Positions 1 to 60,233 of a DNA stretch of 60,233 nucleotides are shown piece by piece. Origin of the DNA: Sedimentisphaerales bacterium (lineage in GTDB: Bacteria > Planctomycetota > Phycisphaerae > Sedimentisphaerales > Anaerobacaceae); NCBI GenBank assembly GCA_049509315.1, contig JBELAA010000001.1:1-60233 (forward strand), read 5' to 3'. How positions within the stretch are numbered: position 1 is the first letter of the stretch; the number at the start of each line of letters is the position of its first letter. The position numbers were made by a program, and so were the translations under genes. The notes beneath the pieces are model-generated. The model saw only the letters and a list, made by a program, of their open reading frames with translations. It ran no database searches and was not told the origin of the DNA.

Positions 1-119
1 CTTCTGACGTCAATTGAATTCTCCATATCATCAAACCATTTTCCATAAGGGAGGCACTAATGGGCAAAAACCAACATGTAGTACCAGCAGCTGTATAATA
101 CTTTTCCACAGACATCTTT
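1..119. repeat. Terminal direct repeat, copy 1 (identical to 60115-60233)
   Basis: Bases 1-119 (cttctgacgtcaattgaattc...ccacagacatcttt) match 60115-60233 base for base. Unique genome length is therefore 60114 bp. Confidence 0.97.
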
Positions 120-383
120 AATTTCTATCATCTTATCCTCCTTTACGTGTTAAAAAGGTGCGGGTAGTGTACATCCTTCAGGCTCCCAATTAGTCCCAAT
201 TGTTCCAAATACAAAAGGGCTTTCAGGGTATCGTGCCCTCGGCTCCCCGCACCCATAGATAATAATAAATGTCGCATAATTTATAATATGTAATCTACGG
301 CCAAAATCAATAAGATACGGCGGTCGTTAAATTGGGTTAAGCGTGTAATATATTTAATTCCCGCTATTTTGTTATTTTTCATA

Positions 384-1211
384 TTAATACGTCTTAAATA
401 AATTTATCGTTTCATAGAGCAATTTTAAGTGAGGCGCACAAACATCGACTAAGGCCATAAAGTCAGGATCGGCCAGAAATCGCCGGATAAATTCTTGGTG
501 TGCTGCATGTGGGTGTCGACCGGGTGTTTTGTTTTCAAGGCGCCGGCGATAATCCCCTAAATGTACCCCATGGTGCGCCCAGAGGGCCGGTTCTTCCGGC
601 GGCCGGGTAAGCCCGCTTTGATTAATGATCTTCCCCAGCATGAGCTCGTCCCATTCCCACGAATGAGCGCCGCGTATCTGCAGGTCTTTCGCCCAAGCGG
701 CCCGGGCCTCCGCGGTCCTGTCCCACCAATGGCGCGTTACGAAGTGTACTCCCGGTACCCTCGGCTGCCCTTCTACCCACTGCGACACGTAATTATGATA
801 GCATCCCAACCCGTAGCGGCAGCATGCGCGCATGTGCTGGTTTACGAGATTGGGGTCCTCTTTCATCATAAGCATATCGCAGTCGGTGATAAGACAGTAA
901 TCGTACTGGCGCAGCTTGTGGTCGTCGTGAAGAAAGCGTAATGCGGCGGTCGTGTATCCGTCCGTCGGGTACGGATCAAGTTCGCTATTCGTCGTTACAA
1001 GATCTTTACAGGGCAAGGCGGGGTCCAGGGCGCCTCGGACATAAGCGATCGGTACGGCGCCCTCCAGCTCCTTCTGAATGCAGTAAAACCATAAAGGAAG
1101 GTACCACTGGTAGTCGCCGGATACGATCGTCATTATAGCGAGCGAGCCCTCAAATTTAACGGCCGACCATTTCCGGTTCTCCTGGGCTGGGGATAGCATC
1201 TCTTTAATCAC
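384..1211 (-). CDS. Putative glycosyltransferase (GT-A-like, DxD)
   Basis: 275-codon ORF with a GTG start overlapping the upstream stop (GTGA). It has a DxD-like ITDCDM motif. It is the last gene of the unidirectional array. The function is tentative. Confidence 0.4.
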   Translation of the reverse strand: MIKEMLSPAQENRKWSAVKFEGSLAIMTIVSGDYQWYLPLWFYCIQKELEGAVPIAYVRGALDPALPCKDLVTTNSELDPYPTDGYTTAALRFLHDDHKLRQYDYCLITDCDMLMMKEDPNLVNQHMRACCRYGLGCYHNYVSQWVEGQPRVPGVHFVTRHWWDRTAEARAAWAKDLQIRGAHSWEWDELMLGKIINQSGLTRPPEEPALWAHHGVHLGDYRRRLENKTPGRHPHAAHQEFIRRFLADPDFMALVDVCAPHLKLLYETINLFKTY

Positions 1212-1459
1212 CGGCGCTCCGCCTCGTTAATACCGGCTATAAAGCCCCTGTTGTACCCTCCCTGGTAGCTGTCCTCTCCTAAACGCGGAAGGGGACACAA
1301 TGGGGCGAGCGGCGCCATGCAGTACGTATCGCCGTAACAATAGCCCGCCTTCCAGCCGTTCTCCCAGCCCTCACAAAACCCGGATTGGCCGTAATAAGAA
1401 TACCCCATGAAAATCGACAACAGACACACTACCAGCGTTACTCTGATTGTTTTAAACAT
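1208..1459 (-). CDS. Small membrane/secreted Cys-Gly-Tyr-Trp-rich protein
   Basis: 83 aa. An N-terminal hydrophobic segment (VTLVVCLLSIFMG) is followed by a Cys/Gly/Tyr-rich tail. Tightly packed with its neighbours. Confidence 0.45.
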   Translation of the reverse strand: MFKTIRVTLVVCLLSIFMGYSYYGQSGFCEGWENGWKAGYCYGDTYCMAPLAPLCPLPRLGEDSYQGGYNRGFIAGINEAERR

Positions 1460-1692
1460 AGCTTCTCCTTTCGTTCATCCATCAACTGTTTTATAAAGTC
1501 CTGAATATCAGAAAGACAAGTGGTGTTAAATGCTATATTGGGAGTTGTAAAAAAAACATACTCGCGCCAAGGCGAATACCAGCCGATGCCACCCAAAACA
1601 ATGCCAGAACGCCTATTAATAATATCCCAAACGGTTGTTTTACCGCTATCGTTAATCAATCGCATCGTCATATATTTGTATTCGGTTTTCAT
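1438..1692 (-). CDS. Hypothetical protein
   Basis: 84-aa ORF. Its ATG overlaps the upstream stop (ATGA at 1689-1692). Confidence 0.45.
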   Translation of the reverse strand: MKTEYKYMTMRLINDSGKTTVWDIINRRSGIVLGGIGWYSPWREYVFFTTPNIAFNTTCLSDIQDFIKQLMDERKEKLCLKQSE

Positions 1693-2168
1693 TTATACGA
1701 ATTCCAGATATTTTTAACGCGTCTTAATAATGCCAACTGTTGAACGTCGCCTGGATAATTATTAAATACATCCGTCTTCATTCCACAATTATTTGAACAC
1801 TGTATTTTAATCCCCCTTATGGTTATCGGACCTGGACCCCCGTCTATTCCGCAATCAATATTCGAAATAACATCCGCCTTGGCGCCGCATCGTCTGCATG
1901 GCTTCATATTTAATAATATATTATCCCAAAGTGCTTTGATTCTTTTCTCCCTGATTTCCGCTGCTATTTCCGCCCTCGTTTTTGTTCCAAGTATTGCACA
2001 ACGGATTAGCTCGTCCCTCCATTCTTTAAAATATTGTTCAAGACCGGGCGAACAGGTCCCAAATAGAATCATTCTTTCGCGCAGTTTTTTATCGTAGAGG
2101 ATCTTACGAATACCGGTCGCTCCGATATCCGACAATCTTAATTTTTTTCTTGTTTTTACACTACTCAT
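1689..2168 (-). CDS. Lar-like zinc-ribbon protein with capsid-derived N-terminal segment
   Basis: 159 aa. The C-terminal half (MKPCRRCGAKA...CSNNCGMKT...VKNIWNS) resembles Lar-family restriction-alleviation zinc ribbons. Residues 12-32 (LSDIGATGIRKILYDKKLRE) are encoded by the 63-bp repeat shared with the capsid gene. Confidence 0.55.
   Translation of the reverse strand: MSSVKTRKKLRLSDIGATGIRKILYDKKLRERMILFGTCSPGLEQYFKEWRDELIRCAILGTKTRAEIAAEIREKRIKALWDNILLNMKPCRRCGAKADVISNIDCGIDGGPGPITIRGIKIQCSNNCGMKTDVFNNYPGDVQQLALLRRVKNIWNSYK
2075..2137 (-). repeat. 63-bp exact dispersed repeat, copy 1 (partner 53501-53563)
   Basis: tttcgcgcagttttttatcgtagaggatcttacgaataccggtcgctccgatatccgacaatc occurs identically at both loci. 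Orientation and reading frame are the same in both copies. Confidence 0.95.
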
Positions 2169-2392
2169 TTGACCTGCACCGCTGGGCTGGTTTTCCGTAA
2201 AGGCGCCCGCGTTTCATTGTAACATTTCCTGCAAAGTCCATTGTATAGCCGTCCGTTGTACGGTGGCTGTTTGCACTTCCCGCAGATCATAGGCGCCCGC
2301 GGTCCTACGTCCCTGTCCCATCTCTTCTGCATTTCCTCTTCGGATATCTGCAGGGTTCGGCGGGATGAGTCGTTAATAAACACCTGTGCCAT
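2165..2392 (-). CDS. Small zinc-ribbon protein
   Basis: The ATG at 2392 is preceded by taGGAGGtacc. Cysteine pairs CGKC...CRKC. The stop overlaps the next start (ATGA). Confidence 0.5.
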   Translation of the reverse strand: MAQVFINDSSRRTLQISEEEMQKRWDRDVGPRAPMICGKCKQPPYNGRLYNGLCRKCYNETRAPLRKTSPAVQVK

Positions 2393-2400
2393 GGTACCTC

Positions 2401-2625
2401 CTATTTTAAAGCGTCCACCATTTGAATTCTTTCCCCTATCCACCGCATCACCGGCACCGCCATGCTGTTCCCCAGTGCCTTGTACCTCGGTCCGTCCGCC
2501 GCCGGCTTACCCTTATAGGTTATCAGGGTATAGTCGTCTGGAAACCCCTGCAATCGTTCGCACTCGCGGGGAGTCAGCCTTCGGACGGTCATCCTGCCGT
2601 GAATTAAAACAAATCGGTGCCTCAT
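2401..2625 (-). CDS. DNA (cytosine-5) methyltransferase, C-terminal fragment (motifs IX-X)
   Basis: Encodes RRLTPRECERLQGFPDDY and RYKALGNSMAVPVMRWIG, the classic C5-MTase motifs IX and X. The frame is +1 relative to ORF 2513-3532. Confidence 0.75.
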   Translation of the reverse strand: MRHRFVLIHGRMTVRRLTPRECERLQGFPDDYTLITYKGKPAADGPRYKALGNSMAVPVMRWIGERIQMVDALK

Positions 2626-3532
2626 GGTTGCAGGTCAAGGATGGCGAGCCATCCTTGACCACCTCGCCATTTCCCTTGCCGTGAGCGAGAACAACGGGTG
2701 TATAATCTGTTGTTCTACTTGCGTGATCGCCGGTGATATTGTTTACTGTTTCGCCATTACCATTTCCGCGCATATCGAAACAAAGGTTTTCATGCGAATC
2801 CTGTTTCCTTCCACGCAATGTTCCGGCCCCTTCCTTCCAATACCCAGCTCCGGTGGTATGTGCGATCACCGGGTCTTGTCCTCTACTTTCCCCTGCTCTT
2901 TCAACCCATCGGCCACTGCTTTCAAGGCACGGAGTAACATCGGCGGCAAATCCTTTCCCCTTTTCTCTGTTCGGCGCAGGATACCCAAGCAGGCACGTTT
3001 TGTCAAAAAGTACCGCTGCGGCAGGTCGCCAGTCTCCAAGATATCCGACAATGAAGATGCGCTCGCGCCGTTGCGGAACACCGAAGTATTCAGCGTCCAG
3101 TACTGTCCACGAAATCCCATACCCGATCTTTTGCAGCCCATCGCAGAAGGACTCAAGCGCTCGGGTGTCTTCGGAAAAAATTCCAGGTACATTCTCGTAT
3201 ACAACCCATCGAGGCCGGTATTTTTCCAAAATTCCGAGAAAGACGAGGGTGAGGTTACCACGTGGATCATCCAGTCCCTTTCTGAGTCCGGCGATACTGA
3301 AGGCTTGGCAAGGACATCCGGCGCAAACAAGGTCAACTGTTCGTTCATTCGGCCACTCCTTGAATTTGTTTATGTCACCGTAATTCGGTACACCGTGGCG
3401 GATTTTCAAAACGGCGGACGGAAACGGCTCGATCTCTGCGGAGAAGACCGGGTTCCAACCAAGCGGCACCCATGCCATTTCGGGCGCACCTATTCCGCTT
3501 GCTACCGTTGAAAATTGAAAGGGTAAGTTCAT
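2513..3532 (-). CDS. DNA (cytosine-5) methyltransferase, N-terminal part (motifs I-VIII plus TRD)
   Basis: Motif I FSTVASGIGAPE, motif IV GCPCQAFSIAG, motif VI ENVPG, motif VIII QRRERIFIVG. The last ~30 codons are an out-of-frame read of the C-terminal fragment. Confidence 0.85.
   Translation of the reverse strand: MNLPFQFSTVASGIGAPEMAWVPLGWNPVFSAEIEPFPSAVLKIRHGVPNYGDINKFKEWPNERTVDLVCAGCPCQAFSIAGLRKGLDDPRGNLTLVFLGILEKYRPRWVVYENVPGIFSEDTRALESFCDGLQKIGYGISWTVLDAEYFGVPQRRERIFIVGYLGDWRPAAAVLFDKTCLLGYPAPNREKGKGFAADVTPCLESSGRWVERAGESRGQDPVIAHTTGAGYWKEGAGTLRGRKQDSHENLCFDMRGNGNGETVNNITGDHASRTTDYTPVVLAHGKGNGEVVKDGSPSLTCNHEAPICFNSRQDDRPKADSPRVRTIAGVSRRLYPDNL
2866..3348 (-). CDS. Candidate overprinted ORF (+1 frame inside the C5-MTase core)
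   Basis: 160 codons, ATG at 3348, preceded by AAGGAG with a 7-nt spacer. The translation looks protein-like (WTLNTS...SLSDILETGDLPQRYFLTKRACLGILRRTEKRGKDLPP), unlike the Arg-rich junk of other alternate-frame ORFs. Expression is unproven. Confidence 0.25.
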   Translation of the reverse strand: MNEQLTLFAPDVLAKPSVSPDSERDWMIHVVTSPSSFSEFWKNTGLDGLYTRMYLEFFPKTPERLSPSAMGCKRSGMGFRGQYWTLNTSVFRNGASASSLSDILETGDLPQRYFLTKRACLGILRRTEKRGKDLPPMLLRALKAVADGLKEQGKVEDKTR

Positions 3533-4500
3533 CTTAACGCTGCCTCGGCCATTACTTTGTTGTATCTATTCCTTTTCGACGGTACATTCCAATCCGGATG
3601 CGCAGGCCCAAAGTCCCTCGGTAACCCGAATTTTTCAAACAGTTCTATTGGTATCCTGTCGTTTCCGATATATGGGTATTTTGCCGTTGTGTACGCTCCC
3701 CATGCTTTTACGATCGGGTGATCGTGCAGGATCGCCGGTAGGTTGGACAGTTCAATGGTTTCCAGACCCGGCCAGTAACGCGCATCGTTGGTCTGCATCC
3801 AGAAGTCGCTGCACGCGGGTATTTTATTCCACTTGTCCTTTATCCACTTCTCAATATCGATCATGGGCTCTTTTTCCACCGCGCAGGTATCTATCTGTTT
3901 TTCTATGTTTTCGGTCAGGGAATTCCGGACCATTACAAGGTGATGAAGATAAACATTTTCAAGAAGGCGGCCGGGGATAAATACTCCCTTCAGCCGCAGC
4001 GCGTCTTTTTTTATTGCCCGTCCCAGAACAAAGAGGGTCGGTTTATAGCCGTCCCTTATGGGGTGCACGCGGTAATATGGAGATTTTATATATTCATATT
4101 GCAGGCACTTCGCGCACTGGTCCGGGCTTTTGGTGTCGCGCAGGAGCGCCTCGAGCTGGGGCAGGGCCCGCTTAAAGTCCTCTGCCGGGAGTATCTCGTC
4201 GGTATCGAGTAAAAGTATATAGTCGATGTTTTTTTCGCTTTTCTTCACGCACTCAATCGCATAGTTGTATTGGTCGTCCTGGTGGTTAATCTCATCATCC
4301 AAGGTAACGTGCTCTACCTTCTTGTCTGGGTCCGGTAACGCTTGAATTATCTCCCTCACCGTATTCCCCTGGCGGCGGCCGGTCCAACTGATATCCGAAT
4401 GAAGGTAGAGCACCCCGGAAACAAAGGGATAGATCGATTGCAGGCTTGCGGCCGCGAATTCGTGCCCTTTAAATGTTTTGTATACTGCAAGAATATTCAT
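3529..4500 (-). CDS. Putative glycosyltransferase, tandem paralog 2
   Basis: Start reassigned to MNILAVYKTF (ATG at 4500, ATGA overlap with the upstream stop). It aligns along its length with the product of 4497-5471 and has the DxD-type motif LLLDTDEI. Confidence 0.5.
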   Translation of the reverse strand: MNILAVYKTFKGHEFAAASLQSIYPFVSGVLYLHSDISWTGRRQGNTVREIIQALPDPDKKVEHVTLDDEINHQDDQYNYAIECVKKSEKNIDYILLLDTDEILPAEDFKRALPQLEALLRDTKSPDQCAKCLQYEYIKSPYYRVHPIRDGYKPTLFVLGRAIKKDALRLKGVFIPGRLLENVYLHHLVMVRNSLTENIEKQIDTCAVEKEPMIDIEKWIKDKWNKIPACSDFWMQTNDARYWPGLETIELSNLPAILHDHPIVKAWGAYTTAKYPYIGNDRIPIELFEKFGLPRDFGPAHPDWNVPSKRNRYNKVMAEAALR

Positions 4501-5471
4501 TTCTTCGCTCCCATTAATTCTTTTATCGCTTGATCGAAACAGTTTCTTTTGGACGGCGTTTTCCAATCAGGATGTCTGGGTCCGAAGTCGAGCGGTAGCC
4601 CGTGTTTTTTAAGTATCTCCGGTGTTACCTTGGCTGTATTGTGATGCGGGTATCTGTCTTTCGGATACTTCTGCCATGCCAGTACGATCGGGTGGTTCTG
4701 TATGGTTTTTGGTAAATCCCCTATTCCAACAACCTTTATGCCGGCCCAGTAACCCGGCACGTCGGCAAGCGGGCAAAGGTTGAAGGCGTCGGGCAACACG
4801 TTCCATACAGTCTTTACCCAGTTCTCCATATTAACGATTGGTACTTTTTCTATCCCGCAGGAGTCCACCTGCTTCCCTACCACCTCAGTAAGCGTTGTGC
4901 GGACCATTGGAAAATGATGCCAGAAAACAGTGTCAAGCTCCTTGCCTGGTTTTATGTAGCACCCGCGAAGGTTTAAGGCGCCCTTCTTTACCGCTCTCTT
5001 TAATACGAAATTCGTCTGCCGGTACCGGCCTGGAGGGTCTACCCGGAAGAAGGGGCTTTTAACATAGTCGTACTGCCGGCACCGTATTGAGTTGTTTGGG
5101 TTTTTATATTGGTATTTTAATAGGAATTCCAGTTCAAATTCTACCCGGTCGTAGTCCTCGTCGGTCCATATCTCATCGGTATCGACAAGGAGAAGAAAAT
5201 CGTATTTTACTTTGTTCGTTTCCAACCATTCGACGGCTGCATTGTACTGGTCGTCCTGGGATATCTGGCCGTGCAGGTCAAGGTGGTATATTTTGTGGTC
5301 GGGATCCGGCGCCTGCTTTATTACATCGCGCACCGTATTGCCCTTGCGCCCCATCCAGCCGATATCTTCATGAATGTAAAGGACACCGGAAATAAACGGA
5401 TAGATCGATTGCAGGCTGGCGAGCGCGAATTCGTGACCGCGGAAGGTTTTGGTGATGGCAAAGATATTCAT
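4497..5471 (-). CDS. Putative glycosyltransferase, tandem paralog 1
   Basis: 324 aa starting MNIFAITKTFRGHEFALASLQSIYPF, with LLLVDTDEI. Clear paralog of 3529-4500. Confidence 0.5.
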   Translation of the reverse strand: MNIFAITKTFRGHEFALASLQSIYPFISGVLYIHEDIGWMGRKGNTVRDVIKQAPDPDHKIYHLDLHGQISQDDQYNAAVEWLETNKVKYDFLLLVDTDEIWTDEDYDRVEFELEFLLKYQYKNPNNSIRCRQYDYVKSPFFRVDPPGRYRQTNFVLKRAVKKGALNLRGCYIKPGKELDTVFWHHFPMVRTTLTEVVGKQVDSCGIEKVPIVNMENWVKTVWNVLPDAFNLCPLADVPGYWAGIKVVGIGDLPKTIQNHPIVLAWQKYPKDRYPHHNTAKVTPEILKKHGLPLDFGPRHPDWKTPSKRNCFDQAIKELMGAKK

Positions 5472-5535
5472 AGGTGCATACCCACCTGCGCTGTCCTTTG
5501 GTCGATGAGGGGTTTGTATTTTTCATTCAATTTGT

Positions 5536-5808
5536 TCATGCTGCTTTCCTTCTTCGTGTTTGCTCATACTCCATTATCTTTTTTTTATGTGTTTTCGCGT
5601 ACTTCCTGCACTTTTCCAATGACCGCATCCGGTTTATACATTTCGCGCAGTATTCATGACCCTTATCGACTTCCGTTGTTTTCAGTGTTTTGCCGCAGTT
5701 GATGTTTTTACACCTGTGCCGCAGTATGATAAATGGTTTTTCCTTGTCAATCCTGCGCTTGGTTTCTTCGCATTTATGGATAACGCGCATGATGGCGGGG
5801 TCTTTCAT
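5536..5808 (-). CDS. Small basic zinc-finger protein
   Basis: The ATG at 5808 overlaps the rSAM stop (TGATG). Cysteine pairs CKNINCG...CAKC. Lys/Arg-rich C-terminus. Confidence 0.45.
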   Translation of the reverse strand: MKDPAIMRVIHKCEETKRRIDKEKPFIILRHRCKNINCGKTLKTTEVDKGHEYCAKCINRMRSLEKCRKYAKTHKKKIMEYEQTRRRKAA

Positions 5809-6815
5809 CAAAAATATCCTTTCGCCTGGTTGGCCCAGTTCTGGTCGTGAAAGTATCCGGGCGCCTGCGGTATCTTCGGATCGCGTATTGCCTGGACCCC
5901 GGCGCCGTTAAAACCTGCCATATAAATTCTATTCCAGCCTCCGCAGTGCATTTTAAGGTCGCAGAAACAGCATGGCGGGCCTTCCTGTGACTGCGTCCTC
6001 CCGAATGCCTGGGCCTCGTTCCAGAGCTGCTCGTCGCTCAATCCGGCGTGTCCGTAGTCCCATTCCCATGGGTCGTAATGCACGTACCGCGCATTAACGA
6101 TATACTTCCAGTATTGCTGTCCGATGTGGCAAAAGGGATAATACCGGATGGTAAGCATAACGTCCGGCTCTTGCAGCACCCGGTCCGCGACCCTCTCGAC
6201 GTATGGCCGGATGTCCGCCGGATGTACGGCAACCTCTGGGGTCTTTTTGTCTCTGTCCCATTCGTAGAGTGGGAGAAAACCAAGGGATATTATATGCTTG
6301 CAGCCGTAGTAAAGGCACATCTCGGCAATGTCCGGCATCTCCTTGTAGTTGTCCTGTTGAACCGTCATATTCATGCGCCACGGCCATTTATTGTCTTTCA
6401 GCCAGTTTAATAATTGCTGCTGTTTCAGGCCGGATCCCCGTACTCCGGTTATTTTTTCCAAGGTATCGTTTATTCCATGAACGGATATATGCAGGTGGTT
6501 CATCCCGGCCGCCCGGGCTTGCCTGTATGTGTCGAGATGTGCCGATCCGTTGGTAATCATAGAGGAAGTCATACCGAGATCTGCAACACCTTTAATCCAG
6601 TCAAGGAGTGGGGGCCAGAGCGCCGGTTCTCCCCAACCGACAAGGAGCGCATGATCGCAGCCGCGGGCCTTTGCGTCCTGCACCTCTTTCATTGCCTCGG
6701 CAAGAGGTTTATCGTATGTGCTGCCGAAGTCCGGCGCCCAGCGGTAAAAGCAGGTTTTGCACTTCCAGTTGCATTTCTTGGTACAGTTGATACCGACACG
6801 AAGGCATTTTTTCAT
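5808..6815 (-). CDS. Radical SAM enzyme with SPASM-like C-terminal Cys cluster
   Basis: CX3CX2C motif (CNWKCKTCFY) near the N-terminus. C-terminal cluster CCFCDLKMHCGGW. ATGA overlap with the upstream gene. Confidence 0.75.
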   Translation of the reverse strand: MKKCLRVGINCTKKCNWKCKTCFYRWAPDFGSTYDKPLAEAMKEVQDAKARGCDHALLVGWGEPALWPPLLDWIKGVADLGMTSSMITNGSAHLDTYRQARAAGMNHLHISVHGINDTLEKITGVRGSGLKQQQLLNWLKDNKWPWRMNMTVQQDNYKEMPDIAEMCLYYGCKHIISLGFLPLYEWDRDKKTPEVAVHPADIRPYVERVADRVLQEPDVMLTIRYYPFCHIGQQYWKYIVNARYVHYDPWEWDYGHAGLSDEQLWNEAQAFGRTQSQEGPPCCFCDLKMHCGGWNRIYMAGFNGAGVQAIRDPKIPQAPGYFHDQNWANQAKGYF

Positions 6816-8650
6816 TTTATTATCCTTACCGCCCAGCTGGTGTCTTTGTATACCTTGTCTGGTTTCCCGAATATTTCATTTACCGCTTTTATTATCCCAA
6901 ACCCATGCGCCGGCCGGTCGATGTAATCATGGCCGCACAAATACCCGCCTATTCTGATCTTCGGGAGCCATGCGATCAGGTCCCGCTTAACGTCTGGATA
7001 TTCGTGTCCGGCATCGACGTACCCGGCATCGAAAGATCGATCGGGCATGATCGAGGCCAGCTTGCAAGAGTCCATGGTAAAATGTTTAATATTCGGATAT
7101 CGGGCAAAAACATCCTTTGCCGCAAAGCGCCATGGCTCCGCCTCTGGTAGATCGGTGGTGACCACCTCCCCGCATAAAAGGGCAAAGACCTCGGTCGACA
7201 CACCGGCCCCGGTACCTATCTCCACCACCTTCGCGTTTTCAGGAAAGAGCTCTTTAATCATATCAATAAGCCCGCCGACCTTGTTGTGCTCATCGTTTTT
7301 AACGGAAGGTGGGAGAGGTACCCTGTCTATGGTCAGTAACTCTTTAAGACGCCGGTCCTTCTGCTCCTGCCCTATGGTTATTACTTCGATTTTCGGCGCC
7401 TGCCATACACCCTCTTTTTGATATACTACACTGACGCCCAGTGTGGTGAGTTTTTTATACCCGTTCTTGTTCATTAATTCATCGATCGGGTATGTATTAA
7501 AATTGTTTTCAATGATGCAGATTTTTATATCGAATTCATTGAAGGGGAAATCCTTTAAAACCGTGTATTCGGCGCCTTCGATATCAAGCGAAAAGAGGTC
7601 TATCTTTTTAAGGCCGTGTTTAAATAGAAGGGTTTTGAGGCGCATGGCCGGTACCTCTATCGATTTTGCCAGCGCGTTCGGTATGTTCTTTTTAATGCGG
7701 TCCAGGTGCTGCTGCTCCATGGTTGACTGTACCCCGCTCCATCCGCGCAGACCACCGGAAAACGAGGAAAAGGTAACGGTGCAATTATCTTCGTTCCATA
7801 GTGCCGCGTGTTCTGTTTTACATTTCCGGTTGTTTTTGAGTTCTTTGTACTCCTCCGGATTGGCCTCGACGCAAAGCCCGGTCCACCCCAGCGCCTGTTC
7901 GTAGAATACCGTATTGCTGTGTACGATGCCGTCCAGGGCGCCGCACTCAAAGAACACGCCGCGCCGCTGGCCCATGAATACGTTGTCGTTCAACCACTGG
8001 TCCTCGTTGTACTCGGAATGGTATGCCGCCTCCCCCCGCGGCACCCGTATTGTATTTCCCCCGATCGTCAGCCATTTTTTATCAAAGTATTCTTTGTTCT
8101 TTTCCCATATCGCGCCGCATTGGTTTTTCTGCTTGTTTATATGGATGATGCGACACCGGTTATTTATAACGGTTTTCGCGTTAGGGTACTTCCTGAACTG
8201 CTGGGCGCAGAAGTCGTCGTCCTCGAAGCCGGACCCCTCGAATTTCTCGTCGAAGCGCAGCCCGTCGTTCCTGAAGGCAATACAGGCGGTCGCGCAGCGC
8301 GGTACTTCGGTCAGGTAGTCGGCTGCAATGTTACCAAGAAACATCATGTGACCGGTGGACCCGTCGACTCTAAGCAGGCGAGCGGACACCATCACAATGT
8401 TTTGATCCTCTTCGAGCGGCCTTATTAGCTGCTCCCACCAGCCCTCGTGATACCCGGCTGTGTCGTCGTCAATCATAATAACGATGTCCGACTTTGCCAG
8501 CTTTAAACCGGCATTGCGGTTCATTGCCGCCGATCCCCGCATGCAGGTAGCTATAACATGGCAGCCCCAGGAAAATCCCTCTACATCGCAGAGGAGCGGG
8601 GATACCTCTTCGGGTGTTTTGAATGTCGGTATGATAATGTCTGGTTTCAT
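6812..8650 (-). CDS. Tri-domain enzyme: GT2 glycosyltransferase / FkbM-type methyltransferase / class I SAM methyltransferase
   Basis: Start set at MKPDIIIPTF (ATG 8650). GT2-like IVIMIDDDT. FkbM-like FFECGALDG...IDLFSLDIEGAEY. Class I MTase glycine loop VVEIGTGAG followed by GGYLCGHDY. Confidence 0.7.
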   Translation of the reverse strand: MKPDIIIPTFKTPEEVSPLLCDVEGFSWGCHVIATCMRGSAAMNRNAGLKLAKSDIVIMIDDDTAGYHEGWWEQLIRPLEEDQNIVMVSARLLRVDGSTGHMMFLGNIAADYLTEVPRCATACIAFRNDGLRFDEKFEGSGFEDDDFCAQQFRKYPNAKTVINNRCRIIHINKQKNQCGAIWEKNKEYFDKKWLTIGGNTIRVPRGEAAYHSEYNEDQWLNDNVFMGQRRGVFFECGALDGIVHSNTVFYEQALGWTGLCVEANPEEYKELKNNRKCKTEHAALWNEDNCTVTFSSFSGGLRGWSGVQSTMEQQHLDRIKKNIPNALAKSIEVPAMRLKTLLFKHGLKKIDLFSLDIEGAEYTVLKDFPFNEFDIKICIIENNFNTYPIDELMNKNGYKKLTTLGVSVVYQKEGVWQAPKIEVITIGQEQKDRRLKELLTIDRVPLPPSVKNDEHNKVGGLIDMIKELFPENAKVVEIGTGAGVSTEVFALLCGEVVTTDLPEAEPWRFAAKDVFARYPNIKHFTMDSCKLASIMPDRSFDAGYVDAGHEYPDVKRDLIAWLPKIRIGGYLCGHDYIDRPAHGFGIIKAVNEIFGKPDKVYKDTSWAVRIIK

Positions 8651-8654
8651 TTTA

Positions 8655-9038
8655 TTAATCTGCCTCCATGCGGAACGACAGGCCCAACTCTCCCAATTTT
8701 GAGTTAAGCTCAATGAGTGATTTACGGGTCATGGTTCTATACTTAATCATATCAGACTCTGAATTTCTGACCAGATCAGCCAGCGTACGTATATTAGCAG
8801 CCCGCAGACAGTTTGATGTGCACACAGAAAATTCAAGCTCGTCAACTTTTTTTTTGAGTAATTTTTGAATCTTCTCTTTTTTATCTTCTGGTATCACCTG
8901 CGTAAGGCAGACTGCGGAAAAAAGAATACCGCACCCTTCTTTTTTTACCTCTTCGGTTGTTGTTTCCACCGTCAATATAGACATACCATCAACAGCACCG
9001 TTCTTGACTTCTGTTACTGTTCCTCGGATCATAACCAC
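8655..9038 (-). CDS. RNA polymerase alpha-subunit C-terminal-domain-like (HhH) protein
   Basis: VDELEFSVCTSNCLRAANIRTLADLVRNSESDMIKYRTMTRKSLIELNSKLGELGLSF aligns by eye to the E. coli alpha-CTD segment [58 protein letters not shown]. Confidence 0.7.
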   Translation of the reverse strand: MVMIRGTVTEVKNGAVDGMSILTVETTTEEVKKEGCGILFSAVCLTQVIPEDKKEKIQKLLKKKVDELEFSVCTSNCLRAANIRTLADLVRNSESDMIKYRTMTRKSLIELNSKLGELGLSFRMEAD

Positions 9039-9045
9039 CCGCTTT

Positions 9046-9474
9046 CTATCTTTCGATAATATCGATTCCGTACAGTGCCTTCATCAACTTCTTTTTTATT
9101 TTATACACCGGTGTTTTAAAGCCCTTTGCGTCGATTACTGCTGTTTCTCCCTTTTTGTCCGTGACAACCCAGTCACACTCGTAATCGCAGATTTTAACGC
9201 CCTCAACGACGAGCGGAAACCGCTTCTTACGTTCAACCTTTTTCAGCTGTCCGCAGCGTAAAAGCGTTTGATACTCGGCATCGATACGGGCCTCTTTCCT
9301 GCTGTCGGAGAATGTGCCGTCGCCGTTGGCTGACCGGATGTTCCGAAATTTATTAGATGGGGCCATATATCCTAATGTTAAAGTATAATCTAGGTTCTTG
9401 GTTTTTCTCTTTAATAAAAGATTCAGCCTTCTAATTTCTTTTGCATCCAACACGGGTGCCCGCTTCTTGCTCAT
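9046..9474 (-). CDS. DUF1064-family protein (PD-(D/E)xK-like nuclease fold)
   Basis: FSDSRKEARIDAEYQTLL...CDYECDWVV...VIDAKGFKTPVYKIKKKL matches the DUF1064 pattern FDSKKEA..Y..L......YIADF......VEDVKG.KT..Y.LK.KL. The ATG at 9474 overlaps the stop of the small ORF (ATGA). Confidence 0.7.
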   Translation of the reverse strand: MSKKRAPVLDAKEIRRLNLLLKRKTKNLDYTLTLGYMAPSNKFRNIRSANGDGTFSDSRKEARIDAEYQTLLRCGQLKKVERKKRFPLVVEGVKICDYECDWVVTDKKGETAVIDAKGFKTPVYKIKKKLMKALYGIDIIER

Positions 9475-9593
9475 TGTCCACCGATAGCTTTCCATATCAA
9501 AACCGCAGCAATAAAAAACACTGCGGCGATAATAAACGTTATAACGAGGCCGGTTTTTGTCGGTGGGTGTGGGTCGGTCGGATATCCGCTCAT
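9471..9593 (-). CDS. Small single-pass membrane protein (40 aa)
   Basis: Below the track cutoff. It has ATGA overlaps at both ends (9590-9593 and 9471-9474). Hydrophobic helix GLVITFIIAAVFFIAAVLIW. Confidence 0.4.
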   Translation of the reverse strand: MSGYPTDPHPPTKTGLVITFIIAAVFFIAAVLIWKAIGGQ

Positions 9594-10204
9594 AGATATT
9601 TCCTTATGTTGGGTTTCCAGTAAATAATACTTTCAGGCACGTTGTTCTTTATGCTCTGTATCCATGCTGGCGTTGGAATGATAGCTTTTGGACCCGTCAT
9701 TGCTCCTACAATTACCCGTGCCATAAATTTTATTTGTAATGTTGGCAAAACCATACCGAGTAGTGGTTCGATTGATAAATATGGCCTTGGCAATTTAGAT
9801 ATTTTACCAAGGTTAATTAATTCTGAATCATTGTTTAATTTGGTGATTGTTAAACCCTGCATGGTATTTCTCGGCCAAAAATAATTTTTATATGAATCTG
9901 AATTTTTACTCAAAAACATAAATGTGTGGTCGGGCCACAGCTCGACTGTTTGCAATACATCCTCCACCCATCCTATTTTCCAGTATTCAATGTCACTCAT
10001 TGAGCCAATAAATATTGTTGATGGTTTTTGGGGTAGCACATCAAAAATCCTTTCCCGGTGAAATCGTAATTCGTTAAATGGCCCCTCTTCAAAACGCTCA
10101 TGGATGCGTCGAGCGTAACAATAGGAGCATCCGCGCCTGCATCCGGTAACCGGGTTCCATGTGTAGAGGTTCGGTATTCCCCAATCAATTTTTGTCTTTT
10201 GCAT
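9590..10204 (-). CDS. Phage Gp37/Gp68 (DUF5131) family protein
   Basis: The N-terminus KIDWGIPNLYTWNPVTGCRRGCSYCYARR matches the family signature (IxW...WNP..GC...GC..CYA) and includes a CX3CX2C triad. Confidence 0.7.
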   Translation of the reverse strand: MQKTKIDWGIPNLYTWNPVTGCRRGCSYCYARRIHERFEEGPFNELRFHRERIFDVLPQKPSTIFIGSMSDIEYWKIGWVEDVLQTVELWPDHTFMFLSKNSDSYKNYFWPRNTMQGLTITKLNNDSELINLGKISKLPRPYLSIEPLLGMVLPTLQIKFMARVIVGAMTGPKAIIPTPAWIQSIKNNVPESIIYWKPNIRKYL

Positions 10205-10388
10205 CGAGCTGTTCCTTTAATTTTTTTATCTCTTCATCTTTTTCTTCACAAAGGTCACAGACATCAAAAATAATATCCATAAATATTTCTGCTACCTTTT
10301 TCCTTTCGATCGTTTTAGCATTTGCGCGGGCTGCGAAGAGTAGTGAAGCAACGGTGACCACATAAAGCACAATGATGGTTATTCCCAT
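10185..10388 (-). CDS. Small membrane protein with acidic coiled-coil tail
   Basis: Start set at MGITIIVLYVV (ATG 10388). One TM helix, then EEKDEEIKKLKEQLDAKDKN. Confidence 0.45.
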   Translation of the reverse strand: MGITIIVLYVVTVASLLFAARANAKTIERKKVAEIFMDIIFDVCDLCEEKDEEIKKLKEQLDAKDKN

Positions 10389-10476
10389 TATGCGGCCCCC
10401 TTGGTGTCGTCGGCTGCCCTGAATGGTACCACTATGCGGCCCCCTTGGTGTCGTCGGCTGCCCTGAATGGTACCAC
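10389..10476. repeat. Exact 44-bp tandem duplication (2 copies)
   Basis: tatgcggcccccttggtgtcgtcggctgccctgaatggtaccac occurs at 10389-10432 and again at 10433-10476. Confidence 0.95.
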
Positions 10477-10827
10477 GTTATCCGGCGCCGGTTCTCCCGC
10501 CGATGCCGCCAGCTGTTTGCTTCGTTCCGCCCGCAAGTGTTCGGCATGTTCCGCCTGCGACAACTGAGCGGGTGTCAGTCCTATCTGCCCGACCTTCTTC
10601 TGACAGGCCATAAGGACCTGTCCCACGCCGGTAGCTATCTCACCGAAGGCGGTTGCTACTGGTGTTTTCAATTCCTTCACTTCTGCACAATCCATAACGG
10701 CGAACGGCATCTTGTCGCGGCCGTCCCAGAGGATGCAGATATACGACGCTGACACCTCGATCATGCGTGCTACCCGCTTTCGCTGAACACGCCGGGCCAC
10801 CCTTGATTTTCTCTCTTTACTGTCCAT
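10432..10827 (-). CDS. Hypothetical protein
   Basis: 131-aa ORF with a basic N-terminus. Its 3-prime end lies in the 44-bp duplication, and its stop (TAG) is created at the repeat junction. Confidence 0.5.
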   Translation of the reverse strand: MDSKERKSRVARRVQRKRVARMIEVSASYICILWDGRDKMPFAVMDCAEVKELKTPVATAFGEIATGVGQVLMACQKKVGQIGLTPAQLSQAEHAEHLRAERSKQLAASAGEPAPDNVVPFRAADDTKGAA

Positions 10828-10830
10828 TGG

Positions 10831-11055
10831 TTACTCCTTTTCGTCTTTTGAATAATCACCGTGTACCCATATATCCTGACAGTCGCGCCATGGGCGCTGT
10901 ATTGTTTCATGGTGACGGTTAACAAACGTATCGGGCGCCTTGGCAAGCGAACACCTGAAACATTCCGGGGTTATCTGGAATACCCTCATATTCTGGCTGC
11001 AATACTGTTTTCCGCTGCTTTCGTGCCTTTTTAACTTTATACGACGAAAGATCAT
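10831..11055 (-). CDS. Hypothetical protein
   Basis: 74-aa ORF directly downstream of the terminase gene. Confidence 0.4.
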   Translation of the reverse strand: MIFRRIKLKRHESSGKQYCSQNMRVFQITPECFRCSLAKAPDTFVNRHHETIQRPWRDCQDIWVHGDYSKDEKE

Positions 11056-11087
11056 CCATCAGGCGCGGTAAATTTTCAAATTTGACC

Positions 11088-13286
11088 CTACCCATTATTG
11101 CTCCTCATTGAATATTCTCTATCAAGTTCTCCAGAGCTCGCCAGCCGGTCGAGGGCCTCCAATATTCTTGTTCTCTCTGGCGTATAAATCCTCGAAGGCG
11201 GCTGCTTTTGTGTTGAATTCGGAATCTCTTTTATCACAGCTGTAACCTGGCAAAGCGCTCGGGCGAGCACATACCCGTCTTTGTCCGGCAGCGGGTTCTC
11301 CTGGTTCTTATACGCCCATGAGAGCATCTCCTGTTTTAACAGGTCCGACCGATCGTGTATTACCAGCTGGTTTGCGGATATCAGCCGGTTTATGGCGTTG
11401 ATTGCGCCAGCCTCATTATAATTTTTTACGGGCCGGATATATACTCGATTGTCTTTTGAACGTATATACGAGTCTGCGATATTCCCCTGGCCTTTTGAGA
11501 AAATAATGTCGTTTCCTATCCAGTGCAGCCGGTTTTTATCCACCTTTTCTGCGCCGATCGTCCGGACAATAAGACGCATGGCCGGCACCACTATTTCGGG
11601 GTTTGGAATATCGGAATAATATTCAGCTATGACGCGCAGCATTCCGGTCCTGGAGTTCCAGATAATGACGAGTATCGATGTCCGCATGATCCGGTCGACG
11701 TACATACTCGCGTATATCTTCCAATCAGGCGAGAGCCTGTCCCAGCCGACCTTGAATGGGGATGTTTCTCCGTTGTACTCTGAAAATACCCGCTTCGTTT
11801 TAATAAAATGGTTGATTGCCTGAGATCCGCAGTCTATCCGTTCGTCATGTGTACCGCGGTCGAACACGCATACTTCGTCAATCCAATCCCATATCCAAGG
11901 TGCAATGGACGGATGGGGCAGATAGATGTTGCCCGTCTGCGCGAGCGCTGCGAACGGCTTTGCCCTCGTTTTCTTTGGTCCCTTCTCGCTCGGATTTTCT
12001 TCAAGTATGCCCGGCATTATGATTTTAAGGCGCCGGATAACCACTACGCCGGCGGCGGCATCTTCGATAAGGATTATGGACGTGTCCGGATGCTTCCGCT
12101 TCTGTGCCTGCACCTCTATTTCGTTCTGCAGGTCGTCCCACTTCCCCCGGGCCTCGTCAATCAGGAAGTAATCAACATGGGTCCGGGCATAGACATCCCC
12201 GCAGCTCGGGTCGTTTTCCTTCTTTCCCTTCAGCCCCATATCCCAGGAGAGTATCTTGTCTTCAAATTTGTCCGGTATATCGACCGTGGGCGCGTGAAAA
12301 ACCTCGTCCCCCACCTTGATAACCACATCGGGCAGGTTTGAATCCTTGGGCCTCCAGAAGCGCCACCAGGTCCTTTTGAACATATTACCCTCTTCGGGTG
12401 CCGGCGTCTGCTGGATCTGGCCCGCATAGTCCCCGCGAAGGTTCTTTTTATACCCTTCCAATATCGATCGGCTGAATCGTTCAGGAAAGAAAAGCCCGTT
12501 TTTATAATATTTTTTTACTTCCGGCGGGCTTACGTGGTCGCTCTCTTCGCCTGGGAAACAGAAGAGTTTATAGGCGGTCGGGTAGTTTTGGAGTAAAAAG
12601 CCGGTCAGGTCCTGCTCGTTGGTCCGCTGCTGGACAATCACCCGCAGGTCGACATCCTGGTTGTTGAGTCTGGAATACATCACCTTTAAAAACCAGTTAA
12701 TGACCGTTTGCAGCTTGACCTCTGAAATGTCCTTCGGGTCGTTCGGGTCGTCGAATATCTCCCAGTTTGCACCCTTACCGATTGCTGACGATCCGACAGA
12801 CACGGCCATGCGGTATCCGGACTTGTCCGTCCGGTAAAAGCTCTTTACGTTCTGGTCGCCCTGCATCCGGTAAACCTCTCCCCAGTAACGCTGATACCAT
12901 GGGGTGAGTATCACCGATCGGGAGTCTACCGCGTGTTCGAGGGCCAAGTCTTTTGAAAACGATGCAGTCAAGAAACGCTGGTTAGGATAGCGGGTCCACG
13001 CCCACGGGATAAGAAGACGGGAAAATATTGTGGACTTTATACTGCGCGGCGGGATATTGACGACGATATCGTATTCTTTCTTTTTCCGCAGGTGTATCCG
13101 CTCCGCCTGCTGCTGCAGTTCGTCGCACAATAAATTTATATGCCAGTTTTGTATAAGGGGTGTCGTTGGTTCGAGCTCGTACCATGCCCGCTTGAAAAAA
13201 TAGCTGTAGTCGGCGCAGTCGTTTTTATCTTTCTGCCGGCGCAGCATCAGCTCGCGGAGTTTATTTTCTTGAACTGTGTTTTCCAT
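11088..13286 (-). CDS. terL: Terminase large subunit
   Basis: 732 aa. Walker-A-like PPRSIKST, Walker-B-like WEIFDDP, and a C-terminal nuclease-type segment SIILIEDAAAG. Size and position after the small-subunit candidate fit. Confidence 0.8.
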   Translation of the reverse strand: MENTVQENKLRELMLRRQKDKNDCADYSYFFKRAWYELEPTTPLIQNWHINLLCDELQQQAERIHLRKKKEYDIVVNIPPRSIKSTIFSRLLIPWAWTRYPNQRFLTASFSKDLALEHAVDSRSVILTPWYQRYWGEVYRMQGDQNVKSFYRTDKSGYRMAVSVGSSAIGKGANWEIFDDPNDPKDISEVKLQTVINWFLKVMYSRLNNQDVDLRVIVQQRTNEQDLTGFLLQNYPTAYKLFCFPGEESDHVSPPEVKKYYKNGLFFPERFSRSILEGYKKNLRGDYAGQIQQTPAPEEGNMFKRTWWRFWRPKDSNLPDVVIKVGDEVFHAPTVDIPDKFEDKILSWDMGLKGKKENDPSCGDVYARTHVDYFLIDEARGKWDDLQNEIEVQAQKRKHPDTSIILIEDAAAGVVVIRRLKIIMPGILEENPSEKGPKKTRAKPFAALAQTGNIYLPHPSIAPWIWDWIDEVCVFDRGTHDERIDCGSQAINHFIKTKRVFSEYNGETSPFKVGWDRLSPDWKIYASMYVDRIMRTSILVIIWNSRTGMLRVIAEYYSDIPNPEIVVPAMRLIVRTIGAEKVDKNRLHWIGNDIIFSKGQGNIADSYIRSKDNRVYIRPVKNYNEAGAINAINRLISANQLVIHDRSDLLKQEMLSWAYKNQENPLPDKDGYVLARALCQVTAVIKEIPNSTQKQPPSRIYTPERTRILEALDRLASSGELDREYSMRSNNG

Positions 13287-13860
13287 TTTGCTCTACACGA
13301 AGCCTGTTCAACTCCTCGTTAATTTCCTCGTCTGTTGTTGGGAGATCGGTAAACGATACACCCCCGGAAAGCTTTACCTTCTGGGCCGTATAATCACCGG
13401 TGGTCTTTTTCGCGTCCCTGATAAGGGTGTTCATAGCGTAGGTGGAGTCGTTCAAAACCCGGTTTGTTTCTTCCCGGGCAAGTTTTATTTTTCCCGGGTT
13501 ATTATCCGCTACTGCCTCCATCTCCCGCTGGATCGCGGCAGTTATTCTTGCCTGGTGCAGCTTGAATAGTTCCGCTTCCGCCTTTATCCTTACCTCCTTG
13601 CCGAAGCCGGCCTTCTCGTAAAGATCCGCTGCGGCCGCCTCCGCCATTTTTATCGCTTTATCCTTCACCAGCTTTTTGTCCCAGTGTTCTTTATGCGCGT
13701 GATTCCGTATTGCCTTGAAAGATGGTGGATTTTTCATTGTTTCGGTAAGATTTTTATGAAGGGCTGGTAGCGACGCAAACGAGCCGGACTCATAAAGCGC
13801 GTGTATGTGCGCCCATTTCAGGGGGGGGAGGTGTCTTTTTGGTTTTCTTTTTGTCATAGG
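13261..13860 (-). CDS. Putative terminase small subunit
   Basis: Start set at MTKRKPKRH. Basic N-terminus followed by a long helical region. It sits immediately upstream of terL and overlaps it. Assignment is by position only. Confidence 0.45.
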   Translation of the reverse strand, partial: PMTKRKPKRHLPPLKWAHIHALYESGSFASLPALHKNLTETMKNPPSFKAIRNHAHKEHWDKKLVKDKAIKMAEAAAADLYEKAGFGKEVRIKAEAELFKLHQARITAAIQREMEAVADNNPGKIKLAREETNRVLNDSTYAMNTLIRDAKKTTGDYTAQKVKLSGGVSFTDLPTTDEEINEELNRLRVEQNGKHSSRK

Positions 13861-13927
13861 ATCGCCTCGGTAAATTAATGGTTGGGACGCTCCAGGGTGG
13901 GGCCGTCCCAACGATGCACCTACTGGT

Positions 13928-14692
13928 CTATATCCCGTTTGATAGATATTTCCAGCGGTCGTCCTTTTTGACCAGCTCCACGGTACCCCAATACGTCTCT
14001 ATCGTTTCGCTTTTCAGGTAGTCGTCAATTACTTCCTTTTTTGCCGCTGTGACGATTGTTTCGTAAAGCGGGTTTCGGAGAATATAAAATACGTCCGCCG
14101 ACTCTTCGCTCTGAACGTAATCCATAACAACTTCGAATTCGAGCTCTCCTATTACGTCGTCGTGGAGATAAAATATCGGTACGCTCTTAAAAGAAATGGG
14201 TGGCGGCGGTTCAATGTCCCCCGCCTCGTCTTTCCGTGAATAAGAAAAATGAAAATTGCCCGCATTGTCCTTTTTCCTTTCGAAGGTGACGAGTTTTTTT
14301 AGAGAGAAATTGCGGATTGTATCGAACAAGTCCTTGCATTCCGACCCATTCCAGTATGTGCGCAGGTCGGCAAGGAGTTGTTCAATCTCCTTTAGTGATA
14401 ACCGCCGGTTTACCGCGCCGGATATGATTTTTAAAATAGGGGACGAAGAGAGATTACAAACTGCGAAGGGAATACTTTCATAGGTGGGTTTCAGTGGTAT
14501 GGCAACGAGTTTTTCCTCAGAGTGGAAAATAACAACCTCTTTTTTATCGAGGTTATGGAGGTATCTCAAAAAAATCATAATCAGGTTTGTGGTGAAGGTG
14601 TTTTGAGACATATCCTTCAGGGTATGGAAATCATTACCCAGAAGGGCTTTCCCATCTTTTGCTATAACGGTGGCTTTAATTTCTGGCGCCAT
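13928..14692 (-). CDS. Hypothetical protein
   Basis: 254-aa ORF with no recognisable motif. Confidence 0.55.
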   Translation of the reverse strand: MAPEIKATVIAKDGKALLGNDFHTLKDMSQNTFTTNLIMIFLRYLHNLDKKEVVIFHSEEKLVAIPLKPTYESIPFAVCNLSSSPILKIISGAVNRRLSLKEIEQLLADLRTYWNGSECKDLFDTIRNFSLKKLVTFERKKDNAGNFHFSYSRKDEAGDIEPPPPISFKSVPIFYLHDDVIGELEFEVVMDYVQSEESADVFYILRNPLYETIVTAAKKEVIDDYLKSETIETYWGTVELVKKDDRWKYLSNGI

Positions 14693-15044
14693 TATTGGCC
14701 TCTTTCTTTTGTATGGGTATGGTGTTGGCTGGCTGCTGCAGGTCCAATGAGAGCTGCAGGATGTCAGCGATATCGTTACCGTCGTTTATTATGACGCCAT
14801 CTTCTAATTCGGTGGTATACTCCATCGACTTGTGCGCAGGTACGCGCAGGTCGGTTTCGTAGAGTATTTTCCCGAAATGGTTGTCCTGCGATTCGGGCGG
14901 CCGCACCCTGATCTTAAGCGAACACGTAACTTCTGCGTTCCGCTCTTTCGCTTCAATCTGCGCCTGCTCAAAAATCGCCTGAAATTCGGAAAAGAGATGC
15001 CCCTTTCCAATTTCAAAAAATGCCAGTTTCTTTTTGTCCATCAA
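14676..15044 (-). CDS. Hypothetical protein
   Basis: 122-aa ORF that overlaps the downstream gene by 17 nt. Confidence 0.5.
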   Translation of the reverse strand: MMDKKKLAFFEIGKGHLFSEFQAIFEQAQIEAKERNAEVTCSLKIRVRPPESQDNHFGKILYETDLRVPAHKSMEYTTELEDGVIINDGNDIADILQLSLDLQQPANTIPIQKKEANNGARN

Positions 15045-15064
15045 ACCTCCTTGTGTATTATTGT

Positions 15065-15430
15065 TTATACCCCTGTGTTTAAATATTCAAATTCAAATGA
15101 TCCCCTTCGTGTCGACCGCAAAGATTTACGGTACTGCCCGGTCCTCTTTAATTTTCCAGCCCTTAGTAGACGATGATAAAACGGCCCCACCATACTGTCG
15201 GCAGGCGGCAACACCTTACAGAGCAGCGATATCTCGCTTGGATAAAAAGTATTAAATTTCCGCATTACGTTTCGGATCTCCGCTTCCCATGTTTCCTTTG
15301 TAAAAAATGATAACTGCTCGGCATCCGGCTTCGGGTCGGTTCGCTGCATCACAATCTGGGTGGTCACCACCCCAGCCCTTGTCTGTTTATGGTATGATAT
15401 TATTTTGCGTTCTTCAAGGGTTTGCGACAC
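15065..15430 (-). CDS. Hypothetical protein
   Basis: 121-aa ORF. Confidence 0.5.
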   Translation of the reverse strand: MSQTLEERKIISYHKQTRAGVVTTQIVMQRTDPKPDAEQLSFFTKETWEAEIRNVMRKFNTFYPSEISLLCKVLPPADSMVGPFYHRLLRAGKLKRTGQYRKSLRSTRRGSFEFEYLNTGV

Positions 15431-16304
15431 TGGTCATATCCTTTCCCATACCAACCTCTATTTTTTCAACGAGGGATGTAAAGGTATGTCTCGCTTGTTT
15501 CTGGTCGTCGTTTTCATCTATCTGTGGTTGTTGATTTTCTGGATTCGAACGTGAAACCACTGGTATTTTCCATACTTTTTCATCAATCCAGTTTTTAACC
15601 TCTTGTGGTTTCGCGTCCTCATCTACAGAAGCAACAAAGAGATATGAATTTTTTTTGGTTTTCATTCCTTCATTTAACCAAGCAGTCGGATTATCCTTAT
15701 CTTTTGATCGATAAATTATTCTTCCTGTCTGGTCTTTGTCTTTTTTACAATATTTCAATAACTTACCCAACATTGAATAATAAATATTCTTCCCATTTCC
15801 GAGATCTAAAAGAGATTTTTTATTACCTCCCCGGCCGCCAGGCTGGGTATTATGTAATGTAGTGTAATGTAATGTAATGTAGGGCCGCTTTTTGGCATCA
15901 TCTGGCATTTTACCCGCCACTTCTGGCGACTTTTCCGCACGCGCATTTATTTCTATCATTTCAAGCCACTTACAACTACCATAACAAAAGGTAAGCATCT
16001 GCTTAATAATCGGTGCTGGTATTCGTGTTTTTCTTGATAATGAGTTTTCATCGTGTGGTGTACCATCACTTTTAATAAATGTGCCCCTTGGTGAACAAGC
16101 AGCGGCAACTTGTACGCATGCCATCCAAGCGCCGTAAATAGCGGCGCCTTCCTTACGTCTGGTGCCGTCCGGGAGCTCCATAATCATCGTGTAGCCATCA
16201 CCAGCCAACTTAATAGGGCACGCGAACCATTTAAGCTCTTTATGCTCCCTGTTGCGGCTACACTCGTAAATATCGTTCCAGTTCTTAATGCGGTAGCACT
16301 TCAT
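15414..16304 (-). CDS. Hypothetical protein
   Basis: 296-aa ORF. It contains the short (tgtaa)n tract at 15853-15882, read in frame as ITLHYTTLHN. Confidence 0.55.
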   Translation of the reverse strand: MKCYRIKNWNDIYECSRNREHKELKWFACPIKLAGDGYTMIMELPDGTRRKEGAAIYGAWMACVQVAAACSPRGTFIKSDGTPHDENSLSRKTRIPAPIIKQMLTFCYGSCKWLEMIEINARAEKSPEVAGKMPDDAKKRPYITLHYTTLHNTQPGGRGGNKKSLLDLGNGKNIYYSMLGKLLKYCKKDKDQTGRIIYRSKDKDNPTAWLNEGMKTKKNSYLFVASVDEDAKPQEVKNWIDEKVWKIPVVSRSNPENQQPQIDENDDQKQARHTFTSLVEKIEVGMGKDMTSVANP

Positions 16305-16497
16305 TTTTATTGTGCTCCGCCATCGCTATTTCGTGGAGAATCATCTTCAGCCGCAAATCACAGCAACGGTGTGCCGTTATGTTCCCCTTGGTTTCCAAAT
16401 CCATGAATTCTATTTTCCCGTTCGGCCAATGTCCGTGATACACGGCTCCTAAACGCTGCGCGGTCAAATTCGCCTGCAGTTCGCTGGTCCTTTTCAT
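16285..16497 (-). CDS. Hypothetical protein
   Basis: Start set at MKRTSELQ (ATG 16497, preceded by aGGGGGatt). The upstream part of track ORF 16285-16590 overlaps ORF 16358-16615. Confidence 0.35.
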   Translation of the reverse strand: MKRTSELQANLTAQRLGAVYHGHWPNGKIEFMDLETKGNITAHRCCDLRLKMILHEIAMAEHNKNEVLPH

Positions 16498-16615
16498 AAT
16501 CCCCCTGTGCCGGTGGTTGAATGTTTCGGTTCCCGTGATTATACCTGCCATCCGGATACAATAGCGCCATCGCGGCGTCCCATGCTTCAAGGTCTGTTTC
16601 TGTACTTACCTGCAT
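16358..16615 (-). CDS. Hypothetical protein (overlaps 16285-16497 in another frame)
   Basis: 85-aa ORF. The N-terminal third looks natural, but the rest is Arg/Gly-rich and may be out of frame. Confidence 0.3.
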   Translation of the reverse strand: MQVSTETDLEAWDAAMALLYPDGRYNHGNRNIQPPAQGDYEKDQRTAGEFDRAAFRSRVSRTLAERENRIHGFGNQGEHNGTPLL

Positions 16616-16854
16616 TTTGCCCTCTTTCTCCGAAAGTCTATTACCTGAATTCCTTTTTTATCAAGGTCCCGATCGGTGTCCTCGATCGCCAGCCGCATAT
16701 TGAATTTTATTGCCGGAGCGTCGCGCTGGCCCGATCCTACGTCCCGAATATACTCCATGCGGAATTTCCTGCCGGCGGTCCTGCTGACATGCTGTGCGAT
16801 GAGGCGCCAGTACCAGGCTTTTGATATAAGTTTCTTTTCTTTGGAGAACATCAT
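16606..16854 (-). CDS. Hypothetical basic protein
   Basis: 82-aa ORF. ATGA-type overlap with the upstream gene. Confidence 0.4.
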   Translation of the reverse strand: MMFSKEKKLISKAWYWRLIAQHVSRTAGRKFRMEYIRDVGSGQRDAPAIKFNMRLAIEDTDRDLDKKGIQVIDFRRKRAKCR

Positions 16855-17306
16855 ACTTTATCTACTTGGTGCGCGGTTATACCATCTGACAGTTGTTTTA
16901 GTGTTGAAATTACTATTCCGCGGTCTTTAAAGTATTTACGAGGCAACGTGCTGATAATTGGGCCGGCAACACCACAAAGGCGGCAATAACCAGCGACAAC
17001 TGTGTCCCCGGAAATCGGCTGCATTGTAAATGGCAGTTTAAATTTCATGCAACAATTGCTACAGTATTGAATGGCTATTTCTTCGCTTATTACTTTATTC
17101 CAGTTTTCCGCCGCCTCCGGTATAGTATCCGCCTGTTCCCCAGTCTCACCACAATCACAACCAAAACGATATTGGGTTACTCTCGTGTATTCCGTAGTTT
17201 CCCGTTCAATGTGTGGCTTAATTCCACAATAGCAAGGAGAAATTTTATGGGCTAAACATGATTTTATAATTATACGAAGATCGGCAATAATATCGAAGGT
17301 TTTCAT
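16851..17306 (-). CDS. Double zinc-ribbon protein, N-terminal Lar-like module
   Basis: CYCGIKP...GCDCGETGEQADTIPEAAENWNKV fits the Lar-type pattern C.CG...C.CG...A..WN. A second ribbon follows (CSNCC...CRLCG). Confidence 0.55.
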   Translation of the reverse strand: MKTFDIIADLRIIIKSCLAHKISPCYCGIKPHIERETTEYTRVTQYRFGCDCGETGEQADTIPEAAENWNKVISEEIAIQYCSNCCMKFKLPFTMQPISGDTVVAGYCRLCGVAGPIISTLPRKYFKDRGIVISTLKQLSDGITAHQVDKV

Positions 17307-17353
17307 CAGAAGCTCCGTTGGCCTCTTTAGTGGTGGTAATTGCTTACACCCTT

Positions 17354-17382
17354 ATAATACTCATTGCGGGAAAAGATGTCAA
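17354..17382 (-). promoter_or_regulatory. Candidate sigma70-type promoter
   Basis: The minus strand reads TTGACA (17382-17377), a 17-nt spacer, then TATTAT (17359-17354). It lies in the 85-bp gap upstream of gene 16851-17306. Confidence 0.4.
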
Positions 17383-17391
17383 GTATTTTGT

Positions 17392-17676
17392 TTAATTATT
17401 TTGGTGGTGGTAATTGCGGGGAAATACCTTCTGAATTTCTTTTATCAGGCAATCGATAAGAAGCAGGTGTTTTTCTTTGTGGTGCCGGTATGCCAAGGTT
17501 GCTATAATAATAGAACAAATAATTGCCAGCGCAATAAATATTAATGCGCTTTCGGCGTTCAGCCAGAATTGCAGGTCACATTGTTTTGAAAGGCTGTCAA
17601 GATAAGGTGCACCCTGCTTTAAAGTAATAAGGTGGGCGTACGCCGAATCAGACAGCCCCTCCATGGTATCTGTCAT
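17392..17676 (-). CDS. Membrane protein
   Basis: 94 aa with a central TM helix (ALIFIALAIICSIIIATLAY). Confidence 0.5.
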   Translation of the reverse strand: MTDTMEGLSDSAYAHLITLKQGAPYLDSLSKQCDLQFWLNAESALIFIALAIICSIIIATLAYRHHKEKHLLLIDCLIKEIQKVFPRNYHHQNN

Positions 17677-17679
17677 TGT

Positions 17680-18408
17680 TTATTTCCCGCAAGGGTCCGT
17701 TTCCTGCCTTAACGACGCCTCGAGCGCCGTGGTCTGGTCGTAGTTGTCGTCTACCTCTTTGGCGAACGGCAGAGACCAGCCGTTTTTCCCGTTCCATTCC
17801 ACCACCTCTTCGAGATCCACAACATTCGGTTTGTCGCCGTCGATTTTCCAGCTCGAGGGGAAGTCAAATTTCACGCCGATCGAGAGCAGCCAGAGGCGGT
17901 GCGCGAGTTTATACTGGACGCATACCTCCTGGGAGTTATTCACCTTCCCTATTCCGAGATACGCCAGAAGATTTTCTATGCCGTACTGCATGCCACGGCG
18001 GTGGCAATCGATCTGCCACTGTATCGACTTTGCCTGCAGGTCTTCCCCGATATCGTCGTCGTCGAAAGCCGGGCAGCGGGCGAGCGCTACAAGGTGGTTC
18101 CCGAAAGCATTTAAAGAATACTCTTCGGTTAAACAGAAATTGTTGTTCCCGTTGTTCGCAGTCACCGGATCGTACGGCCATGTCATTTCCGAGCAAATAA
18201 TATTTCCGCCGGCAGTGGTGCCTCGTCCAAGAAAGGTATGGGAAGGGATATTTGGGGAGAAAACAGCCTCGATACCGGCTATTATCCCCTTCCGTTTCGC
18301 TTCTTCCAGCCCGCGTATTGTAGCGCTGATACCATTAAGCGTGTCGGTACTATCGAATTCGGTACCCGGGACCATCATCTCGGTAAAATCAAAGACCTTT
18401 TTGCTCAT
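17680..18408 (-). CDS. Hypothetical protein
   Basis: 242-aa ORF with no recognisable motif. Confidence 0.55.
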   Translation of the reverse strand: MSKKVFDFTEMMVPGTEFDSTDTLNGISATIRGLEEAKRKGIIAGIEAVFSPNIPSHTFLGRGTTAGGNIICSEMTWPYDPVTANNGNNNFCLTEEYSLNAFGNHLVALARCPAFDDDDIGEDLQAKSIQWQIDCHRRGMQYGIENLLAYLGIGKVNNSQEVCVQYKLAHRLWLLSIGVKFDFPSSWKIDGDKPNVVDLEEVVEWNGKNGWSLPFAKEVDDNYDQTTALEASLRQETDPCGK

Positions 18409-18425
18409 AAGCGCCAGCCTTTCTT

Positions 18426-18914
18426 TTAAGTGTCACCATGAATAAGAGCCACCTGTAGCTCGGTATCGATCGACAGAAGCGCAAAAAGAGCCTCATAAAC
18501 GTCCGGGTGTATGGTTATGCAGGCCGCAGAGCCACGCCAGGTTGGGGAATATCCTTTATGAACAAGCACCTCTGTGGCTATAAATTTACCATAATGCTCT
18601 GCGTTCCTACTGGGTAATATAGTCGGTACCGGGCCGTAGTCATTCAAAACAATACACCAGCCGTGCCCGTCGGGGCGTGCGTCGTTTATCACCTTCCCCT
18701 TGTAACATCCGCAGCAGATACAGGTATAGACGGCGTCCCAGGGGTCTTTGGTGCGGGGATCGTACGGGTTGCAGCATGAGGACACCAGCTCGTCAGCCTC
18801 CCAGATAGGGGTCGGATCGGTTCCTTTAAACAGGCGCCCCCGATCGCCGTACCCCATGGCCGGCAAAGATGGGGTAGATTTTCTTAAAATCTGCAGGGTA
18901 AGAATTTCATCCAT
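18426..18914 (-). CDS. Hypothetical Cys-rich protein
   Basis: 162 aa. Contains CICCGC and VLVHKGYSPTWRGSAACITIH, which only weakly recalls the YkuD / L,D-transpeptidase-like H...S.GC motif. Confidence 0.45.
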   Translation of the reverse strand: MDEILTLQILRKSTPSLPAMGYGDRGRLFKGTDPTPIWEADELVSSCCNPYDPRTKDPWDAVYTCICCGCYKGKVINDARPDGHGWCIVLNDYGPVPTILPSRNAEHYGKFIATEVLVHKGYSPTWRGSAACITIHPDVYEALFALLSIDTELQVALIHGDT

Positions 18915-18923
18915 AAAACCCCC

Positions 18924-19325
18924 TTAATGGTGTATCGGACCAATTTGCATACCCAATAAAGCGTAGGCGGAATCGTACGAAATAGAGTCGTGGGTTACGA
19001 GCTCGTTCACAATAGACTGTTTCTGGTAAAAAGACATCTCACTGCGCTTTGCCATAGAAATTATTTTGACGGACAGCTTAATATTTCCGAGCGCGTTGTT
19101 TATAATCTTCATGTTTTCAGCGAGCTGGGAAACCGCAGTCGAACAAGGGGCGTGTTTTATGCTGTAGCATTTTTCAAAATTATAATTGAATTTACTTTCT
19201 GCCCGAGTGTCCGCTTTCGCGTTAATATTGTCGCAGACCTGTATGGTCGCTAATACTGAAGCAATGACCACCCCGAACATGGTAGCGAGCCATGTGCATG
19301 TTTTTTTGGTTATTTCGATTTGCAT
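18924..19325 (-). CDS. N-terminally membrane-anchored protein
   Basis: 133 aa with the N-terminal helix WLATMFGVVIASVLATI. Confidence 0.5.
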   Translation of the reverse strand: MQIEITKKTCTWLATMFGVVIASVLATIQVCDNINAKADTRAESKFNYNFEKCYSIKHAPCSTAVSQLAENMKIINNALGNIKLSVKIISMAKRSEMSFYQKQSIVNELVTHDSISYDSAYALLGMQIGPIHH

Positions 19326-19339
19326 ATTGACCGCCGTTT

Positions 19340-22300
19340 CTATTCCTCGTCCGCAGGTGTTGGTGGTGGCGTTTCGACCGTCGGCGCCGCTCCTTCGGTG
19401 ACTTCTTCTCCGAACGATCCGTGGTATATTTTCAAGAAATTATTATAAACCTCTTTTCTCTCCTGGATGGCACGATTATAGGCGTCCTTGTCGACCGGGT
19501 CAAGCGATTTATAGAATTCATGTTCCCGGGCCTTGGATCCAGTAAAGGGGTGTTGCAGCCCTATTTTAAAGCCATGAGCCAGCTTTTTTATTATTGTTCC
19601 ACGTGTAACATCGGGCTCCTTTTTCTGTTCCACGGCGACCACGCGCTGCCATTCCTTCGATGCTTTCTGCAGGTTTTTATCCTGAAGGGCATTCCTCACA
19701 TCCCGGTATTTGCTGATTGGATAGGTGCCCTGGTCCGGCTGTACTTCGTGTTCTTTGCGCCACGCCTCGGCCTTAAGGTAGATTTCCGTCGATTTTGAAT
19801 ACCGTGCGACCTGAAGGCCCATGGAGGTAAGTAACGATTGCCACCAATCTATGTCTTTATTCCCCTGTTTTATCATGCGCGAGAGCCCTATTGGTATCCA
19901 AGTAAGCAATTCCTCTTCAAGAAATTGCCATGCGCTTTGCGGCTGACCTCGAAAGTCTCGGTGAGAGAGCATCCAATGGACCGTCTTCCCGAGAATGGGC
20001 GACATACGGCCGGATATAAACTGGCTGGTGTTTTTAAATAATTTCCACATATCTTCTGGTACAGAGCGCAGGCCGTATTTGCGGTTTTTATAAACAAAAC
20101 TGAATGGTTCTTCGAAATGATAATCGCCGTGTCCAAAGTCCTCGCCACCAAATAGCTTATTGAGCACTCTCGCGCCGACCCAAAAAAGCACAGCAAGGGT
20201 TGTAAGTGCCATCAGCTGCTCGCGGCCGTTCTGGTGGTCCTTGGGGGTTTTGCCGGTTATTTTCCTGTATACGTCTTCCGGCAAAGTCGCAATGGATTTT
20301 ACCGCCTGACCGGCAAAGCGGGCCCGGGCTTCAAGAAAATCCGGCGCAAGAAATACCGATTGCAGGAGGTGTTGGATCGTTTTACTGCGGCCCATGTCGA
20401 TGTAGTTCTGGTGTCCGAAGGCGGCGTTTGTCTGCCGGGCCGAAAGATACTCTATATCGTCGACCGATCGTTCTCCGGATTTTATCATCCGGTCGTATCG
20501 TTTTATGTTGCGGGCCAGCATATTATTATAAACCTTGTATTTCAGGCCCGGAATATACCAGGTAAAAAGAGGTTCGCTTATTGCTTCCAGCATGGGGCCG
20601 GCGACCGGTAATTTATAAAGAATCGGCCCGGAAGAAAGCCCCTCTCTAAAATTCTGCATACCATCGTAATCCGCAATCATCATAAGTCCATGTGCGGCCG
20701 CCCGATAGTGTAATGGATTATTAACAAGGTCTATTTTATCAATTCCGGCAAAGGGGTTAGTCCAGTGACCAACGGCGTGTGTTCCCTCTTGGACCCAGTG
20801 AAAACCAGACAAGCTGAACATTGATTGCTTTGTTCCGGATTGAATGAGGTCTGCTGTCTTTATGACATCACGCACAGTACCCATAATCGGCGGCAGCTCT
20901 TTCCGGTACCATTCGCGGATAGCGTCAGTGCCAAGCACATTTTGCAGGTGACCGGCAACGTCGGGGTGTACCGCAAGGTTGCCCTGATACATCACCTTTT
21001 CGCCGTTATCTGTTGTGGAAACATACTTCCAGTCCATCATGGCTGGATGTTTGACCGGTAGATAGTCCTCGTACTGCTTTGCAAGGCTACGGGAACGGAT
21101 GAGATAAAACGGTTTTTTCCCAGGTTCTTCCGGTATCACCTTATCGCCGGACCCCATCGGCATGGCAATATGGCGGCCGTCCGGCATGAGGGTGCTATTC
21201 AGATTTGCAATAAAATCGCGTGTTTCAATGGTTTTCCCGAGTTCATAAATGTAAATACCCAGCAATTCGCCTATCTTTTTTGTCTGCGGTTTATACCCGA
21301 GCTGCTCGGCTTCAAACAGGGTGGGGATAGTCCTCTCGCGCCCGAATTTGAAATTGAGCGCCAGCTTGCCGGAAAAGCCCGCGGGTTTATCGCCTTCCAT
21401 ATCAACAAGGTGGGTGACGTAGTTGTCCCTGATTTTGTCGACGAGGTCCCGCTCCTGTGCCTGCTTTCCCAATGCTGAGTATTTATCGGATACCCAACTG
21501 AGTATTTCCTTGTCTTTTTCGTTTAATTTTAAAGCAGCCTCATAACCCTCGACCACCTTGTGTTTTATCATCCATTTACGCTGGTCGTCGTTTTTGGTGT
21601 TTTTAATCAGGTCTTTGGTTTTCTGTAATTGATACCGAATCGTTTCCTCGTCCCCCTGCGCTTCAAGGTATATCGACAAAGCCTCTTCTTTCGTTGGGTC
21701 CTTTTCGAGCTCGTCCTTCACGTACTTTTCAGCCGCAGTCGCGTATTGCGACCATTTCTGGACGTTCGCCTGCCAGGTTAAAAGAGTCTTTTTATAGGGA
21801 GTGTATGCCGGCGTTTTTGCTATCTCATTGTAGAGGTCTTCAACCCGCCGGGCGATCTTCTGGCCAATCGTGCTCTGTGGTATCGGTACCGGGCCCAGCG
21901 GTGCGCCGCGCATGTCCTTCATCTCAATATTCGTTTCCCCGAATATCTGGTCCAGGTCCTCGCCCTCCCCACGGACTTCACCATACGGCGGGCGCCCCTC
22001 TTCAACAATAGCACCCCGTTTCCCTTCGGCTTCTTTTCTTAGCGCATTCATAAAATTATCGTTTGCGGAATCCATATCCCCGCGACCACCGAGCTCGAGG
22101 TCTTCCCCGACCTCTTTTATATACGTATCTATTGCCTCTGAAAATTCCGGGGATGGAAAACCGTCCTCTGCGATGCGTCGGGCTTCCTCAAAAACATCCT
22201 GTTCGGTCAGATAATTTCCGTTTTCGTCGCCATCGTCGTACTTTTTAAGCACATCATTTAACTCTGTCTTGTATTCGTTGTACCCGTACGGCGGCTGATT

Positions 22301-25300
22301 TTCTTCGACAAGCGCAAGATTTTTCTTGTAATTACCACCACCAAACCGTATATTTAAAGATGAAGGAGGTTCTATGTTTTCTTTTGACAGTGAAGAAGCC
22401 ATGGTTTCGCGTGAGTCCTCAACCTGCCGCGTTTGGGTCCGCCTGGGCGACTCTTCACTTATAAGGTCTGTTGACGGCTTCTGGACCGTGGATAGTCCCT
22501 CTGCCGGGGAAATATTCATTCCGGTCGTTTCCAAATCGGAAGTCTCGTCGCTACTGCGCGAAGCTCTTGCCGCCGCCGTTTCAATGCCGGTGCTTTGATC
22601 GTAAGGTGCCGGTTCATCCCAGACAAACCCGGATTTATATGCATCTGGGCCCCTGTAGGTCAACGAGGGCCCCATATTTTTCTCTGTTATATAATTATCG
22701 GGTTCCCTTCCTTCGTAAACAACATCTAATAAAACATCGTCTTTTTTAAATCCCTGGCTCCTGTAAATTTCTCTAACCTCATGAACAAATTTTTCTGCGT
22801 CGGGTTCCCCTCTTGTGTTGCTGGCGACAACAATAGAAACGGTACCCCCAGCGTTCTGCTGGTTCTGGTAAAGCGTTTGTTTGTGCAGTGTAACACCCAG
22901 TCTCAACGGATACCAAGCGGTGATTTTATTTCTATTATCAAGAACAACTTGGACCGCCTTAACGCCCCTCTTCATTACGCCCTTTACCGCGTCTACGACC
23001 TCGTTGTGGCCGTATATTTTTACCGTCGGTAAGTCGTATTGTTTAGCTGGGACGTATGTGTATTTGCCTTTAAAGTCTCCATTTTCATTTATGACCGCGT
23101 ATTCCGTACCATTGATTACAATGTGCGCAACAAAACCCTTACCGAGTGTGTCGCTGTATTTTCTTGTAAGAGCCAAGTCGGCGTAAGATGGTGTTGGATC
23201 CCCACCCGGGTGGTTGTGGACCATAAATATTTTATTTGCCCCAAGACGCTCCATTCTGTTTTTTACCCGATACATTGATCGGGCAAAATCGTCGGCATCT
23301 TCAACAGCCTTACTTTGATTGGCAAGGCCGGCCGACATGGTATTGTGGGCGACTATCTCGTTTTTATTATTTACATAAATAAGGTGAACGTGTTCTATGT
23401 TCGGATGACGGAAAATAGAAAATAGTTGGGCTATTTCCTGCGGCGACGTTACAACCTTGCCGGTAAAATCTATCCTGTGCAACTTGTTCCAGCTGGCTTC
23501 AATAATACTTTGTCCTGCCCGACCGACTCCCCGTACGGTGCCCTTGGTTCGACTATAAGGCCGCCCCGGAGTTCGCTCCCGTCCGGAAACTTCTGGCTCC
23601 GGTACGGCGGACGAAGTTCGTTTTCCTCGTCTAATCCCAGGTCGGTTTTCTTCTCTGATTCCTGCTTCCGGTACCTCCGCGGGCCGAATGTTCCGTAAGG
23701 TTTCCCTGACCTGTCGGTTGGTTTCATTGAGCGCCTCCATACTGCCGAATGTGGCATTAACGTCTTCCGCCGTGTAACCGAGATCTTCGGGCTTAAACAA
23801 ATCAACCTGCTCAGTCGCCCGGGCCTCCTGCTCGTTTTTATCAAATAGTGGCGTACCTTCGAGCGGGTTCTCACGCATAATTTCTTTTCTGGCTTCTGCC
23901 CGCCGTTGTTCCTCTTCTGCGATCTCCCGCTGACCCTTGGTCCGCGTGTCCTCGAATTCCGTACCCTTAAACAGGTCGGGGGTTTCGCCATAAGGCGCCT
24001 GCGACTCTTCAACACCTCCCGATCCTGCCTCGACCCTACCCTCCGCGTCTTCCTCGTTGACCGGTTCTATGGCCTCACCGGTAGGTATAAATGCCCGTTC
24101 CTTCTCCCACCTGACCGGTTCATCCTCCGGCTTTATTTCCTCTTCCTTGTGGTCTGCAAGCACCTTGTCGAGTTCGTTCATCCGGGCTTTCTTCTGCGCG
24201 AGCTCGTCGGCAAGGGTAAAGGTAACATTTTCCTTTGCTTTGTCGTCTTCAAGGTTTTTTTCCTGTTCGGCCACGGCCGCCTGCTCGTTCTTCAGGTTCT
24301 GGTCCATCCGCTTGTATACTGCGTCGTGCAGGCTGGCAACAAGCCCTATGGGCGAGCGGCTCGACGGGCTTAACTGCCCGACGTAGTTGTATTTTCCATT
24401 CACTACAATTTCGGATATCGGCCCTTGTACTCCGAACACCTCGCCGGACGTTGTTACGGCGCCGGCTTTCCGTTCCGGCATATACCAGCCAAGTTTTGTA
24501 CGGGCGGAAATATTAAAACCTGCAAAGCGGCCGATATTCTTCTGCTCTTCGCCGTTGGAATTTCTGTCCTTCATTTTCTTTTCAAGCGCGGTAATAACTT
24601 TAAGCAGCGCAGCCCCGGCTTCGGTCCGCTTATCGTACGTCTTCCCGTCGACGAATATCGAAAATTGTTTCTCTTCAGACGGCGCGGCGCCGGGTTTAAC
24701 CTCGACCGTTTTCTCAGGTTCGCGCTGTGTGACATCGGCCTTATACGCGGCGATATTTTTATTCAAGCGTGCAATGCGCTCCGGTATTGCGCGTATTTCC
24801 GCCTTGTGGTGCGAAATATCGTTTATGTGTACCCGTTCGAGATTTTCGAGCTCCTTTACCCGGTGTCGCAGCGTCATGGCCTCTTTCATTATCGGGTCTT
24901 CGATGGAAAGGTCTTTGACGCTCCCGAAATAATCTTCTTCGATCTCATCCTGCAGGTCTTCGGGCCTGGTGTCCATTATCGTGTTGATCGACTTTGATTT
25001 TACCTCGAGCATATTCCAGATACCGGTATCAAGGCTGCCCTTCGTAACGTAGTTATAGATTTCTACGGTACCGAGTTCACCCGCAGGTGTGGTCCTCTTT
25101 CCATTCTCATCAAAGTCCACCACCTTATTGCCCTGGCGGACAAACCTGCCATTTGACTGGTCATAATCCCGCGGGCGCCATCTGGCATCCAGCTGGTGTA
25201 CGGCCTTCCCATGGTCCTGAACATTCACGCCGACACCAAGTTTTTCTACACTGCCGAAAAGCACCCTTACCTTGCCGGATCGGACGGCATCGAAGAGCTG

Positions 25301-28300
25301 TTGTTTCGGGGCCTCTTTATCATACTTCGGGTTTGTTATATCGACGATTTCTTCCTGGGGGATCCCTCCGGCAACAAGTTTCTTTATCATATCGGCGGTA
25401 GCGTCGAACGTCATTACGTCTTCTCCGCCCGGGCCCTTACGATATGATCTCGGCCGATCGATAAAAACAAGCTGTGTGTACTTCTGGTTATTGTACTTTT
25501 TATATGTTTCGAGGATGTTGCGTACTCCCTGGTTCAGCTTGCTGTCTGGCAGGTCCGGAAGGTTCGGGCTGAACAATCTCAGGTCAAGCGCAGCCTTCTT
25601 GCCGTCGTCGATTATCACCAGTACATTGTCTGCGCCCTTTTCCGCTCGCTGGCCTTTAAGCCCCTTTTCCCTTCGAACAAGGTACCGCTTAAACGATTTC
25701 ATGAGGTCGGAGGCCGGCGCCGCTATGTTTATTACCTTCTCCAGCGGAAGATTTTTACCCGGTACCAGTATGCCCTTGTCCTTCAAATAGTTGTTTGTCT
25801 TTATGTCCCATACTTCCCGCAGCGCCTTCATGAATTCGGGTACGTTGGTAAGCCGTGAAAAGCGAGTGGTCGGCCGGTATGCGGACCCGCTGTTGTCGAG
25901 CTCCATCTCCGTGACCGTATCGGCAAACAATCTGCTCCAATCGTCAAAACTTTCTATATTGTTTTCATGCAGCCAGTCGCGCTGCAGATACTTCATCATG
26001 GAATATGCTTCAACGAGCGAGTTGGATATCGGGGTACCTGTGGAAAATATCAGGCGGGCGCCCTTGCGCGTCAAATACTTCGATTTATGGAACATATCAT
26101 AGGAGCGGCCGGACCCCATAGGACTACCCATGCCGCGGACGCCTTCGAGGGCGGTATAGTATTCGAGGTTTTTAAATTCGTCGGCCTCATCGATCGTAAG
26201 GAAGTCAATACCAAGGTCCTCAAAATAGAGCGTTCCCCGTTCTTTCCGCGCCTTATTGAGTAACCCCTGTCTTTTCTGTTTGTACGACTCCAGTTTCTTC
26301 TCGAGCTGCTTCACCGAGCGCGGTTTCTTTTTCTTACTGCCGAAGCTTTCGTTGGCGTGTTCCGTTTCGTATGCTTTGAGATAATTTTGGTATTGATTGA
26401 TTTCTTCCGATATCTGCTCCGCCTCTTCCCTGGGGGACAGTGGTATCTTTTTAAAGTCCTCGCGTTTTATCAATACGGCGTCCCAGTCGCCGGTGGCTAT
26501 TTTATTGATAAATAGCCTGCGTTTATCCGGCGACAAGTCGCCTTCATTTGCCACCAGTATATTGGCATGCGGATAGGCGGAATAAAAATCCGCCGTCCAC
26601 TGGCGTATTAACTTGTTCGGGAATACGTGCATTGGCTTCTTTGCAAGGCCAAGGCGCCGCGCTTCCTGACCGGCCCATATCATTTCAAGGGTTTTACCGG
26701 ACCCGACCCCATGGGCGAGCATGGTGTTTTTGTTCTGGATAATCCGCCATACTGCGTCCGCCTGGTGGATACGCGCCGGCCATGGGAATGAACTGCCGGT
26801 AAAGAACACCTGTGCGCTGGGGTCCTTTATTCTCTTCGGGTGGATGTATTCACGGTTCACGAACGCATTAAAGCGGTCGTTATAGTCGCGCACAATCCGC
26901 TCTTTCCGTTCGTTGTCCGACCATAGCCATTCGGTAAACTTCTTCTTTATCTCGTCCGCCCGGGCCTGCGCTGCCGCTGATTCCTGCTCGTTGAATACCT
27001 CTTTTGCGTGTCCTGGGTCGTCGGGTAATGGATCGGATACGGTATCATAAATCTTTGGCCGGCGACCGGCCATGAGTTCGCGCATGATCTCAATGCCGTT
27101 CATTCTCGGCGTACCGTATGTTTCTTCGACGAGCCGGGAATTATAATACCCACCTATTTTAATGTCCCACTGCCCGTTAAAGCTATTGTGGTTTGCGGAA
27201 ACATTGTTTGCGCCGAACGTGTCCTTCAAAAACTCTTCAATATCGGTGTGCTGCAGTAGTGGCGAATTCATCCGTACGGATATCCGCTCCGCAGGTTTAT
27301 CCGGCGGGATTATTGTTTCGAGTTCGCGCACGTTCAGGTCGAACATCCGGTATTTTTTTGCCGCTTCTTTTGCCTTTAACAGCTTCTGACGTACGTTTCC
27401 GGACAAATACTCGTCTCTTGACTGGTATAATTCGCGCTTGCCGTTCAAATAATCTTCCGGGCTGCGGAATACCAGCCTTTCCGCCAGAAGCTTGTCGACC
27501 GTTGCGGGGCCGTCCATGCCGAGCATGTCAGCTATACGGTGAATATTGACCGACCCGTATTGATTGAGTGAAACAATGAGCGCATCCTGCGCTGAGTCGG
27601 TTTTCTCGATCGCCTTATCGCGGGTGAAAGAATAACCCTTAAAAATAGCTGTCTTTTTTGCGGTGTCCGTCTGGTCGTCGTAGTTTTCAAGTGCTGCGAG
27701 TTGGTACCGGGCCGGGTCCTGTTTTATCAGGTTGAAAGTGCGCTTGTTATTTATCGGGCCGTGCTTTTTTACAAAAGAGTCGTATGCGGCGTTGAGTTTT
27801 GCAAGGTATTTCTTCGATTCGGCGCCCTCTTCGAGCCTTTCAGCATCAAACATTTTCTGCATGATGCTCTTAATCTCGGCCATCCGGTGTATTTTGTCGT
27901 GATTTTTACCCTCCGGCACCTTGTTGACGAAACCAGTTTCTGGATTTTTCTGGTAGAGCACATCCTTTTCAACAAAAAACGACCCGGGCGCCATGCGCTT
28001 AATATCTTCCGGCTGGTCGAATTCATCGAATGACACATGAAGGTTGTTTTCATCGACATACGGTGTAACAATGTCCTTTGGAAATTTATCTGCAGCGTTA
28101 AAAAGCATTTCCTCGAACTGTTCGTGAGTGACCGCCGGGTCAAGTTCGACGGTGTACTGGTCGCCGCCGTACCTGGTACCACCGAGCGTCGGTTTTCCCA
28201 GCACCATTTCTTCGTGGTTCTGAAAATATTTATTAACAAACATATCTTTCTTGCCGCCGGCCTTCGGTGCGTCCATGGATACGGCGCCGGACTCTACAAA

Positions 28301-29944
28301 CAACTTACTCATCTCAGAGGGCGGCTGGTTCGGGGCCCGCTTCTGCAGGAAAATTATATCGGTGACCACCTCGGTGCCGGCGTTCTCCTTGAATGCGGTA
28401 TCAGGCAGCCGGACCGCCCCAATAAAATCTGCCTGTTTTATTATCGCCTGACGTACGGATGGGTTTTTCTTGTCCATCGTGTAGTGCGACGTTACAAAAC
28501 CGAGAAGTCCTCCGGGACGCAGGCCGTATAATGATTTCATGAAGTAAAAATCATGGAGCGCCATACCCTTGGGTAGATCCGGCGTTGCGGCGTCCGACGG
28601 TTCAACCGGCGATATTTCGCTGAAGGGAACATTTGATAAAATAAGCTGGTAATAGTCTTTCGGCATCTTCAGGGTTTCGTAACCCTGTATCTGAATTATG
28701 GCGTTCTGGTAGAGCTGTTGGGCGATACGTCCGGATATCGGGTCGAGCTCGATACCTTCCATGGACATATTAAGGGATGTCGGACGCAGGCCGAAAAAGT
28801 GTCCTATGCCGGTCGCCGGTTCGAGTGTCGGGCCGCCGTTAAAACCCATGCGCGTAATGGCGTTCCATATCGATTGAATGACCGCCGGGGAAGTGTAGTG
28901 CGCGTTTGTGGTAGATGCCCGGGCCGCAGCGTATTCTTCTTTAGTGAGTAATCCCTTCAATTCATCGTGGGCGATGTTGGATTCTTTAAAGGTCGCGGAA
29001 AGCCCGCCCCATCCGACGTAACGGACAAGCGCCTGCTGCTCTTCCGGCGTGGCGTGACGGTTTTCGCTTTCGATCTGTTTGAGGATTTTTATTGCATTAA
29101 GATTATCTTTCAGTTTTGCGGCCGGTCCACCGTGCCCGATGTTGTCGGCTTCCTGAATAAGATAATCTATAAGGCGCTGTTTCTTCCGGCCCTCTGGGGT
29201 ATGGTCTATTAATCTGGGTTCATCTCCGCGGCTTCCCCTTGCCCCTCCGTCGCTTCCGGCAGCCAGAGATCCCGTTCCGCCACCTCCTCCGCCTCGTTCG
29301 GATACATCCCGTACTTTACCAGCTGGTGTTCCTGTTCGATCTCCCGGTCGCACGCCTTCTGTACCGCCTGGTGTAACTCCCCCTTCTTCCGCAGGTTGAG
29401 CACGTACTGGGGCTGCGCCTTCGCCCACTGCTGCAGCACCTCGATCTCCCAGCTGGTCAGCTCCTTCCGGTCTTCCGGCAATATTGGTGCCGGTTCCTGC
29501 GGCGGCTGGCTTTGCGGCTTCGGTCGGGGCGGCGGCGCCGGCCTTGGGTTCGGCGGGTCGTGCGGGAATCTTTGTAGGGGCGGCATGTTCGCTTGGGCCT
29601 GCAGGTTTTCCTGCTGCTGGCTCTGCTCCGGTAGCTGGCTTTGCGGGGAGTTGTTCGGGTTCGGTTCCACGTTTACCTTCTTCCGGTGGTTTAGTGGTGG
29701 TAATTACCTCTTGTCCCTTCCCTTTAATTATACCTGTTTCCGCAGGAGATATCAAGGGTTTTATTGTTTTTATTTTGTTCTTCGCGGCTGCCGGGGTCAG
29801 GAGTGTACGGGCCTGTTCTATGGTCGGAAGGCCCGCGCCCTCATGTCTTACAAACGCGACAAAGGCCCGTTCCGGTCCGAATGTCTTTTCGAGTTCTTTG
29901 TATTCAGGCGCGTTTTTATTCGGGCAATGGATTTTTACAGGCAT
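19340..29944 (-). CDS. Giant polyvalent protein (3534 aa): N6-adenine MTase + SF2/SNF2-like helicase + RadC/JAB + C-terminal membrane module
   Basis: Uninterrupted 10.6-kb ORF. MTase motif I LEPATGIGHFFG and motif IV SNVPFS (about 28330-29190). Helicase motifs AHGVGSGKTLEM, IDEADEFKN, STGTPISNS, NGRFVRQGN (about 25000-26790). RadC/JAB motif HNHPGGDPTPSYADL (about 23080-23420). TM helix LMALTTLAVLFWVGARVL near 20170-20215. Confidence 0.9.
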   Translation of the reverse strand: MPVKIHCPNKNAPEYKELEKTFGPERAFVAFVRHEGAGLPTIEQARTLLTPAAAKNKIKTIKPLISPAETGIIKGKGQEVITTTKPPEEGKRGTEPEQLPAKPATGAEPAAGKPAGPSEHAAPTKIPARPAEPKAGAAAPTEAAKPAAAGTGTNIAGRPEGADQLGDRGAAAVGEGAAPVRAQPAEEGGVTPGGTEGVRPGDRTGTPAGKVRDVSERGGGGGGTGSLAAGSDGGARGSRGDEPRLIDHTPEGRKKQRLIDYLIQEADNIGHGGPAAKLKDNLNAIKILKQIESENRHATPEEQQALVRYVGWGGLSATFKESNIAHDELKGLLTKEEYAAARASTTNAHYTSPAVIQSIWNAITRMGFNGGPTLEPATGIGHFFGLRPTSLNMSMEGIELDPISGRIAQQLYQNAIIQIQGYETLKMPKDYYQLILSNVPFSEISPVEPSDAATPDLPKGMALHDFYFMKSLYGLRPGGLLGFVTSHYTMDKKNPSVRQAIIKQADFIGAVRLPDTAFKENAGTEVVTDIIFLQKRAPNQPPSEMSKLFVESGAVSMDAPKAGGKKDMFVNKYFQNHEEMVLGKPTLGGTRYGGDQYTVELDPAVTHEQFEEMLFNAADKFPKDIVTPYVDENNLHVSFDEFDQPEDIKRMAPGSFFVEKDVLYQKNPETGFVNKVPEGKNHDKIHRMAEIKSIMQKMFDAERLEEGAESKKYLAKLNAAYDSFVKKHGPINNKRTFNLIKQDPARYQLAALENYDDQTDTAKKTAIFKGYSFTRDKAIEKTDSAQDALIVSLNQYGSVNIHRIADMLGMDGPATVDKLLAERLVFRSPEDYLNGKRELYQSRDEYLSGNVRQKLLKAKEAAKKYRMFDLNVRELETIIPPDKPAERISVRMNSPLLQHTDIEEFLKDTFGANNVSANHNSFNGQWDIKIGGYYNSRLVEETYGTPRMNGIEIMRELMAGRRPKIYDTVSDPLPDDPGHAKEVFNEQESAAAQARADEIKKKFTEWLWSDNERKERIVRDYNDRFNAFVNREYIHPKRIKDPSAQVFFTGSSFPWPARIHQADAVWRIIQNKNTMLAHGVGSGKTLEMIWAGQEARRLGLAKKPMHVFPNKLIRQWTADFYSAYPHANILVANEGDLSPDKRRLFINKIATGDWDAVLIKREDFKKIPLSPREEAEQISEEINQYQNYLKAYETEHANESFGSKKKKPRSVKQLEKKLESYKQKRQGLLNKARKERGTLYFEDLGIDFLTIDEADEFKNLEYYTALEGVRGMGSPMGSGRSYDMFHKSKYLTRKGARLIFSTGTPISNSLVEAYSMMKYLQRDWLHENNIESFDDWSRLFADTVTEMELDNSGSAYRPTTRFSRLTNVPEFMKALREVWDIKTNNYLKDKGILVPGKNLPLEKVINIAAPASDLMKSFKRYLVRREKGLKGQRAEKGADNVLVIIDDGKKAALDLRLFSPNLPDLPDSKLNQGVRNILETYKKYNNQKYTQLVFIDRPRSYRKGPGGEDVMTFDATADMIKKLVAGGIPQEEIVDITNPKYDKEAPKQQLFDAVRSGKVRVLFGSVEKLGVGVNVQDHGKAVHQLDARWRPRDYDQSNGRFVRQGNKVVDFDENGKRTTPAGELGTVEIYNYVTKGSLDTGIWNMLEVKSKSINTIMDTRPEDLQDEIEEDYFGSVKDLSIEDPIMKEAMTLRHRVKELENLERVHINDISHHKAEIRAIPERIARLNKNIAAYKADVTQREPEKTVEVKPGAAPSEEKQFSIFVDGKTYDKRTEAGAALLKVITALEKKMKDRNSNGEEQKNIGRFAGFNISARTKLGWYMPERKAGAVTTSGEVFGVQGPISEIVVNGKYNYVGQLSPSSRSPIGLVASLHDAVYKRMDQNLKNEQAAVAEQEKNLEDDKAKENVTFTLADELAQKKARMNELDKVLADHKEEEIKPEDEPVRWEKERAFIPTGEAIEPVNEEDAEGRVEAGSGGVEESQAPYGETPDLFKGTEFEDTRTKGQREIAEEEQRRAEARKEIMRENPLEGTPLFDKNEQEARATEQVDLFKPEDLGYTAEDVNATFGSMEALNETNRQVRETLRNIRPAEVPEAGIREENRPGIRRGKRTSSAVPEPEVSGRERTPGRPYSRTKGTVRGVGRAGQSIIEASWNKLHRIDFTGKVVTSPQEIAQLFSIFRHPNIEHVHLIYVNNKNEIVAHNTMSAGLANQSKAVEDADDFARSMYRVKNRMERLGANKIFMVHNHPGGDPTPSYADLALTRKYSDTLGKGFVAHIVINGTEYAVINENGDFKGKYTYVPAKQYDLPTVKIYGHNEVVDAVKGVMKRGVKAVQVVLDNRNKITAWYPLRLGVTLHKQTLYQNQQNAGGTVSIVVASNTRGEPDAEKFVHEVREIYRSQGFKKDDVLLDVVYEGREPDNYITEKNMGPSLTYRGPDAYKSGFVWDEPAPYDQSTGIETAAARASRSSDETSDLETTGMNISPAEGLSTVQKPSTDLISEESPRRTQTRQVEDSRETMASSLSKENIEPPSSLNIRFGGGNYKKNLALVEENQPPYGYNEYKTELNDVLKKYDDGDENGNYLTEQDVFEEARRIAEDGFPSPEFSEAIDTYIKEVGEDLELGGRGDMDSANDNFMNALRKEAEGKRGAIVEEGRPPYGEVRGEGEDLDQIFGETNIEMKDMRGAPLGPVPIPQSTIGQKIARRVEDLYNEIAKTPAYTPYKKTLLTWQANVQKWSQYATAAEKYVKDELEKDPTKEEALSIYLEAQGDEETIRYQLQKTKDLIKNTKNDDQRKWMIKHKVVEGYEAALKLNEKDKEILSWVSDKYSALGKQAQERDLVDKIRDNYVTHLVDMEGDKPAGFSGKLALNFKFGRERTIPTLFEAEQLGYKPQTKKIGELLGIYIYELGKTIETRDFIANLNSTLMPDGRHIAMPMGSGDKVIPEEPGKKPFYLIRSRSLAKQYEDYLPVKHPAMMDWKYVSTTDNGEKVMYQGNLAVHPDVAGHLQNVLGTDAIREWYRKELPPIMGTVRDVIKTADLIQSGTKQSMFSLSGFHWVQEGTHAVGHWTNPFAGIDKIDLVNNPLHYRAAAHGLMMIADYDGMQNFREGLSSGPILYKLPVAGPMLEAISEPLFTWYIPGLKYKVYNNMLARNIKRYDRMIKSGERSVDDIEYLSARQTNAAFGHQNYIDMGRSKTIQHLLQSVFLAPDFLEARARFAGQAVKSIATLPEDVYRKITGKTPKDHQNGREQLMALTTLAVLFWVGARVLNKLFGGEDFGHGDYHFEEPFSFVYKNRKYGLRSVPEDMWKLFKNTSQFISGRMSPILGKTVHWMLSHRDFRGQPQSAWQFLEEELLTWIPIGLSRMIKQGNKDIDWWQSLLTSMGLQVARYSKSTEIYLKAEAWRKEHEVQPDQGTYPISKYRDVRNALQDKNLQKASKEWQRVVAVEQKKEPDVTRGTIIKKLAHGFKIGLQHPFTGSKAREHEFYKSLDPVDKDAYNRAIQERKEVYNNFLKIYHGSFGEEVTEGAAPTVETPPPTPADEE

Positions 29945-29946
29945 GG

Positions 29947-30312
29947 TTAAACGCTCTTGTATGTTAAGGTTTTCGCTTTGAAAAAATACTTCGTAAAACC
30001 GACCGCTTTTTTCGCGTCAAACCTCTTGCATGAATATATGTCTACCGTGAAAAAGTTACAACTCTCCCAGGTATATACCGATGTGCCGCTCTCCACCCAT
30101 ACCATGAGGCCCTCGTATCCCTCCTGCTGGCCGTGCGGCCGGTACTTCTCGCCGTTTCTCATGACGCGGGGCCCGAAGATGATGGTCATTCGAAGAAGGT
30201 ATGATAAATCACGCAGATATTTTCTTATTCTGGGTGCGGAAAGGGCCGCCTCGTAATGCCCTTCAATTACAAGACGCTGACGGTAAATGTCCCTCGCTAT
30301 CTTTTTCATCAT
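29947..30312 (-). CDS. S-adenosylmethionine decarboxylase-like (pyruvoyl-type fold) protein
   Basis: GYEGLMVWVESGTSVYTWESCNFFTVDIYSCKRFD aligns by eye to the SpeH-type core [35 protein letters not shown]. The Glu-Ser processing dipeptide and the Cys are kept. The His of the IH motif is replaced by Tyr. Confidence 0.6.
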   Translation of the reverse strand: MMKKIARDIYRQRLVIEGHYEAALSAPRIRKYLRDLSYLLRMTIIFGPRVMRNGEKYRPHGQQEGYEGLMVWVESGTSVYTWESCNFFTVDIYSCKRFDAKKAVGFTKYFFKAKTLTYKSV

Positions 30313-30317
30313 TCCCC

Positions 30318-30722
30318 CTAAAACGGCTTTCCATCAAAAACGCGATTACATCGTTCTTCGTGTTCTTTCAAGTTTACATTTAATAATTCAGCCATGTATC
30401 GCTCCATCTTAATTGCCGCCGTATGTTCGTAGAAATACGGCGCCCCTTTTATTTCTCCCGGTTCGTCGGCGTCCGGGTGTTCGATGTCCCAGTCGTATAT
30501 TTCTTTTTCCGTAATACCGCGCCGGAAACAGAGAAACATTTCGACGAGTTCATGGAAAAGAACAAGGAAGCATGAGTCGAGCCCGAGTTCCCGCGACGCA
30601 ACGACGGTAAACCGGTATCCCTTCGCGGTGATCTTCCACAGATAATCACCGAGCGTCGGATACCTATGCCGCTTGTGCGGTAACGTCTTCAGGTTTATTT
30701 TCAGGTTGAGCATTGGTTTCAA
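30318..30722 (-). CDS. Hypothetical protein (conserved-looking YPTLGDY...FHELVEMF core)
   Basis: 134-aa ORF. Its 5-prime 59 nt overlap the ATP-grasp gene, so the true start is uncertain. Confidence 0.45.
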   Translation of the reverse strand: MKPMLNLKINLKTLPHKRHRYPTLGDYLWKITAKGYRFTVVASRELGLDSCFLVLFHELVEMFLCFRRGITEKEIYDWDIEHPDADEPGEIKGAPYFYEHTAAIKMERYMAELLNVNLKEHEERCNRVFDGKPF

Positions 30723-31980
30723 AGTAATTAATCCCGAATTTTGCCGATTTTGCTATCTCGTCTTCCGCTTCATCCAAAGAGTCGGGGAATATATCTATAA
30801 AGTATCCCGTAACGCTCTTCGCTACCTTCTTTACCATATCGATCGCCGCCTGCAGTGTGTCGCCGTAACCGACCGCGGCGCCTATCTCCGGCAGGCCAAG
30901 CGCCTGCGGTATAACGTAGTACCGGTCGTCGACCATGGCGGCGTTTCGCAGTTTGATAAACTGGCGGTTTTCCGGGGGAAAGTCGACCGGCTGCCAGTTC
31001 TTATCGGCCCAGCTCGAGTGTATCAGCATCTCCGCGCCGAATTTAGCGACCGGTACCGGGTCGACAAGGATGCCGTTACCGCCCGCCCATATAATTTCCG
31101 CAAGGTTCTTATAGTTTTCCTGGTAAAGCTCGCTCGGTGGGGATCCGGCCCGGGCGCACATATCGATCATAACCGGCTTTTTGTCACCGCCGACGCGCAG
31201 CTCAGTTGAATAAAAACCTCGATATCCGTATTGTTTGAGTGTCGGCGCCAGCGCTTTATCAAAATCGGTAATAACGGCCGGCAGGTCCTTATACTGTTTG
31301 AATATTCCGATGTATCCCTTATCTTTAACCTCTATTCCGGACATCATCTGGGAAGGGAATTTTCCATCAATTGAATAAGCGTCGAGGCCAACTTCAACGA
31401 GATCCGGCAGGTCGTCTTCAACGATAAATTCCATGATATTTTTAAAGGCGCCGAGCTGGTACGCGAGTTCGTCCAGCTTTGGTTCAACCTCCTTAAAATC
31501 CTTCGAGAAGAAGGTTTCCATCATGCCGCGCCATTTATTGATTTTCACCCATTTATTGTTGTTGGATTTAAGATATTCCCGCAGGGCATTAATCCCCTTT
31601 ATCTTTATCCACGGTTGGACCGGCAAGCCAAGGCTCTTCATGAGATTCTTCATTGAGTCGCGGTAAAGCTCCATCTCCTCGCCCATCCTTGCGCCCCACA
31701 CGGCCTTCCCCTGGCTTTCGAGCCATACCTGCATCTCGCCGTAATAAACGTCAGGAAATACCCAGAGGTCGACCTGGTTGAAATAAGGCCATGGGGATTC
31801 AACAACCTCGATATTTTCCAGTCCTCTGCCTATCCAGGCTTCGTGCATCCGCGGGAAGGAGTTCGGCCAGCCAAGGACGCAGTAATAAACCTTCTTGTAT
31901 TCCCGGGCCAGGCGGACCGCTATCTCGACGAAGATCCCGTTATCAATCACCATGGCCACTACGTCTTTCACCTGCTTCAT
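30664..31980 (-). CDS. ATP-grasp-like (PurD-like) ligase
   Basis: Start set at MKQVKDVV (ATG 31980, ATGA overlap with the upstream stop). The overall layout (VIDNG...; WVKINKWRGMMETF; STELRVGGDKKPVMIDMCARAGSPP) recalls ATP-grasp carboxylate-amine ligases. Not motif-proven. Confidence 0.5.
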   Translation of the reverse strand: MKQVKDVVAMVIDNGIFVEIAVRLAREYKKVYYCVLGWPNSFPRMHEAWIGRGLENIEVVESPWPYFNQVDLWVFPDVYYGEMQVWLESQGKAVWGARMGEEMELYRDSMKNLMKSLGLPVQPWIKIKGINALREYLKSNNNKWVKINKWRGMMETFFSKDFKEVEPKLDELAYQLGAFKNIMEFIVEDDLPDLVEVGLDAYSIDGKFPSQMMSGIEVKDKGYIGIFKQYKDLPAVITDFDKALAPTLKQYGYRGFYSTELRVGGDKKPVMIDMCARAGSPPSELYQENYKNLAEIIWAGGNGILVDPVPVAKFGAEMLIHSSWADKNWQPVDFPPENRQFIKLRNAAMVDDRYYVIPQALGLPEIGAAVGYGDTLQAAIDMVKKVAKSVTGYFIDIFPDSLDEAEDEIAKSAKFGINYFETNAQPENKPEDVTAQAA

Positions 31981-34900
31981 GCCGCTTCCTTTATCGAAAA
32001 GGTGTTCTGCCCGCCCATGAGTTCTTTGCAATACACGCGCTGGAGATACTCGTCTTTCGTTTCCCCGACATCCTTAAGAGCGTTTTTATCGTAAGATTCG
32101 TTAAAATCTTTTTCAGTCGTGAAACCCGCCTGCTTCCAGCCGAATTCTTCTTCCTTTTCCATTTCGGCGGGTGCGGCCGCAGGCGCAGAAACGGCCGTCG
32201 TTTCTTCTTCCGGCATCTCTTCCGGCGTCCGGCGACCCTTTTTAAACTGCTCCACCGCCTTATCGTACAATTTCATGCGCGGATCGTCGAGCTTGAAATA
32301 TCTGACGTTACCGTCTTTATTTGTCAATTTCCATACAACCTGCTTGACCCCGTTTACATCTTTCGTTATCTGCTTTTTATAGAAAAATCCCCTGTCGAAA
32401 ACGAGGGATTCCATCTGGTTTTTAATTACATTTTCTTTACCGGCCTCTCCAAGCCTCCTCCCGGGCGACTGGGATTCTTCTGGCGTAATAAGGCCGAGTT
32501 CTTTTTTTCGCGATTCAACCTCTTTCGCTATGGGGTGGTCTTTTGGAATTACAACTTCGTTGCCGACGCCGTCGTCGAGGCGGATGTATTTTTTCCCGCC
32601 CTGTATGACCGTTGGAGTATAGATAGCTTTACCTTTATCTAACACCTGTTCATCGACGTATTTTTTTACACGTGCCCTATCGGTTACTTCCGGCAATCCA
32701 GCGGCTGGTGGTATTGGTGTTTCGGGCGGTTTTATTTCGCTTCCGCGCACGACCGGAGGAAGTCCCCTTTTTTTTGCGAGTTCTGCGTAATGTGCTTCCT
32801 CTTCGCCTTGCTGAAACGGAAACGCCTCAGATTTATCTGGTTTTACAACTTCGAATGGGTGGGGCGCTTCCTGCAATTGGCGGGCAACATCTTCAAAATC
32901 AGTAAAGAGGTCTTTGGGTATGCCGGTTTTATTCCGCAGTTCTTCCGCTTCGGTTGATTCGTTCCAGTAGTCGTATATGTCTTTAACGAGGGCGTTTGAT
33001 TTATTGGTAAGGACGATTGTCCTGCCCTTATTGTCCTTTGTCTTTTTGCCCATCAGGAAGTCCCATTGTTCCTGACCCTTCGGCTGGTCCAGCACTTCTT
33101 TTCTCAAACCGGATTTTGTTGCGCGGAGCCATAAAGCGGTATTGACCTTCGGGTCGTCCCCGAAAGTCTGCGGTTCGCGGCCTTTACTTGTGGGTTTTAG
33201 TTCGCCTGGTGGGGTCGGAGCGACGGCGCGAGAGACTTCAGTACGTCCGGGTGAAACTGCTCTTCCGGATCCGGCGACGGGCTTTCCTGTCGCGGTCGCA
33301 GGTTCGGCGTTCTCCGGTAAATTTCCTCCTGCTCCGGGCTTCCTTCCTCGAGGTTGTAGTTCCTCCGTCCGGAGGCCAGTAATCGGTCGATTTCCTGTAT
33401 ATTCATAATACCTTCCATCTACCGATACGCCACTTTTCCCGGCTTCCTTCGATTTGTAAACTTGTGCGTCGGCGGCATCGTACCCTGCGCCATGGCCCGA
33501 AGAAAATGTGACGCCGCGGAGGGGGCCCTTGTCGGTGTCGAATGTTGTATTTGCGAGTTCCTCATTTGCCCTTCTCTCTATATTAATTATACTCTGTGCG
33601 TCAAGAGATTTCAAGGGAAATGTTGCAATTTCTTCGCCTCCGATACGCACGACTTTTGCCTTATCGCCATACGCTTTTTGAAGGACATCCGCAAATTTTT
33701 TTAATACCTTGTCACCGACCGGATGGCCGTAGGTGTCGTTTATAGACTTGAAATTATCAAGATCGTGTATTGTCTGGTCAGCGGTCCTTATGTCGATATT
33801 GTCCTTAACGAGCGTGTTGCGGTTTCCAAGGCCGGTCAGCTGGTCGGTGTATGCCAGCTTTTCGAGGTTTTCATAGTGTTTTTGTTTTTGATCGGGAGAT
33901 AAGGCATTGAATTGACCGGATGGTATGGGTGTTTCCCCTTCGGGTACTACCGGCATCTGCTGGGTTTCTCGCATTGCCTGGTCGACCGGGGCCTCTTTAG
34001 GCGCCTTCCTTATCTCGTTTATCCTTCCCTGCTCATACGTGTTGAGCTTCGGGTAGATCTCCTGCTGGCGGGCTTCCGGCAGCGCCACAAAGCCTTCCGG
34101 ACCTTCAACCCCAAGTGATTGTAGGGTATTCATGCCCTGCGGCATTTCCGGGGGTGTTGGCCTTGTCGTTCCGGTTTTAGGTGTTTCTGTTCCAGAAACA
34201 GGTCTTTTCGTTTCAGGAATAGGGGTAATCGTTTCAGAAACGGGTGGTTTTGGTACTGGTGGTTGTTCTGGTACCGGTGTGGGTTTTGGTACCGGGGCAG
34301 GAGGCGGGGTGGCTGGCCCCGCTTCCGGCTGTGGTTCCGGTGCTGCACCTGCCTTTGTCTTGCCTGCGGCTACCGACTGATCAAGCGTTGCCTTCGTCCT
34401 GTTGTAATAATCGATGTACCGCTCGCCCTGGACCGGTGCCAGCGCATCGATCACATCGTTGGGGATTGCTCCTTTAAATGCTTCCTTCAGGCCCTTATAG
34501 AGAACGTCATTTCCAAATCTGTTGCCGAATTGTTCGTAGTTCTCGTTGGGTTTCGGTTTGTTTGAATTCCAGTCAAAGTCGCGGTATTCCTTAAAACCAC
34601 CGTATTTTTGGATTGTTTCATCGTAAAGTTTTGCGGCCGCGCCGTAGGTTTTACCCGTCAATCCGTACCCAAAGCCCTGCGCAAAGTTACTTATTATGTC
34701 CGATGGGCTTGCTCCCTGGGCCGCGGCCATGCCGCCGAAAACGCTACCCTGTGCTATACTCTGGGCCACCCGCTGCGGTATCGCGCTCATCTTACCGGTG
34801 ACCATCTCGGCGCCCTTACCTGCCGCAGAAAAAGCCGCCATCTGAGCGCCGGTCACCGCTCCCTGTTTTACCCTTTCCTTCAATCCCCCATCACTGGTTA

Positions 34901-35846
34901 CAAACCCTTGCTCAAAACCAGAAACAGTATTTGCGATTGTTTTTTCAACATCGTCGGCGGTTATAAGTTTCCCACTTTTCTTTGCAGCTTCCGATACCGC
35001 CTTCTGTATTATCGGCTTCATTTCAACCAGAGCGGTGGGCCCATATTTCTTTGCGAAGGCCCCCATTATCGCTCGTGCCTGCTCGCCGCCTCCGGTCGCA
35101 ATCATGGTGGGAAGGAATTCGCCCAGCATATCAATACCACCAACAAACGCCGCGCCGGCGGGTCCGCTGCGCTGGTATGTCTCTTGTTCTGCTGGATTCG
35201 GCTGGTAAAAATCAGTGAGTGTCTTCCCGGCTTTCGTCAAGGTGTTGTGGTAATCGGCAGCTGCCTTACTCACCTTGTCCCATACCGGCTTATTGGTCTT
35301 TTCCCCGAGCATGTCGGCAACATAGCCGAAGTTTTCAGCCGCATCGGCTGATACGCCGGTAACAAGTTTTCCTATATTCGCGTATCCCTTCGCCACCTGT
35401 TTGATTGCATAGGTACCGAGGCGGTCCTCGTCTTTTTTCGTCCATTCTTTCGCAACGGCTTTAGGCGGCGGGGTGACGGGCAAAGTCTCTTCCGGCACGG
35501 GCATTTTCTTTGTCATTCCCAATACCCGCGCAGGAGCGTTTGCTGCGAGTGGTACGGGTTTAGGCACTTCTGGAAGTGGGGCTGGCTGTATGTCGGTGCG
35601 CGTCGATACTGCCGGCACGGCAGTCATGACCGGCATTGATACTGGCGGAATCTGAACATTCAGCGGCGGCTGGGGTGTGGTTGTTTTGGGAGGTTTTGAA
35701 TTGAGATGATCTGTAATATCCGATACGCCATAACCCTCCGCCATGGCGCCCGAGTAGTCAAAATCAGGGCGTGTCTTTTTAAGATGGTCGAGAATATCGA
35801 CATCACTATAACCCTCTTGTTTTGCTCCGTTATAATCAAACGCCAT
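31977..35846 (-). CDS. Large internal-virion/ejection-like protein (1289 aa) with embedded GGDEF domain
   Basis: Duplicated N-terminal motif (DYNGAKQEGYSDVDILDHL / DYSGAMAEGYGVSDITDHL). A Gly/Ala-rich hydrophobic region and Pro-rich linkers. GGDEF domain at about 33440-33860: DQLTGLGNRN...DLDNFKSINDTYGHPVGDKVL...VRIGGEEIA...ADAQVYKSKEAGKSG. Confidence 0.85.
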   Translation of the reverse strand: MAFDYNGAKQEGYSDVDILDHLKKTRPDFDYSGAMAEGYGVSDITDHLNSKPPKTTTPQPPLNVQIPPVSMPVMTAVPAVSTRTDIQPAPLPEVPKPVPLAANAPARVLGMTKKMPVPEETLPVTPPPKAVAKEWTKKDEDRLGTYAIKQVAKGYANIGKLVTGVSADAAENFGYVADMLGEKTNKPVWDKVSKAAADYHNTLTKAGKTLTDFYQPNPAEQETYQRSGPAGAAFVGGIDMLGEFLPTMIATGGGEQARAIMGAFAKKYGPTALVEMKPIIQKAVSEAAKKSGKLITADDVEKTIANTVSGFEQGFVTSDGGLKERVKQGAVTGAQMAAFSAAGKGAEMVTGKMSAIPQRVAQSIAQGSVFGGMAAAQGASPSDIISNFAQGFGYGLTGKTYGAAAKLYDETIQKYGGFKEYRDFDWNSNKPKPNENYEQFGNRFGNDVLYKGLKEAFKGAIPNDVIDALAPVQGERYIDYYNRTKATLDQSVAAGKTKAGAAPEPQPEAGPATPPPAPVPKPTPVPEQPPVPKPPVSETITPIPETKRPVSGTETPKTGTTRPTPPEMPQGMNTLQSLGVEGPEGFVALPEARQQEIYPKLNTYEQGRINEIRKAPKEAPVDQAMRETQQMPVVPEGETPIPSGQFNALSPDQKQKHYENLEKLAYTDQLTGLGNRNTLVKDNIDIRTADQTIHDLDNFKSINDTYGHPVGDKVLKKFADVLQKAYGDKAKVVRIGGEEIATFPLKSLDAQSIINIERRANEELANTTFDTDKGPLRGVTFSSGHGAGYDAADAQVYKSKEAGKSGVSVDGRYYEYTGNRPITGLRTEELQPRGRKPGAGGNLPENAEPATATGKPVAGSGRAVSPGRTEVSRAVAPTPPGELKPTSKGREPQTFGDDPKVNTALWLRATKSGLRKEVLDQPKGQEQWDFLMGKKTKDNKGRTIVLTNKSNALVKDIYDYWNESTEAEELRNKTGIPKDLFTDFEDVARQLQEAPHPFEVVKPDKSEAFPFQQGEEEAHYAELAKKRGLPPVVRGSEIKPPETPIPPAAGLPEVTDRARVKKYVDEQVLDKGKAIYTPTVIQGGKKYIRLDDGVGNEVVIPKDHPIAKEVESRKKELGLITPEESQSPGRRLGEAGKENVIKNQMESLVFDRGFFYKKQITKDVNGVKQVVWKLTNKDGNVRYFKLDDPRMKLYDKAVEQFKKGRRTPEEMPEEETTAVSAPAAAPAEMEKEEEFGWKQAGFTTEKDFNESYDKNALKDVGETKDEYLQRVYCKELMGGQNTFSIKEAA

Positions 35847-35860
35847 TTCCTACCCTGTTT

Positions 35861-37264
35861 CTACGGAGTATCAAAACTGGTTAATGGTCTTTTCGGTCGT
35901 TGCGGATAAATGGGATTCGGGGCCGGTTCGTCAGGAGCGAGCGTCGGCAAGGCGACCGGTTCCGACCGGTTCGGGCTGGAATATTTTTCCAGTTGTTTAT
36001 CAATGCCGGGAAGCTTGCTTTTTATTGTCTGAATGTAACCATCCAGCTCCTGCAGCCTGTCCATGAGTGCCGCGGGATCCTGTGGAAGTTTCTCGTTAAG
36101 CGAACCCTGGTTCACGTTCATTGCAATTTTCAACTGATTGTCGAGGTCGTTGTACTCCTGCAGGGCCTTGTGTAGTTGCGCAAGGTTGGTAACCGAGTCC
36201 TTACCGTACGCCCTGCGCATCGTAGCATTAAACTTCTCCTGGTCCAACATGATTTTTAAAAGAGAATTGTTCTGTTCTTTTTCGCGCATCTGGTCGTATC
36301 TCACTTTATGCGCGAGTGCGTCCTTCTTCGCCTGCTCGTCTGCAATGTCCTTTTCGCTCAACATACCGCCGGCCGCTTCTTTTACTTCAGGCGTCAGTGG
36401 TATACCCTTACCGGTAACGTCCCTCATGAATTCGGTACGACGACGCGGCGCGGGTCCTGGCGTAACAAGTGCCGACGCTTCCCGGTCGGCAATTCCGGTG
36501 AGAATAGGTTCGAATTCTTTTTTCTGTTCCTGTGGAAGATCGGCCGCAGTTACCCTTTCCCGCGCCGCCTGGAAGGATATCGGCTGGTGCAGGCCGGGCT
36601 GTGCTTCCGCAAGTGCTGGCGGTAACGGTTGGTCTGCCGCTGCCTGTGCCTGTGGTGTCGGCGCCGGTTGGACCGGCCCGGCTTGGCCAGCGGGAAGTGT
36701 AGGAGGTTTTGCGGGCTGTGGTTCGGCAATGCCGGCAATGCGATTGTACTCATCCTGAGAAATATTTGTCCGGTGCTTCCGATTAATATCGTCGAGCGAC
36801 AATACGCCTGCCTTTATGTCGGCAATACTGTCCGCCGGTGGCGCTGGAGGCGCAGTAAGTTCCTGCTCGAGCTGTGTACCGGTCCGCTTGTAGATAAGTT
36901 TTTGAACATCCGGAAGCGCAAAACCTGGGATCGCCACTGCCTGCCGCAGTTCATTTGGGTCAACCCCAGCGGTTTTCAGCTGGTCAACAAGCGTCGGCGC
37001 TGCCTGTTTCAATCGTTCCACGTATTGGGGGTTCGGTTCGTTCGGTTTCGGTTCGAGGCCGTCTAATTTTACGCCGCGCACACGTCCGAAAAAGTCCTTC
37101 ACCTGGCCGAATACCTGCTGGTTCTGAGCATCGTTGGCCCGTTGTATCTTCTGCTCTCCGACCGCCTGCTCGACGTTCTCAATACCTCCCGATACATCCT
37201 GACCTATACGCGAAACGCCAGCTGTAATCGGCTGCATACCGGTCTGATAATTATAGGTATCCAT
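35861..37264 (-). CDS. Internal-virion-like protein (Pro/Gln/Ala-rich, coiled coil)
   Basis: 467-aa ORF within the run of large structural-type genes. Confidence 0.55.
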   Translation of the reverse strand: MDTYNYQTGMQPITAGVSRIGQDVSGGIENVEQAVGEQKIQRANDAQNQQVFGQVKDFFGRVRGVKLDGLEPKPNEPNPQYVERLKQAAPTLVDQLKTAGVDPNELRQAVAIPGFALPDVQKLIYKRTGTQLEQELTAPPAPPADSIADIKAGVLSLDDINRKHRTNISQDEYNRIAGIAEPQPAKPPTLPAGQAGPVQPAPTPQAQAAADQPLPPALAEAQPGLHQPISFQAARERVTAADLPQEQKKEFEPILTGIADREASALVTPGPAPRRRTEFMRDVTGKGIPLTPEVKEAAGGMLSEKDIADEQAKKDALAHKVRYDQMREKEQNNSLLKIMLDQEKFNATMRRAYGKDSVTNLAQLHKALQEYNDLDNQLKIAMNVNQGSLNEKLPQDPAALMDRLQELDGYIQTIKSKLPGIDKQLEKYSSPNRSEPVALPTLAPDEPAPNPIYPQRPKRPLTSFDTP

Positions 37265-37267
37265 CGG

Positions 37268-37618
37268 TTATCTCCTTTGCCACATAGTGACAAGACTTTT
37301 TGCGGCAGACTGATTACTGTTAAGATAGTTCTGCAGGTCACCGGCAAAACCCTTAATGGCCGATTGGTCGTCTTTCATTTCAGCGAACGCATTTGCGGTC
37401 GCGGTTTGCCCGCGATTGTATTTTTTTTCTTCCAGCGTATCGGCCCGGGCGGTTTGTCTTTCGGCAGTTTGTTCGGCATCATTAAGACGGGTCGCATACT
37501 GCTGGTCCTGCTGGGCGTTGTAATTCAACCCAAGGTTAATCAGGTCGGTAATAAGACTTACGCCGCCGGTGATTGCCGTCATAGTTGGATCTGCTGTTAT
37601 TGGTGTGGTGGGTGCCAT
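37268..37618 (-). CDS. Hypothetical structural-module protein
   Basis: 116-aa ORF preceded by aAAGGAGataaac. Confidence 0.55.
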   Translation of the reverse strand: MAPTTPITADPTMTAITGGVSLITDLINLGLNYNAQQDQQYATRLNDAEQTAERQTARADTLEEKKYNRGQTATANAFAEMKDDQSAIKGFAGDLQNYLNSNQSAAKSLVTMWQRR

Positions 37619-37697
37619 GTTTATCTCCTTTTTAGGCTTGCCCTAAAACTTGACCGTATGTGGCGTTATATATCTTTTCTAATCCTGTCTTGGGCGT

Positions 37698-39893
37698 CTA
37701 CGACCCAGGTACAGCACCTGCGTCGTAGACGTTTGTTTTTCCTCCGCTATTTGCTCCGCCTGATGTAAATACTTTCGCCTGCCCGGTAGCAACGTCTATC
37801 GCGGAAAATTCTTGCTGTGTCCAGCGGCCGCCAGACTCCGACTTCGCGGATACGTCGCTCGTTACGATATACGTTTGACCATTGTAATTAACAATCGATC
37901 CGTTTGCGGGCGCATCTGCAAAACCACCCGTACCGGTGAGGTTATCTCTGCCCGGGCTCGATGTCGTCGTTCCATCCCACGTTACCGCCTTTGAGGCCAT
38001 ATCCTGCGTTACCGCAGTTTTAACATTTGCAGGCAAGGAATTGAGCTTTGACACATCGTGGCGCGTGGTGATATCCGTAACGATAGCATCAAGCACGCTT
38101 TTTGCCTGGGTGCTGGTGGTACCCGCGGCAAGTATCGCCTGGGCGTCTGCTCCGTATGGATCACCGGCAAATTGGCCAGTCTGCTGTGCGGTTATTTCCG
38201 CTTCTGTTTTTGGTGTTACCGTCCATTTTCCGCTCGCGTCCTGGGTAATATTATACGGCAGTTCCTGGCCGGAAAGAGCATAATCGTTGAGTGCACTCAG
38301 TTTCGCCTGTGTTTCTGGTGTCTGGCTCTTGTACCATTCACTGCTCGTCATGGCGTTCCACGCCTGGTCAACCGTGTTGGTGCTTTCCTTCATTCCTGAG
38401 ATAAGCGCGTTCAATCCACCCGCAGGCGCGGCCGTTCCTTTTAAGGTATAGCCGTTATCAATCAGCCATTTCGCCTGGTCTGCGTTGGTGGTGCCGCTCT
38501 GTGCTGCGGTAATCGGTGAAGCGGACGGGTCCCCGGTCCATGCGTTCGGCGCCGCGGTACTGCCGATCGTGGAATTCAAAGCATCATAAACGCCGTTCGC
38601 CTGCAGGGACGCCACTATCTGTTCCTGCGTCATACCGGAGGCTATCCCCTGGCTTATAAGTGTCATTGCCGAAGAAAACTTCTGCTGGTTCTCGGCGGTG
38701 ACAAGGGCGGCCGGGTTAGCGGTAATACCCATGTCTTTCAACTTCGCGGTAATTGCCGGCAGGTTTTCGGTAACACCCATCTGAATGAGGGTATTTAAGT
38801 CTTCCTGTTGCGTCTGGCGCTGTGTTGACCGTTCGCTGGCCGCAAGGCTGGCTGCATCTGCGGCGGCCTTCTCGGCGTTCTGTTCGTTCGTGTTGGCAAG
38901 ATTACCAATAAGATCACTGCGTCCCGATCGTATTGCGCTGGCTTCCTGGCCCATCTGCGCCACCTGTGACGCCTGTGGAACATTCGGCTGTGCGGCTATA
39001 GTCTGATTGTTTTTATAAATATCCTGCGCGGCAGCCGTATCATAGTTTTGCAATGCGCTATCGGTTGCCCTTTTAACTGTTGGGCTGGTCCCTTGCCCGG
39101 TCGCCTGCAGGTTGGCAAGGTTCTGGTTGATAATGGTGTCATAGTTTCCGGGCGTTGGTACCGTGGTCGGTGTTGCGTTCAATGCGGCGGTCGGTGTGGT
39201 TGCTCCTCCTGCGGCCGCCCCCTGACTGGCCGCGGTCGGTGTTTTTGGAATTATCTTGTTCGGATCGGTGACTGGTGTTGCCCCGGACCCTGCCGCATAG
39301 CCGGGCTTCGGGGGCATTTTAAGAAATTGCCGGAAAGCGTTATGATCGAGAGTGCCGCTCTCGAGCTGTTTGGAGAATTCGGCAAAGGTATCATCATCGA
39401 TCGCCTTTGCGGCATTGGCCGAGAGTACCCGTTCACCCACGTGAACATCGCCAGCCCGTTTGGTCGGCGGTTCGCTTGGGCCTGCCGGAAGAGTCCGGCT
39501 TGGCGGCGTGATCGGCTCGAATGGCATATCGGAGTTGTGAGGGGATTTTGGGATAGAATCAATATTAATCATTGAGGTATCAGGGTTTGGAACGGTGTCT
39601 GGACGGGAAACAGTATCTATTCCACCCGGGCCGACCATCGGCGGCGGCATTGGTGTTCCGATCGTGTCGCCCTGGGAGTCGGATATCTGTCTTGTCGTTG
39701 TGCGTTCCTGCTGCTGTGGTTGATTATTTGACGCACTTATCGGCTGTGCTGACGCGCCAGCGGATATAAGATCGGATGGGGGCCTGTCGACGACGGTAAT
39801 TTGTTCGGGCTTATCGCTGCCCCTCGGGTTGCGCTCAATTAATTGCTGCATCACCCAGTCCGGCACCCTTGTTTTTCCTCGCGTCATCATCAT
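37698..39893 (-). CDS. Internal-virion-like protein (Ala/Thr/Gln-rich)
   Basis: Start set at the ATG at 39893 (aAAGGGGccttt upstream). The track start at 39920 is TTG. 731 aa. Confidence 0.55.
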   Translation of the reverse strand: MMMTRGKTRVPDWVMQQLIERNPRGSDKPEQITVVDRPPSDLISAGASAQPISASNNQPQQQERTTTRQISDSQGDTIGTPMPPPMVGPGGIDTVSRPDTVPNPDTSMINIDSIPKSPHNSDMPFEPITPPSRTLPAGPSEPPTKRAGDVHVGERVLSANAAKAIDDDTFAEFSKQLESGTLDHNAFRQFLKMPPKPGYAAGSGATPVTDPNKIIPKTPTAASQGAAAGGATTPTAALNATPTTVPTPGNYDTIINQNLANLQATGQGTSPTVKRATDSALQNYDTAAAQDIYKNNQTIAAQPNVPQASQVAQMGQEASAIRSGRSDLIGNLANTNEQNAEKAAADAASLAASERSTQRQTQQEDLNTLIQMGVTENLPAITAKLKDMGITANPAALVTAENQQKFSSAMTLISQGIASGMTQEQIVASLQANGVYDALNSTIGSTAAPNAWTGDPSASPITAAQSGTTNADQAKWLIDNGYTLKGTAAPAGGLNALISGMKESTNTVDQAWNAMTSSEWYKSQTPETQAKLSALNDYALSGQELPYNITQDASGKWTVTPKTEAEITAQQTGQFAGDPYGADAQAILAAGTTSTQAKSVLDAIVTDITTRHDVSKLNSLPANVKTAVTQDMASKAVTWDGTTTSSPGRDNLTGTGGFADAPANGSIVNYNGQTYIVTSDVSAKSESGGRWTQQEFSAIDVATGQAKVFTSGGANSGGKTNVYDAGAVPGS

Positions 39894-39924
39894 AAAGGCC
39901 CCTTTGAAATGGAGTAACAATATT

Positions 39925-40392
39925 TTAAGCAGAAGGTCCGGAAACTACACCGGCGCTCGGCACAGCTGCTGTACTTAAAACAGGAATTTTCCTTGTAAGT
40001 AAAAATTGGCCCTTCTGAATAAGGGATTTATTGCCGGTATCAATGAGCGTTTCCGCACACGCATCCATGACACCATTCCACGCTTTGGTTGCTTCAGGTG
40101 TTTTGATCTCGGTTTTAACGACACCGGCCAACTCGATGAAAGCAGAAATAACCAACTTTAGATTTTCATACTCATGAATAAAAAACGCTATTTTGTTCCT
40201 CGCAAAGACGTATACGCCGACCGCTCCCGCTATTGCCGTACCACCATGGCTCAACATAGACTGGGCCCATGCCGGAAGCGGGATCCCTAACGCGGCAACT
40301 TCCTGCGCAAGAGTATTTCCAGCAAAACAACTGACCGCCGCGACCATTAGTATTGTGGCGCCTGCCATGAGTATATTAAAAAGAGTCTTCAT
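39925..40392 (-). CDS. Multi-pass membrane protein (holin candidate by position)
   Basis: 155 aa with at least two hydrophobic helices (ILMAGATILMVAAVSCFAG; GGTAIAGAVGVYVFA). It directly follows the fibre genes, as the holin does in T7-like layouts. Confidence 0.4.
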   Translation of the reverse strand: MKTLFNILMAGATILMVAAVSCFAGNTLAQEVAALGIPLPAWAQSMLSHGGTAIAGAVGVYVFARNKIAFFIHEYENLKLVISAFIELAGVVKTEIKTPEATKAWNGVMDACAETLIDTGNKSLIQKGQFLLTRKIPVLSTAAVPSAGVVSGPSA

Positions 40393-40501
40393 AAAACACC
40401 CTCCTTTGGGGTTTAAAGTGAATATTTAGATGTATAAGCCATTTCATATCTTCCCCCGTGCGCCGCTAAACAGGTAGCGTAGTTGTAACACTTATCTTTC
40501 A

Positions 40502-42046
40502 TTACTGGTTCCTCAGTTGGCAAAATCCATATATCTGAACGAGTGATGACGTTGCTATCGCCGCCGATGTAACAACTGCTATGCAATAAATTCCATCAGT
40601 CGGTATGACAAAATCAGAGCCGTTTACATTGGTGCATGACGATCCTGCCGGTGTCGTAACTGTGCTTGTTGCACTACCTGAGACAAGCGTTCCGGTTGTC
40701 CATATTTTTAACCCTGCCGCTCCTGCACCGGAAGTCACCGGATATAATCCAATGGTAAAATTAGCAGCGGGAGCTGTGGCATTAACCGCGACAGAGGCCC
40801 TTATTCTTAGTTTCGTCGTGACCGTACTGACCGAGGGGAAATCTGCTCCTGCGATATAATAAAAACATATTGGATAAAGTACACTCCCACCGGATACCAC
40901 CCCGGCACTACCGTTGGATAGCATGTACGTCCCCGCTGCCTGTGCTGCGATAATACTGCATGATCCCTCGAATAACTGCCTGTACGATGCAAGCGGGGCG
41001 GTTGACCATACCGGGGCTGTTGCTGTTCCTGCGCTGATTAAAACCGATCCAGCAGCAGCAGCCACAAGGCGCGATGGTGTCGCGGGTGTCGCTGTGCTTG
41101 AAGCATAAAGCAAATCGCCTATCGTTGTCAGTGGATTATTCATTATGTAGGTAGGTGCGGTCAAAGACGTTCCCCATGCCGATCCAGTGGAAACTACCAC
41201 CCCAGCGCCGGGATATGAAGCTATGCCCGGAGCTATCCAAGAACGCGTGCCGCCAGTAGTAGACGAAAGTACATAGCCAGAAGTTCCGGGATTTCCAAGC
41301 ACAGGTTCATACACCCCAGAATGATTGTGACTGCTTGCCGATGCCCCAACATCTGTATACGTCAACGACCTGTTTGCGGATAGATCATAGCCATTTATTG
41401 TTCTGGTTGTCGGTACACCGCCAAGGCCAGAAAGAGTAATAGCCGCCGCCGCGCCCGAAACATCAGCACCTACTTCCGTATAGGTATACGTCGGTTTCGT
41501 CGCCGCTTTCGCCCATGCGTAAATACCGGAAGCCCAATTTCCCCAGCCATAGGCGGTATTCCAGTTTGCAAAGTTAGTGCCATATCCTATAGTGTCGCCT
41601 TTAATCTTTGTTTCTATTCCCGTTGTATCGTTTAATAAAGCAGTTACTAAATCCGTCTGTGCCGTAAGTGTTCCGCCGATCCCTCCCCACGAAGCACCCC
41701 CACTAACCGGTACAGGGTATTGACTATAATAAATTTCCGCTGTAACTCCCGAAATATCCGAAGATACCGTTATCGAATCGTTATTCTGAATATGTGTAAT
41801 AGAAGAGCCAAACACATTAGGGATAGTCCTGTTTGCGGCAATCGGAATAAGCGCCAATAATTGGTTATTGAAATATATTGACACGTTGACAGCAGCGTTT
41901 GGATTTATGACTTTCATTCCATCAACGAAATTATCACTGGTAGCCTTGTAAAGCAAAACAGGCACACCGGCAGTTGCGGTTGTCGCTTTTCCAGAACTGC
42001 CATACGACATTGTTGCAAGAAGAAGAACCATCAGCATCTTTTTCAT
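40502..42046 (-). CDS. Tail fibre-like protein with signal-peptide-like N-terminus
   Basis: Start set at MKKMLMVLLLATMSYG (ATG 42046, tAAGGGGaaatgt upstream). Gly/Ser/Thr/Ala-rich with fibre-type segments (SSHNHSGVY, GYVLSSTTGGTRSWIAPG). Confidence 0.55.
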   Translation of the reverse strand: MKKMLMVLLLATMSYGSSGKATTATAGVPVLLYKATSDNFVDGMKVINPNAAVNVSIYFNNQLLALIPIAANRTIPNVFGSSITHIQNNDSITVSSDISGVTAEIYYSQYPVPVSGGASWGGIGGTLTAQTDLVTALLNDTTGIETKIKGDTIGYGTNFANWNTAYGWGNWASGIYAWAKAATKPTYTYTEVGADVSGAAAAITLSGLGGVPTTRTINGYDLSANRSLTYTDVGASASSHNHSGVYEPVLGNPGTSGYVLSSTTGGTRSWIAPGIASYPGAGVVVSTGSAWGTSLTAPTYIMNNPLTTIGDLLYASSTATPATPSRLVAAAAGSVLISAGTATAPVWSTAPLASYRQLFEGSCSIIAAQAAGTYMLSNGSAGVVSGGSVLYPICFYYIAGADFPSVSTVTTKLRIRASVAVNATAPAANFTIGLYPVTSGAGAAGLKIWTTGTLVSGSATSTVTTPAGSSCTNVNGSDFVIPTDGIYCIAVVTSAAIATSSLVQIYGFCQLRNQ

Positions 42047-42056
42047 ACATTTCCCC

Positions 42057-44993
42057 TTATGGTATAGATTCAACTAAAATCCAGTTAATTACAGAGTTAT
42101 CGGCAGCACCCGCCGAACTGTTAATGGTAAACGATGTGCCATTTATCTGAGTATAGGATAAAAAGCCCTGCGTTCCAATCGCCGTAGCGCACGTTAGAAA
42201 CACCCGCGTGTTTGCAGTAACCGACGTATTTGCCACGGCGATAGTACCACCTACAAGCGTGGCCTGACCGATGCGGGAATTTGTGCCGGTTTTGATTCTT
42301 ACTCCACCGCCGATAACAGGAAAATCAAGATTGCCGTTGCATATCACCGTACCCGCCGAGTCCTTGACAAAATAGCTGACCGTTCCCTTTGTGGTATCTC
42401 TAAAATTCGACTTAACATTAGCATCCAATCCATACCCGGCCAATGGCGTTGCCTCGTGTAGAGAGATTGTTCCGGTACTCGCGAATATATTCTGTGTTAC
42501 TAAGTTTGGAACTTCAACTACCACCGAGTCCTCACGCAACCTCATTGCCTCTATGGGTACGGTATTATTTGCCTGTACCAATAATCTTATAATCGAATGA
42601 CTGTTTTCCCCACCTGCCACGATATCCATCACCCGATAATAAGCGTTAGTCGTTGGGAAATTCTGTGCTTGATAAACGCATATAATTGACGAATCAACAC
42701 CGGACGTATACGTCTGCAAATCAGTAAGTCCGACTGCTCTATAAATATTTATTCTTGAAGTCAAGGTCGCTAAAGGCGCCGAAATTGACGTACCGAAATA
42801 TCCGGTGCGCGGTCTCGTTGCTCCGTTAGCTCCAATATCGTAAGAATTATCCGTCACGGCGATAAATCCTGCTTTTGTAAATCGCCATATGTTTGTTTCC
42901 GTACCGGCAATTTTTACATTTATCGTTACTCCGCCGTCCATCACTCCGGCATTCGGCGCGTCAATGTATCCCTGTATACCGCCGTATTGCGCCGGGTTCC
43001 CGCTATCATTCTGTGCGTAAAAAGCAACACCTGATGCCGCTTGTCCAGCACCATTGACTTGCCGGTATAGATCAAGGGCGTTAGCGTTTCCGCTTGAAAC
43101 CTGTAGAGCATCAGTACTACCTGTCAACTGAGGAGAGGCTCCAAGTTTCAATGTATTAGACATTCCAACGATTCCGGTAAACGAAGGGGCGCTCAATGGT
43201 GCCGCTCCTAAATCGCTTAATATTTCCGCTTTTGTCCGCATGGCAAGACGGCCATCCCATAGCACGCAAATTGAATCGCTGGAAGTTGCCTTGTGAGGGA
43301 TACCGGAAAAATGTGCTGCACGCAGAGCACCACTATCATCTATAAGAATACTCGTTGAGCACTTTTTCGCCCACAGACCATCCCAAAATTTGCCCGTATC
43401 GCTGAGGACAAGAGGCACAGTCACACTATCGTCAATCTTAGTTCTGTAACCACCACCATTTAATGTTACGCCTGCGATGCCGGATAGATACAGATCGTTT
43501 GACAAACTATAGATTTCCAACCGAGCATCTTGCGCGGCGATCCTCCCCCACGGACCGTCATAATAATTCTGGCCGAAGGTTATGTAGTTATTGTCAATAA
43601 ACGGGATACCTGCCGCCCGACTGTATAAACTGTCAAATGTCCACCAATTTACTGTATAATTTCTTGGCACTTTTGCAGTGCTATCCGCTGTCAATCCTGC
43701 AATCGACCTCAGATATGAAGACCACAAATACCCACCGAGATATTTTGATCCGGTACAACTGTCATAATGGTCCGGTAAGTGCGAAAGCATATTCCATTCG
43801 ATATGAGATGTAACGGTATCAGCTTTATTTGCTTGAATTGCATGCTGAGATTTTATTGATGTGTCGGCTTTAAAACAATTCCCTATACTGTCAAGCCAAG
43901 TATAGACACCTCCGATCTGGTGCAAAGATCCTGTTGCCGGACTGGGGAAAGGAATGCCAGCCCACAGACCAGCATCCAAAGCAGTATCGGTTTTATGTGA
44001 ACTGTCAACCTTGAAAAGAATATCAGAATTTTTTATCGTATCCCATTCAGCGTTAGCTGGCCACCCTGTAGTCAGCGGGCTAACAAGAAATTTATTATGT
44101 AATGCACTCGAATTGGCTAATAGTGTATCCCAGTTTGATATTATAGGTGTAAATTGACCATTTTTACCAACAATAAGCGATCCATTTTTAATACGTAACG
44201 CCCCTATAGATGCAAGAGAGGCAGACCAATTCAAATGATAATTCCACACAAATTGATTAGTACTACCATCCCATGTAAAATCATAAATTCTAGGATAGCC
44301 CGATGTTCCATATAGAGGCATGGCAGGTATACCCTTATTCCGAATACCTATCACCTCTACCGCCCTCGGATTATTCGTGCCCGATGTACTGACATCGCCG
44401 GTATCAACAATGGTGTCACGAGCATGATTTGCATATACTGAAGCATGAGAAGAATCGGGAACAAGCGGTTCCCCATTCTTATAATAATTCCCCGTGGTAT
44501 TATAGCCAAGCGTGGAAAAGAGAGAATCAAAAGCCCAGATACCGGCAGTGTAATTTTTCGGGACCTTGCCCGTGGAATCGGAATAGGGAGTGGTGATAGC
44601 AGTAACCGCAGTCTGCGCGTGTATAGTTGTGTCCCATGTATGTCCGCCGTTTAAGCGGGAATCCTTTGAAGAGTCCGAGGTGTCGGAGTGAGGAGTGGTG
44701 ATAGCAGTAACCGCAGTCTGCGCGTGTATAGTTGTGTCCCATGTATGTCCGCCGTTTAAGCGGGAATCCTTTGAAGAGTCCGAGGTGTCGGAGTGAGGAA
44801 CGGTAAAAATGGTGTCGCGGTGAGGAAACCCATTCACGTCGAATTTTATTCGAGCACCTGAAAGAGAGGTATCCCTGAGTTTCCCGCCGTGGGGCCCCCA
44901 TATCTTGAGCCAGTACGTCGCGAGCGTATCGATCTGCTGCACGTATCCGAAGGCTAACACTGGAAAAAGAAAGATTAAAATCAGTTTTCTCAT
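42057..44993 (-). CDS. Large tail fibre/spike-like protein with signal-peptide-like N-terminus and 35-aa tandem duplication
   Basis: 978 aa. N-terminus MRKLILIFLFPVLAFG. Duplicated block TPHSDTSDSSKDSRLNGGHTWDTTIHAQTAVTAIT. Gly/Ser/Thr/Asn-rich composition. Confidence 0.55.
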   Translation of the reverse strand: MRKLILIFLFPVLAFGYVQQIDTLATYWLKIWGPHGGKLRDTSLSGARIKFDVNGFPHRDTIFTVPHSDTSDSSKDSRLNGGHTWDTTIHAQTAVTAITTPHSDTSDSSKDSRLNGGHTWDTTIHAQTAVTAITTPYSDSTGKVPKNYTAGIWAFDSLFSTLGYNTTGNYYKNGEPLVPDSSHASVYANHARDTIVDTGDVSTSGTNNPRAVEVIGIRNKGIPAMPLYGTSGYPRIYDFTWDGSTNQFVWNYHLNWSASLASIGALRIKNGSLIVGKNGQFTPIISNWDTLLANSSALHNKFLVSPLTTGWPANAEWDTIKNSDILFKVDSSHKTDTALDAGLWAGIPFPSPATGSLHQIGGVYTWLDSIGNCFKADTSIKSQHAIQANKADTVTSHIEWNMLSHLPDHYDSCTGSKYLGGYLWSSYLRSIAGLTADSTAKVPRNYTVNWWTFDSLYSRAAGIPFIDNNYITFGQNYYDGPWGRIAAQDARLEIYSLSNDLYLSGIAGVTLNGGGYRTKIDDSVTVPLVLSDTGKFWDGLWAKKCSTSILIDDSGALRAAHFSGIPHKATSSDSICVLWDGRLAMRTKAEILSDLGAAPLSAPSFTGIVGMSNTLKLGASPQLTGSTDALQVSSGNANALDLYRQVNGAGQAASGVAFYAQNDSGNPAQYGGIQGYIDAPNAGVMDGGVTINVKIAGTETNIWRFTKAGFIAVTDNSYDIGANGATRPRTGYFGTSISAPLATLTSRINIYRAVGLTDLQTYTSGVDSSIICVYQAQNFPTTNAYYRVMDIVAGGENSHSIIRLLVQANNTVPIEAMRLREDSVVVEVPNLVTQNIFASTGTISLHEATPLAGYGLDANVKSNFRDTTKGTVSYFVKDSAGTVICNGNLDFPVIGGGVRIKTGTNSRIGQATLVGGTIAVANTSVTANTRVFLTCATAIGTQGFLSYTQINGTSFTINSSAGAADNSVINWILVESIP
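44587..44799. repeat. Exact 105-bp tandem repeat (2.03 copies), in frame within the fibre gene
   Basis: The unit starting ggagtggtgatagcagtaaccgcag occurs at 44587-44691 and 44692-44796, and the next 3 bases are also shared. Confidence 0.95.
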
Positions 44994-45451
44994 GGTGTTC
45001 CGCCGCCTGTTCCGTCAAAGATTTTTACCAACATCCCGTCAATTGTTCCATTATCAAATAGGCCGTACAAAATGCCGGGTTGTGCGAGCAGCCAGTAAAC
45101 GAGTAGTTTCCCCGTCTGTACGGCCGGCGGCGCACTGAGTCCGTTCAAAATCAAAACCGTCATTTCGCCGGATATATCGTACTGCTGGTTTAAAAACATC
45201 CAGGCTGAACCGTTCCATTTTAAATACCCGATCGCCTTTGGGGTAATTAATGGTTCAAACGATCCACTTACTGTACCGCTTTGCAGGACCACCGGCGCCG
45301 GCCCTTTTCCTGCGACCGTCTTCGCCGTTGCCGCCGCCTGCAATTGCAGCGCGTTAATAAGCCCCATCAAAGCTGTTACCTTCTGCCAGAGCTGTGCTAC
45401 GGCAAGGGTGACGTCTTTCGGAGGCCGGTCTATTATGGTTGGTCCGTTCAT
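44990..45451 (-). CDS. Hypothetical tail-module protein
   Basis: 153-aa ORF with ATGA coupling at both ends. Confidence 0.5.
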   Translation of the reverse strand: MNGPTIIDRPPKDVTLAVAQLWQKVTALMGLINALQLQAAATAKTVAGKGPAPVVLQSGTVSGSFEPLITPKAIGYLKWNGSAWMFLNQQYDISGEMTVLILNGLSAPPAVQTGKLLVYWLLAQPGILYGLFDNGTIDGMLVKIFDGTGGGTP

Positions 45452-45816
45452 GGAATTACTATCGCTCCCGAATTGTTTTTAACGTCTTCGTAATAATACA
45501 AAAGCGCGTCAAGGGATATTGCTTCGGCAAATACCCGAAGATCCGATATCTCTGTATTCGCCTCTACGGTTATTGCGATCGCTCCGCTTGCCGTTATTCC
45601 AGTTGCGTAGTATAAATTCCAGCTGTAGATCGAGCCGTAGAGGGTTAACGATACCGGTGTATTCCCTATTTTAAGTGTCGCGGTACCCTTTGCCCAGAGA
45701 AAAAGACTTCCGCCCGTCAGCGAAACGACGGGTAGTGTCATGACGCTGGCCGCGACTACCTTTATTGCGGTATTTGCACCGCCTTCAGGTCCTGTGGAAA
45801 ATTCGTAATCAGCCAT
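45448..45816 (-). CDS. Hypothetical tail-module protein
   Basis: 122-aa ORF. Confidence 0.5.
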   Translation of the reverse strand: MADYEFSTGPEGGANTAIKVVAASVMTLPVVSLTGGSLFLWAKGTATLKIGNTPVSLTLYGSIYSWNLYYATGITASGAIAITVEANTEISDLRVFAEAISLDALLYYYEDVKNNSGAIVIP

Positions 45817-45825
45817 TATTTAACC

Positions 45826-46176
45826 TTATGAAAACTTACCGCCGACAATAACGTGCTTTGTCAAGTCAAATCTTCCCTTTGTTCCCGGCGCAAAAACAAA
45901 ATCACATGCTGATACTGGCGGTATATATTCCGGGTCCATTGGACTTCCGAACAGAGTAACGGTATCACCTATCATCTGTACTGTTGAAAGGTAGGTTGAT
46001 CCCGGTATAAGCGGAGTTACAACCGCCGTCCATTGAGCAAAAGTTATTGTTTCCCCGTTGTTTGTAGAAAACAAGGGCCAAAGATAAATCAGCGCCGCAC
46101 ATTCAACTATAGTTGGAGCGGGAGAAAAAACCGGCGTTATCGCCGCTCCAGTGGTTCTGTTTATTATTTTACTCAT
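45826..46176 (-). CDS. Hypothetical tail-module protein
   Basis: 116-aa ORF that overlaps the upstream gene end by 8 nt. Confidence 0.5.
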   Translation of the reverse strand: MSKIINRTTGAAITPVFSPAPTIVECAALIYLWPLFSTNNGETITFAQWTAVVTPLIPGSTYLSTVQMIGDTVTLFGSPMDPEYIPPVSACDFVFAPGTKGRFDLTKHVIVGGKFS

Positions 46177-49100
46177 AATCCCCCTTATAAATACTCATCC
46201 AGAAAAGGGTGTCTGCCAGTTCCGCCTGCCAGGCCATTTCGTTGTTTTCCGACAACTCAGGCCCGGCCGCTTCGTCCTTCTGGACGTAATACTGCTGGCG
46301 CTGGGTTATGATATGGTCGCCGGTATTCGAAACTATCTCGAGCTGGATCCGGTTTCCCTGTACTTTTCGATCGGTTTTCAGGTCGCCGGCGGTTTTAAAT
46401 ATGTCCTTTATTGTTGTCGTCGGCGTTGTCTGTTCGCCGTTAACGTAAAGATTAAGGTTTATCTCGAGGTCGCTTGGAAACCCCGCGACATCATATCCGG
46501 CCTGACCACGGTTCGCAGGATCGAGCGGCCGCATATAGATATGACTTAATAAATGTTCAAGTACTTCGTGTTCGTACGTTCCGCAGTCTTCCATGAGGCT
46601 GACGCTACGCTGTATCTTATTCCCCGATATCCCGGTCCAGGAGTACGACATCCCGGACCCGGCTTTCCCGGGCCTTGTGGTTACGTCCCACCATTGGCCG
46701 GTTTCAAAATCAAGCACCAGACCACGCAGGAGAGCGTTGGAGTCGGAGATAAGTAGCACGCCCACGCGAGCCTCAGGGAGCGGCATATCGTCGCAGGGAA
46801 GCCCGTAAGGGCCTATTCCCTGCTCTTCCTCAACGATACCATGACGGACACAAGCGTCTGCATGCGGGCCGCTCGCCGTCGTCGGACCGTAAATCGATAT
46901 GCCGTTAAATGGGTCATAAAGAATACTCAGCCCATCCTGAAAGAGTTCAATGGTTTTCAGCATGCGGTCTTTTAAAAGGTTCTCACCGAGAGTCGTACCG
47001 TCGTAGATGCGCACTGCCGGCTCTCCGGTCACAACATAATCCGTACCATCCGGAAGGCGGCAGATAGCGGAATAGTCTTTTATTCCCACCTGGTCTTCCT
47101 GGTCGTACTGTCCGGATATCAGGAAAATAGAGATGATGCCGTTTATATCCTTGGTCAGCCAGGTATTGATCGGCACCTTTACGCGGTAATTAGCGCAGTA
47201 GATAATTACGAAATCAGGAAACCCGCGCAGGGCTTTGATCGGTTCTTTTGTCCTGAGAAACTGATACGATGGGTTGTAACTTCCTATCAAGTATTCCTGC
47301 CCCTGACCTATGTTCGAATAGTAACAAAGTGTATCGTCACGCAGGTCGGCGAAGGAAAAACCCGGCACGATACAGAATGTGTCAACAGAAGGAAATGGCT
47401 GCCAGAAACGGTGCATAAGGGAAAAATTAGTTATTCGAGGCCGCATATCTGCGTCGCTGGTGAAGTCTGCTGCTGACCGGCATACGGGGTCAAGACAGGC
47501 GGCGGTTGAGGATATCGACTCAGAAACGACGGCCGTGACCGTCGCAGCGGTAAGAAGGGCGGCAATAACGGATCTGTGACCGCCGGCCCAGAAGATTGTC
47601 TTTCCAACATCCGAGCTGGTAAAATCAGCTCCCACGGTCTTCGTGATTGTCGTTCCTGCCTGGCTGGCGGTAATTACCCTTATTCCCCCGATAGTTGACG
47701 TATCGCCACCGATCGCTCCTGCTATTGGTGTGTTTGATGAGACAATGTTTTCAAATACAGTAACTGAGTTTGGCGAAAGATACGTGTCGATAGTGAGTTG
47801 TACACCATTCTGCAAAAGTAATTTGCTTCCGGAATCACACTGTTGAAAAGACCCGTCAGAAGATACGAGGGTCTTTTCGCTTGATAAATTTCCTCCGATA
47901 CGTGCTCCGGTCGTTATTGTTCCCTGACTTACATCACAACCTAAAATACTGGCGCCGATATCGGTGCCTCCCACTGCGGAGGCAACGGTAAATCCTATTG
48001 TTTGTGTGACCCAGGTCCAAGAAATTAAAAAATGGTCCTTTTCAAACCTGCACAAAAACCCAGATGTTTTAAATGCGTTGTTGTTCGCAATTATCTGGGC
48101 GATATCGTACATTGAGGTACAAGATGAAAAATCTAATCCTGATACTTCATACACTACACCTGAGTTCGCGTTTCTTATTCCAAACGCTCCATTGTGTATT
48201 CCCGTCCATCCCGAGTAAATATCATAAGGGGCAACAAGCGCGGCACCGGTAATTTCAGAAACCCGCGAGTACGGAGTACAACACGCAGCGAATAAATCAA
48301 TGTCAGTACCAGAAACACCTGCCGATGTGTAGCCAAGCGAACCTGTATTGGATGAATTAACTAATACAAATTTATTCGTCGCGTAACTGAACACAACATT
48401 AGTTCCTGCAACATTTCGAAGCGCGGCATTAATTACTTCCGCCACTTCGGCCATGGTATTACAAGAACTGAAATCAAGCGCGACAAGTGAATACGAAACA
48501 CCATCAACACTAAAGGTTATTGATCCATCGATTATTGCTTTCCATGCTGTAATCGCATTATAAGGTGAAGTGAGCTTTCCCCCAATTATCACAGCCCCCT
48601 GAATGGTCAATAAAAAGGCTTTGGCGACTGGGATGTCAGCTTCCCAGATAAGCTGTTCCTCGTTGTTCCGTTCGCCGTTGATCGGGTTGATGCCTGCAAT
48701 GCCAATATCAAGCGTACGGTACCGGGTGTAGTGGGTATGGTGCCACTGTTTATTGCTGCTCACGTCGACCGGGATTGCCATATTGCCGACGGAAAGCATA
48801 TTCGAAAAGGTCGGCGTCGTTACGGTCCCGGTACCGTTCTGGCATTTCATAGCGGTCGAACCTATATCAGTACCGCTCGGGCCCGCGCTGGTTACCGTCA
48901 GTGTGTCACCTTCCTGCGGCATGGTGATTATAAAATGATCTGAAGAAAAAACACAGAGGGCGGTCGGTATACATCCCTGAAGGCCCGCTTGTATCCTTGC
49001 CGCGACATCGGGCATGGTAAGAACGCCGGTAAAATCAACGGCGACCACATACGCGGTACCGTTCAGGGTTATGGTAAACTGGCCGTTTGTTATACTCGCC

Positions 49101-50080
49101 CAGGCATTCGGTACGTTATATGGTGCAGTAAGAGCTGCTCCTGTGAGTATGGAATAGGTCGTCGTTGCATCCCCGACCGGCCGCGGGGCGAATACTTCCG
49201 TATAGTCGACGCCATTAACATCGGCGGGTAGTGGGCCTGTTTCGTGTTCAACAACAGACCCGGCTGTGTTCCGGTCCCGCGTATCGCCCTCTCCGCTTAT
49301 TCTTGATAGGGTGTAGATGTATTTATAGCCGTACGTGTTGACTGCTGATTGCGCGACTTCAGTAAGGAATGTGGTTGGAATAGGGCTGTTTACCTGCCAG
49401 AAATAATATGGCGATTGTGTGAGATCCAGCCGGTATATTTTCCCGTCGCAGACGATAAAAGCGTAATTCCCCTGCTCGATGATAAATGATTTTTTATTTG
49501 ACAGTTGAGCCTGCGATACGTTGAAAGCCTGGACATAGGAGCTGACTTCCGGGCTGGAAATAAAAATTCGAGTATCGATGTGAAGAATTATCTTCTTCTG
49601 TGTTATGTGCTTCTGCGTTCCATTGACCGGACCGCGAACATAGCCGGCAGTACCGGTCGCGTGGGTGGCGGTCGGATAGGTATGCCTACTGGCCTCCACT
49701 GTTATCTGTGTAGTCCCGCCACATGCGGTTATGAGTTCCGCGTTGCCGTCGTCGTAAACGAAGTAATTGCCGATATCCGCAGAAGTAAAATTGGTGCCAA
49801 CAGATTTTGTTATTACTCCCGCTGTTTTTGAAAAAGTATAGCCGGTCCGTCCCGAAAGGGCAGGTAGCCTTGTTGACGACCAGAGACGACACCCCGGTAC
49901 CGGCATCAGGTATTTAAGAAAGGAGATGTACCCGTTTGATTTTGCGATGGCGTTCTTCGGTATTGTAGAGGCTGGAATATCATTAAAAACGCCGGCGGCA
50001 AAGGGTTTAGCGACCGGCAACTGCGTGCGTGTTACCGCCTGTTCGTCCTGTAAAACGGTATGTGGGTCAAAGGTTTTCAC
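46169..50080 (-). CDS. Large tail protein (nozzle / tubular-B-like by position) with three ~95-aa internal repeats
   Basis: 1303 aa with a GTG start (GTGA overlap with the small upstream ORF). Three repeats each carry APYN/SPYN/APYD...W..I.NG/DG...DF(T/S)...GTDI. Function assigned by size and synteny only. Confidence 0.55.
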   Translation of the reverse strand: MKTFDPHTVLQDEQAVTRTQLPVAKPFAAGVFNDIPASTIPKNAIAKSNGYISFLKYLMPVPGCRLWSSTRLPALSGRTGYTFSKTAGVITKSVGTNFTSADIGNYFVYDDGNAELITACGGTTQITVEASRHTYPTATHATGTAGYVRGPVNGTQKHITQKKIILHIDTRIFISSPEVSSYVQAFNVSQAQLSNKKSFIIEQGNYAFIVCDGKIYRLDLTQSPYYFWQVNSPIPTTFLTEVAQSAVNTYGYKYIYTLSRISGEGDTRDRNTAGSVVEHETGPLPADVNGVDYTEVFAPRPVGDATTTYSILTGAALTAPYNVPNAWASITNGQFTITLNGTAYVVAVDFTGVLTMPDVAARIQAGLQGCIPTALCVFSSDHFIITMPQEGDTLTVTSAGPSGTDIGSTAMKCQNGTGTVTTPTFSNMLSVGNMAIPVDVSSNKQWHHTHYTRYRTLDIGIAGINPINGERNNEEQLIWEADIPVAKAFLLTIQGAVIIGGKLTSPYNAITAWKAIIDGSITFSVDGVSYSLVALDFSSCNTMAEVAEVINAALRNVAGTNVVFSYATNKFVLVNSSNTGSLGYTSAGVSGTDIDLFAACCTPYSRVSEITGAALVAPYDIYSGWTGIHNGAFGIRNANSGVVYEVSGLDFSSCTSMYDIAQIIANNNAFKTSGFLCRFEKDHFLISWTWVTQTIGFTVASAVGGTDIGASILGCDVSQGTITTGARIGGNLSSEKTLVSSDGSFQQCDSGSKLLLQNGVQLTIDTYLSPNSVTVFENIVSSNTPIAGAIGGDTSTIGGIRVITASQAGTTITKTVGADFTSSDVGKTIFWAGGHRSVIAALLTAATVTAVVSESISSTAACLDPVCRSAADFTSDADMRPRITNFSLMHRFWQPFPSVDTFCIVPGFSFADLRDDTLCYYSNIGQGQEYLIGSYNPSYQFLRTKEPIKALRGFPDFVIIYCANYRVKVPINTWLTKDINGIISIFLISGQYDQEDQVGIKDYSAICRLPDGTDYVVTGEPAVRIYDGTTLGENLLKDRMLKTIELFQDGLSILYDPFNGISIYGPTTASGPHADACVRHGIVEEEQGIGPYGLPCDDMPLPEARVGVLLISDSNALLRGLVLDFETGQWWDVTTRPGKAGSGMSYSWTGISGNKIQRSVSLMEDCGTYEHEVLEHLLSHIYMRPLDPANRGQAGYDVAGFPSDLEINLNLYVNGEQTTPTTTIKDIFKTAGDLKTDRKVQGNRIQLEIVSNTGDHIITQRQQYYVQKDEAAGPELSENNEMAWQAELADTLFWMSIYKGDYE

Positions 50081-50238
50081 CTGATTGCCTCTTTAGCTAC
50101 CACCATTACGGTAATAATAATCGCTCCGATAATAGTCGTTGCCGGAAATATTAAAAACCACAGCGGAACGCCGTGTTTCCAGCACCAGTAAGTAACCGGT
50201 CCCCACTTTTCAAGGTATACTTTTTCGAATTCAGTCAC
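50077..50238 (-). CDS. Small membrane protein (53 aa)
   Basis: Below the track cutoff. GTG start overlapping the upstream stop (GTGA), and its stop overlaps the downstream GTG start (GTGA). TM helix LWFLIFPATTIIGAIIITVMVV. Confidence 0.35.
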   Translation of the reverse strand: MTEFEKVYLEKWGPVTYWCWKHGVPLWFLIFPATTIIGAIIITVMVVAKEAIR

Positions 50239-50978
50239 ATGGGCCTCGGTATTACTCTGTTGTTCTGCAGCTGGGCGCTCCGGCGGAAGTGTGCCGCGAA
50301 CCGCGCCTTTGTCTGCCTGTCGAATTGTGTTGAAAGTGCGCTCTTCGCGCCGTTCGCTACCGCCTGCATATACCCGACAACGTAATCCTCGATCGCCATC
50401 TCAAAATCGGTCGGCACCATAAGGGGAATACTCTCCGACACCAGCCGCGGGGCCTTCCATAAGAACTCCACAAACCATTTTGTATTGGCGTCGCCCGGGT
50501 CGAATGGAAAAGTAACGTGCGGCGGTGCATCGTCTACCGCGGGCATCGATGCGACGGCCACCTCAGATATCACAAGACGGGTCGATTGAAGGCTGTAGGG
50601 GTTCTGGTCGGCATACAATGCCGGCTGGGACATCCAGGTGATTGTATCGTCGTAGCCGCCTTCGGTGGTATCGACGAACACCCGCCGGATAATGTCGGCA
50701 AGGAAAGTATAGGTGGTACCGTTTATTACTTTAACAATAGCTCCGCACGACAGGTTCGCGGCGACTATATCGTACTCGTAAGTACCGGCAACCGTCTTAA
50801 GATACGGCGGAAAGCCCTGGTTGTCCGTACCTCGGTAGATGCGGTCCTCACCCAAAGACGCGATCAGCTCGTCGCGGCCAAGCTCGATAATGGAAAGTAT
50901 AGACCGTTTTCCTGTGGATCTATTCCAACCACTGGGAGCTCGTGCGACGAGCCGATCGAGAAGCGTCTTTGTACTCAT
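50235..50978 (-). CDS. Tail adaptor / tubular-A-like protein (by position)
   Basis: 247-aa ORF between the capsid module and the 1303-aa tail protein. Confidence 0.4.
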   Translation of the reverse strand: MSTKTLLDRLVARAPSGWNRSTGKRSILSIIELGRDELIASLGEDRIYRGTDNQGFPPYLKTVAGTYEYDIVAANLSCGAIVKVINGTTYTFLADIIRRVFVDTTEGGYDDTITWMSQPALYADQNPYSLQSTRLVISEVAVASMPAVDDAPPHVTFPFDPGDANTKWFVEFLWKAPRLVSESIPLMVPTDFEMAIEDYVVGYMQAVANGAKSALSTQFDRQTKARFAAHFRRSAQLQNNRVIPRPM

Positions 50979-52051
50979 GTTACCTCTTCCTCTGCCGTGG
51001 GTGCGGGTGCGGTGGTTTCCGCACTCGCAGGAGTGGACTTGGAAATAAGGTCGAGTTCTGCCTTGTTGACTATCTTAAGGAGCTCGCCCTTTTTAATCCG
51101 CTCCGGATTTTTAATTCCAAGTAGTTTTGCCTGGTCTTTCAGCTGTTTCCACGTGATCGGCTTTTCATGTGGATTGGTGGTAATAAGCGGGAATGTTGTC
51201 GCAGGCGCCTTCTTTGTCGCCGCGATCGCCCGCAGTTCTTCGCGTTTCTCCGGCGGGAGTTTAAGGATTGCATTAATGATAGCTTCCTCTGATACCGCCG
51301 CGGGCGCAGCTGCGACCGGTGATTGTATGTTGAGCTCGTCGAACTGGCGCATGGTTTCTTTTTTAATGTCCTGGAATTCGACGCAATCGGTCCATCCGTA
51401 CCTTGACCTCTGGGTCGCTTCCGTCCATCTCTTGATAAGCGCCTGGACCTGTGGCGACTTGATGCGGACGGTAATAGGACGGATGGAATAATTTTTGTAG
51501 TTGTGCTCGTTAATATCGGTTTCCGCCTGCTGTTTCGTCGAGAATGTTGCTGGGAGCATGCGGCCTGCAGGAGTGAATATTGCGAATTCTTCGGCGTCGA
51601 CCGTGATTATCTTTTCAAAGATATCAAGCTCCCTCTTTGCAAGTTCGCCCGGGAATACGCCGTTTCCCGTATGGAAGGCGAGAAGATTGAACGCCCGGCT
51701 TTTTGCGTAATGGTTATCAATAATCACCAGCCGGTTGTGCCAGAAGGGATCGTCGGGCAGGTAGAGCGCGGCAAACTTCTCCTGGCCGAGCTCGTATACT
51801 TCAAAACGTCCGGCCGCCCTGTCGCCGGTCTTCCATTCCGTTATTACGTCCGACACCTGCCGCGTTCCGTTGTATTCCATGTGGACGGAAACACCGAACG
51901 GCCCGGAAATGTGACGGGAATAAAACATGGGCGCCCGGGTGCGGACCTCAAAAAAGTTGATACCCGCGGAAAGGGCTTCCCTGAACTTTTCCGGTATGTT
52001 TGACATACCGCCGAAAACCATACCCTGTTTACTGCCTGTGATGGCTGTCAT
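50975..52051 (-). CDS. Head-associated hypothetical protein with C-terminal Rho_N/SAP-like helix-extended-helix motif
   Basis: 358 aa. The C-terminus ITWKQLKDQAKLLGIKNPERIKKGELLKIV resembles the Rho N-terminal (HeH) motif. First gene after the capsid gene. Confidence 0.5.
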   Translation of the reverse strand: MTAITGSKQGMVFGGMSNIPEKFREALSAGINFFEVRTRAPMFYSRHISGPFGVSVHMEYNGTRQVSDVITEWKTGDRAAGRFEVYELGQEKFAALYLPDDPFWHNRLVIIDNHYAKSRAFNLLAFHTGNGVFPGELAKRELDIFEKIITVDAEEFAIFTPAGRMLPATFSTKQQAETDINEHNYKNYSIRPITVRIKSPQVQALIKRWTEATQRSRYGWTDCVEFQDIKKETMRQFDELNIQSPVAAAPAAVSEEAIINAILKLPPEKREELRAIAATKKAPATTFPLITTNPHEKPITWKQLKDQAKLLGIKNPERIKKGELLKIVNKAELDLISKSTPASAETTAPAPTAEEEVT

Positions 52052-52163
52052 ACGCCATTCTCCCTTGGGCCTTTCGAGATTGCCTGTGGCAAGCGAGAAA
52101 GGTTGCTACAGTTCAAACCCATAAGCCCGGTTAATTGTGAATAATGTTTCATGTGAAACAATA

Positions 52164-52190
52164 GGGAGAGCTGCCCGAAAGCAGCCCCCC
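52164..52190 (-). terminator. Candidate stem-loop terminator/attenuator after the capsid gene
   Basis: gggagaGCTGCccgaaaGCAGCccccc is a GC-rich hairpin 20 nt downstream of the capsid stop. The minus-strand 3-prime flank is only moderately T-rich. Confidence 0.35.
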
Positions 52191-52211
52191 TTGATTGTCC
52201 GTTATGGTCGA

Positions 52212-53732
52212 TCAGGTTACGGTAACACGCGGCGTGCGGCCGACCGGTGTAATCCACGAACCCTTATACACCAGCGTCTTGCTGGCGCCGTCTGCCTGCG
52301 AAGCACTGTCAAGATCCCAGAAGGGGATCTGGATGCCTTCGCCAAGGTAACCGGCCCGGCCTACGATCTGCTCGTATTCCGTGGTTTCCTTCAGGCGGGT
52401 GTTGAGCGGATCCATCAGGTACTCGAGCAGCGCATTGGCCCCAAGGCCGATCACGATGTCGTGTACGTAGTTGGTCGACCCTGACACGGCGCTCCATGCG
52501 CTGTTGTTCCGGTCGTCGATGTTACCCGGCAGAACAAAGTTGAATTCCAGCGTATAGCTGCCGAGGGTCCCGCCGATCGTGAGCGTCGGCGCTCTCATGT
52601 TCTCGATGAGGATGAGGGAACCGAAGCGGCCGTATTCGAACGGAATTGCGGGCCGATCCGGGCTGACGTAGTTCGTGACGCTCTTGAAATACTCTCCGAG
52701 GCTTCCGGTCTTGTTCGCGTTCAACATCCACGCTTTGACGCGGGACGGGACGAGTACGGGATAGCTCCACTGGTCGTCCATCATGATCGGGTCGATCATG
52801 AGGCCCTGGCGGGCATACTCTTCCATGTAGAAGATCGTGTCGATGTTGAAAAGGTTTTTCGGGGTCGAGCCGGTGCCCGATGCCGCCATGATTGCCGCTG
52901 CGACGTTCTCGACAAACGCCGTCGCTCCGCTGTAGTAGCGGGAAGAATACCAGCCGTTGGAGTCGACTGCGCCGTCCGTCTTGGTCGCGGCGTCTTTGTC
53001 CCACGCCGGCAGGTTGGTATCATCCAGGTTGGGGATGATCCAGTTGGGGTTCGGTGTCTGGGAAAGGCTGGTCGGGGTCCACGTGAGCTCTTCGGACCTG
53101 CGCAGGCAGATCGCCTGGTGGATGCGGAAGTCGCGCAATTCAGCGAAGAACTCCGACAACTTCGGGTCTACCATCGCATTGACGTTCAGATAGGCCGTAT
53201 CATTGTAGTTGTATCCCCAGTTCCAAAACTTCGTGCCCTTTTTCACTTCGTTGTAAAACGCCTCGGTCCAGAGCAGCTTGAATCCTTCTTCGTTTCCAAG
53301 CACCGTCTGAGAGGTACCCCAGCGCGGGGCCTCTTTTAACGGCTGGATCATTGCGAGACGTACCGACTGACCGGCACCCGAACCTGCCGGCGCGGAGTCG
53401 TCGGCAGTCATAAATACACCTGCCTTCTCCACGTTCATGATGTTTTTATCCATCTTCATTGCAGTCTTCAGTACGGTAAAAACTGACGGTCGAATGGAAT
53501 TTTCGCGCAGTTTTTTATCGTAGAGGATCTTACGAATACCGGTCGCTCCGATATCCGACAATCCCTGCGGCGTTCCCACCACTGCCCCTGCTTCGTTGCA
53601 GTTGCAGAAGATGTTTTCGGAAAACGCAGAGCCGAACATTGCGTATACCGCATGATAAAGCACGCTAAGAACAACGGCTATCAGGCGGATACCGAGATAT
53701 TTCATTTTGAACAACATAAGAATTCTCCTCAT
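52212..53732 (-). CDS. Major capsid protein (N4 gp56 / DUF4043-like pattern)
   Basis: It follows portal and scaffold. GIRKILYDKKLRE...SVRLAMIQPL...LGNEEGFKLLW resembles that capsid family. The start is uncertain among 53732 (ATGA-coupled), 53717 (AGGAG plus 7 nt) or an internal GTG near 53590. Confidence 0.75.
   Translation of the reverse strand: MRRILMLFKMKYLGIRLIAVVLSVLYHAVYAMFGSAFSENIFCNCNEAGAVVGTPQGLSDIGATGIRKILYDKKLRENSIRPSVFTVLKTAMKMDKNIMNVEKAGVFMTADDSAPAGSGAGQSVRLAMIQPLKEAPRWGTSQTVLGNEEGFKLLWTEAFYNEVKKGTKFWNWGYNYNDTAYLNVNAMVDPKLSEFFAELRDFRIHQAICLRRSEELTWTPTSLSQTPNPNWIIPNLDDTNLPAWDKDAATKTDGAVDSNGWYSSRYYSGATAFVENVAAAIMAASGTGSTPKNLFNIDTIFYMEEYARQGLMIDPIMMDDQWSYPVLVPSRVKAWMLNANKTGSLGEYFKSVTNYVSPDRPAIPFEYGRFGSLILIENMRAPTLTIGGTLGSYTLEFNFVLPGNIDDRNNSAWSAVSGSTNYVHDIVIGLGANALLEYLMDPLNTRLKETTEYEQIVGRAGYLGEGIQIPFWDLDSASQADGASKTLVYKGSWITPVGRTPRVTVT
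53501..53563 (-). repeat. 63-bp exact dispersed repeat, copy 2 (partner 2075-2137)
   Basis: Identical 63 bp encoding LSDIGATGIRKILYDKKLRE in the capsid ORF. Confidence 0.95.
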
Positions 53733-55255
53733 TTCTTTTTTTTGGTGATGAAATAGCTGTTAATTTCATCATCACCCATCTGTGCATACGTCTTCATGAG
53801 CTTCCGCAGCTTTGTTTCTTCGCCCTCATTAAACTCCTCGAGGGGTTTTTTCATAAGGCGGAAGAACTCTTCGACTGACACATCATCATGGGCGGTGATC
53901 GGTACTGCCAGCTGAGACGGTACCTCCGGCGCGAATTGCTGTCGATGTTCGAGTCCCCGATTGATAGCATCCTGGTCGCCGTTTGCCTGCTGCTGCGGGG
54001 TCGGGGTACTGGATGTTGTATATAACTCCGGATGGAGTTTCCGGTCCAATGCGAAGGCTTCTTCGTACGGGAGCGGCTCAACGGCATGGGTAACAGGGTT
54101 AGGTTTCCGGTAAGTGTTTCTTACCTTCCGTACGTTATAGATACGGAATAGCGACTGGATGTCCTCGGGCGGCATCGCCTTTACGGCATCCATGACGGTG
54201 CGAAGGGTTTTCCCGTCCGCCGAATTCTGGTCAAAATACTGGTTGATAAGGGTTGATACTGCCGGCATGAAACGGCCGGCGGCATCGTAAATTTCCTTTA
54301 TCCCGTTTATCTTTGCCAGGTTATCAACGAACGCAACGTATTCTTTCTCAACCTCTGCCACCGGCTTTTTCGTCTTGAAAATACCGGCGGTTTCAGGGTT
54401 GGACTGAAGCATGTCGATCTCGTTATACTCCCTCTGGACCGGGTCTTCCTGTGGTGCCGCCGCTGGTGCGGTCGGTGCCGGGGCCGGTTTCGGGTTTCTG
54501 AGGGCTTCAACCTCTGCGAGATGTTTCTTTTCAAGTGCCTCGGTGTGTGCCGCGACACCATCAAGATACTTCTTTTTTGCCGCAGGGTCGAAAAAGTCGA
54601 CATCTTCGGAGCTCGGAAGCGGTGGTACCACAATATCTCCTGCCGCTGGTGCGGCGGGTGCTGCTGGTACCTTTTTCTGCAGCTCATCAACCTGCGTTTT
54701 TAAGCGCTGGTTTTCAAGCGCGAGCTGCTGGCCCGCCTTCTCCATTGCGGGAATACGTTTCGTTTTATGGAATTCAATAACATCGTCCGCGCTTTTCTTG
54801 CCCTTTATCAGTTCAAGGATGGAATCCTTCAACGTCCTGTCTTTCGTGGCATACGTCCCGAGCTCGCTTCGTTTCAGAGTTATAGTTTCCTCTGTATCGT
54901 CCGGTACTGGTGCGCCGGGTTCCGCTGGTGCGGAGGCGGGAGCTGGGGCCGGTGCTTGGGGCATGCCGGCTTGTCTTTTCGCTTTAAACTGGCGTTCGAG
55001 TTCGGTCAGCTGCTTTTCGTCCATTGCAAGTATCCGCTCGATACGTGAGGGATCCGGCAACTTATTGATTGCGGCTTTAAGTGAGTCGACGCCCTGGTCC
55101 GCCAGTATCTGCGCAGACTCCGCAACAGGATCAACGGGAGCGGCGGCTGGTGCCGGTGCTGCCGGTGCTGTGGGTGTGACCGCGGGTATTACTGGTGCTC
55201 CCTCTTTTTGGGGGTTTGCTGGAGCTGTCGGGGCAGCTTCGTTTGGATTAGACAT
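53729..55255 (-). CDS. Scaffolding protein (by position and composition)
   Basis: Start set at MSNPNEAAP (ATG 55255, cAGGAGGacatc upstream). Ala/Pro/Glu/Lys-rich and helical. Located between portal and capsid. Confidence 0.6.
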   Translation of the reverse strand: MSNPNEAAPTAPANPQKEGAPVIPAVTPTAPAAPAPAAAPVDPVAESAQILADQGVDSLKAAINKLPDPSRIERILAMDEKQLTELERQFKAKRQAGMPQAPAPAPASAPAEPGAPVPDDTEETITLKRSELGTYATKDRTLKDSILELIKGKKSADDVIEFHKTKRIPAMEKAGQQLALENQRLKTQVDELQKKVPAAPAAPAAGDIVVPPLPSSEDVDFFDPAAKKKYLDGVAAHTEALEKKHLAEVEALRNPKPAPAPTAPAAAPQEDPVQREYNEIDMLQSNPETAGIFKTKKPVAEVEKEYVAFVDNLAKINGIKEIYDAAGRFMPAVSTLINQYFDQNSADGKTLRTVMDAVKAMPPEDIQSLFRIYNVRKVRNTYRKPNPVTHAVEPLPYEEAFALDRKLHPELYTTSSTPTPQQQANGDQDAINRGLEHRQQFAPEVPSQLAVPITAHDDVSVEEFFRLMKKPLEEFNEGEETKLRKLMKTYAQMGDDEINSYFITKKKK

Positions 55256-57368
55256 GATGTCCTCCTGGGCCATGGGCTGCCGGTTGTACGGGAGCTGGTG
55301 GCGCTGGTTGGGGTGGTGCCGGTGGCGCTTGCGGTACCGCTGCTGGTGCTGGTGCTCCCTGCGGCGGCGGTAACTGCCCTTGTGGGGCAGGCCCGGGTAC
55401 TTGTGGTACTCCTCCGGGCGGCGGCAGTTGTGAACGTAAATTCATATTTGTTATTTCAAGATCAAGAAGGGCGTTCTCCAATTCCTTATTCCCTATAACG
55501 TCGAGCATCTCTTTCTCTTCAGGCGAAAAGGAATCAATGAGCTGCGCTGTTTTGGTAAGGATATAAACGACGGTCGCGGGCTTTGCCTTCCCCTGTGATA
55601 TGACCGTCTGTAGATAATCGTTAAGGAGCTGTAAATCTTCCAGCTTTTTTGTTGGCGTCTGTTGAATGTCGCTGATGATTACTTTGTGCCTCATGCGCAG
55701 GAGCTGGGAAGCGTCGTTTTTAATCCCTGTGCCTCCTCCGGGGATCTGTACTTTCTCGTTGAATGCCCCGGTTTTCTTCCCACCTTCCGAACTGAATTTT
55801 CTTTCGACTCCCTCGATCGAATACTGCTGGCCCGCCTGCAGGAGATAGCATTCGAACCACTGGTTCCAGAACTGACGCAATGAATAATGGATTGTATAGA
55901 GCGCCTGGTCGCTCTGCGCCTTTCTCATTTTAAACATATAGGCGGCTTCGTGTTTTCCATCAGCTTCTCCGCGGGTCGCAGCGTTACTCTTCTGAATATG
56001 GGGAAGGAGTACGGTAAGTATTTCCTCCATGTAATGATATGTCTCTGCGTTAAAGGGAGATGATTGGACTGGTTTTGATGGAACGCGGCCCTCGTCGGCA
56101 AGAAGCCCGGGCCTGACTGCAAATACTTTGGTGGGGTCGTTATGGTTACGCTTGAAGTCTTCCGCTACCTCTGGGCTTTCGAATCCATCCGGATCGTAGT
56201 ATTGAGCGCCGCCGCCCCCATCCACTTCCTGTTTGTACCTTATCCGCGCCATTCCCTGGTTGATATCGTCCTGGGAAGATTTTACAAGGTCGATCAATGA
56301 GTGGGGCTCTCCATTCACCCGGTCCGCGGACCAGACAATAAAGGGTATCTGGTCTACCTGCACTTCAGTGGGTGACTCGTCAATAACGTCCATAAAGGAA
56401 AGGGTGGGGCAGATAACTGTTTTGATACACTGGCGCTTGTCTTCGGTCGTTTCCTTTATTGCGTACGGGTCCCATCTTCCCTGGCCGAATTTCTTATTAA
56501 GAAAATCCATCTTCGCCCGGGCGTCGAGCGGGTTTTGAGGCGTCCCCTGTGGTATATCTATCTGGCCTTCCGGATGCAGATAGAATTCTCGTTTCTGGTG
56601 GGTGGTGACCATACGGTACCGGTTAATCAGGTGCAGAGCAGTACCCCAGCGGAATTCATCACCTTCAAGGAATGGTGTCGGGCCGTTCGGTGTGCCGTAC
56701 TCCGGTATGCTGGTTTTATAAGCGGATATAAGCTCAGATATCTTTTGGTTACGGTTAGCGTAAATCTCTTCAACGTCTTCCGGCATCAGGATAATTTCTT
56801 CCCAGCATTCACGGCAGTCGCGGGTATACATCGAAAGCCACATAGGGGTCGGCCACCACATATTCGGAAGACATATTTCAATACCAATATTCCCGAGTGG
56901 ATGGTATTTCGTATTGATTATGATCTTTGCCACTGCCTGAAACACCAGACCGGCCCGGACAATCTCGTAATAGGTGGTGTCCCAGTCGCAGAGTTCCTTG
57001 TCGGAGTACATTGCGTTCTTTGCGGTTTCAGTAAGGCTGGTCACCTCTTCGTTAACGGGGTAGAATTCGGGGTCAAAGGGGGCCTGCATGATACCGCCGG
57101 CAACAAGGTCCACGTACGCCTTGGAAATATTGTACGTGTTCAATCCACGGTTCTGGCTGTTCATGTATGCAACGAGTTTCGGGGAATACTGGCCCAGACC
57201 GTATTCGGCATCGAGGCCGACGTAGTATCTCCAGTTCTCAATACAGCGCCTGAATTTCCGGTCGTGGAAGTCCCTTGCCCTATGCGCATTGATATAGAGC
57301 TCGCCTACGTGTGGGTCGAATTTGTGCTCGGCCTTCGCCTTATCGATCGCGTTCTGGGAGATAGGCAT
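55248..57368 (-). CDS. Portal protein (by size and synteny)
   Basis: Start set at MPISQNAID (ATG 57368, just after the upstream TAA). 706 aa, immediately upstream of scaffold and capsid. Pro-rich C-terminal tail. Confidence 0.6.
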   Translation of the reverse strand: MPISQNAIDKAKAEHKFDPHVGELYINAHRARDFHDRKFRRCIENWRYYVGLDAEYGLGQYSPKLVAYMNSQNRGLNTYNISKAYVDLVAGGIMQAPFDPEFYPVNEEVTSLTETAKNAMYSDKELCDWDTTYYEIVRAGLVFQAVAKIIINTKYHPLGNIGIEICLPNMWWPTPMWLSMYTRDCRECWEEIILMPEDVEEIYANRNQKISELISAYKTSIPEYGTPNGPTPFLEGDEFRWGTALHLINRYRMVTTHQKREFYLHPEGQIDIPQGTPQNPLDARAKMDFLNKKFGQGRWDPYAIKETTEDKRQCIKTVICPTLSFMDVIDESPTEVQVDQIPFIVWSADRVNGEPHSLIDLVKSSQDDINQGMARIRYKQEVDGGGGAQYYDPDGFESPEVAEDFKRNHNDPTKVFAVRPGLLADEGRVPSKPVQSSPFNAETYHYMEEILTVLLPHIQKSNAATRGEADGKHEAAYMFKMRKAQSDQALYTIHYSLRQFWNQWFECYLLQAGQQYSIEGVERKFSSEGGKKTGAFNEKVQIPGGGTGIKNDASQLLRMRHKVIISDIQQTPTKKLEDLQLLNDYLQTVISQGKAKPATVVYILTKTAQLIDSFSPEEKEMLDVIGNKELENALLDLEITNMNLRSQLPPPGGVPQVPGPAPQGQLPPPQGAPAPAAVPQAPPAPPQPAPPAPVQPAAHGPGGHHV

Positions 57369-57369
57369 T

Positions 57370-57657
57370 TTACTTACCCTCTCTTTTGTTCCACTGGTTC
57401 TCATGCGCGGTCGCGCCACATTTGAGACACTGGACGACAGCGAGAAGCCGACCCATAGGATCATGCAAAAAGTCTATGAGGGTCCACCGGCAGAAGGGGC
57501 ACTGTTCGACTTTTCCGAATTTATCTTCGAATGCCGCTTGCCGATCCGCCGGCGTTGAGTCGTCATAATTCAATTCAATGGCTGAATGGCTGAAGTCCAT
57601 TGCCACCCGGCTATGGGTCTTTGAGTATTCGTAGTTTGATAAGTTCTGGCCGTTCAT
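57370..57657 (-). CDS. Lar-like zinc-ribbon protein
   Basis: CPFCRWT...VVQCLKCGATAHENQWNKR fits the Lar-family pattern CPFC...C..CGA...WN.R. Confidence 0.5.
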   Translation of the reverse strand: MNGQNLSNYEYSKTHSRVAMDFSHSAIELNYDDSTPADRQAAFEDKFGKVEQCPFCRWTLIDFLHDPMGRLLAVVQCLKCGATAHENQWNKREGK

Positions 57658-57986
57658 TTGACTATCACTACCTCGTCGTAATATTTAATCCGGCCGGTCA
57701 CCTTACGCCTGAATACGTTGCCTTCGTCGTCGACCTTGTGCTCCCATAGCGTATTACAGCGTCCACAGAAATGCCGCGCCGTGTTCGGTACATCCACCTG
57801 CAGGTCGCCCAGATAGTTGGACCTGCCCCTCCTGCTGGCCTCGCCTTCACAGTTACAGGAGATGCGGCAGAATTTTGAGGCCATGGCTGGTACCTTTTTG
57901 GTCCCTTTTATCCCATAAAACGAAAAAGAGGGCGAGACAATTCCTTTTGGGACTTCTTCGCCCTCTTTACGGGAATCCGAAACCAT
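57654..57986 (-). CDS. Zinc-ribbon protein
   Basis: 110-aa ORF with CRISCNC...CGRC. The start is uncertain because no SD precedes 57986. Confidence 0.4.
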   Translation of the reverse strand: MVSDSRKEGEEVPKGIVSPSFSFYGIKGTKKVPAMASKFCRISCNCEGEASRRGRSNYLGDLQVDVPNTARHFCGRCNTLWEHKVDDEGNVFRRKVTGRIKYYDEVVIVK

Positions 57987-58195
57987 CGGGACAGACGGTA
58001 CGGAATTTTTCTCATGATAAGCCTTTTTATTGTTTAATCATGTAAAATTTTTCCTTTCCATCTGTCCCGTTTATTGTTCTGTTCCCTGAAATTCCAGTAG
58101 AATGCAATCTAAGCGTTTTCCTACCCATCATTATCACACACATCTAAAACGGTCTGCAAGCAGCTTAGTTCCCATCCCTATATCAACCTGGAAAA

Positions 58196-58582
58196 CTATA
58201 TTACGTGTGTTCCTTCGACTCCGCGCTTCTGGCGATCGCTGGTCCTCTTATTCAACCAGAGCATCGCCTCTTCCAGCTTGGTAATCGCAATTTCCAGCTT
58301 GGTAATCGCAATCGCGTTCTCCCTGCACTTGTACTCCCCCGACTGAAACCCCTGCAGCCGGTCGATCACTATGGCAATAAGGTCCTCGTTATGGCAGCCG
58401 TTTACGGCCGCTTCCTGCATCGGCCCATTCTGAAAACTTACTGTTGCGAAATCTGGTGCCACGCAAATGCCTGCCGGCGGCGTGGGCCTTACTGCGTAAA
58501 CATGACACGCCCCGCCTGCGCCTGGCTCGTCGAGACATATCACCTGAGTGTATCTGTGGGTGCCGATCGTTACTTCTCGCAT
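58196..58582 (-). CDS. N4 gp49 / Sf6 gp66-like family protein
   Basis: Start set at MREVTIG (ATG 58582, cAGGAGGacccc upstream). [69 protein letters not shown] matches my recollection of that family. It carries an in-frame 7-aa duplication. Confidence 0.5.
   Translation of the reverse strand: [128 protein letters not shown]
58271..58312. repeat. Exact 21-bp tandem duplication (in frame, IAITKLE x2)
   Basis: ttccagcttggtaatcgcaat occurs at 58271-58291 and 58292-58312. Confidence 0.95.
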
Positions 58583-58604
58583 GGGGTCCTCCTGAAATAG
58601 TGGG

Positions 58605-58634
58605 GCCGGACAACCACGCTCATGGTTGTCCGGC
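58605..58634 (-). promoter_or_regulatory. Perfect 12-bp stem / 6-nt loop hairpin just upstream of an RBS
   Basis: GCCGGACAACCA cgctca TGGTTGTCCGGC. It ends 11 nt before the AGGAGG of gene 58196-58582. There is no U-tract, so it is more likely a 5-prime UTR or processing structure than a terminator. Confidence 0.45.
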
Positions 58635-58685
58635 AGGTCCTTACCATTCACATAGCACACATGACTAAGTTAACAGCATGTTTGA

Positions 58686-58714
58686 ATTATAATAAATAAA
58701 AAAAAAAGAAACAA
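58686..58714 (-). promoter_or_regulatory. Weak candidate sigma70-type promoter
   Basis: The minus strand reads TTGTTT (58714-58709), a 17-nt T-rich spacer, then TATAAT (58691-58686), in an AT-rich gap. Confidence 0.3.
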
Positions 58715-58849
58715 GAAGTTTTTTTGGGGGTCTGTTATTTTATCTCTAAGCAGCTCGATACGGGCTTCATCCCTTCCCCTTCTTTCTCTTCCCTTTGGAT
58801 AATATCAGGGCTACCAGAACCCATTTAGGCAATGTTGGTACGGGACGTT

Positions 58850-59434
58850 TCATGGAGTTTCCTTTAAATTTAGTTTGTTGATTCTTGTTCTTCTGATATT
58901 TATACTTTCAGGATAATAAACAATTTTTTCTTCAAATTCTTTAGCAGAAAAAATAACTATTGCAGATGCAAAAGGTGCTGTGCTATCTGCTTCTCCAAAT
59001 TTTAATCTTCCCCTAATAAATCTTACTTGTGAAGCAAAAGGGAAAATATAATCGTGTCAATAACTTCTATCTGTTGATGATACAATTAAACAAACAACAA
59101 TAGCACCTTTCTGTGATTCTTCTAATGCTTTTTTAATCCAATCTCCAGAATGTCCTCCATAAGGGGGATTCATAAAAACAATATCCTTACTCCAATCTTG
59201 CTTTACTCCTAATTTTCCGACATTTGATAAATATTGAAACGTATCAGTTATAAGGGTGATATCGTGCATTTGTGGCGGATAGCCGTCGCCCTGTCGTTCC
59301 ATCACACATACCGCATCGTTCTGTTGATACCAACGATTAAGCAAGTCTATTGCTGAAGCATCCAGCACGCGGGATTCGAGCCTCACGCATGGTTTAGTTT
59401 TACATATTTCACACAAACATTTTACTGAACCCAT
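58850..59434 (-). pseudogene. Dam-type (phage pfam05869-like) N6-adenine DNA methyltransferase interrupted by one in-frame TGA (59057-59059)
   Basis: The ATG at 59434 follows cGGAGGgcaatc. Motif FMNPPYGG...VVCLIVSSTDRSY is followed by TGA. The same frame then continues HDYIFPFASQVRFIRGRLKFGEADSTAPFASAIVIF to a TGA at 58850. The whole is 194 sense codons in a single frame. Confidence 0.7.
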
Positions 59435-59706
59435 GATTGCCCTCCGGTTTATTTCGGTTTAAATATTATCAGCCAACTATCCTTATCCTTCTTCACAATC
59501 GGCTTTTGAGTTGTGATAATCCGCACGCTGTCAAGATTTTTAATGCCGTTGCTTGCTCCGCATATAGTCATTACCGGGTGAGACAAAACGGTATCTTAAA
59601 TAAATAGTTTTGCGGTATATTTATAATATCCCGTATCTCCCGCAACTACCGGCAGACAAAGCAGAAGCAATATTTTAAGAAAATTCATAGTGACACCTCC
59701 TCTATT

Positions 59707-59895
59707 TCAGTAAATAACAGATAATGCCTGATGTGTTCTTTCGTATTCGGTCACCGCCTCATCACAACAGCCCGGCATTTCGTCACCCCATTCCCATTGG
59801 CTTTCACAAAAAGAACAAACTTCTTGATATATTCTGTCAACACTTAATCTCACGGGGTCTTGCGAACTTCGTCCCAAGAACTTTTCCAGCATCAA
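59707..59895 (-). CDS. Hypothetical Cys-rich small protein
   Basis: 62-aa ORF. Its 5-prime 59 nt overlap the regulator gene, so the start is uncertain. Confidence 0.35.
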   Translation of the reverse strand: MMLEKFLGRSSQDPVRLSVDRIYQEVCSFCESQWEWGDEMPGCCDEAVTEYERTHQALSVIY

Positions 59896-60070
59896 GCTCC
59901 ATCCACTGACAAATCTTCCTGAAAGTGTCTATATCCGGAAACTTCCCACCTTCTACTCTCGATAAGGTGGCCGGACTTATTCCGATTTCCTTTGCCGTTT
60001 CACGCAAACCCATATCACCACGTTCTCTTCTTAGTGCTGCGCCGATATTTTTCAGCGTTATTTCGCTCAT
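59837..60070 (-). CDS. XRE/Cro-type helix-turn-helix transcriptional regulator
   Basis: Start set at MSEITLKN (ATG 60070, cAGGAGGgtta upstream). HTH segment LRETAKEIGISPATLSRVEGGK. First gene downstream of the terminal repeat. Confidence 0.75.
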   Translation of the reverse strand: MSEITLKNIGAALRRERGDMGLRETAKEIGISPATLSRVEGGKFPDIDTFRKICQWMELDAGKVLGTKFARPREIKC

Positions 60071-60098
60071 TAACCCTCCTGTTTCATTGCACAAGTAG

Positions 60099-60127
60099 AA
60101 CATACATCATTCTGCTTCTGACGTCAA
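60099..60127 (-). promoter_or_regulatory. Candidate early promoter straddling the terminal-repeat boundary
   Basis: The minus strand reads TTGACG (60127-60122), a 17-nt spacer, then TATGTT (60104-60099), about 30 nt upstream of the regulator ATG. The -35 sits within the 8-bp palindrome TGACGTCA. Confidence 0.35.
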
Positions 60128-60233
60128 TTGAATTCTCCATATCATCAAACCATTTTCCATAAGGGAGGCACTAATGGGCAAAAACCAACATGTAGTACCA
60201 GCAGCTGTATAATACTTTTCCACAGACATCTTT
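60115..60233. repeat. Terminal direct repeat, copy 2 (identical to 1-119)
   Basis: Exact 119-bp match to the start of the window. It lies in the intergenic region upstream of the first minus-strand gene. Confidence 0.97.

Follow-up and report, generated by a model that had tools for sequence, protein, structure and literature searches.

The 10.6-kb ORF analysed here encodes a DarB-like polyvalent giant with a RadC domain and an uncharacterised conserved C-terminal module. The window, i.e. the whole stretch of DNA that was analysed, comprises 60,233 nt. Alignment showed that, relative to the closest relative (locus L002), the window ORF is an in-frame fusion of two proteins at about aa 2449/2450. 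As a whole, it is best explained as a late-expressed two-part polyvalent protein that is probably carried by the virion and ejected into the host. The features of the ORF are listed below.

19340..29944, minus strand: whole giant ORF, a fusion of a DarB-like polyvalent protein (aa 1–2449) and a module protein (aa 2450–3534).
29777..29944, minus strand: short N-terminal segment (aa 1–56), family-less and unaligned to the L002 protein.
29195..29776, minus strand: Pro/Ala/Gly-rich low-complexity linker (aa ~57–250), probably disordered by composition.
28025..29194, minus strand: LPD36-like helical lead-in (IGHGG) and gamma-class adenine-N6 DNA methyltransferase (MTase; aa ~251–640), from the relatives' alignment, PDB profile matches and the P1 darB match.
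26795..28024, minus strand: helical region between MTase and helicase (aa ~641–1050), DarB-like core, within the PHROG 10089, 11801 and 1685 matches.
25025..26794, minus strand: SWI2/SNF2-type SF2 helicase/translocase (aa ~1051–1640), from Pfam, PHROGs, motifs and tblastn.
23891..25024, minus strand: C-terminal part of the DarB-like core, charged and helical (aa ~1641–2018); the PHROG 10089 match ends at aa 2018.
23984..24013, minus strand: linker motif EE-x-x-[AP]PYG copy 1 (aa 1978–1987, GVEESQAPYG); the equivalent L002 site is EETSAPYG.
23075..23536, minus strand: RadC-type JAB domain (aa ~2137–2290), with HNHPGGDPTPSYAD = HxHx7Sx2D, from Pfam, NCBIfam, PDB 2qlc and the motif.
22598..23074, minus strand: post-RadC domain (aa 2291–2449), the final part in common with the L002 polyvalent protein (47% identity, aa 2303–2449).
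22595..22600, minus strand: fusion junction, aa 2449/2450 (...FVWDEPAPYD / QSTGIETAA...), from the L002 comparison.
21845..22597, minus strand: lineage-specific N-terminal part of the module protein (aa 2450–2700), common to P0001 (the L002 module gene) only.
22280..22309, minus strand: linker motif copy 2 (aa 2546–2555, LVEENQPPYG); the aligned P0001 site is AEEAPAYG.
21977..22006, minus strand: linker motif copy 3 (aa 2647–2656, IVEEGRPPYG), directly before the conserved module core.
19409..21844, minus strand: conserved C-terminal module core (aa ~2701–3512), with numerous invariant polar residues; it is built mainly of helices, plus two small beta regions.
20765..20800, minus strand: near-invariant His/Glu helix FHWVQEGTHAVGH (H3049, E3053, H3056, H3060), from alignments and model.
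20159..20218, minus strand: single hydrophobic helix (aa 3243–3262), ~290 aa before the C-terminus.

The giant ORF is intact and, relative to L002, an in-frame fusion

The first-pass annotation had described a single uninterrupted 10.6-kb ORF taking up 18% of the genome, and both statements were borne out. In the ORF list of the window, the 3534-aa frame starts with ATG, and its translation contains the terminal stop only, with none internal. The first 119 bases of the window are repeated at its far end, indicating a circular phage assembly of ~60,114 bp, of which the ORF occupies 17.6%. The codon usage of the ORF correlated with that of the other long genes of the window in frame 1 only (0.71–0.84 per full 500-codon block, and 0.35 for the last 34 codons). 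A separately assembled contig from a different ENA sample, 99.997% identical to the window across 29.5 kb, encodes a protein of the same length that is identical at 3533 of 3534 residues. A one-off assembly fusion through hidden stops or indels, which the annotation had singled out for checking, is argued against because the same ORF is present on this independent contig. The ORF is flanked by structural genes and the terminase gene, with the portal, tailspike-like and TerL genes all on the same strand. No tRNA genes were found in the window, and no near-identical DNA was found among 50,697 phage records.

The placement of all domains in one ORF also stood, with one extension beyond the original claim: L002 encodes the C-terminal third in a gene of its own. 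There, the DarB-like gene and the module gene P0001, located just downstream, adjoin but stay separate. The L002 DarB-like gene is 62% identical to the window protein over aa 57–1987 and 50% identical over aa 2040–2449, and P0001 is 57% identical over aa 2434–3512. At the junction, the L002 sequence continues for a further 153 aa to a stop, followed by 17 nt that include an RBS and by an N-terminus of ~80 aa; all of this is absent in the window with the frame kept. An in-frame deletion of ~0.7 kb between two neighbouring genes would be the simplest origin of the fusion, the direction of which we infer.

That the single ORF is instead an assembly or sequencing artefact uniting two real genes, as in L002, appears extremely improbable. 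The two genes of the nearest relative and the short-read style circular assembly of the window, with its 119-bp overlap, would fit such an artefact. However, the junction is not a lost stop, since ~153 aa, the stop, 17 nt and ~80 aa are missing together with the frame intact. Furthermore, the coding signal is continuous through the ORF, the other-sample assembly contains the same 3534-aa ORF with one substitution, and comparably long N-terminal extensions within one ORF occur elsewhere in the family (L032, 3680 aa; L007, 3302 codons if TGA is sense).

The N-terminal part carries a DarB-like MTase–helicase core and a RadC domain

The DarB-like nature of the protein, the MTase and helicase and the RadC/JAB domain had all been proposed in the first pass, and each was upheld; every motif quoted there was located at its place in the translation. 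The N-terminal region described there as disordered is probably so: in its Pro/Ala/Gly-rich part (aa ~60–250), the fraction of disorder-type residues was 0.76–0.91. PHROG 10089 ("DarB-like antirestriction") matched aa 98–2018 with E = 0 and 1309.7 bits. By tblastn, the MTase–helicase span (aa 251–1640) was 99% covered in Bcep22, BcepIL02 and DC1 at 30% identity and E ~1e-171, and identities to Bcep22, BcepIL02, SopranoGao and VvAW1 were 30–37% at 99% coverage. The darB gene of P1/P7 was matched directly in its MTase part (24% identity, E 2e-11), and at E ≤ 1e-10 the P1 darB alignment comprised the MTase part only. The helical region between the two enzymes (aa ~641–1050) is 62% identical to L002.

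The MTase region returned nothing meaningful as a single-sequence query against the PDB, and a profile was needed. The profile of five sequences (aa 241–660) matched BsaXI (5e-6), M.TaqI (1.2e-5) and BseCI (1.7e-5) as well as type I M subunits (all matches E 5e-6 to 1e-2), consistent with an N6-adenine MTase. The sequence LEPATGIGHFFG is located at aa 374 (nt 28790–28825), motif I reads LEPATGIGHF, an AHYTSP motif is also present, and SNVPFS lies at aa 437. The alignment shows NVPF as motif IV of the window protein and of L002, whereas the remaining DarB-like relatives have NPPF. Catalysis by the predicted MTase is therefore not assured because motif IV is NVPF and not NPP(Y/F), and the NVPF motif is offered as a variant for testing. 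Upstream, an LPD36-type GxG[GAS] motif was recognised by motif and alignment match only: IGHGG at aa ~268–272 aligns with IGKGG and IGEGG of the relatives and precedes the invariant YVGWGG of the DarB-like alignment.

The helicase region scored 26.6 bits with Pfam SNF2-rel_dom, above the gathering threshold of 24.9, and the ResIII, Helicase_C and DEAD models gave weak matches. Its motifs I (GSGKT, aa 1081), II (DEADEF, aa 1252), III (STGTP, aa 1301) and VI (GRFVRQG, with RFVRQG at aa 1600) are all present, in agreement with an SF2 helicase.

The RadC domain was matched by Pfam (PF04002, 1.5e-13, profile positions 2–119 of 121), by NCBIfam RadC (1.2e-14, short of the equivalog cut-offs, which a lone domain is not expected to reach) and by PDB 2qlc (4e-6), the sole match of a whole-protein PDB sequence search. 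HNHPGGDP at aa 2243 (nt 23195–23218) forms part of an intact HxHx7Sx2D metal-binding motif. Within phage polyvalent proteins, RadC was found in the window, L002 and L012; the window locus thus extends RadC, for which a nucleic-acid-processing role has been proposed in conjugative elements, to phage-type polyvalent proteins.

Polymerase families were found nowhere in the whole protein by Pfam, PHROGs, NCBIfam or PDB sequence search, as the first reading of the motifs had suggested, and an N4-like virion RNAP with a T7-like single-subunit module was rejected on the same searches. A zincin processing peptidase was likewise not indicated, with no HExxH in the giant protein.

The C-terminal module is a large conserved family at the C-terminus of its proteins

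As judged by profile searches, the C-terminal third is a distinct, large and recurrent conserved family and not a one-off. An exhaustive HMM search retrieved 3570 representatives at E ≤ 1e-3 (clusters at 50% identity), while a word-indexed protein search, even with a diverse alignment, gave 11–16 relatives; the breadth of the family emerged from the exhaustive search. Among the best 150 of the 3570, the module match reaches the protein C-terminus in nearly all, in proteins of 724–3534 aa. At the IMG/VR loci, where ORFs measure up to 3680 aa and complete ORFs have N-terminal extensions of ~130–2900 aa, the module terminates the ORF in 39 out of 39. The position of the module is strictly C-terminal, behind varied cargo, and the N-terminal extensions of its relatives include LPD1, ART-PolyVal, PBECR5, LPD5, MutS_I, Sno-type SNF2 and RadC. 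There is a single copy per ORF at the loci examined, and in P0002 (881 aa) and P0139 (724 aa) the module stands nearly alone. In the more distant relatives L001 and L004, the module is the sole protein with detectable similarity to the window.

The first-pass annotation had regarded this third as uncharacterised and the most novel part, and the searches agree. The module is uncovered by Pfam, PHROGs and NCBIfam, no LPD or other model matched it in the Pfam copy searched, and its relatives have no precomputed Pfam match on the module part. By tblastn, no match was found in 50,697 phage records, i.e. the module is absent from cultured phages at BLAST sensitivity. A search of 185,579 GTDB species genomes returned only two MAG contigs (Bifidobacteriaceae and Spartobacteria bins), which are probably binned phage DNA. 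The module has thousands of relatives, no annotation and no solved structural analogue.

Two AF2 models of the module were obtained, the first with pLDDT 65 and the second with pLDDT 82.9 and pTM 0.85. Foldseek against the PDB with both models gave nothing at E ≤ 0.001, with TM about 0.1. With the first, less confident model (pLDDT 65), Foldseek matched phage polyvalent proteins in their C-terminal fragments (E 4e-11 to 1e-4), among them PTXU04 A0A482MT02_2 (E 2.9e-7, prob 1.00, TM 0.31). With the PTXU04/VvAW1-type C-terminal domain, hhalign was weak (probability 8%, E 0.004) with a collinear motif order, a single-sequence search gave no match, and similarly placed hydrophobic helices are present in PTXU04 gp25 and VvAW1 gp01. 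Kinship of the module to the PTXU04/VvAW1/Gamede type would be at the fold level only, if at all. A relationship to PLxRFG was rejected: the hhalign probability was 0.8%, the module-profile hmmsearch was empty, and the PLxRFG model NF032893 ("tail-700") gave nothing at E ≤ 1 for the window module, as against 4e-202 for SopranoGao. No functional account of PLxRFG was found in a literature search.

The residues of the His/Glu helix are spaced i, i+4, i+7 and i+11, form invariant columns in alignments A2, A4 and A6 and fall in helix 379–391 of the model; H3049, E3053, H3056 and H3060 are accordingly put forward as a candidate metal or ligand site. Further invariant residues of the module are H3085, N3173, H3178, D3202, E3205, R3207, R3293 and D3298. 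The module motifs NAAxGH, APDFLEAR and RSVPxD are conserved down to about 23% identity. The membrane module proposed earlier is a putative one. One hydrophobic helix is indeed present at aa 3243–3262 (KD 1.63) and was the sole TM candidate found, but its hydrophobicity is moderate. In 49 relatives, the aligned helix has a mean 19-residue Kyte–Doolittle value of 1.41 (0.99–1.88) and often contains Q, S, N or R, so that a TM segment across the family is borderline.

Comparison with known systems

The protein fits the class of polyvalent proteins, to which it had been assigned, in that MTase, SNF2 and RadC domains are combined in one ORF near virion genes; what defines the class is the union of several conflict-related domains in a single chain whose gene neighbours virion genes (Iyer, Burroughs, Anand, de Souza, Aravind 2017; PMC5512222). 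The LPD36–MTase–SNF2 dyad of Iyer 2017 (PMC5512222) is the same in the window. Relatives of the module carry the polyvalent domains LPD1, LPD5, ART-PolyVal and PBECR5, whereas the window module itself matches no LPD model in the Pfam copy searched.

The nearest counterparts are the DarB-like giants of podoviruses, namely Bcep22 gp75, JC1 gp69 (4515 aa), Atu_ph08 gp21 (4877 aa), SopranoGao gp06 (4369 aa) and VvAW1 gp01 (3640 aa). The MTase–SNF2 core (PHROG 10089) is common to the window and the Bcep22-like, PBC5-like, Lastavirus and VvAW1-type giants, with 30–35% identity across 99% of aa 251–1640. Like the window ORF, these genes take up 18–28% of a 38–62 kb genome in a late/virion gene position, and their products have a large conserved C-terminal module after the effector domains. 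In contrast, the window protein lacks HExxH as well as an N-terminal lytic transglycosylase or peptidase, adds RadC, has motif IV NVPF instead of NPPF, and is fused with a gene that is separate in L002. Its C-terminal module belongs to another sequence family, not to the PLxRFG of the Lastavirus/F116 type. DarB-like giants fill a fifth or more of some podovirus genomes, and the window locus divides the delivery problem into a swappable effector block and a conserved module.

P1 DarB, a 2255-aa head protein acting against type I restriction, is the archetype of the MTase–helicase dyad (PMC5512222), with a homologous adenine-MTase followed by an SF2 helicase as in the window. However, P1 is a myovirus in which DarB packing needs DarA, Hdf and Ddr, none of which was seen in the window, and P1 DarB has neither RadC nor a counterpart of the C-terminal module. 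N4 gp50, the virion RNA polymerase (3500 aa), is similar in size and tripartite, with terminal regions for injection and encapsidation and an enzymatic middle (PMC5512222). The window protein can be likened to this logic, but its cargo is MTase, helicase and RadC, and neither an RNAP module nor an MPTase was detected in it by Pfam, PHROGs, NCBIfam or PDB sequence search.

PTXU04 gp25, a 2197-aa putative polyvalent protein of an E. coli phage, has a C-terminal half that resembles the pLDDT-65 model of the window module and, as in the window, one hydrophobic helix only, some 300 aa before the C-terminus. Its C-terminal family is common in cultured phages (276 records, with variable N-terminal cargo including the DarB-like VvAW1 and Gamede), whereas the window module family has no tblastn match in the 50,697 phage records.

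Proposed role of the fused protein

In the explanation we favour, aa 1–2449 would act as a DarB-like effector consisting of the disordered linker, the LPD36-like lead-in with MTase, the SNF2-type translocase and RadC/JAB. By the example of P1 DarB and the Bcep22-type giants, we infer that this part would load onto the entering phage DNA and, in cis, protect it from type I-like restriction by methylation or shielding. The second part (aa 2450–3534), the conserved module that belongs to the phage lineage itself, would direct packaging into the particle, take part in ejection across the envelope, or both, possibly with its one hydrophobic helix entering the membrane, and cargo fused N-terminally to it would be delivered along with the DNA. 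Packaging, ejection and anti-restriction activity are each predicted. P1 DarB resides in the phage head and confers protection on DNA in cis (PMC5512222), and mass spectrometry placed the Bcep22-type DarB-like JC1 gp69 in the virion with 51 peptides (PMC9144972). In the phages examined, the DarB-like giant comes after virion/ejection-protein genes and closes the structural block. In PTXU04 this block ends with gp25, the knockdown of which strongly lowered plating efficiency (PMC11879866); the PTXU04-type C-terminal family forms the end of the DarB-like giants of Ralstonia phage Gamede and of VvAW1, the latter beside a "DNA ejection" gene.

Alternatively, the protein might remain unpackaged and act late in the infected cell, e.g. 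by methylating progeny DNA before packaging, with the module as a tether to the membrane or to the replication/packaging site. This is distinctly unlikely. The gene shares its strand with the structural genes on one side and the terminase gene on the other, the hydrophobic helix is a possible membrane anchor, and no homologues of DarA, Hdf and Ddr, which P1 needs for DarB packaging (PMC9144972), were seen in the window. Nevertheless, DarB-like giants lacking DarA, such as JC1 gp69, are still found in virions (PMC9144972), P1 DarB works from the head (PMC5512222), and the trailing position of DarB-like genes at the structural block end in the phages examined also speaks against late intracellular action.

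It is unlikely, to a lesser degree, that the module is itself an enzyme or effector (a metal-dependent hydrolase, or nucleic-acid- or envelope-modifying) and not a packaging or ejection device, with any virion incorporation specified elsewhere. A passive anchor would fit its many invariant His, Asp, Glu, Asn and Arg residues less well than an enzyme or a metal site would. Dense invariant polar residues, including the His/Glu stripe and NAAxGH, APDFLEAR and RSVPxD, persist in relatives of no more than about 23% identity, none of the solved ejection proteins is a structural analogue of the confident model, and several uncharacterised LPD domains look enzymatic (Iyer et al, PMC5512222). On the other hand, polyvalent effector domains shuffle position, whereas the module is C-terminal in nearly all of the best 150 of 3570 and at 39/39 IMG/VR loci. 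Its occurrence once per ORF in the loci examined, and nearly alone in P0002 and P0139, is the pattern of a core virion gene, and PTXU04 gp25, to which the module is structurally related, is of importance when that phage is plated on a laboratory host (PMC11879866).

Beyond the virion-carried, two-part protein that we prefer, a broader reading is tenable, although we hold it tentatively: the ~850-residue module may have a fold not described before, perhaps one that binds metal, and may be the universal delivery chassis, an essential internal/ejection protein, of many uncultured phages, probably podoviruses. If so, arbitrary anti-defence cargo would join the N-terminus of the module by gene fusion, much as the varied domains of polymorphic toxins sit on a fixed secretion part, and the window and L002 would represent one cargo-loading event after and before, in near-identical genetic backgrounds. 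The fused (window) and unfused (L002) pair provides natural constructs bearing on the sufficiency of module fusion for cargo delivery. Were fusion sufficient, chosen proteins could be loaded into phage particles, and this would explain how multi-effector anti-defence proteins are assembled.

Linker motifs of the lineage

The EE-x-x-PPYG linker motif was considered as a family-wide feature and rejected as such. The core NAAYGH motif aside, it is restricted to the window/L002 lineage and P0009.

The giant ORF is an intact gene of a phage genome

The window is a phage genome, in which all long genes lie on the minus strand, including those for the portal and the large terminase. A 119-bp exact direct repeat at its ends (1–119 and 60114–60232) is an assembly overlap; the return of the first 119 bases at the window end implies a circular assembly and indicates a genome of ~60,114 bp that is circular or terminally redundant. 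The features first needed are as follows.

11088–13286, minus strand: large terminase gene
19340–29944, minus strand: giant ORF, 3534 codons without internal stops
31977–35846, minus strand: gene of a 1289-aa GGDEF protein (Pfam, 3.5e-20)
55248–57464, minus strand: portal gene

The giant ORF starts 2 nt past the upstream stop codon, with AAGAG ~10 nt 5′ of the start, and is followed by the next gene after a gap of 14 nt. Its in-frame codon usage correlated with that of the other long genes at 0.71–0.84 for each full 500-codon block, and the off-frames did not correlate. Every motif quoted for it in the first-pass annotation was found at its position, and the MTase, SF2 helicase and RadC/JAB domains proposed there were all recovered by profile searches.

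The N-terminal part carries a DarB-like MTase, helicase and RadC domain

Residues 98–2018 matched PHROG 10089 (“DarB-like antirestriction”) with E = 0. The MTase–helicase span (aa 251–1640) aligned over 99% of its length, at 30–37% identity, with DarB-like giants of cultured phages (Bcep22, BcepIL02, DC1, Ralstonia phages, SopranoGao, Atu_ph08, PBC5 and VvAW1) and with unannotated gut-virome contigs, and the MTase part also matched P1 and P7 darB (24% identity, E 2e-11). A five-sequence profile of aa 241–660 compared with PDB matched the adenine-N6 MTases BsaXI, M.TaqI, BseCI and CamA as well as type I M subunits. The MTase alignment showed the following features.

IGHGG: LPD36-type GxGG motif
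AHYTS(P): invariant element
LEPATGIGHF: motif I
NVPF in the window and in L002 (the locus of the closest relative), NPPF in more distant relatives: motif IV

These features fit the “DNA methylase-helicase dyad” of Iyer et al. 2017 (PMC5512222), and NVPF as an MTase motif IV is new. SNF2-type motifs were present in the helicase, whose score for Pfam SNF2-rel_dom exceeds the cut-off, and aa 2137–2290 form a RadC-type JAB domain with HxHx7Sx2D intact. Among polyvalent proteins, Iyer et al. (PMC5512222) found RadC only in those of conjugative elements; its presence in phage-type polyvalent proteins is new. Searches of the giant ORF against Pfam, PHROGs and NCBIfam found neither a polymerase, in agreement with the earlier reading that polymerase motifs are absent, nor a lytic transglycosylase, and the ORF contains no HExxH peptidase motif.

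Giant DarB-like virion proteins are already on record, in Gill et al. 2011 and as PHROG 10089, and so are polyvalent proteins (Iyer 2017, PMC5512222). The giant ORF differs from the cultured DarB-like giants by the family of its C-terminal module (core aa ~2701–3512). What is new is this module family, which differs from the families in the cultured examples, is very widespread and has neither annotation nor a structural match, together with a natural fused/unfused pair formed by the window and L002.

The giant ORF joins two genes that are separate in the closest relative

L002 encodes a DarB-like protein of at least 3465 aa with GGDEF, InPase, WH, helicase and RadC domains. After its stop come 17 nt containing an RBS and then a separate gene for the 1122-aa module protein P0001. 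The first protein is 62% identical to aa 57–1987 and 50% identical to aa 2040–2449 of the giant ORF, and P0001 is 57% identical to aa 2434–3512. Judged from these alignments, the giant ORF is a fusion of a DarB-like protein with a member of a separate module protein family, joined at aa 2449/2450 (nt ~22598). Compared with L002, 153 aa at the end of the first gene and ~80 aa at the start of the second are missing from the window; an in-frame deletion of ~0.7 kb is the simplest history, and fission in L002 may be the alternative one. A one-off artefact is a very unlikely source of the fused ORF, because a second contig of 62,388 bp, assembled independently from a different sample (ENA ERZ27250059), also encodes the 3534-aa protein, with a single substitution, in a locus 99.997% identical to the window across 29.5 kb.

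The 153-aa tail lost from the fusion, at the C-terminus of the L002 giant (L002 9525–9983), ends in ...PWYDIEHVRDAFRFKTVVNNFDDMRKH, which by eye resembles a RelA/SpoT-type nucleotidyltransferase motif.

GGDEF lies in a separate protein in the window, whereas in L002 it is fused, with InPase, to the DarB-like block; a further 190-aa domain (aa 1015–1204) of the 1289-aa GGDEF protein shares 38% identity with a stretch of the L002 giant. By such comparisons effector blocks evidently move from ORF to ORF in this lineage, and the 1289-aa protein is probably a second polyvalent, injected effector.

Three copies of the motif EE-x-x-[AP]PYG lie at domain boundaries of the giant ORF, with conservation at the corresponding sites of L002 and P0001; the fusion point itself carries a related PAPYD (22598–22612). 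These copies may be protease cleavage/processing or docking sites.

23984–24013, minus strand: copy at aa 1983
22280–22309, minus strand: copy at aa 2551
21977–22006, minus strand: copy at aa 2652

The module ends the proteins of a widespread family

No match to aa ~2669–3534 was found in Pfam, PHROGs or NCBIfam, or in cultured phages by tblastn. A word-indexed search gave 11 relatives of 881–1514 aa, all on ~50-kb contigs and similar at the C-terminus, and an exhaustive HMM search of 1.84 billion representatives gave 3570 proteins at E ≤ 1e-3 (1123 at E ≤ 1e-30). Among the 150 matches listed (724–3534 aa, the longest being the product of the giant ORF), the match extends to the C-terminus in nearly all. 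The module likewise ends the ORF in 39/39 loci from an IMG/VR scan, where ORFs reach 3680 aa and complete ones have N-terminal extensions of ~130 to 2900 aa. Long members bear LPD1, ART-PolyVal, PBECR5, LPD5, MutS_I or Strawberry-notch-type SNF2, and that of locus L012 bears RadC; the module and the DarB-like block occur together only in the window and L002. The module is also the one protein for which the window and the 20-kb loci of two more distant relatives (L001 and L004) show detectable similarity. In two related loci its gene lies inside or at the end of a co-oriented late-gene block. Among 185,579 species genomes it was found on two MAG contigs only, so it is apparently not prophage-borne.

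In locus L007 (IMGVR_UViG_3300016722_000150), two TGA codons interrupt the module gene (ORF ~9213–12029) in frame; relatives have W and an aromatic residue at these columns. Reading TGA as sense lengthens the longest ORF from 670 to 3302 codons, which suggests a related phage with a TGA-recoded genetic code.

The module may be a distant relative of the C-terminal domain of PTXU04 gp25

AF2 models of the module reached pLDDT 65 with 12 sequences and pLDDT 82.9 (pTM 0.85) with 49 sequences, the latter a largely helical fold that includes two small beta regions; neither had a PDB analogue. In BFVD, the pLDDT-65 model resembled the later fragments of long phage proteins labelled “large polyvalent protein-associated domain” (E 4e-11 to 1e-4), including S0A015 of Cellulophaga phage phi19:3 and A0A482MT02_2 of E. 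coli phage PTXU04 (E 2.9e-7). It matched, more weakly, proteins annotated as structural in flavobacterial phages and a T7-type internal virion protein D. The length of A0A482MT02 fits PTXU04_00025 (2 × 1099 = 2198 codons), the final gene of the PTXU04 structural block. The PTXU04 C-terminal domain family has 276 cultured-phage records, ends a giant protein in each fetched locus, and occurs in the DarB-like giants of VvAW1 (28% identity, E 5e-62) and Ralstonia phage Gamede (E 3e-11). Profile–profile comparison with the module family gave a weak match (E 0.004, probability 8%) that is collinear through LAPDFLEAR~VPFLNAR, hydrophobic helices, PF..PE and P..G..(Y/F)xG, and one hydrophobic helix lies 290–330 residues from the C-terminus alike in the giant ORF product, PTXU04 gp25 and VvAW1 gp01. 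A distant relationship between the two families is likely but unproven. The PLxRFG domain, C-terminal in Lastavirus and F116-type giants, had no detectable relationship to the module.

The DarB-like gp01 of Vibrio phage VvAW1 (L046 3451–14373), of 3640 aa, takes up 28% of a 38.7-kb genome, and its gene comes directly after one annotated “DNA ejection”; here a cultured phage shows this architecture in an extreme form.

A role in the virion is proposed

JC1 gp69, a podovirus DarB-like giant, is virion-associated, with 51 peptides (PMC9144972), and podovirus genes of this kind adjoin internal-virion or ejection genes. P1 DarB acts in cis from the head on incoming DNA (PMC5512222). By analogy, the giant protein would be synthesised late and incorporated through its C-terminal module, and would be ejected before or along with the DNA. 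On entry, the genome would be modified or shielded by the MTase-translocase, and RadC may process nucleic acid.

The strict C-terminal position of the module with interchangeable cargo argues that it has its own essential role and is not one more effector. So does the requirement for PTXU04 gp25, whose gene is a validated fitness gene with a sharp fall in plating efficiency on knockdown in a laboratory host (PMC11879866). Many polar residues of the module are invariant, including a His/Glu stripe on one helix (H3049, E3053, H3056 and H3060), and leave room for an enzymatic or metal-binding module as a candidate.

Neighbouring genes and other regions

Directly 5′ of the giant ORF and nearly abutting it, a 121-aa S-adenosylmethionine decarboxylase-like protein is encoded (29947–30312, minus strand); it matches PHROG 3125 (4.8e-7), and the identical gene in locus L055 has Pfam AdoMet_dc. 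Such a SAM-consuming enzyme beside a SAM-dependent MTase could act against restriction by depleting SAM, or could produce a modified cofactor.

At ~40000–50000 the AT skew jumps from about −0.25 to about 0, with all genes on the same strand. The block includes a 978-aa tailspike-like gene (K1-lyase_C / polysaccharide-deacetylase C-terminus) and a 1303-aa DUF3383 protein, and may represent tail or receptor-binding genes gained by horizontal transfer.

At 5808–8713 (minus strand), a 335-aa radical-SAM protein (PHROG 27238, 2.4e-17) adjoins a 633-aa protein with methyltransferase-like regions, a pair that may be a DNA or nucleotide modification module distinct from the DarB-like MTase.

Follow-up and report, generated by a model that had tools for sequence, protein, structure and literature searches.

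We identified a GGDEF (diguanylate-cyclase) domain in the middle of a 1289-aa protein encoded in the late/structural gene block of DNA from an uncultured phage within the window, i.e., the whole 60,233-nt stretch analysed here (contig JBELAA010000001.1 of the Sedimentisphaerales bacterium assembly GCA_049509315.1; Table 1). As a whole, the best explanation, and one that we consider somewhat probable, is that this is a virion-packed, injected polyvalent protein that would deliver feedback-free c-di-GMP synthesis to a new host. We infer, for product and injection alike, that c-di-GMP is what the protein most likely synthesises upon entry, free of feedback control. It is a further case of a class that had already been predicted computationally: GGDEF and RelA/SpoT domains in phage polyvalent proteins were predicted to be injected with the DNA by Iyer, Burroughs, Anand, de Souza, and Aravind (Iyer et al. 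J Bacteriol 2017, PMC5512222), who proposed the same functions as the original prediction made for this locus, including interference with host nucleotide signalling. The statement in the latter that such a cyclase was not a described phage strategy was thus wrong as far as predictions are concerned. No experimental test of an injected phage GGDEF was found in the searchable literature, and the injected-cyclase idea has been a computational prediction since 2017.

Table 1 Features of the GGDEF-encoding gene and its neighbours (positions in the window)
Feature	Position	Strand	Basis
Whole gene, 1289-aa protein of predicted polyvalent/ejection type with GGDEF domain	31977..35846	minus	ORF list and translation
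Duplicated N-terminal ~20-aa motif, FDYNGAKQEGYSDVDILDHL and FDYSGAMAEGYGVSDITDHL (aa 3-22, 29-48)	35703..35846	minus	Local alignment
Conserved helical Gly/Ala-rich N-module, aa ~90-455	34482..35579	minus	phmmer, alignment, AF2
Pro-rich linker, aa 500-570, 20 Pro/50 residues	34137..34349	minus	Composition scan
Helix directly before GGDEF, aa 651-666, 16 residues	33849..33896	minus	AF2 helix H22-37, construct 630-830
Variable central cassette, GGDEF plus following ~100-aa domain, aa 653-1033	32748..33890	minus	blastn vs L007
GGDEF (diguanylate-cyclase) domain, aa 661-809	33420..33866	minus	Pfam, TIGR00254, AF2, Foldseek
Active-site loop G736-G737-E738-E739-I740, GGEEF with Phe -> Ile	33627..33641	minus	PleD-numbered alignment
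Internally duplicated small C-terminal domain, aa ~1060-1205	32232..32669	minus	Self-alignment; phmmer
Partner gene, 3534-aa DarB-like polyvalent protein (SNF2 helicase, methylase, RadC/JAB)	19340..29944	minus	phrog_10089, Pfam RadC and SNF2
Three upstream genes, 740/116/467 aa, candidate internal or ejection proteins	35861..39920	minus	No Pfam/PHROG match

The GGDEF match in the 1289-aa protein is real and far beyond chance, with both PF00990 (aa 665–800, E=3.5e-20, 72.8 bits, with the gathering score set at 23.8) and NCBIfam TIGR00254 (aa 661–809, 75.3 bits against a cutoff of 37.4) detected well above threshold; it is also the only Pfam-recognisable domain in the protein. At the sequence level, 48 solved GGDEF chains were matched to aa 661–809. 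A monomer model of aa 630–830 (AF2, pLDDT 87.4, pTM 0.80) displayed a confident GGDEF fold, for which the top 50 Foldseek matches in the PDB were all GGDEF-domain proteins and nearly all diguanylate cyclases (probability 1.0, E down to 1e-12, target-normalised TM up to 0.73). The best fold matches were DgcR, DgcB (6ttr, coiled-coil plus GGDEF), 3ign, and PleD, and 6d9m was also matched. Hence the near-complete GGDEF domain of the original prediction was borne out by the profile search and structure model it had proposed as checks, and by the PleD alignment described below; the four motifs it had quoted (DQLTGLGNRN, DLDNFKSINDTYGHPVGD, VRIGGEEIA, and ADAQVYKSKEAGKSG) are all found in the translation. 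The nearest GGDEF sequences outside phage are only ~30–35% identical to this domain.

We numbered the active site against PleD, using a reference sequence verified against the PDB. PleD residues D327, K332, N335, D344, R366, K442, and R446 are equivalent to D695, K700, N703, D712, R734, K800, and K804, with R734 preceding the active-site loop, while PleD G368–E371 corresponds to G736-G737-E738-E739. Careful alignment revealed no substitution at metal- or GTP-binding positions, and the signature Phe (F372), here Ile740, is the sole catalytic or substrate residue that differs. In this alignment, the catalytic and GTP-binding residues are all present, and Asp712, in the place of PleD D344, favours GTP specificity. 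Diguanylate cyclases are catalytically active only as dimers, and the helix that directly precedes the domain in the model may possibly act as a stalk or dimerisation helix.

The lack of an RxxD inhibitory site (I-site), noticed in the original prediction, was confirmed: the PleD I-site R359-A-I-D362 is replaced by G727-D-K-A730, i.e., both R359 and D362 are lost (G727 and A730). Since RxxD is missing, synthesis is predicted not to be throttled by its product. RxxD is also missing from six other GGDEF domains of large phage proteins, and all seven domains (7/7 including that of the window) are compact, with a shortened helix alpha1. A survey of other phages recovered GGDEF-bearing large proteins in at least six lineages beyond the window (P0003/14/16, P0004, P0005, L021/22, L071, and L092), where the domain is found for instance with ddrB-ParB (L021/22) or with LPD22 and ART-PolyVal (L071).

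Outside of the GGDEF domain, the gene has an ATG start with an AGG-rich ribosome-binding site upstream, and the next gene overlaps it by an ATGA stop/start. The duplicated motif reported at the N-terminus is real (local alignment score 68, against 17.8 ± 4.1 for shuffles), and analogous N-terminal duplications were observed in P0003, P0019, P0004, P0017, and P0015. A composition scan likewise recovered the expected Pro-rich linkers, at aa 51–130, 501–570, and ~830–890. The proposed Gly/Ala-rich region is also real (aa ~225–400). No segment anywhere in the protein reaches a transmembrane-grade level of hydrophobicity. The small C-terminal domain is internally duplicated (self-alignment score 54, against 27.4 ± 4.8 for shuffles) and is shared with P0018 aa 1060–1248 (phmmer iE 3e-7).

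The N-terminal module of the protein links it to a family of giant phage proteins. A phmmer search of 1.84 billion representatives yielded 10 matches to this N-module, all in proteins of 817–4827 aa; nine of these are full-length (1065–4827 aa) and carry the module near their N-terminus, the tenth being a 5′-truncated fragment (P0002). Modelled with AF2, the module is all-helical with low confidence (pLDDT 47). Its relatives include proteins with an N-terminal SLT lytic transglycosylase (P0015, P0016, and P0021), with LPD38 (P0015 and P0019), and with both a Zeta toxin and a DarB-like SNF2 region (P0018). P0003 combines the same N-module (34% identity across aa 90–396) and GGDEF as the window protein, and its C-terminal domain is shared with gp123 of Cellulophaga phage phi18:3, whose annotation as a virion structural protein is based on MS/MS. 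Roughly half of the family members have a GGDEF-like domain, degenerate forms included, behind the N-module, while no hidden GGDEF was detected in P0015, P0020, P0021, and P0022. The SLT domain and the P0003/gp123-type C-terminal domain are both missing from the window protein. The three C-terminal types of the family (P0003/gp123, giant/P0017, and LPD38) displayed no kinship to each other (hhalign probability <1% for all pairs), and among the other window ORFs the only match to any of them was that of the P0017 type to the 3534-aa protein.

This 3534-aa partner, matched to phrog_10089 (‘DarB-like antirestriction’, E=0), provides a second connection. Parts of the window GGDEF gene are fused to a homologue of the 3534-aa DarB-like protein in a 4827-aa relative. 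P0018 aa 1674–3279 aligns with aa 97–1703 of the window’s 3534-aa protein (E=0) and P0017 aa 1443–2297 matches its aa 2627–3506, i.e., in both P0018 and P0017 modules of the GGDEF protein are fused to regions homologous to this neighbour. By tblastn, neither the portal nor the N-terminal 400 aa matched any of 50,697 phage records, the full 1289-aa protein matched cultured phage records through its GGDEF domain only, and its scan against IMG/VR and JGI metagenomes returned no close relative. The N-module alignment A1 recovered only the contig of P0003 in the metagenome scan and one weak match among genomes, to a Planktotalea MAG contig, while a search with a profile built from nine N-module sequences gave no matches, probably due to Gly/Ala-rich words saturating the candidate list. 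TerL had no match in 185,579 genomes, and no tRNAs were detected.

The 1289-aa protein is encoded in a virion-gene context. Its gene follows those for portal, tailspike, and fibre within a late/structural block confined to one strand, and the same block also includes the terminase and the DarB-like gene. In related phages, the equivalent large protein is encoded at the end of the structural genes, directly ahead of the lysis genes, and podovirus-type markers are found in these genomes (SU10 adaptor, P22-like portal, DNA polymerase A); we rejected a tape measure function on both grounds. The 740-, 116-, and 467-aa proteins encoded upstream include no Pfam or PHROG family and no sequence similarity to loci L001–L008; comparable gene sizes were observed before the large protein in related phages (602/110/389 aa in L001, 572/122/446 aa in L010, and 480 aa before P0018). 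The T7-like layout proposed originally is only loosely right: in the window, the big internal-type proteins follow the tailspike genes, and no T7 gp14/gp15/gp16-type homology of the 1289-aa protein was found in Pfam or PHROG, where only GGDEF-type families matched, and a gp16-like N-terminal lytic transglycosylase is not found in the protein.

Two features of polyvalent proteins are observed here: a large protein in a virion/packaging gene context (portal, tailspike, terminase, and DarB-like gene), and modules common to bona fide polyvalent proteins (SLT, LPD38, Zeta toxin, and DarB-like SNF2 relatives). The recurrence of the N-module in giant phage proteins, its fusion to DarB-like regions, and the MS-linked kin of P0003 support a delivery with the DNA indirectly. 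The assignment of the 1289-aa protein to the virion-packaged, injected (polyvalent) type, as first suggested from its virion/ejection-like build, is therefore well supported but indirect, resting on modules common to SLT-, LPD38-, Zeta-, and DarB-like giant proteins. Alternatively, the protein could be an active diguanylate cyclase that works in the producer cell during late expression, causing sessility or a surface change against superinfection, with packaging irrelevant or absent. Non-virion, free-standing phage diguanylate cyclases are indeed known (Bacillus SP-15, phage G gp350, and Bordetella CN1/LK3), most of the 78 GGDEF loci from IMG/VR are ORFs of ordinary size (median length 459 aa), and the window protein is without the SLT and MS-linked C-terminal domains. 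However, giant proteins that are DarB-like or bear SLT or LPD domains share its other modules, and a 640-aa N-terminal module with Pro-rich tethers would be needless for a cytoplasmic accessory enzyme, so that we consider this alternative fairly unlikely.

Under the preferred reading of an injected cyclase, the 1289-aa protein would be made alongside the structural genes, packaged into virions, and carried into the cell together with the DNA. The helical Gly/Ala-rich N-module may represent a conserved delivery or anchoring part, and the compact GGDEF domain, held by the Pro-rich linkers, would reach the cytoplasm, where copies would pair up and condense two GTP into c-di-GMP. The infected cell would then receive a pulse of c-di-GMP before any phage gene expression, with motility arrest, altered surface polysaccharides or receptors, and interference with nucleotide-based immunity as candidate consequences. 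c-di-GMP governs motility, surface polysaccharides, and biofilm formation. As some c-di-GMP-controlled polysaccharides are phage receptors, the enzyme could affect superinfection, biofilm spread, and possibly nucleotide-based immunity; the receptor glycan of phage N4, for instance, is c-di-GMP-dependent (PMC8669472).

The central part of the gene was also compared with that of a close relative. When aligned by blastn to L007, the flanks of the window gene displayed 70–81% nucleotide identity, while the centre was unaligned. At the GGDEF position, the L007 (P0002) cassette encodes a degenerate GGDEF-like domain with an HGDEY motif, a replacement also found at the same position in P0018 and P0019. 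This HGDEY type is without R366 and G368 but keeps the metal-binding and base-binding residues, and it is conserved across the three distant proteins. The presence of HGDEY in this slot suggests that the conserved role of the slot may not be c-di-GMP synthesis. To our knowledge, neither the compact I-site-less GGDEF form nor the canonical/HGDEY swap is described in Iyer et al. 2017.

One possibility is that the domain does catalyse nucleotidyl transfer but that the product that matters is something other than c-di-GMP, such as another cyclic or linear (oligo)nucleotide, or a decoy jamming host cyclic-nucleotide immunity (e.g., CBASS or type III CRISPR). GGDEF enzymes making cGAMP or c-di-AMP are known (Hypr-GGDEF GacA), and the fold of the window domain matches 6d9m. 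The slot is also hypervariable, switching between canonical and HGDEY forms on a backbone of 70–81% nucleotide identity, as would be the case for arms-race effectors; the neighbouring and fused partners are anti-restriction modules; and interference with host nucleotide signalling was proposed by Iyer et al. (PMC5512222). Nevertheless, the guanine-reading N703 and D712 are canonical and the Hypr-type Ser at the D344 position is not found in the window domain, which keeps Asp712; we thus consider this possibility unlikely. We regard as quite unlikely a domain that is mainly non-catalytic, i.e., one that was kept from an ancestral fusion and serves the ejection complex by binding GTP, by oligomerising, or as a structural part. 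Degenerate GGDEF-like forms persist after the N-module (HGDEY in P0002, P0018, and P0019, and a weak GGDEL match of 34% probability in P0017), suggesting a role that survives the loss of R366 and G368, but the window protein keeps every catalytic residue, which would be unexpected without selection for catalysis, and the metal/base-binding residues of HGDEY kept across three distant proteins point to an enzyme. Finally, an artefact, either a bacterial diguanylate cyclase fragment misassembled onto phage sequence or a recent roleless host-gene capture, is very improbable and was rejected, as the GGDEF lies centrally and in frame within a 3870-nt ORF, with both flanks homologous to phage proteins, the same architecture is found in independent contigs, and the composition of the segment is unremarkable, without sign of recent acquisition (GC/GC3 of 0.47/0.50 against 0.515/0.517 for the whole gene).

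Returning to an injected cyclase, we tentatively propose that the compact feedback-free GGDEF is an old, exchangeable module of a single family of injected phage proteins for second-messenger synthesis at DNA entry, and that the alternation of canonical (GGEEI, GGDEF) and HGDEY forms on nearly identical backbones might reflect an arms race with host nucleotide sensing, with HGDEY possibly making a different, as yet undescribed nucleotide. If the protein is injected and active, raising host c-di-GMP before phage gene expression would represent a new layer of host takeover. For this question, the present analysis supplies a minimal domain (aa ~640–830), seven compact I-site-less domains, and a natural canonical/HGDEY cassette pair.

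Compared to bacterial diguanylate cyclases (PleD, WspR, DgcZ, DgcR, and DgcB), the window domain displays the same fold, metal, phosphate, and guanine residues, GG[DE]E, and preceding helix. Unlike these enzymes, it is embedded in a phage structural-module protein, without a sensory or receiver domain and without RxxD; its signature Phe is an Ile, its alpha1 is trimmed by ~8–11 residues, and the stretch leading into the last helix is shortened as well. Free-standing diguanylate cyclases of Bacillus phages SP-15 and G, Bordetella Vojvodinavirus, and Pseudomonas Yuavirus are likewise phage-encoded GGDEF proteins, but they are small or ordinary-sized accessory proteins in the cell rather than parts of giant structural-module proteins. 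With the T7 gp16 type, the window protein shares a large size and a position in a structural run of big genes, and an N-terminal SLT is found in its relatives; however, no sequence homology to gp16 was detected, the protein has no SLT, and the gene order differs, with core-type genes after the tailspike. Phage P1 DarB and phage T4 Alt represent the same concept, a virion-packed enzyme acting at time zero in a new host, with a different chemistry: DNA methylation/translocation or ADP-ribosylation, as opposed to second-messenger synthesis. Packaging into the virion is proven for P1 DarB and T4 Alt, whereas for the window protein we infer it. The closest parallel is provided by the GGDEF polyvalent proteins (PMC5512222), which are similarly large, multi-module, encoded in virion-gene context, predicted to be injected, and assigned the same proposed functions, with modules that are elsewhere joined to DarB-like SNF2/methylase, ART, Zeta-toxin, SLT, and LPD domains. 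Separate genes encode the GGDEF and DarB-like proteins of the window, with three small genes in between, while the Acetonema example (PMC5512222) and P0018 are single fused polypeptides.

The original prediction of a GGDEF domain at 33440-33860, within ORF 31977-35846, holds: the coordinates are right, every motif quoted is found in the translation, and profile matches exceed their cutoffs, with Pfam GGDEF covering aa 665-800 (72.8 bits, gathering score 23.8; E=3.5e-20) and NCBIfam TIGR00254 aa 661-809 (75.3 bits vs 37.4). The domain also matches 48 solved GGDEF chains by sequence. AlphaFold2 modelling of aa 630-830 from an 11-sequence alignment (pLDDT 87.4, pTM 0.80) bears out the predicted fold: the top Foldseek hits among PDB structures were GGDEF-domain proteins throughout, nearly all diguanylate cyclases, including DgcR, DgcB, 3ign, SadC, PleD, WspR, and DgcZ (probability 1.0, E down to 1e-12). 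No compositional anomaly was seen in the GGDEF segment.

The window is a phage-like block with essentially all long ORFs on the minus strand. The 1289-aa ORF starts with an ATG behind an AGG-rich ribosome-binding site, and its TGA stop codon runs into the start codon of the gene that follows (ATGA overlap), which indicates that the GGDEF gene is a member of a tightly packed operon. Outside the GGDEF domain, Pfam searches of the protein returned nothing, no segment reached transmembrane-grade hydrophobicity, and all PHROG matches were to uncharacterised GGDEF-containing families. Tandem duplications of short N-terminal motifs also occur in the homologous proteins P0003, P0019, P0004, P0017, and P0015, the two copies in P0015 flanking the SLT domain; these motifs, dissimilar between giant-protein lineages, might represent a packaging or targeting signal. 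Elsewhere in the window, a cluster of modification-type genes occupies 2513-10204 (-), and a tailspike-like gene with GC below that of its neighbours (GC 0.459, GC3 0.419) and a K1-lyase_C domain may encode a receptor-binding protein that degrades capsule and was exchanged recently.

Features of the window and of related phage loci
Feature	Position	Strand	Details
C5-cytosine DNA methylase	2513-3532	-	
Two paralogous ~330-aa proteins	3529-5471	-	one with weak GT2 match
Radical SAM enzyme	5808-6815	-	
633-aa protein	6812-8713	-	GT2, FkbM methyltransferase, Methyltransf_24 domains
DUF5131 protein	9590-10204	-	
DarB-like giant protein, 3534 aa	19340-29944	-	phrog_10089, 'DarB-like antirestriction', E=0
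121-aa AdoMet-decarboxylase-like protein	within 29947-31980	-	PF02675, E=4.5e-12
134-aa protein	within 29947-31980	-	
438-aa protein	within 29947-31980	-	no family match; ATGA translational coupling to GGDEF gene
1289-aa GGDEF protein	31977-35846	-	
 Duplicated motif, ~20 aa	35703-35846	-	N-terminus; score 68 vs shuffles 17.8 +/- 4.1
 Pro-rich stretch			after duplicated motif; by composition
 Gly/Ala-rich region	aa ~90-455		predicted helical
 Second Pro-rich linker	aa 501-550		20 Pro
 GGDEF domain			after second Pro-rich linker
 Third linker			after GGDEF domain
 ~100-aa domain			after third linker
 Small C-terminal domain			last part of protein; internally duplicated by self-comparison
978-aa tailspike-like protein	42057-44993	-	C-terminal K1-lyase_C (PF24146, E=4.7e-20)
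1303-aa protein	46169-50080	-	two DUF3383 matches (E=2.7e-21); between capsid-region genes and tailspike
HGDEY variant (loop consensus of the three loci, [NH]-[IL]-H-G-D-E-Y)	L007 1145-2398		contig carrying P0002
HGDEY variant	P0019 aa 428-595		
HGDEY variant	P0018 aa 770-926		
TROVE/VWA (Ro60-like) protein, Tad3-family protein, integrase	L004 18918-24847		contig of the P0005 phage

Homologues of this protein are rare. A word-indexed search returned the window protein, P0002 (a fragment belonging to a close relative), and three GGDEF proteins of very large size, P0003 (1796 aa), P0004 (2005 aa), and P0005 (1747 aa), on phage contigs in every case. On the P0003 and P0005 contigs, no further large structural-block gene follows the big gene, which lies after fibre-type genes (Collar/Gp10_C; SU10 adaptor in the P0005 contig) and directly before lysis genes (lysozyme or VanY), while the 10.5-kb contig of P0004 carried no annotated neighbours. 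The N-terminal module of P0003, predicted to be helical in the window protein, is 34% identical to that of the window protein over aa 90-396, and a HMMER search with window aa 100-500 against 1.84 billion representatives yielded ten proteins only, i.e., P0002 and nine proteins of 1065-4827 aa with the module near their N-terminus. Besides this module, these include an SLT lytic transglycosylase and LPD38, a 'large polyvalent protein associated domain' (P0015), SLT and GGDEF (P0016), GGDEF-like and LPD38 (P0019), SLT (P0021), or GGDEF-like, Zeta toxin, and SNF2 domains (P0018, 4827 aa). With the A2 profile, the module was seen to be followed by a GGDEF-like domain in the window protein, P0002, P0003/P0014/P0016, P0018, and P0019, with a weak match only in P0017 and none found in P0015 and P0020-22.

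A link to virions comes from the C-terminal ~650 aa of P0003, which match phrog_22602 ('virion structural protein') and, by tblastn, large proteins of Cellulophaga phages phi18:3, phi13:2, and phi19:3, Pelagibacter phage HTVC027P, and Pseudoalteromonas phage vB_Pun_Y3. For phi18:3 gp123 (1935 aa), the record gives virion structural protein as the annotation, 'based on experimental MS/MS proteomics analysis'. In vB_Pun_Y3 (record 24147-37521), a ~3400-aa ddrB-ParB giant protein adjoins the homologue, a 1027-aa protein annotated as ADP-ribosyltransferase, the C-terminal 600 aa of which match the P0003 virion-type domain; this cultured phage, whose protein is without a GGDEF domain, could be a tractable model for the family. 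The case for packaging of the window protein thus runs from its module and GGDEF domain to P0003, and from the P0003 C-terminus to gp123. As gp123 lacks both the N-terminal module and the GGDEF domain, and the window protein lacks the C-terminal domain, this chain provides good but indirect support for packaging in the virion. The alternative of a GGDEF domain acting in the producer cell we consider unlikely.

The large neighbouring protein, which combines an SNF2 helicase/methylase region with a RadC-like JAB domain (aa 2166-2288), is linked to the same family by fusions. In P0018, a single chain holds a module matching window aa 57-454, the GGDEF-like domain, a counterpart of window aa 1029-1233, the Zeta-toxin kinase, and a segment that aligns with giant-protein aa 97-1703 (E=0), while P0017 joins the module to a region matching giant-protein aa 2627-3506. 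Modules of the GGDEF protein are thus joined to the N-terminal half of the giant protein in P0018 and to its C-terminal half in P0017, and the window phage splits into two genes what is one polyvalent protein in relatives. DarB of phage P1 is the classic anti-restriction enzyme packaged in the capsid and injected. In the window, three small genes separate the two large ones (29947-31980, -); they may be involved in polyamine-related chemistry, and the 438-aa product reads like a putative ATP-grasp enzyme.

Aligned to the PleD GGDEF sequence (verified against the PDB), the window domain has D695, K700, N703, D712, R734, and K800 at D327, K332, N335, D344, R366, and K442, G736-G737-E738-E739-I740 at G368-G369-E370-E371-F372, and K804 at R446. 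The Phe-to-Ile change in the signature loop is the sole non-conservative difference among these residues, whose metal-, phosphate-, and guanine-binding roles are established by structural work on PleD. The I-site is absent, as originally noted, with G727 and A730 at R359 and D362. Hypr enzymes, which make cGAMP, have Ser at the D344 position; the Asp found here argues for GTP specificity.

The domain slot is variable between close relatives. Contig L007, from a close relative of the window phage, aligns by blastn at 70-81% nucleotide identity over aa 357-652 and from aa 1034 through the next gene, but not over the central aa 653-1033 (GGDEF and following domain). The L007 slot instead holds a GGDEF-like domain below the Pfam threshold (E=0.0013), with a loop (N-I-H-G-D-E-Y) that has lost the R366 and G368 equivalents and retains the metal- and base-binding residues. 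Since this type is common to L007, P0019, and P0018, it is conserved rather than decayed, and suggests that the conserved role of the slot may extend beyond making c-di-GMP. For the window domain, we regard as improbable both another nucleotide product or a decoy, against which the Asp at D344 speaks, and a mainly structural or GTP-binding role, given the aligned active-site residues. Taken together, we moderately favour a virion-packaged polyvalent or ejection-type protein whose tethered GGDEF domain, on reaching the cytoplasm, would immediately synthesize c-di-GMP free of product inhibition; the domain and its residues are shown, whereas the dimerisation that catalysis needs and the physiological effect, like packaging and product, we infer.

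Compared with bacterial enzymes, helix alpha1 of the window domain is ~8-11 residues shorter, and the segment before the last helix is shorter as well. Shortened alpha1 and C-terminal segments were found in 7/7 GGDEF domains of large phage proteins and RxxD in 0/7, vs 3/6 bacterial sequences of the window-domain alignment; a single clade could hold all seven, in which case they would not be independent. Pattern scanning of IMG/VR identified GGDEF domains at 78 viral loci (enclosing ORF median 459 aa), four of them, three distinct, in ORFs ≥1000 aa: L021/L022 (at least 2895 aa, GGDEF with ddrB-ParB), L071 (2772 aa, LPD22, ART-PolyVal, and GGDEF), and L092 (1245 aa, a GGDEF-bearing large phage ORF).

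Searches of the literature on GGDEF with ejection, internal virion, or virion proteins returned no experiments on a cyclase delivered by the virion. Phages are known to carry diguanylate cyclases as free-standing genes, e.g., Bordetella siphoviruses linked to hyper-biofilm lysogens, and SP-15 and phage G. The original interpretation was largely reasonable, but presenting a delivered cyclase as an undescribed phage strategy overstated its novelty, as this kind of protein was already described computationally: Iyer et al. (2017; PMC5512222) point to a prophage protein that combines GGDEF with SNF2, methylase, metallopeptidase, and ART domains. Relative to this precedent, what is new is the recurrence of the domain in one N-terminal-module family of podophage-type giant proteins, its compact form devoid of an I-site, the exchange of canonical and HGDEY cassettes, and the link to the DarB-like protein, split here and fused in relatives.
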